This document shows positions 1-25,771 of a stretch of 25,771 nt of DNA, one piece after another (the first letter of the stretch is position 1; the number at the start of each line of letters is the position of its first letter). The translations under genes and the position numbers were made by a program. Origin of the DNA: Candidatus Anstonellales archaeon (GTDB lineage: Archaea > Micrarchaeota > Micrarchaeia > Anstonellales > SKW190). The stretch covers positions 1 through 25,771 of the forward strand of contig JAVZJF010000001.1 of the NCBI GenBank assembly GCA_038870935.1, in the 5' to 3' direction. The notes under the pieces are model-generated. The model worked only from the letters and a program-made list of their open reading frames with translations. It searched no databases and was not told the origin of the DNA.

Positions 1-305
1 TATGCTAATGGATATGTAGAATTAATTGCAATGCTCTGATTATTTATTTTTTCAACGAAAAAGTTTTGATAGTCAATCGTCATAGTTATTCCTTCTCTTA
101 ATTTAACGTTTTGAACAGCCAATTCGGTTTCAGTTGCAATAATGTAAGCATATTTTTGATAAATGTTATTTATGAGTTTTTCGTTTACTAAAGTATCGAC
201 ATTGCTAGATAACATGCTTATAAAAAGGAAATATGCTACTAAATTTATTGCTATTTCAAAAGCTACTTGACCAGTATAAATTTTTTTTATGTTTAACTTA
301 GACAT
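1..305 (-). CDS. Type IV pilin-like protein with class III signal peptide (3'-truncated by window edge)
   Basis: Hand translation from ATG at 305: MSKLNIKKIYTG|QVAFEIAINLVAYFLFISMLSSN..., open to the window edge. G|Q-x-x-x-E followed by a hydrophobic stretch fits the archaeal prepilin-peptidase motif. Starts 5 nt after the flaG-like stop. Not in the ORF track because it is truncated. Confidence 0.6.
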   Translation of the reverse strand, partial: MSKLNIKKIYTGQVAFEIAINLVAYFLFISMLSSNVDTLVNEKLINNIYQKYAYIIATETELAVQNVKLREGITMTIDYQNFFVEKINNQSIAINSTYPLA

Positions 306-310
306 GACCA

Positions 311-772
311 TCAGCAGCTAGAATTCGTATATATCAATTCATCATAAATTCCATTTTCAGTTACTATTTTTATTCTGTTGATTTGATTGGTTTTTGGAAG
401 TGTATAAGGAAATTTAAATGCTACTATTTGTCCTTTTTCCCACACAGTTGAGGAATTTACTTGCACCCAGGTAGAGCCAATTTGTATAGTCACATTTGAT
501 GGAGTTTTTATTTCTCCATTTATTAGTACTGTTGTAGTGTTAGGGTCTGTGATAGGTGAACCGATATTTTTAACATGTATAGTGTCATTTAAATAGCAAG
601 GATCATTGATAATCTTAATTGATGTTGCCACTTGTGAGGAAACGCTTTTAGCTTTATAATTTAAGCTTTTCATAAATGATTGAAAGTTTGAATTTAAAGC
701 AAATACTAACATACTTGCTACAGTTACTGCAGTAATAAAGAATATCATTTGAGTAAATGATTCTCCTGGCAT
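311..772 (-). CDS. flaG: ArlG/FlaG-family protein (archaellin-like N-terminal helix plus beta-sandwich domain)
   Basis: N-terminal hydrophobic helix (FTQMIFFITAVTVASMLVFAL), then IKIINDP, IHVKNIG, TVLING, W-x-x-GQ and C-terminal IKIVTENG, the motif order typical of FlaG/FlaF-like proteins. Confidence 0.7.
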   Translation of the reverse strand: MPGESFTQMIFFITAVTVASMLVFALNSNFQSFMKSLNYKAKSVSSQVATSIKIINDPCYLNDTIHVKNIGSPITDPNTTTVLINGEIKTPSNVTIQIGSTWVQVNSSTVWEKGQIVAFKFPYTLPKTNQINRIKIVTENGIYDELIYTNSSC

Positions 773-943
773 AGTTTATCAACATTGTTTATTTTGTTAT
801 GTTGAAAAGCAAATCAAAATGACTATATTTGAAATAAGGAAGACAATATATAAAATTATTATATTATTGTATTATATGCATAGATTATAATTGATTGATT
901 AAGAGATTCTCTTTAGAGGTTTTTAAATTATTATCTTTCCTTA

Positions 944-1702
944 TTGGTGATTTGTTTGAAGCTTTTGTTTAAGGTTAATCCTTTCAAAAGAGAGTTGAGG
1001 ATATTTTATTCTGATGTGAGGTCATTTCTTGAAGAGAACAATGTTTCTATTGTAGAAGAACCAGAAGAGGCAGACATTCTTCTTACAATTGGTGGCGATG
1101 GTACAATTCTATATAATAGAGTAAAATATTCAAAATATGATCTACCTATATTTGGGATTGGAACTGAGACTTCATTCATTTGCCAAGCCAAAACTATTGA
1201 TTGGAAAGAGAAATTAGAGAAATTGATTAATAAAAAATATTCAATTGAATCAAGAACCCTATTAGATATTTTTGTTAATAATGAGTTTATAGCAGATTCT
1301 TTAAACGAAGCATTAATAAGAAATATTGATCCTAAAATATTGAGATTTGATGTATTAGTTAAGCATTCAGCTAGCAATTCAAATAGATTTATATTCTCAG
1401 CAGATGGTTTTATTGTAGCTACTCCTACAGGATCTTCAGCTCATGCATACGCATGTTATGCAGACATAATTGATGAAAGCACAAATTCATTGGTTTTAGT
1501 TGCAGTTGCTCCACATAGAAGAGAATTTACTCCGATGTATATTTTAAACACATCAACTATAGAAATTAATCTTTCTGATGCCGAGAATAGACATCAAAGG
1601 ATTCAATTAGTTTCTGATGGATTATGTGGCTTTAATTTATCATCAACTGACATTATTTTGATCAAAAGAAGTAAGAAAAAGCAAAAATTCATTAAAATAT
1701 GA
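944..1702 (+). CDS. nadK: NAD(+) kinase
   Basis: IGGDGT motif, LNE motif and ADGFIVATPTGSSAH (cf. DG-x-x-x-STPTGSTAY). True start may be GTG at 947. Confidence 0.9.
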   Translation: MVICLKLLFKVNPFKRELRIFYSDVRSFLEENNVSIVEEPEEADILLTIGGDGTILYNRVKYSKYDLPIFGIGTETSFICQAKTIDWKEKLEKLINKKYSIESRTLLDIFVNNEFIADSLNEALIRNIDPKILRFDVLVKHSASNSNRFIFSADGFIVATPTGSSAHAYACYADIIDESTNSLVLVAVAPHRREFTPMYILNTSTIEINLSDAENRHQRIQLVSDGLCGFNLSSTDIILIKRSKKKQKFIKI

Positions 1703-1762
1703 GATATGTAAAGAATTTGCTTTTAATATTAAAAGCAAAAAAGATATTAATGGTCATTAAAT

Positions 1763-4513
1763 ATGGACAAAAAGCCTGAAGAAATTGAAAACAAATTAAA
1801 GAGTGCAAATGTCAATATCAGTGAAAATATTCAGAACAAGCAAAAACTAAAAATATTTAGAAGAAAGTTTTTTTTTACTATTAAGAAACGATTTTTCGCA
1901 AAAAGAACATACAAATATACTGATATTAGTCAATTGCCATTAATTCCAAAAATAGTTTATGGTATCAAAGAAAGTCTTGAGCAATCAGGGTTAATAGAAA
2001 CTAAGATAAAACAAGAACCAATTATAGGTAAAGAAAAAGAAGCAAAAAAAACAATAAAACAGAAAGATGAAGAGCTAAGGAAGATAAAAGTTATTTCCCC
2101 AACAAGTTTGGCAAAGAAGCTTTTAGGAGTAATGTTAATTTTTATTGCGTTTATTTCATTTTCAATATATTTAATAATGGTCCAAGCAGGTATGGTCCCT
2201 ATTTCTGAGTCATTATATCTAAAAACAAAGTTTGATGTAGTAGAATTGGATAATGGTCTAATTCCATTTAGAAAAGATAATGTGAATTCTCAGATATTTT
2301 ATTCATTAGTAAATGTTACAGCAATGAACATTACTAACATGAGTTACAGGATTTTAATAAGTAATAAACCTATTTATGCAAATGTCTATGTTTTACATTT
2401 AAATCCGAGTATCTATAGTCAATATCAAGAATCTTATTTGGCGTTCGTAAATCTTCTGAAAAAGAAATTCAGTGATTCAGGTATTTATGTTCATGAGGTA
2501 GAAATGGAAGATTTAGATGATATTGCAGATAATTCAATATTGATAATTCCAGTTAATTACATTCCCGCAGAGTTTATACAAAACGATGCAAAACTTCTAA
2601 GAGTGCTTTTTAATAAAGGAATATTCATTTTTTACATAGGAGATACATTTGATAAAGTTGTAACAAACGAGGGAAAAATCATTCAAATGTCTTATGATTC
2701 ATACGAATTTAGAATAAAATTTGCTAAAAAAGGTTCAAATGAATACAATCAAAGAGTAGGCGAAATTCCTAAAATTTCAGATTCATTAAACATCAAAAGT
2801 AGAGAATACATAATTCTAACGAGTAGTGATAATCTAAAAATAACAGCTGAGGGTTTACAATATATTTACAGAGATGAAAAAGGATCAGGAATCTTATTTT
2901 TTCCAGTAGCATTGTCAAGTGGCTGGGATAATATTGAAGACGCAGTTGATGATGTATTTAATGTATATGCATCTTTTTCTTATTATCCAGTTATAGAAAA
3001 AGGATTTGGAAATCTTACTTCAGGTTCAAACATTTTGTTAATAGAAGATTTAAATCCTAATTTCGATAATTTGTATTATATTGCAATATTTAATGCAAAT
3101 ACAACAATGGGTACGGAATATAGAAAAATTTTTTTCCACAGAGTTGAAGCATTACAAAAAGGTGTTGTATATTTAGAACCGCCAAAGGGTAAGTCAAACT
3201 TAGTTTCAAATTTGATAAGCAGTGAGAAATCTTTAATAACCATTGATTTCGTAGAACTTTCAAACGAATTATCTGATGTTTATTTGCATATTTATAGTGG
3301 AGAGCAAAAGCTATATACTCAGAAATTAAAAGGAGGTCCGTTTTTAGTTAATTTAAAGATAATAGGTAAAGAGATAGACTTACCAGTTCCTCCTGGTGGA
3401 TATGTAATAGTTGCGACAAAAGATGAGCAGGGCAATATAATAATAGGAAAAACATATGTAAAAATAGATGAGCCAGAAATAATTCCTTTGTTTGATTTAA
3501 ACAGTTGGCAGGAAGGCAGATTTAATTTTTCAATAGTTTCAAAGTCATCTAAGCAACCTTATTCTTTTGATAAAGTAGATGTTTATTTTGATAATCGTTT
3601 TGTTGGTAGTTTTAATTCATCCCCATTTATAGCTAGGTTGAATGAACCTGCAGAACAAGGCCAACATACGTTTAAGTTTGTCTTTTCTTCAAACGATTTT
3701 GGGACTAAAATTAGTGATGATAAAAAATATGCACTTTCTTTGACCATGACTTATATTAAACCTTATAATTGGTATGAAGATCCTAATTCGCTTATTGCTT
3801 TGGGTATCTCAGTTTTCTTTGTTATTGTTTCAAGATTTATTAAGCCTCCTGAGGAAAAAATATTTTATTTAACAGTACCTGATTTTCCTCAAAGCAAAAT
3901 AAACAAAGTTAAAGTAAAACCAGATTTTTTCATTGCACTTTTTGACCGTGTCAATAGAAGATATGGTTGGCAGTACATGCCTTTGACAATAGAAGAATTA
4001 AAGAAAGCCATTTATGATTTGGATTTAAAAGGTAAGAAATTAATAGTAAATGATTACAACTTAGAGTTAGTATTGAATGCACTCGTTGAAAGAGGTTTAA
4101 TCAAAAAATATAAATATTATTTCTGTCCAACTGAATGGGAGGAAAAAACAAAATTTGATATTGAGTACTTAACCATAATTCGAATGATAAGAGAAACTGC
4201 ATTATCTTTAGCTATAAAATACCAAATTAATTTAGAACATGATAGACCAAATTTCATATTTACATTTCCAACGAAAGAAATTTTTGTCTTTGCTTACTCT
4301 AAGAACAAGAATTTGTCAATCGTTTTGTTGCCTTATCTTAGCAGAGAAGAAGTAATTCTAGTATTTGGTGATATTGAAGAGAAAAACAATTTCATAGATT
4401 CTATATATTCAGATAATTTAACAGATACACAAATAAAGATTGCATACTTAAACAATAATTTGAAATTAATAACAGTTGATGAGGTCAAAAAGTATTTATT
4501 ATCCTTTAAATAA
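1763..4513 (+). CDS. Large two-TM membrane protein of unknown function (large extracytoplasmic region, cytoplasmic C-terminal winged-helix-like region)
   Basis: 916-aa ORF. Basic N-terminus, TM1 at about aa 119-140 (LLGVMLIFIAFISFSIYLIMV), TM2 at about aa 676-693 (LIALGISVFFVIVSRFI). N-x-S/T sequons between the TMs (NVT, NIT, NMS, NLT, NTT, NFS, NSS). Confidence 0.85.
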   Translation: MDKKPEEIENKLKSANVNISENIQNKQKLKIFRRKFFFTIKKRFFAKRTYKYTDISQLPLIPKIVYGIKESLEQSGLIETKIKQEPIIGKEKEAKKTIKQKDEELRKIKVISPTSLAKKLLGVMLIFIAFISFSIYLIMVQAGMVPISESLYLKTKFDVVELDNGLIPFRKDNVNSQIFYSLVNVTAMNITNMSYRILISNKPIYANVYVLHLNPSIYSQYQESYLAFVNLLKKKFSDSGIYVHEVEMEDLDDIADNSILIIPVNYIPAEFIQNDAKLLRVLFNKGIFIFYIGDTFDKVVTNEGKIIQMSYDSYEFRIKFAKKGSNEYNQRVGEIPKISDSLNIKSREYIILTSSDNLKITAEGLQYIYRDEKGSGILFFPVALSSGWDNIEDAVDDVFNVYASFSYYPVIEKGFGNLTSGSNILLIEDLNPNFDNLYYIAIFNANTTMGTEYRKIFFHRVEALQKGVVYLEPPKGKSNLVSNLISSEKSLITIDFVELSNELSDVYLHIYSGEQKLYTQKLKGGPFLVNLKIIGKEIDLPVPPGGYVIVATKDEQGNIIIGKTYVKIDEPEIIPLFDLNSWQEGRFNFSIVSKSSKQPYSFDKVDVYFDNRFVGSFNSSPFIARLNEPAEQGQHTFKFVFSSNDFGTKISDDKKYALSLTMTYIKPYNWYEDPNSLIALGISVFFVIVSRFIKPPEEKIFYLTVPDFPQSKINKVKVKPDFFIALFDRVNRRYGWQYMPLTIEELKKAIYDLDLKGKKLIVNDYNLELVLNALVERGLIKKYKYYFCPTEWEEKTKFDIEYLTIIRMIRETALSLAIKYQINLEHDRPNFIFTFPTKEIFVFAYSKNKNLSIVLLPYLSREEVILVFGDIEEKNNFIDSIYSDNLTDTQIKIAYLNNNLKLITVDEVKKYLLSFK

Positions 4514-4544
4514 GTACAATTTTAACTACCACAAAAGAAACCTC

Positions 4545-4560
4545 AAAAGAAATTTCTTTT
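4545..4560. terminator. Possible bidirectional terminator between convergent genes
   Basis: Perfect 16-bp palindrome AAAAGAAATTTCTTTT, with a repeat of AAAAGAAA at 4533-4540, in the gap between convergent stops at 4513 and 4559. Confidence 0.3.
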
Positions 4561-5317
4561 ATTTGCTTTCTATGAAACCTTCTTCCATCAATTGTCTTAG
4601 AATGTCTTCTACTCTACCTTCATAAACGTTATATACTTTTGCAAATTCGATTATGTCTATTTCACCTTTATTAGCTATTAGCCATTCTTGGACTTTTGCT
4701 TTTAACACATCATCAGATAAATTTGTGAATTTTTCTAATTTTGCTAATAATTCATTATTTTTTGCTTTTAGATTATAATTGTCTATTGCTAATTGTTCAT
4801 TTGCTTCTTTAAGTGCTTTTGATTCTTTAAGCAAACGTAGATATTCTTGATTTAGATTGTCATACATAGAATGTAAAGCTTCATACTTTAGGTCAACAAA
4901 ATCTTTCAATTGATCAATAACTTTAGTAAGCAATTGATTTATCAATACTAAATTTATTTCATAATCTTCCATCAGCAAGTTTAATATATTCAAGAAAAAA
5001 CTCATAGTTTCTAGAAATTTCTTTTTTGGACTCATTCCTGGGCCATAAGTATAACTAACAGTTATCATGTTCTCTTCAAATTCTATGAGAGTAAATATAG
5101 TGGGTTTTTTGTTAATGTCTTTTGACAATACGTTAAGTAATATAACGTTTTTATCAGTTTTAAGTGTGTAGCAAGTCCTTAATTCATTTAATTTTGCATA
5201 AACTTTATCTAAACTAGTTTTCAAAGTAACAGGAATGCTAAATTTCGATGCACCAAATTTTTGTTTTTGTATTTCCTCATCTTGTTCTTTCTTTTGTAAA
5301 TCTTTTTTTTCTGGCAT
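4559..5317 (-). CDS. Hypothetical protein: alpha/beta N-domain, coiled coil, C-terminal winged helix
   Basis: 252-aa ORF. Heptad region LHSMYDNL...LLAKLEKF, and C-terminal VQEWLIANKGEIDIIEFAKVYNVYEGRVEDILRQLMEEGFI with a winged-helix pattern. Confidence 0.85.
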   Translation of the reverse strand: MPEKKDLQKKEQDEEIQKQKFGASKFSIPVTLKTSLDKVYAKLNELRTCYTLKTDKNVILLNVLSKDINKKPTIFTLIEFEENMITVSYTYGPGMSPKKKFLETMSFFLNILNLLMEDYEINLVLINQLLTKVIDQLKDFVDLKYEALHSMYDNLNQEYLRLLKESKALKEANEQLAIDNYNLKAKNNELLAKLEKFTNLSDDVLKAKVQEWLIANKGEIDIIEFAKVYNVYEGRVEDILRQLMEEGFIESK

Positions 5318-5340
5318 ATCTAATCACAAAAAGTGTTTAA

Positions 5341-5787
5341 TTAATTTGCCTTTTTTTCATTTTTTTGTTCATTAACCTCTTTTACCAATGGCGGCACATA
5401 TGAAAGTATTGCTAAAATTACAAACATTAGAATAAAAATAAACGAAAAAATTATGCTTACAATGTCAGGTAGTCTTAAATAGATTAAAGGCAGTCCTATT
5501 ACTACTATTGCAAGTAAAAGTCCAATTATTAATATCGTATTCATTGTTGATTCAAATCTTTTTCTTTTTTCAGTATATTTATCTACACAGTTGTTGCAGA
5601 CATATAAATTGTTTAAACCTGTTTTTCTTTGAAAAATTTTTGCCTTTATATTCCTCAAAGTGACTAAAATATAATCGTTTTCATTTACTTTTTTAGCATT
5701 TTCGAGGCTTTGTTTAGCTAGTTCAATACCTCATTTTATGCAGATATTTTTTTTATGAGTTTCTTCTTTTTCTTTTTGGTGTTTCAC
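5341..5787 (-). CDS. Zn-finger (CxxC...CxxC) two-TM membrane protein with in-frame UGA at codon 19 (recoded, nonsense mutant or sequencing error)
   Basis: GGTGA SD, 6-nt spacer and GTG at 5787 are in frame with the 105-aa ORF (43 codons upstream of its TTG at 5658). Reads MKHQKEKEETHKKNICIK*GIELAK...YVCNNC...2 TM, with TGA at 5731-5733. Full length 148 aa. Confidence 0.75.
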
Positions 5788-5823
5788 GTTTCTTCACCAA
5801 ATTTTTTTACACAGTAATATAAT

Positions 5824-7383
5824 TTAGCTTTGGTCGAGTTCTAGCTGTGTCATTTCTTCGCTCAAAATATCTAATTTTTTATAATCAACTTTAGTGAATA
5901 TATTAATTATTGTTCCATCATCTAATCCAAAGTCTTTCAATAATGTAGTTATATTATTTCTTGAAATTCCAAATTTATCAAGAGTAACAACAAACACAAC
6001 AATGTCTAAGTGTCTATTACTCTTATCAAATGTAGAATTTATTTCTTCTATTTGTGATTCAGTTAATCCATACATTTTCAATTGTTTCCTTAAATCTTCT
6101 TTCTTTATCGCAATAGTTTGTGCCATTTCCTCACCCAGTACAGATGATAAATCAATAAAGTATTCTTTTCTAGGTTCTTCTCCTTCTATGTGATCTATTA
6201 TAAATGTTTGTGCAAAATCAGTTGAGATAGTCCATGCTAAGTTTACTGCAGCTTGTCCTACTCCTAAATTCCTTATTTCTTCTTTGATATAATCTGAGAA
6301 ATTTAAAGTTGCTTGTAAATAATCTAAATACTTTTCGAATTTAACTTTTAAAATAAAAGTTGTTCCTACATTGCTAAATATTGCTTCACTGATATCAGTA
6401 GGGTTCTGAGAGGCAACTATTAAACCAAATTGATATTTTCTACCTTCTCTTACAATCATAACTGCATCGCTATTCTCCTCTTTTGCGATTTTCCAGGCCT
6501 CATCTAAAACAATGTAGAGTTTTACTCCTTTTTCTTTTGCCCAGCCTTCTTGTCTCATTTTTTCTTTAATGAATTGCAAAATAGTTAATGCAGATAAAGC
6601 TCTAAAAACTTCATCTGGTAATTTTGAGAGATCAATATCAACTAAACCAGAGTTTGTTAGTTTATCAAGGTCTAAAGTGCTTTGTCTAGCAAAATAATCT
6701 TGGCCTTCTTTGGTAAATTGTTTTAACCTATAAATTGCGTTTTCTAATTCCGCAGGGAATTCATAGTCACCTTTTGCTAATTTCTCTTCTAAAATTCTTA
6801 CAACGTCTTTTAAAGTAGGTACCTTTAAAGGTCTTCCTAATTGATCAACTTGCTTTGTTTCACTTAACTTGAAGCCATTATCTAAATAAGCTTTTTCTAT
6901 AGCCAATTCAGTTAATCTTTTTTGCTCAGGATATGCACCAATGTCTGTTAGTAGTTCTAAGCTTCTAATTATTTGCTTTATTCTTACGTTTGGTGTCATT
7001 CCACCTAAGTCAAGTAAATTTATATAATTTCCTGAGCCCAAAGAAACAATTTTACCATTTGTACTAGCAACCCAATCCTTATATTCTCCTGCCCAATCTA
7101 TAATTATTGCATTAGTACCCCAAATTAAACTCGTTCTTACTAAAAATGTTTTCACGAAATAAGATTTTCCTGCTCCAGTAATTCCAACTACACAAATATG
7201 GGGATTAGTTAAATACTTGTGATGCCAATGAAAGGGTATGTTAAATATTCTTGTTCTTCCAATGTAGATAGAGTCTGCAATATCTTGCATTAGATATTCT
7301 GCAGGCGGTTCTGGTGGCATTACTAAAATATTTCTTAAGGAAATTGTTTGGTTGTCAACGTCGTTTATTTTTAGCCAGCCCAT
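5824..7383 (-). CDS. VirB4/HerA-FtsK superfamily P-loop ATPase (DUF87-type) with C-terminal helical extension
   Basis: NPHICVVGITGAGKS (Walker A), YIVLDEAW (Walker B), REGRKYQFGLIVASQ (arginine-finger and SQ motifs). ORF track starts at GTG 7392; ATG 7383 is the probable start. Confidence 0.9.
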   Translation of the reverse strand: MGWLKINDVDNQTISLRNILVMPPEPPAEYLMQDIADSIYIGRTRIFNIPFHWHHKYLTNPHICVVGITGAGKSYFVKTFLVRTSLIWGTNAIIIDWAGEYKDWVASTNGKIVSLGSGNYINLLDLGGMTPNVRIKQIIRSLELLTDIGAYPEQKRLTELAIEKAYLDNGFKLSETKQVDQLGRPLKVPTLKDVVRILEEKLAKGDYEFPAELENAIYRLKQFTKEGQDYFARQSTLDLDKLTNSGLVDIDLSKLPDEVFRALSALTILQFIKEKMRQEGWAKEKGVKLYIVLDEAWKIAKEENSDAVMIVREGRKYQFGLIVASQNPTDISEAIFSNVGTTFILKVKFEKYLDYLQATLNFSDYIKEEIRNLGVGQAAVNLAWTISTDFAQTFIIDHIEGEEPRKEYFIDLSSVLGEEMAQTIAIKKEDLRKQLKMYGLTESQIEEINSTFDKSNRHLDIVVFVVTLDKFGISRNNITTLLKDFGLDDGTIINIFTKVDYKKLDILSEEMTQLELDQS

Positions 7384-7411
7384 AAAAATCACACGAGTTA
7401 GTGACTACTTT

Positions 7412-8242
7412 TTAGTTAAGTTGCTGATCAAGCTCAGCATATTCCCTTGGAATCATGAATTCCCAATCAAAGCATCTCAACATATCTTCTGCAGTTAATA
7501 TTCGTGCATCAACAGCTAAAGCGTTTTGTATCCATGATTTAATCTCTTCAGCCTGTCTTCTTGCAGCAGCAACTGCTTGCTCTCTGCTTACTCCTATAGC
7601 AGTTGTTTGAACATATGCGACTATTGCCATAGGTTTATTACCTGCGGTTAATCTTTCTAGTTCTGCTTGCCATAAAGCTAATTCGTTCTCTAATTTTTCT
7701 ATAGTTATAGGGTCTGGGTCTGATTTCTCTCGTTCTCTATTTAATTTATATTGCACAGTATAAATCTTTTCTTTTATTGTTTCTCTCTTTTTGCTAATAT
7801 CAATCACATAAAGCAAATATGAGATTTTTGTTACATATCTCAAACCTGAAATCGCTCTCTCAAAGGATTTAATATAAGTAAGCATTTCTGTTTCAGGTCT
7901 TTCTATTGATGATTTAAATACATTTAATCCTATATAAGCACTTGCGTAATAGAGATTTCCGTCAGTTGCAATAATAGTGTCTTGAGTAGGCGGAATTTCA
8001 AAATGTACAGGTAAAGGAGTAGTTATTTTCATTTTTTTTGTTATTTGAGGAATTACTATATAGCCGTATTTAAATAATATCAATGAAAGAATTGCTGAAA
8101 TTGCTGAAATTATTGTTGCGAGTAATTTTAAAAAAGTTAAATAATCATTAGAAGTTGGAATTGCAAATGCTATCAATAAACTTATTAACGATAATGCAAT
8201 TGCTATGTACGATACCTTATTTTGACTTAGAACGCTTGGCAT
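7412..8242 (-). CDS. Membrane-anchored protein (2 N-terminal TM plus coiled-coil-containing cytoplasmic domain), probable partner of the adjacent ATPase
   Basis: 276-aa ORF with AGGTGG SD and two hydrophobic helices in aa 12-60. About 20 nt gap to the ATPase gene, so likely co-transcribed. Confidence 0.8.
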   Translation of the reverse strand: MPSVLSQNKVSYIAIALSLISLLIAFAIPTSNDYLTFLKLLATIISAISAILSLILFKYGYIVIPQITKKMKITTPLPVHFEIPPTQDTIIATDGNLYYASAYIGLNVFKSSIERPETEMLTYIKSFERAISGLRYVTKISYLLYVIDISKKRETIKEKIYTVQYKLNREREKSDPDPITIEKLENELALWQAELERLTAGNKPMAIVAYVQTTAIGVSREQAVAAARRQAEEIKSWIQNALAVDARILTAEDMLRCFDWEFMIPREYAELDQQLN

Positions 8243-8319
8243 CTAAAATCGACCACCTATAATTGATAATCATATTAAATCCTATAAATATATAATTCCA
8301 ATCCCTTACAAGTTAATTC

Positions 8320-10110
8320 ATGTGTGGAATTATTGGTGTTTTTGGTGAAAATGCACTTCAAAATGTCATTAATGGGTTAATTGCCTTAGAGTATAGAGGT
8401 TATGATTCTGCAGGAATTGCAGTAAAAAAAGACAATAAAATAAAAGTTTATAAGGCAACTGGAGAAGTCAAAAATGTTGTTTCATTAGTTTATAAAGAAC
8501 TTCAAAGTTTAAAAGATTCTAAAATAGCAATAGGTCATACCCGATGGGCAACACACGGAAGACCATGTAATGAAAATGCGCATCCTCATACAGATGAAGA
8601 CTCAACTATAGCAATTATTCACAATGGAATAATTGAAAACTTTGATATCTTGAAAAAAGAATTGTTGAAAAAAGGTTATAACTTTTCTTCAGAAACTGAT
8701 ACTGAAGTAATTGTTCATTTAATTGCCGATAAATACAAGAAGCATAAAAATTTTCAAGTAGCCTTTCAACAAGCGTTGTTGGAATTGAGAGGTACTTATG
8801 CAATTCTTTGTATCAATTCATTTGAAAATAGAATTTATTTTGCTAAATTGGTCAATCCTTTAGTTATAGGATTAGGAGATGATAAGAATTATTATTGCTC
8901 CTCAGACATGGCATCAATGGCAACTCTTAAACTTACTAATAAATTCATTATACTTTCTGATAACGAATATGGCTATGTTGATGAGAAAGAAGGTATTAAA
9001 ATATTCAGTATTTCAGGGAATAATTTGATAAGTAAAGAATCAGTAAAGATAGATTTTGTCTATGGTCAAGCAGATAAGAAGAACTATGAGCATTTCATGC
9101 TAAAAGAGATTAAAGAAATTCCTGAGATTATTTTAAACGCTTATCATGTAGATGTTAATAAAGCAGTTGAGGCGATTAAAAATGCTGACAATATTTATTT
9201 CACTGCTTGTGGAACTAGTTATCACGCTGCCTTAGTAGCAAAATACCTTTTTAACAAAGTTTTTAGAAAAGATGTTCATGTCTATAATTCTTCTGAATAC
9301 ATCTATTTGAATCCCGGTAATTCCAATGATGTTTTGTTTGCGATAAGTCAGTCAGGAGAAACTTTAGACACATTAACAGCTGTTAAAAATGCCAAAAGAA
9401 AAGGAGTAAAGATAATTGCTCTGACAAACCATTATGGTTCTTCAATATTTCAAGAAGCTGATATTAACTTGATGATGAACTCTGGTCCAGAGATAGCAGT
9501 TGTTGCTACAAAAACGTATATAGCACAATTGATTATATTATATAAATTAGTCTTTTCAATAGTTGATAATCAAGCAGAAATAGAAAGATTAAAGGACTTT
9601 AGACAGTTATTAGACTCTTTTGTTAATTCAAATGAAGTTATGGGAAAATTAAATAGCATAGCTAATTCTCTAAAAAATGAAAAAGATTTCTATTTTATTG
9701 GAAGAGGCTTTTCTTATCCAACTGCTTTAGAAGCAGCTCTAAAGCTTAAAGAGATTTCTTATAAACATGCAGAAGCTTTTCCAGCAGGAGAACTTAAACA
9801 CGGGCCATTGTCATTAATTACGAACGATTCTGTGGTAATAGCTTTTGCACCAACAGATTCTCTTATTAAAAAAATACATTCAAATATATTAGAATGTAAA
9901 AGCAGAGGTGCAAAAATATTCTCAATAACTGATAATAAAGATATAATTGAAAATTCAGATTATTCTATTGAAATGGAAATTGTACCTGAGCTATTTACCC
10001 CCATTTATTACATAGTACCAATGCAATATTTTGCATACAAAATGTCAGTCTTGAATAATCTTAATCCGGATAAACCAAGAAATTTAGCCAAATCAGTTAC
10101 GGTAGAATAA
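8320..10110 (+). CDS. glmS: Glutamine--fructose-6-phosphate aminotransferase (isomerizing)
   Basis: N-terminal MCGIIG (Ntn Cys), LEYRGYDSAG, GHTRWATHG, SQSGET, LKLKE, GELKHGP, C-terminal PRNLAKSVTVE. Confidence 0.99.
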   Translation: MCGIIGVFGENALQNVINGLIALEYRGYDSAGIAVKKDNKIKVYKATGEVKNVVSLVYKELQSLKDSKIAIGHTRWATHGRPCNENAHPHTDEDSTIAIIHNGIIENFDILKKELLKKGYNFSSETDTEVIVHLIADKYKKHKNFQVAFQQALLELRGTYAILCINSFENRIYFAKLVNPLVIGLGDDKNYYCSSDMASMATLKLTNKFIILSDNEYGYVDEKEGIKIFSISGNNLISKESVKIDFVYGQADKKNYEHFMLKEIKEIPEIILNAYHVDVNKAVEAIKNADNIYFTACGTSYHAALVAKYLFNKVFRKDVHVYNSSEYIYLNPGNSNDVLFAISQSGETLDTLTAVKNAKRKGVKIIALTNHYGSSIFQEADINLMMNSGPEIAVVATKTYIAQLIILYKLVFSIVDNQAEIERLKDFRQLLDSFVNSNEVMGKLNSIANSLKNEKDFYFIGRGFSYPTALEAALKLKEISYKHAEAFPAGELKHGPLSLITNDSVVIAFAPTDSLIKKIHSNILECKSRGAKIFSITDNKDIIENSDYSIEMEIVPELFTPIYYIVPMQYFAYKMSVLNNLNPDKPRNLAKSVTVE

Positions 10111-10161
10111 ACAACTTAGAATAAAAAATCTTTTTTACCCCTTTATTAAAGCGTAATAAAT

Positions 10162-10236
10162 CGGGCCCGGTGGGATTCGAACCCACGACTTTCTGATTAA
10201 AAGTCAGACACTCTGGCCAAGCTGAGTTACGGGCCC
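10162..10236 (-). tRNA. tRNA-Lys(UUU)
   Basis: Cloverleaf on the minus strand: acceptor GGGCCCG/CGGGCCC, anticodon arm TCTGA-CTTTTAA-TCAGA, T arm GTGGG-TTCGAAT-CCCAC, discriminator G. CCA not encoded, no intron. Confidence 0.97.
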
Positions 10237-10343
10237 TTATTCTTTTTTAAAGGCTAATTAATTCTTGGAATTACGAGATGATATAGAGCTATAATAGAAT
10301 TAGTATAAAAACTTTTTGCTTTTGGCAAATCATATTAGTAGGT

Positions 10344-11300
10344 TTATTCATATTCTATTGTTGCAGGAGGCTTATTTGTAATATCATAAAAAACTCTTCC
10401 AATTTCTGGAACCTCATTTGTTATTCTTAAACTTATTCTTTCTAAAATTTTGTGATCAATTTTAGTGTAGTTAGCAGTCATTCCATCTAGAGAATCAATT
10501 ATTCTTATGACAACTGTTTCATTATATGCTCTTTCATCTCCTTTTACTCCAACTGTTTTCACTGGTAAATGAGCACAAAAGTATTGCCAAGGTAATTCTT
10601 TTAAAATTCCATTCCTATGTGCATTTTCAATTTCTTTTTCCACGATATCTGTTACCTTTCTTAATAACTCTGCTCTTTTTTTTGTTACTTCACCAATTAT
10701 TCTAACAGCCAATCCAGGGCCTGGAAAAGGTTGTCTATTAATTATTCTTTCATCTAAGCCAAGAAATTTTCCTAATTCTCTGACCTCGTGTTTGTATAAA
10801 TCTCTTAACGGCTCCACTAATTTCAAAGAGAGTTTTTCAGGTAATCCTCCGACATTATGGTGGCTTTTAATAGTTGCTCTATTTTCTCCGATCCCGCTCT
10901 CTATCCAATCAGGTGCAATAGTTCCTTGGACTAAATATTCTGCATTAAATTCTTTTGCTTGTTCCTCTAAGATGTCAATAAATAGTTTTCCTATGATTTT
11001 CCTTTTCTTTTCAGGGTCTGTAATACCTTTTAGTCCTTTGAAAAATCTTTCTTCTTCGTTTATAATGTCTATCCTAATATCAAAAGTTCTTCTTATATAC
11101 TCTATGTTTTCTAAATCTGAAATTCTCATTAATCCTGTATCAACAAAAAAACATCTGAAATTCTCTTTCTGGACAATTTTGCTAATTAAAAGTGCTGCAA
11201 CAGTTGAGTCTATACCTCCACTCAAGGCAGCAATGACTTTTTTATCCTTTAAATAACTTAGCTCTTGAATAGTTTTTTGATAGAATTTTTGTACATTCAT
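10344..11300 (-). CDS. guaAB: GMP synthase, ATP pyrophosphatase subunit B (archaeal split type)
   Basis: SGGIDS PP-loop, LVQGTIAPDWIES, IKSHHNVGGLP, RQPFPGPGLAVRI, DITNKPPATIEYE. No GATase domain. ATG at 11300 avoids overlap with the upstream gene. Confidence 0.95.
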   Translation of the reverse strand: MNVQKFYQKTIQELSYLKDKKVIAALSGGIDSTVAALLISKIVQKENFRCFFVDTGLMRISDLENIEYIRRTFDIRIDIINEEERFFKGLKGITDPEKKRKIIGKLFIDILEEQAKEFNAEYLVQGTIAPDWIESGIGENRATIKSHHNVGGLPEKLSLKLVEPLRDLYKHEVRELGKFLGLDERIINRQPFPGPGLAVRIIGEVTKKRAELLRKVTDIVEKEIENAHRNGILKELPWQYFCAHLPVKTVGVKGDERAYNETVVIRIIDSLDGMTANYTKIDHKILERISLRITNEVPEIGRVFYDITNKPPATIEYE

Positions 11301-11317
11301 AGAGATACCTTTTAAAT

Positions 11318-12145
11318 TTAAAGAAGACAAGCCTTTTTATCGGTTACATTGGTTTTTATTACTCTCGGATGGCCTATAGGTTTATTAGAAAATAATGTAA
11401 AACCAAACATGGCCATTCCACAATCATAATTTGTTGAGATGTATTTGAAGAAAAAAGAATTCAGTTCTGCAAGCCCTGTTTCCAAGGCCATGTATCTACT
11501 TGCTTTTATAAGGGAATCAATTGTTTTTTCAGCCATGAACATTTTCATTGCCTTTCTGCCATACATATTGACTTTACTTTTCCACATGTCTGTTGAAATT
11601 ATCTGCTTAGTACTTATAGGTGCTATTGGTAAAATGTAAATGTTATCATTAACTGATTTTCTTATTATGTCTCTAAATTTGTGTTTTGGCCTTATTACCA
11701 AACCACCCATAGATAGTCCAATAACAGTACTTAAACCTGTTTTTGCTTCTATCTCTGCATTATGTGCTATTTTTATTACATCCTTTTCAGGTAAATTCAT
11801 GTTTAAAGCATAATTTAGAGCATAAGATAATGATATGGCAGCAGCACCGCTAATCCCTAACCCATAACCCATTGGCAAATTACAATAATGATTTATAGAA
11901 ACTTCAAAAGGTTTTCCGTATTCCTGGGCATATTTTTTAACTACTCTTAAGCTTGTGGCAGGACTTTCTAAAGGCAAATTGTTGTAAAAAAACTTTGCGA
12001 TTACCTTTCCTTGCGTTTGTTTTACACTAACTTTTGTTGTCATGCCTTCTTCAATACAAAAACCTGCGCCAACAGAACTGTCTCTGTATAATACAGTTAT
12101 GCCTGAAATATGACAAGGCGAATACGCTACTGCTACTTCTGTCAT
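11318..12145 (-). CDS. GHMP kinase, pantoate kinase-like (divergent active site)
   Basis: PCHISG (cf. PGHITG), GAGF, LPMGYGLGISGA (GHMP P-loop), AHNAEIEAKTGLSTV (cf. AH-x-AE...TGLGDV), GGLVIR. Confidence 0.8.
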   Translation of the reverse strand: MTEVAVAYSPCHISGITVLYRDSSVGAGFCIEEGMTTKVSVKQTQGKVIAKFFYNNLPLESPATSLRVVKKYAQEYGKPFEVSINHYCNLPMGYGLGISGAAAISLSYALNYALNMNLPEKDVIKIAHNAEIEAKTGLSTVIGLSMGGLVIRPKHKFRDIIRKSVNDNIYILPIAPISTKQIISTDMWKSKVNMYGRKAMKMFMAEKTIDSLIKASRYMALETGLAELNSFFFKYISTNYDCGMAMFGFTLFSNKPIGHPRVIKTNVTDKKACLL

Positions 12146-12289
12146 ATAAGTATTAATATTGTAATCTTTTGTTTATAATTCCATAATCTAAAATTGGACG
12201 ATTGACAGAATTTAAACAACAATTGCAGAATTGATTGGAAAATTCGTTTACAAATACCTTTATATAGGATTGTTATAATACTTATTTTC

Positions 12290-12526
12290 ATGAGCGATAT
12301 CGAATTTGATGATTATACTTCTTCTGCCAACATGGAAATACGACTAATTACTTTAGAACTGATGAAACTTGCATTCAAAAAGAAGAAATCATTTAAACAA
12401 ATTACAAAGGAATATTTAAAAAACGCAGAATATTTGAAGGAGGCATTGACTAATAGAAATACAAATCTTCTTATCGTTAGGCCTAGACACAAAAAACAAC
12501 CCAAAGATGAAGAGTCTAAAGGTTAA
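12290..12526 (+). CDS. Small helical hypothetical protein
   Basis: 78-aa ORF with ATG start, preceded by an AT-rich promoter-like region (TTTATATA) and co-oriented with the next gene. Confidence 0.65.
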   Translation: MSDIEFDDYTSSANMEIRLITLELMKLAFKKKKSFKQITKEYLKNAEYLKEALTNRNTNLLIVRPRHKKQPKDEESKG

Positions 12527-12590
12527 TATCCAAGATTTTTTACATTATCATACAAATCAATTATTAATATTAAATTAAAATATCATACTT

Positions 12591-14258
12591 ATGAGTATTA
12601 AATCAGCTAAAGCTGTTTTATACTTCTCTAAACTATTTTTTAATCCTAACAATAAATTCACGGCATTATTTATTATCTTTTCAACTCTTACATTGATAGC
12701 TTTCAATCAATTTTTAACCTTTCCAATAATCTATTTGGCATATTTGTTTGGTAAAAACAGGGCTAATAAGGCACTATTCATTATTGCTAGTTATTCATTT
12801 ATTGCTTTGCTCTCATTATTCATTTTCAATTACTTGATTAGATTCGAACAAGCAAACTTCTTTGATTTTTATACTTCAATGTCAGAGCATAACTTAAACC
12901 TATTAATATTGCTAATAGGCATATTTGCCATTCCTTCCTATTTCATAATCAGAGTAGGGATGAATGAAAATTATTTGATTTCTCTGCTATTAATAACTAT
13001 AAGTACTGTGCAACTCACTTCTTATAACCTTTTACTGGAATTGATTTTTTTAGGTAGTTTAATCGCATTTGAATTAATTATACAATTCCTCAACTGGATA
13101 TCGATTTCTAAACTAAAGCTTAATCTTTTAGATACATTTTCTGGATTGCTTGACTTCTGGTACGATGATGATGATAGTATTTTACAAGAAGTAATGTCAA
13201 AAATAGGTATAGAAAGAAGAGTATCTGTTTCTAAAATCATTGTCAATTATGATAGTCATAATCTTAATCTAATAGTGCCACAAATCCATTTTGGTCCAAT
13301 TTCAAGCATTGGAAGTGGTGATTTTCCAAAACTTTTACAAGAAAAGGAGAATAATGAAAACAAATTTATTGTGTTTCATACAGCAGTAACTCACGATAGT
13401 GATTTGGTTGATAGGGAAGAGGTATTAAAAATTATTGACCAAATAACAAAGAATCAAAATTATGAATCAAAGAAATTTTTGAAATTTAGGATGATCAAAA
13501 CCAATGTTGATAATTCTACTTGCTACGTACTTGATTTTGAATTTTTTACGTTAATATTTTTTTCTAATTACCCTAAGTTAACAGAAGATATAACAGAATC
13601 TTTTGGGCAAAAACTCTATGAAAAAGCTAAGACATGTTTTTCTAACCCTTTAATAATAGATTGCCATGATTCAGATACTCATGAATTATGGTATGTTGAT
13701 GAAAAATCTATTGCAGGAAAAAATTATTTATTAGCACTTGAAAAAGCTATTAACGAAATAAAAGACCTAAAATACGAAGAGTGCAATCTTAAGTTTGTAA
13801 AACTTTATAGTGATGACGTTGAAGAGTTGGGTAGTAACGGAATAGCTGCCATAGAGTTTTCTACAAAAAACCAAAAAGTACTATTATTAATATATGATTC
13901 CAATTCAATTGAAATAGAATTGAGAAAAAAATTAGAAATCATGTTAAGCAAATACTATGAAAATTTCATTATTTGTAGCACTGATACTCATGAAATTAAT
14001 GTAAGAAGAGGAATAACTAATCCATTAGCAGATGCACAGAGAGTATTAGATTTAACCAATGAAGTTATTAATAGACTTCTTAAAATAAAAAGCACAAAAG
14101 CATCCACGAGCTTCGCGATTTCTCAATTTAATGTTAAGGTTTTGGGCAATTCTCTTCAATACTCACAATTTTTTGCAATTGCAATAAGCACAATTGCTCT
14201 TATCATTCTTTTGTGTGTCTCTTATTTCGCAGTTAAGTCTATTTTCAAAATCATCTAA
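12591..14258 (+). CDS. DUF2070 family membrane protein
   Basis: Multi-TM N-terminal third, then the pattern IHFGP, FHTAVTHD, IDCHDS, YDSN, STDTHEIN, and a C-terminal TM. This matches the DUF2070 layout. Confidence 0.8.
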   Translation: MSIKSAKAVLYFSKLFFNPNNKFTALFIIFSTLTLIAFNQFLTFPIIYLAYLFGKNRANKALFIIASYSFIALLSLFIFNYLIRFEQANFFDFYTSMSEHNLNLLILLIGIFAIPSYFIIRVGMNENYLISLLLITISTVQLTSYNLLLELIFLGSLIAFELIIQFLNWISISKLKLNLLDTFSGLLDFWYDDDDSILQEVMSKIGIERRVSVSKIIVNYDSHNLNLIVPQIHFGPISSIGSGDFPKLLQEKENNENKFIVFHTAVTHDSDLVDREEVLKIIDQITKNQNYESKKFLKFRMIKTNVDNSTCYVLDFEFFTLIFFSNYPKLTEDITESFGQKLYEKAKTCFSNPLIIDCHDSDTHELWYVDEKSIAGKNYLLALEKAINEIKDLKYEECNLKFVKLYSDDVEELGSNGIAAIEFSTKNQKVLLLIYDSNSIEIELRKKLEIMLSKYYENFIICSTDTHEINVRRGITNPLADAQRVLDLTNEVINRLLKIKSTKASTSFAISQFNVKVLGNSLQYSQFFAIAISTIALIILLCVSYFAVKSIFKII

Positions 14259-14326
14259 GCACTAAGTAATGTTTTAAAACATTTATTGCTTATCTTAACT
14301 TAACTGCTTTGTCAAAAGGTGCTGAA

Positions 14327-14401
14327 GGGCCCGTAGCTCAGTCTGGACAGAGCGGCTGCCTTCTAAGCAGAAGGTCGTGGGTTCGAATCCCACCGGGCCC
14401 G
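14327..14401 (+). tRNA. tRNA-Arg(UCU)
   Basis: Acceptor GGGCCCG/CGGGCCC, anticodon loop CTTCTAA, A20 arginine identity base in the D-loop, T loop TTCGAAT. G27-A43 mismatch. CCA not encoded. Confidence 0.97.
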
Positions 14402-14602
14402 CTTCATAACTTTATGGCATGGAAAGCAAAGAACTTTTACTTTTTTAGTATCTATTGTTTATTTTTATGGAAAATTACTTCATAAAAATGCTGAAATTCG
14501 TTCATTGTAGAAATAAATTCAGCAAAATTTCTATTCGTAAATCGATTAATAGGTTTCTAACATATCTGAAAAACAATAAATTATAACACCTGCAAAGTAA
14601 AA

Positions 14603-14660
14603 TTTATAAAGCTTATTCTTTTTGTAATATCTACAATTCCAAATTATCTATGAGGTGATA
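14603..14660 (+). promoter_or_regulatory. TATA box and Shine-Dalgarno of the S-layer gene
   Basis: TTTATAAA at 14603-14610 preceded by a purine-rich BRE-like stretch. GAGGTGA lies 4 nt before the GTG start at 14663. Confidence 0.55.
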
Positions 14661-14662
14661 TC

Positions 14663-17431
14663 GTGAAAGGAATTTCTGTAAAGAAATTGGCTGCGTTAGG
14701 TATCAGCTCTGTAATGGCTTTGTCTTTGGGCTTTGCAGGTGCTGTATCTTATGAAGGTACGCAGCTAGTAAACGACAATGGTGTACCTCAAGTAACTGTT
14801 GTCGTGGGTGAGAAGGCACAAGCAATTGATGGGGTTGCTGCTGCAAAGGTTGCTGCTTACTTGGCAAGCAAAGCAAACAAGGCTACAACATTAAGTGCTG
14901 TAGTAAAGGGCCAAGCAACATGCAGCGTTACTGGAGGTTCAGGAACAGGTGCTGGTACATGTCCTGTAACAGACAAATCTGTTGTTCTTGAAGTTCAATT
15001 ACCAGGTGAAGCTGGTGGAACATACAGATTTACAACATTGATTGATGACTATGCTGACAGACAAACTGAAAACAGAGTAAGATCAAATGCAGGTACTGAC
15101 AGATGGGATTCGTCTTCATCTGAATTGGGCTCAAACAACAAATATGATTTCCCATTCTATGATAATTATGCGAATCCAAATTCTTTCTTAAGCATAGGGA
15201 ATGTGAACACATACAAAGAAGCAATGGTTAGAGTATCAGGAAGTGATTTAACAGCTTTGAAAACAAATTCTGTTGTTGATGAAAAGTCTGCTAAGAGATG
15301 GGAACAAAGACAATATGTTTGGTTTGCAGGCTATAACAAATTCGATGATTTGGATGACAATAACAACATCAAATTAAGGCCTGAATTGTTTGCTTACTCA
15401 ACAAAGTTCTTTGGTGTAAGTGGAGTAAGTGCAGATGCAGGTATTCCTGTATGTACAGATGACCAAGCAGACCAAGGCTATTTAGCTGGCTGTTCAACAT
15501 CAGATAACTATTATATAGGTAACCACAGGGTAAGGATTAAATTCATGGGAGAAGACTGGGTAATTACAGCACTGTCTCCTCCAAACGGTAATTTAACTGC
15601 TGATGGTGATTTCGTATTTGGAGGTTCAGTTACATTGGCTAAAGAATCCAAATACGGAATTCTCAATGTTGGTGGTGCGCCATTAGAAGCAGAGGACATC
15701 AAAGTAAGATTAGGAGATATTTCATTGGCAACAGGTTCAGATAATGTGCACTATGCAATTTTGGACATATTGGACTCTTCTGATCAAGTTATTCAACAAA
15801 CTCAAGTTAAGCCTGGTCAATCAACAGAAGTATTAACACCAAGCGGATCAAAAGTTAAGATAAGAGTTTATCAGACTGCTCCTGGTTTCACATTGACACA
15901 GAAATGGGCTGAAATTGCTGTAGTAAAGGACGAAAAGACTTTGAGAGATGGCCAACAAGTTGATTCAACTGACAATAAGAACTACTATGTTAAACTCAAA
16001 TGGGTTAATGACTTAAAGCCTTCAAGCGTTTCTGCAGGTACGGATGGTGCTAAGCCAGATTCGTTAAGGGAAATAACTGTTTACAGAGAAACATTTGATG
16101 CTGACACATATTCTCCTGGCTCTGAAATCCCTATGATGGTTAAGCCTGCACAATTCAAGTTGAAATACGTAGGTGTTGATTTGGACAAATCAAAGGACTA
16201 TGCTGACTTGACATTCAAGTTAGAAACAAGAACATTGTCTGGAGTTGGTGTAGTTAGTTCTTCAAGAAACGATAATTCTGCAGTTCAATCAGTATGTAAT
16301 ACAACAGTAACGTATTCTTCAGTTCCTGTATTGACGATTAGGTCAAGTGAAAAGACTTTGAAACCTACTGGCACATTTAGCTTACCTAATGAATATGATA
16401 CATTCTATGTTGTGTTGAACGCATCATCGGCAAATGATAGATACGATGTAATTTATCCATTACAGAACCAACTCACATGTACAAGCGGTTCTACTGCATC
16501 ATTTGGTGCATATGACTACGATGGTTCAAGCACTTCTCCAGTTACTTATGAGTGGGAATATAAGACAGTAGGTACTCAAGGATCTGCAACAGACGGTGGA
16601 AGAGTTCTTTTGACCTTGCCTAATTGGTCAACAACAAACAAAGGAAATTTGACTGTTGTTGAAGATACTGGTAAATGGGATACAGACTCATATGAAGGTG
16701 CAAACTGGACTGCTTACTTTACAGTTACAGATGGTTCAACAAAGTTCTACCAAACATCTGGTAATGATGTATTAGACAACAATATGTACTACTCTTACAC
16801 AAGAAAGATCAACGGTAATACAGGTTATACCACTGGAGGTTCGAAGCTCTTAAAGGTTAACCAATTATCTCACAGAGGTTCTTATTTGTCTTACTCTTCT
16901 GAGAGCGATATCAGATTAAAGATGGCGAAGAGCGTAGCAAGACTCAAGTTCGAAATAGCTGCTGCTGGTACTGCTGCACAAGTTGCTAACGAAGAGACCC
17001 TCAGAGAGGGTGACGAGAGAGAGTGGGCAGGTGTCAAAGTCAAGGTAAAGAAGATCAACTGCGAAGTAGGTGGTTGTACAGTAACTGGTGCAGGTGCTCC
17101 TACATGTTCAGTTGACTCTTCAAACGTGAGAGCAGCAATAGTAGACTCTGATGGTAACGAATTAGGTTCAGCTGTTCAGTCAGTTGTTCCTGCAAGTGTT
17201 CCTTCAAACATGGTTGTGTTAGACACACAATCACCAAGTGGCTTAGTGGTATCAATTGGAGGTCCTGACGTAAACACAGTCACAAAGAATGCCCTTGCAG
17301 GCTCTGTTGACTTCAACCAACAGAGAGTGGTTGTAAAGAAAGTCGGCAATGTCATAGTCGTAGCAGGTCTAACCGGCCAAGACACTATGACAGCAACAGA
17401 GCAGTTCTTAGCAAGCTTACAGAGCAGCTAA
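14663..17431 (+). CDS. S-layer protein
   Basis: Signal peptide MKGISVKKLAAL. N-terminal VVVGEKA..D..AA..VAAYL and C-terminal SIGGPDVN...VIVVAG.TGQDT motifs of the Methanococcales/Thermococcales-type S-layer family. Ser/Thr/Gly-rich, with codon bias typical of a highly expressed gene. Confidence 0.88.
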   Translation: MKGISVKKLAALGISSVMALSLGFAGAVSYEGTQLVNDNGVPQVTVVVGEKAQAIDGVAAAKVAAYLASKANKATTLSAVVKGQATCSVTGGSGTGAGTCPVTDKSVVLEVQLPGEAGGTYRFTTLIDDYADRQTENRVRSNAGTDRWDSSSSELGSNNKYDFPFYDNYANPNSFLSIGNVNTYKEAMVRVSGSDLTALKTNSVVDEKSAKRWEQRQYVWFAGYNKFDDLDDNNNIKLRPELFAYSTKFFGVSGVSADAGIPVCTDDQADQGYLAGCSTSDNYYIGNHRVRIKFMGEDWVITALSPPNGNLTADGDFVFGGSVTLAKESKYGILNVGGAPLEAEDIKVRLGDISLATGSDNVHYAILDILDSSDQVIQQTQVKPGQSTEVLTPSGSKVKIRVYQTAPGFTLTQKWAEIAVVKDEKTLRDGQQVDSTDNKNYYVKLKWVNDLKPSSVSAGTDGAKPDSLREITVYRETFDADTYSPGSEIPMMVKPAQFKLKYVGVDLDKSKDYADLTFKLETRTLSGVGVVSSSRNDNSAVQSVCNTTVTYSSVPVLTIRSSEKTLKPTGTFSLPNEYDTFYVVLNASSANDRYDVIYPLQNQLTCTSGSTASFGAYDYDGSSTSPVTYEWEYKTVGTQGSATDGGRVLLTLPNWSTTNKGNLTVVEDTGKWDTDSYEGANWTAYFTVTDGSTKFYQTSGNDVLDNNMYYSYTRKINGNTGYTTGGSKLLKVNQLSHRGSYLSYSSESDIRLKMAKSVARLKFEIAAAGTAAQVANEETLREGDEREWAGVKVKVKKINCEVGGCTVTGAGAPTCSVDSSNVRAAIVDSDGNELGSAVQSVVPASVPSNMVVLDTQSPSGLVVSIGGPDVNTVTKNALAGSVDFNQQRVVVKKVGNVIVVAGLTGQDTMTATEQFLASLQSS

Positions 17432-17484
17432 GTTTAACTGCCTCTGAGAGGCCTTGCAAAAGTGGCAAAAGACTTCATGTAAGA

Positions 17485-17527
17485 AAAGAGGGCTTTTTTA
17501 AGCTCTCTTTTTTTCCTTTTTTATTTT
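17485..17527 (+). terminator. Hairpin plus U-tract terminator of the S-layer gene
   Basis: AAAGAGGGCT (17485-17494) pairs with AGCTCTCTTT (17501-17510) with one G-U pair, followed by a long T-rich run. Confidence 0.7.
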
Positions 17528-17666
17528 TGGATTTTAGTCTTCTTTTTTGTTAAAATCTATCGTTAAAAGCTCATTTTTAGTTTATCTATATTCTTATCTT
17601 TATTTCTTTCTCCATGGATATTTGAAATTTGAGCTATCTTGGGAATATCTTGAAGTGGTGATTCAT

Positions 17667-18017
17667 ATGGAAATTAGAATAATAGATGAAGGAATAGGTC
17701 TATCTGCTCTCTTAAGTGATGATAAATATATTTTGATAGAAAGGCCTTTCAAGGACTCAAGGTTATACGAAGGAATAGTTTTTAAACTTAAAAATGATTA
17801 TGTTGAAGTTTATTTTTTAATTGCTTATGGAGAATTAAGGATTTTTAAGAAGTTTTTAGAGAGAAAGTCTATGAGGTCATATCGTTTACTCAACAATAAA
17901 CTGATTAGTATGTTAGAAAAATCTGAATTTAAGCTCTTAAGGAAATACTGCATAAATTTATTGATTAAGTATGAAAGATTATTATTTAATAAACTTTATG
18001 AAGAAAGATATAATTGA
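17667..18017 (+). CDS. Hypothetical protein (116 aa)
   Basis: GGTGA SD, 5-nt spacer and ATG at 17667 (MEIRIIDEG...). The 40-codon upstream extension in the ORF track lies in T-rich post-terminator sequence. Confidence 0.6.
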   Translation: MEIRIIDEGIGLSALLSDDKYILIERPFKDSRLYEGIVFKLKNDYVEVYFLIAYGELRIFKKFLERKSMRSYRLLNNKLISMLEKSEFKLLRKYCINLLIKYERLLFNKLYEERYN

Positions 18018-18284
18018 TAATCATTACGTGAAACAAGAGTGATGATTTATGTGTTTATTTTGTTTAATTTTTGCTTTGTTAGTGATAGGATTACTTTTAT
18101 TTACTTTTGAAATCACTCAGAAAAAGAGTAGTTCTGAGAATGATAACTTTGTTAATGTTTTATTGAGCGACAAGGCATTTAACCGATGATTCTGGAAACC
18201 TATAAAAGTATTAATGGTTTTTGCAGAGGGAAGAGTAGTTAGTCAGTGATTTAAGCACAAATTAGATTCTATTTTTAGAGTTCG

Positions 18285-18806
18285 TTAGAGTTCGTCTTTA
18301 GCATATAAGATGTCTTGCAATAGTGGTTTATGTTTATCAAAAAGTTCATTATCATTAAAGAAGAGCTTGATTTCTTTTTCAGCAGTTTCTAAAGAATCAC
18401 TTGCGTGTACGACGTTTGATGAAACACTGTTTGCGAAATCGCCTCTTATAGTGCCTGGTTGTGCTTTACGTGCATTAGTTGCTCCTACTAGATTTCTAAC
18501 TACTTCAACTGCTTCTACACCTTGTACGACCATGGCAACAATGGGTCTTGAGCATATGAACTCTTCCAAGCCCTTATAAAAAGGTTTGTTTACGTGTTGT
18601 GCATAATGCTTTTGTGCAAGTTCTTTAGTCATTTGCAGCATTTTTATGCCAACTATCTCTAAGCCTTTTTGCTCAAACCTTGAGATTATTTGACCTACTA
18701 ATTTTCTTTCCATTGCATCTGGTTTAATTAGAATCAAGGTTTTTTGAATTTTTGATGCTGAAGCTGAAAAAGTTAAATTAATTTTATCAGTATTATTAGC
18801 AGTCAT
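18285..18806 (-). CDS. ndk: Nucleoside diphosphate kinase
   Basis: TLILIKPDA, GTIRGDFA, NVVHASDS (phospho-His), AEKEIKLFF. Conserved position after L24e. Confidence 0.98.
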   Translation of the reverse strand: MTANNTDKINLTFSASASKIQKTLILIKPDAMERKLVGQIISRFEQKGLEIVGIKMLQMTKELAQKHYAQHVNKPFYKGLEEFICSRPIVAMVVQGVEAVEVVRNLVGATNARKAQPGTIRGDFANSVSSNVVHASDSLETAEKEIKLFFNDNELFDKHKPLLQDILYAKDEL

Positions 18807-18831
18807 TTTACCTCACTTTTACTTTTTTTGG

Positions 18832-19023
18832 TTATTTGTTAGTTGCTTTTTTAGCTTTTTTTTCTTTTTTTATGATCCACTTAAGTTTTTTATTATTTCT
18901 ACCCATGAAATAGTTCTTTTTGGCCTTTGAGTTAATAAAGAACAGAATTTGGCCATTTCTTTTAACATACATAATGCCTTTTCCTTTAGGGATTTCTTTT
19001 CCAGTATATGAACACTTGACCAT
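18832..19023 (-). CDS. rpl24e: 50S ribosomal protein L24e
   Basis: KCSYTGKEIPKGKGIMYVKRNGQILFFINSKAKKNY...KKLKW; conserved operon position. Confidence 0.92.
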   Translation of the reverse strand: MVKCSYTGKEIPKGKGIMYVKRNGQILFFINSKAKKNYFMGRNNKKLKWIIKKEKKAKKATNK

Positions 19024-19074
19024 AAGAATCACTTAGACTTAAAAAATAATAATAATGAACATGAGTGGTTTTTC

Positions 19075-19368
19075 TTACTTTACTTTAATGTCTTTTGCTT
19101 CTCTTTCTGTTTCCAAAAGAATTAAGATATCGCCTAGTCTTACAGGGCCTTTTACGTTTCTTCTTAGTACTCTACCTTGATCCCTGCCTGAAAGAATCTT
19201 GCAAAGGACTTGGTACACTTCTCCAGCAACACCTGTTTTGCCAATTATTTCGACTACTTCTGCAGGAGTGCCTTCAACTTGTTGTTGTTGGCCTTTTTGT
19301 GGTTCCTGAGCGAGCTTTGATTCATCAATAGGTGCTTGTTTTTTTGGCTTTTTTTTATTTCCTCCCAT
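19075..19368 (-). CDS. rps28e: 30S ribosomal protein S28e with N-terminal extension
   Basis: [50 protein letters not shown]. Confidence 0.96.
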
Positions 19369-19436
19369 AATCATCAGACCTAAATTATTCTTAACTTTCT
19401 CTTTCTTTATTTTTTATTCTCTTGACTAAAGCTTAT

Positions 19437-19925
19437 TTATTCTTTCTTTGGTTGCTTTTTCTTAGCTTTTTCTTCAACAACTTTTTGTTCTTGTTGTTCT
19501 TGCTTTTTCTCTTTAGCTTCTTTAGTTTCTTTAGTCTCTTTGCCTTTTTCTTCAGCAGGCAAAGCTTTTCCTGTCAATCTTTCTACTAAGGTTCTTAGTT
19601 TCTCTTTTTCAGTGCCAGCGTCTTCAATAGCTACTGATGAAGTAGGTACGTTTAATCCTGCCATTTTACCTAATTCTTGTTTGGTTTGGACATAAACATA
19701 AGGTATTCCTTTTTCTTCACAGAGTTTAGGTAAATGCATCATTATCTCTTCAGGATCTACGTCCATGGCCATGGCAACAACTTTAGCATTGTTTCTTTCA
19801 ACGGATTTTGTAACTTCGTTTATACCTTTTTTAACTCTTCCAGAGTCTTTGGCTGCTGTTAAAACAGCATAAAAGAGTTCTACTAATTCCTGTGGGGTTT
19901 CAGATTTTACATATGCTTTTGCCAT
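19437..19925 (-). CDS. rpl7ae: 50S ribosomal protein L7Ae with C-terminal K/E-rich extension
   Basis: KKGINEVTKSVER, DVDPEEI..HLPKLCEEKGIPYVYV..K.ELG..AGL. GAGGTGA SD upstream of ATG 19925 (the ORF track's GTG at 19937 lies within the SD). Confidence 0.97.
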   Translation of the reverse strand: MAKAYVKSETPQELVELFYAVLTAAKDSGRVKKGINEVTKSVERNNAKVVAMAMDVDPEEIMMHLPKLCEEKGIPYVYVQTKQELGKMAGLNVPTSSVAIEDAGTEKEKLRTLVERLTGKALPAEEKGKETKETKEAKEKKQEQQEQKVVEEKAKKKQPKKE

Positions 19926-20134
19926 AAAAGAGTTCACCTCATATCATTGGTTTGATAACTTAACATTGTAAAGTAACATTTTAAAAGCTTAACGTGTAAC
20001 ATGTTCAGAAATTTAAATCTTAAAGCTAAGGAAGTATTTGCGAATAAAAATTACTAACAATGGATTAGTTTAACTAAGAAAATAACCGTTTAGATGATTA
20101 GGTAATCTTGAAAAGAAAAAAGGTATATGGAATA

Positions 20135-20207
20135 TGCGGCCGCCGGGATTTGAACCCGGGTCTTCGGCTTGGAAGGCCGGTGTCCTACCAGGCTAGACTA
20201 CGACCGC
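20135..20207 (-). tRNA. tRNA-Gly(UCC)
   Basis: Acceptor GCGGTCG/CGGCCGC, anticodon loop CTTCCAA, T arm CCGGG-TTCAAAT-CCCGG, discriminator A. C27-A43 mismatch. CCA not encoded. Confidence 0.96.
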
Positions 20208-20293
20208 ACTTTTCCAAAGAGCTAATAAAAAATCAGTAATAAACATCAATCTTTCACATAACTTTCACATAAAAATGCTTATAATTTTAAGTT

Positions 20294-21514
20294 TTAAGTA
20301 TTTGATGCCAGATTTTTTTCAATCTTTTTGATCTTATCAAGATATTCTGAGAAGCTGATCCAAGTATCGTCTAAGAAGATGAAGAAATCGTTATCAGTTG
20401 CTAAAATAACTATTCTATTGAATTTGTCTTGGCAATAAATGTCGTTATTTTCACAGAAATTAATTGCCGTGTCAGAGAGGCATTTTTTGTTATCATTCGC
20501 TATTTCGGATATGCAAAACCCGTTTTGAGGTTCTATGATATAAGAGCCTTTTAGGTATGAATTGTTGATGTCTTTAGATGAACTAATAATATTTTTAGTA
20601 AAAAGATTTGCACAGTGTCCAATTTTTGTATCATTTTCAATTCTTTCCCAGTAACAAACCATGTAGATGTTGTAGTTGCCAAGAGTATCTAATTCTATTG
20701 AAGAAGTATTTCTGTAAAAATAAGTCGTGCCATCTCTTTCTTGCAAGATTATGGTTTGGTCATTTCCTTTTCCTAATACTTTTAATTTATAGTTATCTTT
20801 TTGAAATTCTTTTATGATGGCTTTAAAAAGTAGAGAATAATCTTCACAATCACCATAGTATCTTTTTAACATTTCATCAATTGAATATAATTTATCATTT
20901 TCTTCTGATTTGTAATTAAAGTCAAGGGTATAACTTATTAGAAAACTTAAGCAAGGTAAAATCAAATAATCTTCCTTTACGCATTTTTCCTTTGCACTTC
21001 TTACAAATATGTTAGTTCTGTCGTTTTTAGGTATAACTGCGTTACTTCGAAACCAAGAAATGTAATTATTAATTTTTTCTTCAATTTTTAGAACTTCTTC
21101 ATTTAGAATTTTGATAGTATTTGTTGCGTTTGAATATTGTAGATTTTTAATTTCTAATTCTTTGTTTTTCAGATCTAATTCCGTAGTTAGGAAATTAATT
21201 TTTTTTTCAAGGTCTTTTATTTTATTTTGCATTTCGGTAATTTGAGAGTTCTTTTTAACTAATTCATTATTAGTTTTATTTAATTCTAACTCGAGGTCAT
21301 TTTTTTGTTTTTTGATAATCTGCAATTCGTGAATGGTTTTATTCAATTCAAGATTAATTTTATTATTCAAGTTTTCTAGGTTTGAGATTTCGTTTCTCAA
21401 GGTTTTAACTTTAGAATCAAGTGCATTGTTATTTACAAATAATATGATTGAAAATATTCCAATGATTAAGAGCAGAAAAAACTCTAATATAATGATTATC
21501 AATTTAGTTTCCAT
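20294..21514 (-). CDS. Membrane-anchored coiled-coil protein with transglutaminase-like cysteine protease domain
   Basis: N-terminal TM, about 120-aa heptad region, then GDCEDYSLLF (catalytic Cys), GHCANLF (His) and IIEPQ (acidic residue). Confidence 0.8.
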   Translation of the reverse strand: METKLIIIILEFFLLLIIGIFSIILFVNNNALDSKVKTLRNEISNLENLNNKINLELNKTIHELQIIKKQKNDLELELNKTNNELVKKNSQITEMQNKIKDLEKKINFLTTELDLKNKELEIKNLQYSNATNTIKILNEEVLKIEEKINNYISWFRSNAVIPKNDRTNIFVRSAKEKCVKEDYLILPCLSFLISYTLDFNYKSEENDKLYSIDEMLKRYYGDCEDYSLLFKAIIKEFQKDNYKLKVLGKGNDQTIILQERDGTTYFYRNTSSIELDTLGNYNIYMVCYWERIENDTKIGHCANLFTKNIISSSKDINNSYLKGSYIIEPQNGFCISEIANDNKKCLSDTAINFCENNDIYCQDKFNRIVILATDNDFFIFLDDTWISFSEYLDKIKKIEKNLASNT

Positions 21515-21521
21515 TGAATGA

Positions 21522-22082
21522 TCACTCGAACTTCACTAAGATAGTTTTTATGCCTGCTTTTTTTCCTGCCAATTCATCAATTTTCGTATCTCCAACAAAC
21601 ATTGTATTTTCTTTTTCTGAATTGGTTTTTTCTATGCATGCTATCAGCATATCTTCTCTTGGTTTTGGTTCATATTCACTTGCAGTTGCAACGTAATCAA
21701 AGTATTCTAAAATTCCAAATTTGTTAAGAATTCTTTCTGCGGAGCTTTTTGTTCTATTAGTGGCGACACAAACTTTGTACTTGTTGGACAGATAATTAAT
21801 GGTATTCCCTATAGGTGTTAGTTCGTAATATTTGTCGGCTTCATGCCTATGGTTTGCGATAGAGTTTCTGTAATCCTCATAACTTCCTAAATCATAGTTT
21901 AGTTTTGAGAATGTTTGATAAGTTTCTTTATCTGTTTTACCATATATCAAAGGAATTAGATCTTTATCGAATTCGTAGCCAAAGTCTTTAAAAACATTAG
22001 AATAAAGGTTAAACAATGCGTTTTTTGAGTAGATAATAACGCCGTCAATATCCAGAATAATGAGTTTAGTCTTAAGAATCAT
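21522..22082 (-). CDS. HAD-superfamily phosphatase (phosphoglycolate phosphatase-like)
   Basis: Motif I LDIDG, motif II ATN, motif III PKP, motif IV VGDT..D..AG..AG. Confidence 0.92.
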   Translation of the reverse strand: MILKTKLIILDIDGVIIYSKNALFNLYSNVFKDFGYEFDKDLIPLIYGKTDKETYQTFSKLNYDLGSYEDYRNSIANHRHEADKYYELTPIGNTINYLSNKYKVCVATNRTKSSAERILNKFGILEYFDYVATASEYEPKPREDMLIACIEKTNSEKENTMFVGDTKIDELAGKKAGIKTILVKFE

Positions 22083-22238
22083 TTAATCGTTAAGTAATCT
22101 CATTTGTTAATTAAATATTTTTGTATATCTGGAATGAAATTCAAACATGCAAAGATATAATACATCTTTTAAACACTAAATTACTCAACTATCTACTATT
22201 AAAATAACTTATTTTTATAATAAGAGTACGTGGTTAAC

Positions 22239-23141
22239 ATGGCTTCAACTGGGTTATTTAAGATAGAACTAAAATATCCTCTGTTTAAGGCTGGCAAAGT
22301 AAGAGATAATTACTTTTACAGAGGGAATATTTTAATGGTTGCCTCAGACAGATTATCTGCTTTTGATGTAGTTTTTTCACAGCCAATACCAAAAAAAGGT
22401 ATAGTTTTGACTAAGATGAGTTTGTTTTGGTTCGATATGTTCAAAAAATACAAAAACCATTTATTAGAAATGCCTGCTGAACTTTCGAAACAAGAGCCAA
22501 AAGAATTGCAATTAGAGCACAGGTCGATGTATGTAAAAAAGGCATTTCCGATCATGATTGAGGCTGTTGTAAGGGGTTATTTAGCAGGATCTGGTTACAA
22601 AGAGTATAAGCAAACAGGGAAGGTTTGTGGTATCGAATTAGACCAAGGCTTAGAAAACGGTAGCAGATTAAAAGAGCCTATATTTACACCTGCGACAAAG
22701 GCAATAGTTGGTCATGATATTAATATTACTGATGAAGAAGCTGAAGAAATAGTTTATCATAATACTGGCGATAGAGAAATCTATCACAAATTGAAGAAAG
22801 TCTCTATAGAGATTTACAAAAAGGCTCACGAATATGCTCTACAAAAAGGAATAATTTTAGCAGATACGAAATTAGAGTTTGGCATTGATGAAGAAAATGA
22901 TCTAATTATCATTGATGAGCTTTTAACACCAGATTCTTCAAGATTTTGGGACAAGGAAACGTATCAACCAGGCAAAGAGCAGAAGAGCTTTGACAAGCAG
23001 TACGTGAGAGATTATTTAGAGTCTATTAAATGGAACAAGCAACCGCCTGCACCGAAATTGCCTGAAGAAATAATAAATAATACGACTAAAAAATATATAG
23101 AAGCTTACGAAAAACTTACTGGTAAGAAATTTGAATGGTAA
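22239..23141 (+). CDS. purC: SAICAR synthetase
   Basis: GKVRD, ASDRLSAFD, EAVVRGYLAGSG, PIFTPATKA, ADTKLEFG, DELLTPDSSRFW, DKQYVRD. Confidence 0.98.
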   Translation: MASTGLFKIELKYPLFKAGKVRDNYFYRGNILMVASDRLSAFDVVFSQPIPKKGIVLTKMSLFWFDMFKKYKNHLLEMPAELSKQEPKELQLEHRSMYVKKAFPIMIEAVVRGYLAGSGYKEYKQTGKVCGIELDQGLENGSRLKEPIFTPATKAIVGHDINITDEEAEEIVYHNTGDREIYHKLKKVSIEIYKKAHEYALQKGIILADTKLEFGIDEENDLIIIDELLTPDSSRFWDKETYQPGKEQKSFDKQYVRDYLESIKWNKQPPAPKLPEEIINNTTKKYIEAYEKLTGKKFEW

Positions 23142-23188
23142 TTGGAATGAATTTATTTTTGCTAATGAATTAATTATGGGTTGATAAG

Positions 23189-23581
23189 ATGGTTGAAGTA
23201 GAGATATTGTTGGGTAGTAAAAGTGATATGCAGATAGCCGAAGATGCAAAAGCAGTTTTAGACGAGCATAAAATTGAGAGTAAAATAACAGTTGCGAGTG
23301 CACATAGAGAGCCTGATAAAGTAAGAGAAATAGTCAAGACTTCTGATGCAAAAGTTTTTATTTGCATAGCAGGTTTGTCAGCAGCTTTGCCTGGTTTCGT
23401 TTCGAGTTTAACTGACAAACCTGTTATAGGAGTGCCTGTATCTGCAAAATTAATGGGTTTAGATTCTTTATTATCGATTGCACAAATGCCTTCTGGAGTT
23501 CCAGTAGCTTGTGTTGGTATAGACAATGGTAAAAATGCAGCTCATTTAGCAATAAGAATCCTTAAATTATCAAAAAAATAA
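23189..23581 (+). CDS. purE: N5-CAIR mutase / AIR carboxylase (short form)
   Basis: [41 protein letters not shown]. Follows purC. Confidence 0.96.
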
Positions 23582-23590
23582 AATCAAAAT

Positions 23591-24250
23591 ATGTCAAAAG
23601 AGAAAAAGAAGTATCGCAAAATAAATTTACACTTGCCACAGCATTTGTCTGTTTTAAAAAGATTTCCACAAGCTCTATTGCCGAAGGACATAGGAATTAT
23701 TCTAGCTTACACTGACATAACTAAGAATTCAGTTGTTTTAGATTCAGGTTTTGGCTCAGGTTTTTTAGCAATTTCTTTGGCAAGGTTTGTAAAGAAGGTT
23801 TATTCCTTTGAGATAAGAGAAGACTTTTACAAAAATGGTTTGAAGAATATTGAAAAATCAAAGTTAGATAACATAAGATTAATTAAAGCTGATATTTTTA
23901 CTGCGAATCTTAAAGAAGTGCTTGATATTGAAGATAATTCTAAGATAGAATTGATTACTTTAGATTTACCACAACCAGAAAGAGCAATTGAAAATATTTT
24001 AAATTATAAAAATTTTTTAGCAAAAAATTGCTATTTAGTATGTATCTTACCTACGATTGAGCAATTGAAGAATCTAGTTCTTTTTTGCAGGTCTAAAGGA
24101 TTTTTAGAGCTCATGACAACAGAATCTCAATTAAGGGATTGGCAGATAAAAGAAAATGCATGTAGGCCTATAACTACTCAAGTGGTACATTCAACTTTTT
24201 TGGCGATTTTTATAATTCACAATGAAGTTGAAGATAAAAACCTTAAATAA
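23591..24250 (+). CDS. trmI: tRNA (adenine-57/58-N1) methyltransferase TrmI-like
   Basis: PQ..LPKD.G.I, VLDSGFGSG (SAM motif), FEIREDF, LDLPQP, PTIEQ, R.W......RP, HSTFL. Confidence 0.88.
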   Translation: MSKEKKKYRKINLHLPQHLSVLKRFPQALLPKDIGIILAYTDITKNSVVLDSGFGSGFLAISLARFVKKVYSFEIREDFYKNGLKNIEKSKLDNIRLIKADIFTANLKEVLDIEDNSKIELITLDLPQPERAIENILNYKNFLAKNCYLVCILPTIEQLKNLVLFCRSKGFLELMTTESQLRDWQIKENACRPITTQVVHSTFLAIFIIHNEVEDKNLK

Positions 24251-24291
24251 AAATTAAAAAAAAGCTCAAGTTAGAGAGGTTTTCTTATTAT

Positions 24292-24720
24292 TTAGACATC
24301 GTGTGCCACATCATACACTGTTTTTACTGCGACTACTGCAACAGCTATTGATAACATTGCACTTAAGTCTAAGAAGAAGGCTTTAAACATATCTACTATA
24401 TTTGGGTTCATCATAAACGCAAACTCTACAACTTGAACTAATGCATTAAAGGTTACTAATAGAGCCAAACCACCGAGTAAAAACAACATTCTTTCGTTTT
24501 CTGTTACGTTAAAGGCTCCAACAAGAATACCGATTATAATTAAAGCAGCTAGTTTTACGTTTTTCCACAACTGATCTTGTATTGGAACTATTGCCATTAA
24601 CAAGGCCAGAATAATTCCTGCAGTAAAAGCTTTTGGGCCATAATGTACAGCTTGTTTCTTTATCTCGCCCATACCCTTTTTCAAAGTTTTTTCGGCTCCT
24701 TTGATAAGTTTCTCCACCAT
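24292..24720 (-). CDS. Small polytopic membrane protein of unknown function
   Basis: Basic amphipathic N-terminus and 3-4 hydrophobic segments, with motifs G.LVG.FNV..NE...FL and C-terminal VAVK.VYD. GGTGA SD precedes ATG 24720 (ORF track start 24732). Confidence 0.75.
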   Translation of the reverse strand: MVEKLIKGAEKTLKKGMGEIKKQAVHYGPKAFTAGIILALLMAIVPIQDQLWKNVKLAALIIIGILVGAFNVTENERMLFLLGGLALLVTFNALVQVVEFAFMMNPNIVDMFKAFFLDLSAMLSIAVAVVAVKTVYDVAHDV

Positions 24721-24871
24721 ACTTTTCACCATCCCTCTTTATAACTGGCTAAGCCATTAGTTTATAATTCATTTTGGCCTACTTTTAAATATTGCACATA
24801 AGTTGTTATATTTTTTGGATTGTTTTTCATTATAAGCTATCTTTAAAAATTTAAGTTGACAATAAATTTTT

Positions 24872-24975
24872 GCGCATGAAACAATGCGCATAGCACTTTG
24901 TTTGCCTGTGGAAGGAGCGGAGCTAGTAATAGTGTACCGCTCGCTTCCATCAACGACTTTCATAATAAATTTTTC
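24872..24975 (+). ncRNA. Candidate structured small RNA of unknown class
   Basis: 50% GC over 24871-24950 (40/80, hand count), two hairpins, TTTAAAAA box about 25 nt upstream and a T-rich stretch downstream. Confidence 0.5.
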
Positions 24976-25059
24976 TTGGGTTCTTTTGTCGAGTTTTGAT
25001 ATTCGTTTTCAATATTGTTTATAATATTATTTCTCAAACATCAACGTTAGTTGATTATT

Positions 25060-25771
25060 ATGATTACTCTTTCAACAAAGATTTATTCAAGGGAAGAAGT
25101 TGAGAAAACGCTTCACAAAACAATCATACAATGGTTAAAAAAATACAAAGAACTAACCATGCCTCAACTAATGGCTATTCCTTTAATCGAAAATAGGGAA
25201 AACGTCTTAGTAACTGCACCTACTGGTTCAGGTAAAACATTAACTGCTTTTTTGAGCATTTTAAGTTATCTCATAGAATTAGCAGAAAAAAATAATCTTG
25301 AAGATAAGGTTTATGCAGTTTATGTTAGTCCCCTACGTGCATTAAACAACGACATTGAAAAGAATTTGAAAGAACCATTAGAGGAGATGAAGCAAATTTC
25401 ATCATTTGTTGAAAAAATTAGGATTGCTGTTAGAACAGGAGATACTCCACAAAACGAAAGAACTAAAATGCTTAGGAAAGTACCTCATATTTTAATAACT
25501 ACCCCGGAATCATTTGCAATTCTTTTGAACTCAAGAAAATTTTCTAAATTTTTTAAGCCAGAATTCGTCATAATTGATGAAATACATGATTTGTGCTCTA
25601 ACAAGAGAGGTGTCCATTTATCTCTCTCTTTAGAACGACTCAACCAAAGAGTTAATTTTTGTAGAATAGGTTTGAGTGCTACAGTTCATCCTTTGGAAGA
25701 AGTGGCAAAATTTTTAGTTGGCTATGATAAAAATGGCCAATTAAGAAAATGCAAAATAATTAATGCTTCAT
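25060..25771 (+). CDS. lhr: ATP-dependent helicase Lhr (3'-truncated by window edge)
   Basis: Hand translation from ATG 25060: APTGSGKT, YVSPLRALNNDI, RTGDTP, ILITTPES, VIIDEIH, KRG..LSL.LERL, RIGLSAT. Not in the ORF track because it is truncated. Confidence 0.95.
   Translation, partial: MITLSTKIYSREEVEKTLHKTIIQWLKKYKELTMPQLMAIPLIENRENVLVTAPTGSGKTLTAFLSILSYLIELAEKNNLEDKVYAVYVSPLRALNNDIEKNLKEPLEEMKQISSFVEKIRIAVRTGDTPQNERTKMLRKVPHILITTPESFAILLNSRKFSKFFKPEFVIIDEIHDLCSNKRGVHLSLSLERLNQRVNFCRIGLSATVHPLEEVAKFLVGYDKNGQLRKCKIINAS

Follow-up and report, generated by a model that had tools for sequence, protein, structure and literature searches.

A five-gene locus of Candidatus Anstonellales archaeon (GCA_038870935.1) likely forms the core of a reduced, chromosomally encoded machine related to those of bacterial conjugation (T4SS) and of the archaeal Ced system for DNA import. 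The evidence is most consistent with conjugative-pilus or transfer machinery that has been domesticated, and for which neither cargo nor direction of transport has been established. To our knowledge, a machine dedicated to transfer has not been defined in Micrarchaeota so far, and no description of this system was found in the searchable literature.

Organization of the locus

The analysed window comprised 25,771 nucleotides of contig JAVZJF010000001.1. Four minus-strand genes, separated by 19, 36–165 and 23 nt, converge with the plus-strand gene of a 916-aa protein (Table 1). This arrangement had been described in an earlier, sequence-only reading of the window, and its ORFs were recovered at the same positions. 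The gene set given there held for the four minus-strand genes, but the 916-aa gene was missed as a member of the operon: in 20/20 relatives its orthologue immediately follows the 252-aa gene in the same orientation. The gene is inverted here, an inversion shared with the nearest relative (GCA_026414265.1); it is the fifth member of the operon and not a chance neighbour.

Table 1 Features of the locus (positions within the window)
Feature	Position	Strand	Basis
916-aa bitopic envelope protein	1763–4513	+	ORF call
252-aa protein, coiled coil and C-terminal winged helix	4559–5317	-	ORF call
105-aa ORF, 2 TM, within full zinc-ribbon gene 5341–5787	5341–5658	-	ORF call
522-aa ATPase	5824–7392	-	ORF call
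276-aa protein, 2 TM	7412–8242	-	ORF call
Divergent intergenic region, 77 bp, between operon and glmS	8243–8319	.	sequence reading

On the operon strand, a TATA-like TTTATA and the ribosome-binding site GGTGG were read in the divergent intergenic region; a promoter function of this region is inferred from sequence alone. The flanks within the window carry housekeeping genes (NAD kinase, GlmS, GMP synthase, GHMP kinase, S-layer protein, NDK, S28e, L7Ae), and the G+C content of the locus is that of its surroundings. In the 50.7-kb contig of the nearest relative, housekeeping genes are likewise located on both sides within 10 kb each way.

A VirB4-type motor split over two genes

The 522-aa ATPase matched DUF87 (5e-14) and AAA_10 (4e-13) in Pfam, and CedB (8.5e-22), VirB4 CD1110 (1.9e-21) and VirB4_plasma (7e-21) in NCBIfam, with weaker matches to HerA models. 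The CedB model was the best NCBIfam match by a narrow margin (77.5 bits vs. 76 bits for Gram-positive VirB4). As the score of 77.5 bits, obtained over profile positions 248–571 only, lies far under the cut-off of 700 of the equivalog NF041017, the ATPase was considered CedB-related and not a CedB orthologue. Against the PDB, the VirB4 C-terminal domain 4ag5 was matched with an E-value of 4.5e-7. Walker A (GITGAGKS) and REGRK were present in 13/13 and Walker B (VLDEAW) in 12/13 of the core ATPase sequences checked. The C-terminal helical tail of ~100 aa (about 5827–6135) is homologous to an additional stand-alone 98-aa ORF in sister families. The plasmid-borne nearest relatives of the ATPase are conjugative VirB4/TraC proteins.

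The 276-aa protein, whose gene was found by BLAST in 19/20 relatives and always directly upstream of the ATPase gene, consists of a two-TM hairpin, placed as VirB3 would be, and a subsequent domain with the fold of the VirB4 N-terminal domain. Its AF2 model (pLDDT 85) gave 7o42_A and 8rtd_V as best Foldseek matches, and residues 79–276 superposed on residues 221–383 of R388 TrwK/VirB4 (VIA Z 11.0, rmsd 2.7 Å, 151 aa). One member of the family matched the VirB4_plasma model (E 2e-4), and hhalign aligned the family with a fused CedB-like protein at its N-terminus (E 3e-5, probability 72%); a profile search of the PDB with the family gave no match. Together, the 276-aa protein and the 522-aa ATPase are demonstrably a VirB4/CedB-type motor split over two genes.

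Accessory and envelope proteins

The zinc-finger two-TM ORF of the earlier annotation is present, but as called it is incomplete: the 105-aa ORF (TM helices at residues 41–59 and 66–84) covers no more than the latter half of the zinc ribbon. In full, the gene starts at a GTG at 5787; it is interrupted by an in-frame TGA (5731–5733), which, in an alignment with 9 orthologues, takes the place of the second Cys in the first CxxC. The motif reads CIK*G here vs. CIVCG in the nearest relative, whose uninterrupted gene encodes 160 aa. The protein is composed of a cytoplasmic CxxC...CxxC ribbon and a two-TM hairpin.

In the cytoplasmic 252-aa protein, an alpha/beta domain at the N-terminus is followed by ~60 residues of coiled coil and, at the C-terminus, by a winged helix, as judged from an alignment of 21 orthologues. 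A profile search of the PDB with this family returned nothing but coiled coils and the winged helix of CdvB (2xvc; E 3e-4, positions 202–244), MarR/TrmB matches were weak, and the ESM Atlas clusters containing the family were restricted to Microcaldota (Micrarchaeota).

The 916-aa protein, without any Pfam or NCBIfam match, begins with a disordered cytoplasmic N-terminus, which is followed by a TM helix (about 113–142), an ectodomain, a second TM helix (674–693) and a conserved cytoplasmic domain of ~200 aa. In the AF2 model (pLDDT 78) the ectodomain consists of an alpha/beta domain and about four Ig-like beta-sandwiches. Foldseek matches were macroglobulin, FN3 and adhesin beta-sandwiches, and residues from about 121 to 464 matched DUF4350/VWA-like proteins in AFDB. 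Because no relatives of these three proteins are known outside the phylum, the roles proposed for them below are guesses.

Pilins and multi-pass membrane proteins outside the window

Two further families, encoded elsewhere in the genome, belong to the system: VirB2-like pilins and multi-pass membrane proteins. In sister families, both sit within the same operon, and pilin genes are found directly upstream of the operon in some relatives. Five pilin genes are present in this genome (contigs C8, with two genes, C39, C44 and C5), with a signal peptide and two hydrophobic helices. Several of these genes and of those upstream of the operon in relatives matched TrbC/VirB2 PF04956 (1e-5 to 3e-4), T4SS_pilin PF18895 and TrwL NF033899 (2e-5), at 1e-5 to 1e-3 overall and in every case below the curated cut-offs; those on C44 and C5 matched only the family profile built in this analysis.

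The multi-pass proteins, located here on C6, C144 and C155, have about 6–8 hydrophobic segments and no Pfam or NCBIfam match. Comparison with thaumarchaeal CedA-like proteins by hhalign gave a probability of only 24%, over one motif. In the ESM Atlas, a CedA1-domain cluster appeared at rank 14 (0.89), which is a lead only, among results that were otherwise Micrarchaeota clusters. Per genome, 1–7 pilins and 6–18 multi-pass proteins were counted. A 696-aa SLT+M23 hydrolase adjoining the multi-pass array on C6 was considered as VirB1 equivalent and rejected; it was found in 0/30 relatives and is therefore not a conserved part of the system.

Distribution and co-conservation

The ATPase was detected in 177/201 genomes of the phylum (about 88% of those sampled; symbionts with genomes of 0.7–1.6 Mb) at 54–67% identity, with one orthologous copy per genome, within a conserved operon. 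In 20/20 relatives from many families, the five genes are colinear on one strand, with flanks that are not conserved, and the zinc-ribbon, coiled-coil/winged-helix and large bitopic proteins always accompany the motor in the relatives examined. Partners, pilins and multi-pass proteins were all present in 10/10 ATPase-positive control genomes. In the 19–20 ATPase-negative genomes examined, neither the partners nor the VirB2-like pilins nor the multi-pass family were found (252-aa family: 0/20). The conservation of the gene neighbourhood, named at the outset as a check of the proposed system, extends to co-absence across the phylum. Some families of the class, presumably also symbionts, lack the whole system.

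In the ATPase tree, which follows taxonomy, Micrarchaeota form a well-supported clade, but the deep branching is unresolved, and bacterial and HerA sequences sit on long branches. The tree was built without bona fide Sulfolobales CedB or Thermoproteales TedB sequences. A scan of genome contigs returned two thaumarchaeal loci only.

Mobile-element and HerA-type alternatives

Conjugative elements are typically recognised by VirB4-like ATPases and VirB2-like pilins, and 111 of the 196 plasmid records with a match are conjugative, which would be in keeping with a self-transferring integrated conjugative element or a plasmid remnant. Against such an element stand the housekeeping flanks, found also in the relative's 50.7-kb contig, the inconspicuous G+C content, the single orthologous copy per genome, the phylum-wide conservation of the operon and the taxonomic order of the tree. 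No integrase was detected among the window ORFs scanned. The sequence-only reading had reported neither relaxase nor VirD4, and neither VirD4 (PF02534) nor relaxase (PF03432) was found in the genome, whereas control genomes were matched; this absence is weak evidence, because the genome is 76% complete. The mobile-element explanation, which that reading had itself named as a possible refutation, was rejected on flanks, distribution, tree and G+C, and hardly any credence is left to it.

A DNA pump of the HerA/FtsK type, acting in repair, chromosome segregation or cell division and without a link to secretion, is suggested by the Pfam label 'HerA central domain', by weak HerA and FtsK matches, and by the resemblance of the 252-aa winged helix to that of the division protein CdvB. 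Yet the HerA models scored 45–52 bits, under CedB and VirB4, the partner has the VirB4 N-terminal fold, and the motor co-varies with VirB2-like pilins. The ATPase gave no match to the HAS barrel and no NurA was found in the operon, while a separate, true HerA with HAS barrel and DUF87 (159 bits to HerA_Thermprot) is encoded on C6. The HerA/NurA grouping, which had likewise been put forward as a way to refute the proposal, was rejected on these grounds, and a pump of this kind is considered very improbable.

Relation to known systems

The Micrarchaeota system likely belongs to the same broad class as Ced and Ted, the DNA-transfer systems of archaea. In Ced, import of DNA between cells is induced by DNA damage. 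With Ced of Sulfolobales/Desulfurococcales (CedA, CedA1, CedA2, CedB; Beltran et al.), the Micrarchaeota system shares the chromosomal, relaxase-less, conjugation-derived character, a VirB4-family ATPase with a membrane-associated N-terminal half, for which the CedB model is the top NCBIfam match, small two-helix pilins of the VirB2 kind and multi-pass membrane partners. It differs in the two-gene motor with its low CedB score, in pilins that match TrbC/VirB2/TrwL models and were not recognised as CedA1 with a model set without PF27251, and in the expansion of the multi-pass family; Ced and Ted are without counterparts of the three accessory proteins. Ced belongs to Thermoproteota, whereas the present system covers most of one DPANN phylum. 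The nearest relatives linked to Ced parts are Ced-like clusters of Thaumarchaeota/Nitrosopumilales (L044, L054, L055; 29–39% identity in the ATPase domain), with genes pre-annotated as CedA1 in L044, which this model set did not match either. Their fused full-length motors (860–914 aa) match the CedB model over its whole length (119–144 bits), adjoin CedA1-family genes and align over the N-terminal 290 aa with the 276-aa partner; small two-TM genes and a multi-pass gene are located upstream. In contrast to the split motor, these proteins have an extra C-terminal region, the Micrarchaeota accessory genes are missing, and they form a separate clade in the ATPase tree (98 SH-aLRT).

Gram-positive T4SS (MPF-FATA/FA; e.g. 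Enterococcus VirB6/CD1112-PrgI-VirB4/CD1110-hydrolase, L056) share with it a VirB4 of the same family (CD1110), preceded by a VirB3-like two-TM element, as well as the monoderm envelope and the lack of a VirB7/9/10 core; in the system described here, no VirD4, relaxase or VirB8 was found, it does not reside on a mobile element, and the VirB1-like hydrolase is not conserved. The chromosomal T4SS of Patescibacteria/CPR, for which co-option for host interaction has been proposed (PMC12102498), is likewise relaxase-less and vertically inherited, with VirB4 and VirB2-like pilins in ultra-small symbionts of reduced genome. It is, however, a bacterial lineage nested in MPF-FATA with other accessory genes, and homology was shown no further than VirB4 and VirB2. 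The giant 'SPEARE' proteins of nanohaloarchaea, which contain VirB4/TraG-like ATPase domains and are proposed to act on the host (PMC10266531), are another DPANN case in which a VirB4-like ATPase is linked with a large surface protein that is anchored in the membrane and rich in Ig domains; they combine both in one giant fusion, whereas in Micrarchaeota the two are separate genes.

Proposed mechanism and function

The earlier proposal that a VirB4-like ATPase and novel membrane parts form a domesticated machine, either analogous to Ced or serving secretion or host contact, is supported by co-conservation, the VirB4 fold and the non-mobile setting. Bacterial VirB4 extracts pilin subunits from the membrane. 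By this model, the 276-aa and 522-aa halves would assemble as a hexameric motor at the membrane and extract pilins from it to form a conjugative-type pilus or channel, to which the multi-pass proteins may contribute as VirB6/CedA analogues, their identity not being established. The 916-aa protein is envisaged to span the envelope as a scaffold or adhesin and to couple to the motor through its cytoplasmic tail, and winged-helix, zinc-ribbon and ATPase-tail domains might recruit substrate. In the absence of relaxase and VirD4, the machine would most likely serve the cell itself in contact-dependent transfer, possibly as Ced-like DNA import or Patescibacteria-like host exchange; that it spreads a mobile element is unlikely.

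A role in taking up DNA from neighbouring cells, whether to repair by recombination or to acquire genes, would fit the narrowly best match to CedB, the nearest fused relatives within CedA1-CedA-like-CedB-like clusters, the lack of relaxase and VirD4 as in Ced, and the resemblance of winged helix, zinc ribbon and helical ATPase tail to nucleic-acid binders. Winged helices can also bind peptides, as that of CdvB does. The CedB score is level with that of Gram-positive VirB4 and far from its cut-off, no CedA orthologue was established, and there is no evidence on cargo or direction. As genes of purine synthesis are present (SAICAR synthase, GMP synthase; PurE from sequence reading only), DNA import for nucleotide scavenging is not obviously needed here. 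Taken together, a Ced-type importer is possible but rather unlikely.

Alternatively, a host-contact pilus or conduit may attach the symbiont and pass proteins, lipids or metabolites, as an archaeal counterpart of the relaxase-less T4SS of Patescibacteria, which provides the precedent (PMC12102498). The phylum-wide core gene set in small symbiont genomes, the large, adhesin-like surface protein and the expansion of pilins and multi-pass proteins, as expected of host-facing parts, agree with it. Pili-like links between ARMAN cells and their host have been reported in literature cited by PMC5498576. No effector candidates and no experimental link are known, however, and the families without the system are presumably symbionts too; the host-contact explanation is held only tentatively.

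Implications

The means by which DPANN archaea attach to hosts and obtain material from them are an open question, for which the locus is a concrete candidate: a vertically inherited, relaxase-less, conjugation-derived system whose VirB4 motor is permanently split and which includes three protein families without known relatives. It may transport DNA or other large molecules between these symbionts and other cells, in one direction or the other. More specifically, though this remains doubtful, split motor, expanded pilins and channel proteins and the 916-aa scaffold could form a host-interaction apparatus of Micrarchaeota for docking and for uptake of DNA, lipids or proteins. Cultivated Micrarchaeota exist (ARM-1, Mia14), and the machine might correspond to envelope structures seen in ARM-1 by cryo-tomography (PMC11329633). 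The system would widen the Ced/Ted story, in that archaea would have domesticated conjugation machinery more than once, and would parallel an independent domestication in Patescibacteria, the bacterial ultra-small symbionts. If the host-interaction explanation is true, the machine would have its bacterial counterpart in the T4SS on which the epibiotic growth of Patescibacteria depends.

Gene layout and conservation of the operon

The genome of the window (1.14 Mb, 76% complete; Micrarchaeota, named Microcaldota in the ESM Atlas) contributes one entire 25.8-kb contig, on which the genes studied here stand beside housekeeping genes for NAD kinase, GlmS, GMP synthase, GHMP kinase, DUF2070, an S-layer protein, NDK, S28e, L7Ae and SAICAR synthase. 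G+C content of the operon region (0.26–0.34) was similar to that of the remainder of the contig.

Coordinates of the five core genes in the window and contigs of the same genome that carry related genes
Feature	Location	Strand	Context
276-aa two-TM protein	7412-8242	minus	tightly spaced four-gene run
522-aa ATPase	5824-7392	minus	tightly spaced four-gene run
Small membrane protein, called ORF	5341-5658	minus	tightly spaced four-gene run
252-aa protein	4559-5317	minus	tightly spaced four-gene run
916-aa gene	1763-4513	plus	the four minus-strand genes converge on it
Pilins	C8 (two), C39, C44, C5		outside window
Multi-pass genes	C6 (six in tandem), C144, C155		outside window

Of 201 genomes sampled from the phylum, 177 carried the ATPase (54–67% identity); among the 152 of high quality the count was 134. 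Loci of 14–18 kb around the ATPase were compared for 20 genomes from many families: the ATPase, 276-aa, 252-aa and 916-aa genes were detected in 19–20 of the 20, with order and a single strand kept, and the small zinc-ribbon gene was detected by BLAST in 13, an ORF of matching type occupying its slot in all 20. Flanks varied from locus to locus. The neighbourhood conservation proposed as a check by the sequence-only reading was borne out, with the five-gene set colinear in relatives. That reading had also described a four-gene operon converging on a surface-protein gene; the arrangement is correct for this contig, but the 916-aa gene is the operon's own fifth member, since order and strand are kept across the 20 relatives while the flanks differ. 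The 20 more distant relatives all have it on the operon strand, and it is inverted here and in the nearest relative, GCA_026414265.1 (L053:12878-15619), which was assembled independently and is 92% identical in the ATPase. The opposite orientation is a local inversion and, being common to that independent assembly, not an assembly error. In this lineage the inverted gene follows nadK, behind the hairpin ttgcttttaatattaaaagcaa (1719-1740).

Among 20 ATPase-lacking genomes the 252-aa family was not found and the 276-aa family occurred once, in G145, a Micrarchaeota genome that probably has an assembly gap, because the 276-aa family, pilins and multi-pass genes are all present there.

Two further arrangements were recorded. 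On contig C46 of the same genome (L052:414-1770), near the contig start and beside housekeeping genes, a divergent second pair comprises a 192-aa ORF matching the ATPase end and tail domain (E 5e-11) and a 249-aa ORF matching the coiled-coil/winged-helix family (E 1e-8). At 3-772 (minus) the window carries an ArlG/ArlF-like gene (NCBIfam ArlG, 1.4e-18) and then a small ORF that resembles a pilin and has a single hydrophobic segment; archaellum core genes are missing from the vicinity. The contig of the nearest relative repeats this arrangement and has Laminin_G_3 genes as well.

A VirB4 motor split over two genes

The 522-aa protein matched DUF87 and AAA_10 domains and, among NCBIfam models, CedB (8.5e-22), Gram-positive VirB4 CD1110 (1.9e-21) and VirB4_plasma (7e-21), all far under the respective orthologue cut-offs. 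VirB4 and TraC profiles matched only from profile position ~423–428 on, so this protein covers the C-terminal half of VirB4 and no more. In an AlphaFold2 model built from a 20-sequence alignment (pLDDT 85), the 276-aa protein has a two-TM hairpin and, after it, an alpha/beta domain; residues 79–276 of the model superposed on residues 221–383 of R388 TrwK/VirB4, the stretch immediately ahead of the catalytic domain (VIA Z 11.0, rmsd 2.7 Å, 151 residues). R388 VirB4 was the top VIA match, 2.4 Z units over the first match outside R388 VirB4, and the same chains were the best Foldseek matches; one family member matched a VirB4 model at sequence level (2e-4). Fused relatives of 860–914 aa, with the ATPase at residues ~285–633, span the CedB model end to end (119–144 bits); the 276-aa family aligns with their N-terminus. 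Of 13 core-family sequences inspected, all had Walker A GITGAGKS and REGRK, and 12 had Walker B VLDEAW. The motor is demonstrably a VirB4 divided between the 276-aa and 522-aa genes, with its catalytic motifs intact.

Placement of the ATPase and alternative identities

In a tree of 59 sequences the Micrarchaeota core ATPases formed one clade (100% support), the internal order of which tracks taxonomy; a broader clade (98) enclosed it together with relatives at 38–51% identity. A clade of their own (98) was formed by the fused thaumarchaeal CedB-like proteins. Long branches led to bacterial VirB4/TraC and to the HerA of the window's own genome, and the backbone was unresolved, so that the suggested ATPase phylogeny settled the unity of the core clade and not its deeper relationships. 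The nearest plasmid relatives were conjugative VirB4/TraC proteins at 21–29% identity.

Two other identities, either of which the sequence-only reading had named as fatal to its proposal, were rejected. A HerA–NurA system would place the ATPase among HerA proteins; the 522-aa protein lacks a HAS barrel and a NurA neighbour and scores lower with HerA models than with CedB or VirB4 models, and the genome encodes a separate true HerA on contig C6. A conjugative or other mobile element reaching beyond the window is countered by the single operon copy per genome, by vertical inheritance, and by housekeeping flanks both in the window and in the nearest relative's 50.7-kb contig, over the 10 kb retrieved either way. 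The absence of VirD4 and relaxase, first noted for the window, extended to a search of the 76%-complete genome, where neither was found.

The clade sister to the core ATPase consisted of short DUF87 paralogues (~370 aa), of which the one looked up, P0198, came from a Micrarchaeota MAG (GCA_028866715.1, L058:378-9113); it ends a different operon with two giant Laminin_G_3 proteins, possibly a further ATPase-driven surface system of smaller size. Three thaumarchaeal loci (L044, L054, L055) are compact Ced-like clusters with a small two-TM gene, a ~290-aa multi-pass gene and then the fused CedB-like ATPase, which bears a conserved C-terminal extension of ~250 aa; L044 and L055 hold an extra 62–65-aa two-TM gene between the last two.

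Pilins and multi-pass proteins

Directly upstream of the operon in three relatives lie one or two VirB2-like genes matching TrbC/VirB2, T4SS_pilin and TrwL models (1e-5 to 1e-3), with products consisting of a signal peptide and two hydrophobic helices. The operon of sister families begins with a tandem array of five paralogous genes whose products have ~6–8 hydrophobic segments, after which the 276-aa gene occurs a second time; the ATPase tail is also duplicated there, as an additional 98-aa ORF. Pilins (1–7 copies) and the multi-pass family (6–18 copies) occurred in every one of 10 control genomes that have the ATPase, and both went undetected in the 19 truly ATPase-negative genomes. These genomes are kin, and the pattern may reflect few evolutionary events. 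Matches lay mostly in tandem arrays in genomes of ~1 Mb (the Micrarchaeota genomes G001, G004, G012, G039 and others), copy numbers reminiscent of Rickettsiales, in which VirB6 and VirB2 genes have proliferated.

On contig C6 (L045:859-13616) the six tandem multi-pass paralogues (minus) are divergent from a gene for a 696-aa SLT lytic transglycosylase + M23 peptidase, alongside which lie a 167-aa unknown and the true HerA (HAS barrel + DUF87). Such a peptidoglycan hydrolase is unusual for an archaeon. The enzyme looks VirB1-analogous, was rejected as part of the system, and may be a recent acquisition, because a search of 30 related genomes did not recover it.

Accessory proteins

No family-level Pfam or NCBIfam match was obtained for the small membrane, 252-aa or 916-aa protein. 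Orthologues of the first carry a CxxC...CxxC zinc ribbon and then a two-TM hairpin. In the window an in-frame TGA (5731-5733, minus, inside 5341-5787) stands in place of the first CxxC's second Cys, which orthologues have (CIK*G vs CIVCG in the nearest relative, where the gene is uninterrupted at 160 aa); possible explanations are a sequencing error, a private nonsense mutation followed by restart at TTG 5658, and recoding.

The 252-aa protein comprises an alpha/beta domain, a coiled coil and a winged helix, and its family, the only one of the three queried in the ESM Atlas, occurred there in Micrarchaeota clusters only. The family profile weakly matched the winged helix of CdvB (ESCRT-III; PDB 2xvc, E 3e-4) over the C-terminal ~45 aa (window 4559-4700). 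As the CdvB winged helix binds a CdvA peptide, that of the 252-aa protein may, by analogy, bind protein and not DNA. The 916-aa protein (model pLDDT 78) runs from a disordered cytoplasmic N-terminus through a TM helix, an ectodomain bearing roughly four Ig-like sandwiches as well as an alpha/beta domain of DUF4350/VWA-like type, and a second TM helix to a well-conserved cytoplasmic domain.

Proposed mechanism

The full-text literature searched held no description of this operon, including work on Ced/Ted (PMC9905601), Patescibacteria T4SS (PMC12102498), nanohaloarchaeal VirB4-like giant proteins (PMC10266531) and the micrarchaeote Mia14, with its general speculation on pili and conjugative islands (PMC5498576). 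The data establish a parts list, a split motor with intact catalytic motifs and joint inheritance of the system with pilins, and no DNA-processing module was found in the 76%-complete genome; these data do not discriminate between DNA import and exchange through host contact. The mechanism was inferred from the role of VirB4 in bacterial T4SS and from Ced/Ted. By this analogy, the 276-aa and 522-aa halves would assemble as a membrane-bound hexamer that extracts pilins, from which a pilus or channel would be built with the multi-pass proteins. The 916-aa protein may span the envelope as scaffold or adhesin, and the cytoplasmic winged-helix, zinc-ribbon and ATPase-tail domains would handle the substrate.

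Follow-up and report, generated by a model that had tools for sequence, protein, structure and literature searches.

The in-frame TGA that interrupts a 148-codon gene in the window (the whole stretch of 25,771 nucleotides that was analysed) is most probably a local error of one metagenome assembly and not a biological signal. Other assemblies read TGT at this codon, and the three-substitution patch that creates the stop is private to this assembly. Since the other same-strain assemblies have an ordinary cysteine codon at this place, the TGA is neither a selenocysteine codon nor a recoding event, and a false selenoprotein or recoding candidate is removed. The gene family itself is real and uncharacterised, lies beside a highly conserved VirB4/CedB-like ATPase across Micrarchaeota, and may deserve a study of its own.

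The reading frame and its sequence in other assemblies

The gene is encoded on the minus strand at 5341-5787 of the window. Its frame opens at a GTG (5787-5785), runs for 148 codons and ends with a TAA at 5343-5341; the sole break is a TGA at 5733-5731 (codon 19), within the local peptide N-I-C-I-K-stop-G-I-E. This codon occupies the column of the second cysteine of a CxxC motif, and a V-C-N-N-C motif is found further on, at residues 63-67. An SD-like GGTGA (5798-5794) precedes the GTG with a 6-nt spacer, whereas the TTG at 5658, from which a mechanical 105-aa ORF was drawn, lies 43 codons downstream of the GTG in the same frame and lacks an SD. The features of the locus are as follows (X1, X2 and X3 are metagenome runs introduced below).

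5341-5787, minus strand: gene of the 148-aa protein, with a putative N-terminal C4 zinc ribbon/treble clef and two predicted TM helices; intact in sister assemblies, with a private TGA here
5794-5798, minus strand: Shine-Dalgarno-like GGTGA; the orthologue start is also preceded by GGTGAT
5785-5787, minus strand: GTG start codon; gene calls on both sister assemblies use the same GTG
5731-5733, minus strand: in-frame TGA, codon 19; TGT (Cys) in GCA_038874535.1, in the Logan contig of SRR30574052 and in the Logan contigs of X1, X2 and X3
5726-5735, no strand assigned: 10-base patch with all three assembly-private substitutions; on the plus strand the other assemblies have C, A and A at 5726, 5731 and 5735, and the window has A, T and T
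5740-5742, minus strand: Cys16 (TGC), first Cys of the N-terminal CxxC, from the translation and the family alignment
5587-5598, minus strand: Cys64-N-N-Cys67, second CxxC of the putative Zn site, from the translation and the family alignment
5404-5538, minus strand: two predicted TM helices forming a hairpin, inside model helices 68-103 and 109-128 (model pLDDT 84)
5656-5658, minus strand: TTG starting the mechanical 105-aa ORF; the truncated product is a mere consequence of the false stop

An exact-protein look-up with the neighbouring 252-aa protein returned two independent same-strain records: GCA_038874535.1 (contig JAVZCF010000004.1), which is a second deposited MAG of the same strain, and a Logan contig of SRR30574052, 1327 bases long. 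In both, an intact 148-aa gene is called from the same GTG. In a three-way DNA alignment, the window matched these two sequences at 487 of 490 nt and differed from them only at 5726, 5731 and 5735. On the coding strand, the other assemblies read ATA-TGT-GGT-AGT (I-C-G-S) against AAA-TGA-GGT-ATT (K-stop-G-I) in the window, giving the peptide C-I-I-C-G-S-E against C-I-K-stop-G-I-E. The corrected residues agree with the family consensus C-I-[IV]-C and with the G-T-E of the orthologue, and the intact 148-aa sequence is also present in ESM Atlas. The truncated 105-aa product, when looked up as an exact protein, had no other record; this product, as annotated from the MAG, is a truncation artefact of the 148-aa protein.

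Logan contigs of four hot-spring metagenome runs (X1-X4) were compared with the window over 4800-6800, X4 having no coverage of the site. The contigs of X1 and X2, which belong to one study, showed only three differences over this range (5726 A>C, 5731 T>A and 5735 T>A, plus strand), and those of X3, from another study, showed the same three together with four other SNPs in the 2-kb stretch, as in a slightly diverged strain that still has TGT. At the three sites the alternative letters made up the entire contig depth (7.8, 6 and 3.8 for X1, X2 and X3, respectively), and neither the letters of the window nor the TGA occurred in any Logan contig covering the site (three runs, two studies), contigs of this type being known to drop minority variants. 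A 70-base query of words spanning the private letters of the window listed no run, which is uninformative either way as only three words were sampled, and exact IUPAC-pattern scans for either version of the site gave no match among genome contigs or metagenome contigs. With TGT in GCA_038874535.1, SRR30574052 and X1-X3, the UGA is not reproducibly present in the organism.

These comparisons bear on several statements of the first-pass annotation. It had described the TGA, within C-I-K-stop-G, as the only interruption of the frame, which re-translation showed to be true of the deposited sequence; its proposed start at the SD-preceded GTG, with an N-terminal extension, agrees with the sister assemblies, in which the same 148-aa gene is called from that codon. 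Among its explanations was an assembly error turning TGT into TGA, to be recognised by TGT or TGC in the reads, and TGT was indeed found, at the level of independent contigs, in three runs and in the second MAG.

The origin of the three-base patch

The differences between the two MAGs are few and clustered. Over the ~45.7 kb compared, there are four isolated SNPs, all on contigs other than that of the window, and two clusters. Within the window, positions 1-15317 differ from the sister MAG only by the three substitutions of the patch and one 20-nt indel at 2138-2157, and positions 18638-25771 contain no substitution. The second cluster is on another contig of this MAG, C5, whose last 40 bases contain three A>T, one C>A and two G>T transversions, six in all (14250-14284, against 5821-5855 of the sister-MAG contig), and the substitutions of the patch, expressed on the plus strand (A>T, A>T, C>A), are of the same types. 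Errors bunched at the end of a contig commonly indicate that the assembler has retained low-quality read tails; the C5 cluster resembles such an error and is similar in kind to the patch. Because the differences are clustered, with so few isolated SNPs, three independent mutations within 10 bp are not credible.

We propose that the 10-base patch of three wrong bases (5726, 5731 and 5735) most likely entered this MAG through an error-rich read that spanned a drop in coverage in the adjacent upstream A-rich stretch, and that the assembler may have kept this bridging read over a correct but dead-ending path. The site is thinly covered: in the Logan data, the contigs of both X2 and X3 break at 5762-5774, inside the A-rich stretch and ~30 bases from the patch. 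The gene of the organism would then read ...N-I-C-I-I-C-G-S-E... and be intact over 148 aa from the SD-preceded GTG at 5787, its product probably comprising a cytoplasmic C4 zinc ribbon/treble clef (C16, C19, C64, C67) and, after it, a hairpin of two membrane helices. A diversity-generating retroelement or gene conversion was also considered as the source of the patch and was rejected: a search of the genome for another copy or a template of the region gave nothing but short, A-rich matches due to chance.

Alternatively, the three changes could be a true multi-nucleotide variant that a sub-population or the source sample carries, a nonsense allele that inactivates the gene or leaves a 105-aa product re-initiated at TTG 5658 and devoid of the first CxxC. 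We consider this unlikely. The TGA does stand in the deposited sequence, but no independent assembly or run contig carries it; contig-level data are blind to minority alleles, so that a low-frequency TGA allele could escape, and the source sample of the MAG, if other than those compared, could carry the patch as a real private variant. Some true microdiversity between the two MAGs is evident from the four isolated SNPs, but this background pattern is quite unlike three linked transversions in 10 bp, and a cluster of the same kind occurs at a contig end of the same MAG. The gene is, moreover, kept in all 61 genomes of the order with its Cys column conserved, and the codon required for re-initiation has no SD.

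Neither of the two MAG assemblies is uniformly better than the other. The 20 bases at 2138-2157 of the window are absent from GCA_038874535.1, and because of this the gene of a 916-aa membrane protein is split there into calls of 773 and 141 aa; the sister MAG is probably the faulty one at this place, since the version in the window matches an intact 913-aa orthologue. In contig C5, ~196 bases (~7337-7532) have no counterpart in the sister-MAG contig (~12569-12572); the gene that has this segment at its end encodes ~1000 aa (1004 aa in this MAG, 996 aa as called in the sister MAG), and the difference is an indel or an assembly difference. The sister MAG also contains runs of 10 N (scaffold gaps) at contig positions 12565-12574 (~18950 of the window) and 316-325, where the MAG of the window is continuous. 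Exact-protein look-ups of four other proteins of the genome returned no record, probably because the mechanical starts differ from the called ones. Since both MAGs carry errors (transversion clusters in one, a 20-nt deletion in the other), single in-frame stops and frameshifts in either should be checked against the other.

The same strain's TGT also bears on selenocysteine, which the first-pass annotation had listed among other options and by which the UGA would yield a CxxU redox or metal site. The codon falls exactly at the Cys column of a CxxC motif, which is the classical position of Cys/Sec exchange, but none of the machinery was detected: the components named by the first-pass annotation (tRNA-Sec, selD, SelB, PSTK and SepSecS) gave nothing over cut-off in the 76%-complete genome. 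Only ordinary tRNAs matched the tRNA-Sec model (Rfam RF01852), at 35 bits at most, whereas its gathering score is 47; ARAGORN detected neither a tRNA-Sec nor any tRNA with a UCA anticodon in the genome. SepSecS (TIGR03531) had no match, and SelD (TIGR00476), PSTK (TIGR03574) and SelB (TIGR00475) had only sub-threshold matches to paralogues. Across the order, SepSecS was over cut-off in 0 of 151 genomes, including a 90%-complete genome of the same genus, one genome giving a weak sub-threshold match. An Rfam scan of 4400-8400 (E<=1) matched no SECIS or other RNA family, an absence that is weak evidence because the presence of an archaeal SECIS model in Rfam is unconfirmed. Local folds around and downstream of the TGA are weak, unremarkable hairpins (z about -2), and only 23 nt separate the stop of the gene from the start of the next one; a terminator-like hairpin is present at the operon end. 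Given that the genome yielded none of the machinery and the 151 genomes no SepSecS over cut-off, selenocysteine is not supported, and we regard it as the least probable of the readings considered here, with a chance close to nil.

Readthrough or reassignment of UGA, by a near-cognate tRNA-Cys or tRNA-Trp or under a code resembling tables 4/25, would also yield the full protein, and before as well as after the TGA the frame is open and conserved. Decoding leaves the flanking I to K and S to I changes of the patch unexplained, however, and no tRNA with anticodon UCA was found. TGA also ends four other ORFs in the window (311-772, 944-1702, 17547-18017 and 21522-22082); for the two of these with orthologues in the sister-genus locus, encoding an NAD kinase (252 aa) and an archaellin-type protein (153 aa), it lies at the exact residue where the orthologues end (252/252 and 153/153 aa). 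TGA is thus a working stop in the organism, and a reassigned code of the table 4/25 type is not supported. The view that genome-wide reassignment was unlikely is upheld by these comparisons, and the suggested readthrough as Cys became unnecessary once TGT had been seen in other assemblies. We judge readthrough or reassignment to be highly improbable, and selenocysteine and recoding taken together still very improbable. A chance as slight as that of readthrough or reassignment attaches to a combined reading: part of the hot-spring population would truly carry the three-base patch as a haplotype, and near-cognate tRNAs would insert Cys or Trp at its UGA, with no Sec machinery involved; if so, the zinc-ribbon protein would still be made at a reduced level, and the site would be a natural leaky UGA in a DPANN archaeon.

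The protein family and its gene neighbourhood

With the TGA attributed to assembly error, the gene can be considered as an intact member of its family. One close homologue was found, a 160-aa protein from a Micrarchaeota MAG (59% identity over 97% of the read-through query). The first-pass annotation had proposed to look for Cys or UGA at this column in homologues: the same-genus orthologue aligns from the N-terminal extension onward, shares the CxxC and reads C-I-V-C-G, with TGC, against C-I-K-stop-G in the window, and Cys occupies the column in 18 of the 22 other aligned family members. In a six-frame search of 61 genomes from the same order, representing 12 families and 29 genera, every genome had the family.

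Among the 23 aligned members, with the TGA of the window scored as Cys, the four Cys columns read CCCC in 13, CCDC in two, CCCH in two, CCCS in one and CCMC in one; in the remaining four, three or all four ligands are gone together. The four putative ligands in two CxxC knuckles are therefore conserved as a set, as expected of a putative C4 site, and the four-Cys site suggested by the first-pass annotation gains support from a pattern of cysteines that behaves across the family like that of a metal site. The decay of these columns is nearly all-or-none, Ser or Thr at the second Cys being accompanied by loss of both cysteines of the downstream CxxC, and one member has none of the four. Single replacements are by D or H, which may also ligate metal, but also by S and M.

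An AlphaFold2 model built on the family alignment (mean pLDDT 84) predicts short strands at both knuckles with a helix between them, followed by two long helices that would form a membrane hairpin. In the PDB its best fold match, which is not significant (E 0.5), is to a ZAD C4 treble clef, and the significant structural relatives are uncharacterised archaeal proteins only. No Pfam or NCBIfam model matches the family above threshold; DUF2116 ('probable treble clef') is matched weakly by three of the 23 members (best E 1.7e-5), short of the curated threshold. Judged from sequence, the 148-aa protein would be an uncharacterised Micrarchaeota C4 zinc-ribbon membrane protein with a predicted zinc site at C16, C19, C64 and C67.

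The two neighbours of the gene are encoded on the same strand.

5824-7392, minus strand: VirB4/CedB/HerA-like P-loop ATPase, upstream neighbour; adjacent to the zinc-ribbon gene in 30/30 loci of the order
4559-5317, minus strand: 252-aa coiled-coil protein, downstream neighbour; completes the conserved triad, and its C-terminus weakly matches a winged helix

The triad of ATPase, zinc-ribbon 2-TM protein and 252-aa coiled-coil protein was present in all 30 loci examined, from 12 families of the order. The homologue locus is syntenic and comprises GlmS, a 277-aa protein, a DUF87 ATPase, the zinc-ribbon gene, a 258-aa protein and a 913-aa protein. Members of this genus have a 276-aa 2-TM protein ahead of the triad (4559-8242 of the window, minus strand). 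The P-loop ATPase is 60-67% identical across the order and 92-93% identical in the same-genus genome. Among protein families it comes closest to CedB and VirB4-like conjugation ATPases, with scores far short of every equivalog cut-off: it scores 77.5 bits with the CedB model NF041017, whose cut-off is 700, and about the same with VirB4-like conjugation models, and thus it is not a CedB equivalog. Among solved structures, HerA and a VirB4-like protein are nearest to it. The 252-aa coiled-coil protein gives weak, sub-threshold MarR/TrmB-type winged-helix matches at its C-terminus.

Gene order suggests that the zinc-ribbon protein may be a small membrane-anchored partner of the adjacent translocation-type ATPase, and the conservation of the triad points to a core, undescribed membrane ATPase module of Micrarchaeota. 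In the literature, Micrarchaeota with VirB4 returned incidental mentions only and DPANN with CedB returned nothing; no description of the operon was among the results.

Comparison with known systems

The patch resembles the errors of low-coverage short-read assembly in being a tight cluster of substitutions in otherwise identical sequence, at a place where depth is ~4-8x in the runs that contain the site, where the contigs of other assemblers break ~30 bases away, and with a twin cluster at a contig end of the same MAG. Such errors usually lie at contig ends, whereas the patch is internal to a 25.8-kb contig.

Sec-decoding archaea with CxxU selenoproteins comprise Methanococcales, Methanopyrus and some Asgard archaea. 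The site in the window is like theirs in having UGA where orthologues have Cys in a CxxC, but unlike theirs in that neither Sec machinery nor a SECIS was found and the UGA is absent from other same-strain assemblies.

The family shares with Pfam DUF2116 and the ZAD C4 treble clef two CxxC pairs ~45 residues apart on either side of a helix; it differs from them by the addition of a two-helix membrane hairpin and a basic tail, and its matches are sub-threshold.

The Ced DNA-import system of Crenarchaeota consists of the VirB4-like ATPase CedB and the small 2-TM subunits CedA1 and CedA2. The locus in the window differs from it in that no CedA-like polytopic protein was identified and the ATPase is not a CedB equivalog, and, to our knowledge, a zinc ribbon is not a described Ced feature. 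In common with Ced, it encodes a VirB4/CedB-like ATPase, whose best NCBIfam match is CedB, beside small 2-TM membrane proteins.

Follow-up and report, generated by a model that had tools for sequence, protein, structure and literature searches.

A predicted small RNA gene with its own promoter in one order of Micrarchaeota

A folded element lies between lhr and a divergent gene for a 146-aa membrane protein in the stretch of archaeal DNA analyzed here (25,771 nucleotides, referred to below as the window). A preliminary description, made from the sequence alone, had proposed an unannotated, GC-rich, two-hairpin RNA of about 100 nt with its own promoter, either a novel sRNA or a cis-element. The locus thus raises the question of which of these the element is, and whether it belongs to any RNA class already known.

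The element in the window and its closest relatives

The window corresponds to contig C1 of a genome of 1.14 Mb (G000; 30% GC, 76% complete), and a search of sequencing runs found its DNA in hot-spring metagenomes; no RNA run was among those listed, which is uninformative about expression. The order that holds this genome (176 GTDB genomes, with one genus of 0.5-0.6 Mb) is probably the Anstonellales as described in PMC12892359. The letters of the element are identical in two other assemblies of the strain (L108 and L109) and in contigs from two runs, one of which may be the source of the window DNA, so the element is not an assembly error. Its features are as follows.

24292-24732, minus strand: divergent gene for the 146-aa membrane protein, a neighbor only, with no Pfam family
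24842-24849, plus strand: TATA box of the RNA gene, TTTAAAAA, kept in the sister species (G001)
24872-24952, plus strand: predicted RNA of about 80 nt, with its start placed by TATA spacing; the 3' end may extend to the T tract at 24970-24977
24871-24890, plus strand: P1, the 5'-terminal hairpin, free in sequence and length but kept in structure
24893-24905, plus strand: small extra hairpin, found in the genus only, whose 3-bp stem is kept while the loop length changes
24902-24911, plus strand: linker, in which the order-wide RUG(R) comes after the family f1 motif UUGCCY
24909-24950, plus strand: main stem, with a purine-rich 5' strand (24909-24920) and a pyrimidine-rich 3' strand (24937-24950)
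24919-24938, plus strand: conserved core followed by a variable cap, here GUAA at 24926-24929
24970-24977, plus strand: T-rich tract, a possible terminator, seen in the sequence; its position is not kept in G001
25018-25025, plus strand: separate TATA-like box of lhr, TTTATAAT, kept in G001; lhr starts at 25060

Both hairpins of the preliminary description are present, the longer one (24909-24949) with a 1-nt bulge, an internal loop, and the GUAA cap, as are the T run behind them and the two TATA-like boxes, one for the RNA and one for lhr. The layout had been drawn too simply, in that the small third hairpin was overlooked, and the structured part comes to only about 80 nt. With a GC content of about 43 to 50%, the element is GC rich only relative to its 30% GC genome. 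The segment from 24871 to 24952 folds at -35.2 kcal/mol (z = -4.5), and none of 200 shuffled sequences was as stable. Within the core of the window copy, the pairs are G24919-C24938, G24920-C24937, G24922-U24933, and C24923-G24932, and the unpaired A24921 faces G24934, U24935, and A24936.

G001 is the only congener of the window genome, and the RNA locus is syntenic in the two. A 40-nt block of the RNA is identical between them, while the 4-fold degenerate sites of lhr are only 50% identical. The indels that separate the two copies, one of them of 4 nt, fall within hairpin loops and would break a reading frame. The P1 loop has 6 nt in the window and is shorter in G001, and the loop of the small hairpin has 7 nt in the window and 3 nt in G001. 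This small hairpin is absent from three further loci (L110, L111, and L113), and the UUGCCY motif of the linker is invariant across five f1-type sequences. No separate TATA box of lhr was found in L110, where read-through from the RNA into lhr is possible. A 21-nt block at 24802-24818 of the window, identical in G001, probably serves the membrane-protein gene as its promoter on the minus strand.

Distribution and anatomy of the family

BLAST and a model built from two sequences gave matches in the sister species only. The contigs that carry the closest homologues of Lhr and of the membrane protein yielded three more copies of the RNA, in new gene contexts. A five-sequence model then reached other families, and the search was extended by a pattern search of 401 genomes and by a final model of 66 sequences. 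In total, the iterative searches collected 96 homologues, from 93 GTDB genomes and 3 metagenome contigs, which span 11 of the 12 families of the order with essentially one true copy per genome; these genomes are related, and the counts are not independent. Of 50 genomes sampled from the order, 44 were matched by the 66-sequence model at an E value of ≤0.1, and further families were gained afterwards. Several weak early matches (L073 to L075, L091, and L105) lay within coding DNA and were dropped. A pattern scan of metagenomes gave 17 matches, of which the best five were inspected and bore no sign of the RNA, four of them being inside open reading frames. Viral contigs gave no match.

About 100 genomes of other Micrarchaeia orders gave chance model matches only, none of them convincing, which is a nondetection and does not prove absence. 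Matches in two of these genomes (G343 and G226) proved to be C-terminal repeats of the thermosome plus a terminator, and no match to the RNA was found upstream of EF-1alpha in other orders. In five genomes of these orders (L292, L294, L295, L297, and L298), a motif approximating GHCGAHAGGCTNAAMATGRCT was observed in the EF-1alpha leader, about 90 to 200 nt upstream of the gene and beginning some 25 nt past a TATA box; it is a conserved leader or an RNA separate from the order-wide RNA. Another genome outside the order (G201; L254, positions 1470-1610, minus strand) has, in an intergenic region, a TATA box, a hairpin, and the core loop motif, the last with 45 nt inserted at the apex. This is possibly a long form of the RNA; five relatives of G201 gave no support for it.

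Within the order, the genomes searched from several f9 genera, 83 to 92% complete, yielded no copy of the RNA. Family f10 has a conserved intergenic block (L251, 1485-1620; L340, 1503-1640) that keeps GUGGGAGGUGA, lacks the core loop, and carries a further conserved hairpin and a downstream motif; it may be a degenerate homologue of the RNA or a different element. Given these gaps in f9 and no more than a doubtful form in f10, the RNA is not essential everywhere.

The family has a common anatomy. Measured from the first base of the TATA box, the 5' hairpin begins to pair at a distance of 24 to 31 nt in 89 of 91 cases (mode, 29 nt, which is also the distance in the window), while the distance from the TATA box to the linker varies from 38 to 91 nt. 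In archaeal promoters, the start of transcription can be inferred from the spacing to the TATA box. Since the distance to the hairpin is fixed though that to the linker is not, the 5' hairpin probably marks the transcription start. Family-wide, this hairpin has a median folding energy of -7.2 kcal/mol, compared with -1.7 kcal/mol for shuffled sequences. It is followed by the RUG linker (93/96 homologues) and a main stem of 11 to 13 bp, in most cases with a single bulged base. Pyrimidines make up 68% of the 12 nt that follow the stem.

Near the top of the stem is a near-invariant 1x3 internal loop (GG-A-GC / GY-NUA-CC). Conservation counts for this core are upper bounds, because the search patterns for many of the rows demanded the loop motif: each of the two G-C pairs below the loop is found in 96/96 sequences, and the single A is found in 95/96. 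On the 3-nt side, N-U-A, the last A is kept in 95/96 and the U in 91/96, and the first base is free. Above the loop are a G-Y pair and a C-G pair, then a cap that ranges in size from 4 to about 12 nt and consists of 0 to 4 additional pairs and a loop that varies. A cUUCGg cap occurs in 32/96 sequences, and the GUAA tetraloop of the window is not conserved.

Of the cells in the 66-homologue alignment, 93.8% pair. Compensatory changes, which had been suggested as a check on the element, were found in 10 of 15 pairs (74 cells with both sides changed). None of 500 shuffled alignments reached the covariation score, and slid controls came to less than half of it. On the plus strand, G-U combinations outnumber A-C combinations by 126 to 12. 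The plus strand had been argued from the GNRA tetraloop; the strand itself is upheld by the G-U bias, and the tetraloop is a weak argument, as the loop varies freely in the family. Covariation, the fixed distance from TATA box to hairpin, and the strand bias together indicate that the element is very probably a real RNA gene with its own plus-strand promoter. In addition, the internal loop keeps its nucleotides even as stem pairs are exchanged and the cap changes, which is the pattern expected of a recognition motif.

Neighboring genes, known RNA classes, and alternative functions

The genes beside the RNA are lineage specific. They include a divergent 400-aa membrane protein (42 loci), EF-1alpha (17), UvrC (15), and NAC (15), and HAD, proteasome beta, and Lhr also occur. 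The downstream gene is on the same strand in 65 of 92 loci and convergent in the other 27, in several of these within 25 nt. Because the neighbors vary and so many are convergent, the RNA is very probably an independent gene and not a leader of lhr; of the two options first offered, the sRNA is favored and the cis-element is mostly excluded. The 400-aa protein (L138, 101-1300, minus strand, and homologues) is N-terminally anchored, has no Pfam family, and is divergent to the RNA in f8/f9 loci. The 146-aa membrane protein of the window belongs to an unnamed, four-helix-like family with homologues in 93 of the 176 genomes of the order, often adjoining the ribosomal genes for L18e and L13; the 28 loci around its best matches outside the genus held no true match to the two-sequence model.

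A cis-acting 5' leader of the downstream gene, whether riboswitch, attenuator, or uORF-containing, is accordingly quite unlikely. The same-strand majority would suit such a leader, as would f5, where uvrC starts about 20 to 40 nt after the stem, and a Shine-Dalgarno-like segment precedes an AUG in 62 of 96 sequences. The downstream genes share no pathway, however, and lhr owns a conserved TATA box in this genus. The AUG in the stem is elsewhere swapped with compensation, and the frames it opens range from 4 to more than 99 codons; a small protein gene was rejected on this range, on the AUG count, and on the 4-nt indel between the window genome and G001.

The preliminary description had found no known family to which the element could be assigned, and our searches agree. 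Rfam 15 (4,227 models) gave no match at gathering level over the RNA in the window or in 11 homologous loci, and up to an E value of 10 the window copy returned only one chance miRNA match (16.8 bits). Orphan motifs from comparative genomics such as HgcC (RF00062) of archaeal thermophiles are likewise GC-rich, structured, and intergenic, with their own promoter and no assigned function, and the RNA differs from them in matching none of these models. In a groundwater relative (L111, 3528-3661), a subthreshold HgcC match falls on a GC-rich, structured segment that lies between purC and purE. The literature that we searched holds no description of such an RNA or of possible kin; papers beyond that scope may have one.

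Individual classes were rejected on their defining features. The RNA lacks CR-I to CR-V and P4 of RNase P RNA and has no 5S rRNA match (RF00001), and both of these RNAs are encoded elsewhere in G000 to G004. Neither ARAGORN nor Rfam called a tRNA, and no GC-rich complementary partner for a tRNA half was found in the genome, which is 76% complete. Y RNA, a small stable RNA read by Ro60 at bulged stem residues, resembles what is proposed here, but the RNA has no Ro-binding consensus, and Ro60 (PF05731) was found in only one of the four RNA-positive genomes in a sample of five. That TROVE/Ro60-like protein is encoded at L303 (contig C54 of G001) and is missing from the other four genomes tested. 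The defining bases of group II intron domain 5, the kink-turn, the sarcin-ricin loop, SRP Alu UGU, T-box UGG, the MS2 operator, and the ORB box are missing as well.

Archaeal guide RNAs are similar to this RNA in size, promoter, and hairpin shape. Archaeal H/ACA RNAs and the atypical pseudouridylation guides of the Pyrobaculum type are also 60 to 90 nt long, with their own promoter, one dominant hairpin, and a motif near its apex, and the window itself encodes ribosomal L7Ae. An atypical modification guide, H/ACA-like or C/D-like, is nonetheless very unlikely. No RUGAUGA or CUGA box occurs in the 66-row alignment, ACA follows the stem in only 14/96 sequences, and the stem is fully paired without a guide pocket. 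Because the 3-nt side can begin with any base, the RNA also lacks the tandem G-A pairs of a kink-turn or K-loop. Least probable of all is an element that acts as DNA (a MITE or REP-like repeat, a replication origin box, or a protein operator). The minus strand of the window element loosely resembles an ORB box, but these letters are not kept in homologues. The single copy, the long-lived synteny within families, and the lack of matches in viral contigs also speak against it, and the G-U bias, the UUCG caps, and the fixed TATA spacing are signatures of RNA.

SRP RNA required closer comparison. The RNA itself is not an SRP RNA, as it lacks helix 8, the symmetric CAGG/AGCA loop, and the GRRA cap, and a separate SRP RNA is encoded in RNA-positive genomes including G001 to G004, G007 to G009, and G013. 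The internal loop of Methanocaldococcus jannaschii helix 6, which we take to read GG-A-GC / GU-AA-CC, is close to the core described here. According to PMC2905702, helix 6 and SRP19 were present in all archaeal subgroups known at the time, and the docking site of the bulged helix 6 adenosines in M. jannaschii is helix 8. More generally, archaeal SRP helix 6 (RF01857; M. jannaschii S domain, PMC2905702) is, like the RNA, a long hairpin with an asymmetric loop and conserved unpaired adenosines. The SRP RNAs of all Micrarchaeia genomes inspected (L028 to L032 and L305 to L333) are about 260 to 275 nt long and have no helix 6, and in most of them the apical stem of helix 8 measures 2 bp; SRP19 was over the cutoff in 0 of 80 Micrarchaeia genomes. 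The helix 8 tetraloop is enlarged by insertions of about 50 nt in two genomes, G004 and G006. In the window genome, the one SRP match does have helix 6 and lies on a contig unrelated to the SRP locus of G001; it is probably a contaminant. Contigs C113, C69, C129, C153, C215, and C219 of this genome hold duplicate tRNAs, the helix 6-containing SRP RNA, and a 16S end that differs from the one found in the order, which suggests that the bin includes foreign contigs.

These observations raise the possibility of a split SRP RNA, in which the RNA would be a detached stand-in for helix 6 and dock on helix 8 by its unpaired adenosines. We regard this as improbable, to about the same degree as a 5' leader. 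Helix 6 is missing class-wide in the SRP RNAs inspected, in orders without the RNA as in the order that has it. The Rfam consensus of helix 6 has no such loop and has a GGAG cap that the RNA lacks; a GNAR cap for SRP19 was not found either, the cap being variable and most often UUCG. Furthermore, the RNA is a separate gene, its model does not match helix 6-containing SRP RNA, and duplexes between the RNA and the SRP RNA of the same species are no better than cross-species pairs.

Somewhat less unlikely is a ribosome-binding decoy, in which a GGAGGUG segment that mimics a Shine-Dalgarno sequence would be freed from the lower stem, pair with the 3' end of 16S rRNA, and park or regulate the 30S subunit. 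The 16S rRNA of the order ends in GAUCACCUCC, and GGAGG occurs in 74/96 homologues and GGAGGUG in 45/96. In 66 in-register rows, the lower stem has invariant Gs on its 5' strand opposite partners that drift (entropy, 0 to 0.4 versus 0.8 to 1.4 bits), and one lower-stem pair is kept in only 49/66 rows, unlike the upper stem. The possible degenerate form in f10 keeps a GGAGGUG-type segment and loses the loop. Part of this strand asymmetry is accounted for by the ability of G to pair with C or U, and the pairing itself is unimpressive: the window copy pairs at -5.9 kcal/mol, no better than shuffled sequences (P of about 0.5), f1 relatives and genus g8 also pair poorly, and only 40% of rows beat their own shuffles at P < 0.05. 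The stem takes about 13 kcal/mol to open, which equals the median duplex gain, and a decoy would leave the invariant loop unexplained.

Proposed role and significance

Taken as a whole, the reading that we favor, at a probability of roughly 0.55, is that of an independently transcribed RNA gene of 60 to 90 nt, inherited through one Micrarchaeota order, whose long-hairpin loop is bound by a protein as part of a ribonucleoprotein. Fixed unpaired bases in an otherwise exchangeable helix imply that shape and sequence are recognized, and a protein is the simplest candidate for this. The primary transcript would open with the hairpin of free sequence, which may shield its 5' end, and would stop in the pyrimidine tract. 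Its working part would be the long hairpin, where a protein is predicted to read the fixed loop (the single A opposite NUA, with the flanking pairs). Some 12 bp from the loop, the RUGGGAGG segment, conserved in sequence, is probably read as well, and the stem, nearly constant in length, could keep the two at a set distance.

The RNA would thus act as a scaffold or protein ligand in a small ribonucleoprotein and, on this reading, would serve neither as a guide that base pairs nor as a template or mRNA leader. A search for a long conserved unpaired stretch of the kind needed for a guide function found none in the RNA, and the window copy shares no word of more than 15 nt with the rest of its genome, the longer of the shared words being in coding DNA. 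The neighborhood revealed no partner protein, the adjacent genes (400-aa membrane protein, EF-1alpha, NAC, UvrC, HAD, and Lhr) being unrelated.

This appears to be an undescribed RNA family of DPANN archaea that matches no RNA class tested. To our knowledge, the conserved noncoding RNAs of archaea form a short list, namely tRNA, rRNA, SRP RNA, RNase P RNA, C/D and H/ACA RNAs, and CRISPR RNAs. Judging from sequence comparison, we propose only tentatively that the family could add a new housekeeping class to them, the RNA subunit of an unrecognized ribonucleoprotein that is probably tied to translation or protein targeting and kept across a DPANN order. If so, a free-standing replacement of SRP helix 6 or a ribosome-binding RNA would be examples of such a role, and whether the family represents a new kind of machine hinges on its function. 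The alignment of 96 members pinpoints the nucleotides to mutate, and the RNA is amenable to pulldown and structural work. That most genomes of a DPANN order, though down to about 1 Mb and shedding other genes, retain a single-copy RNA gene with its own promoter and a fixed loop is a sign of an overlooked function, and reduced symbiotic archaea may use an RNA component that has so far gone unrecognized.
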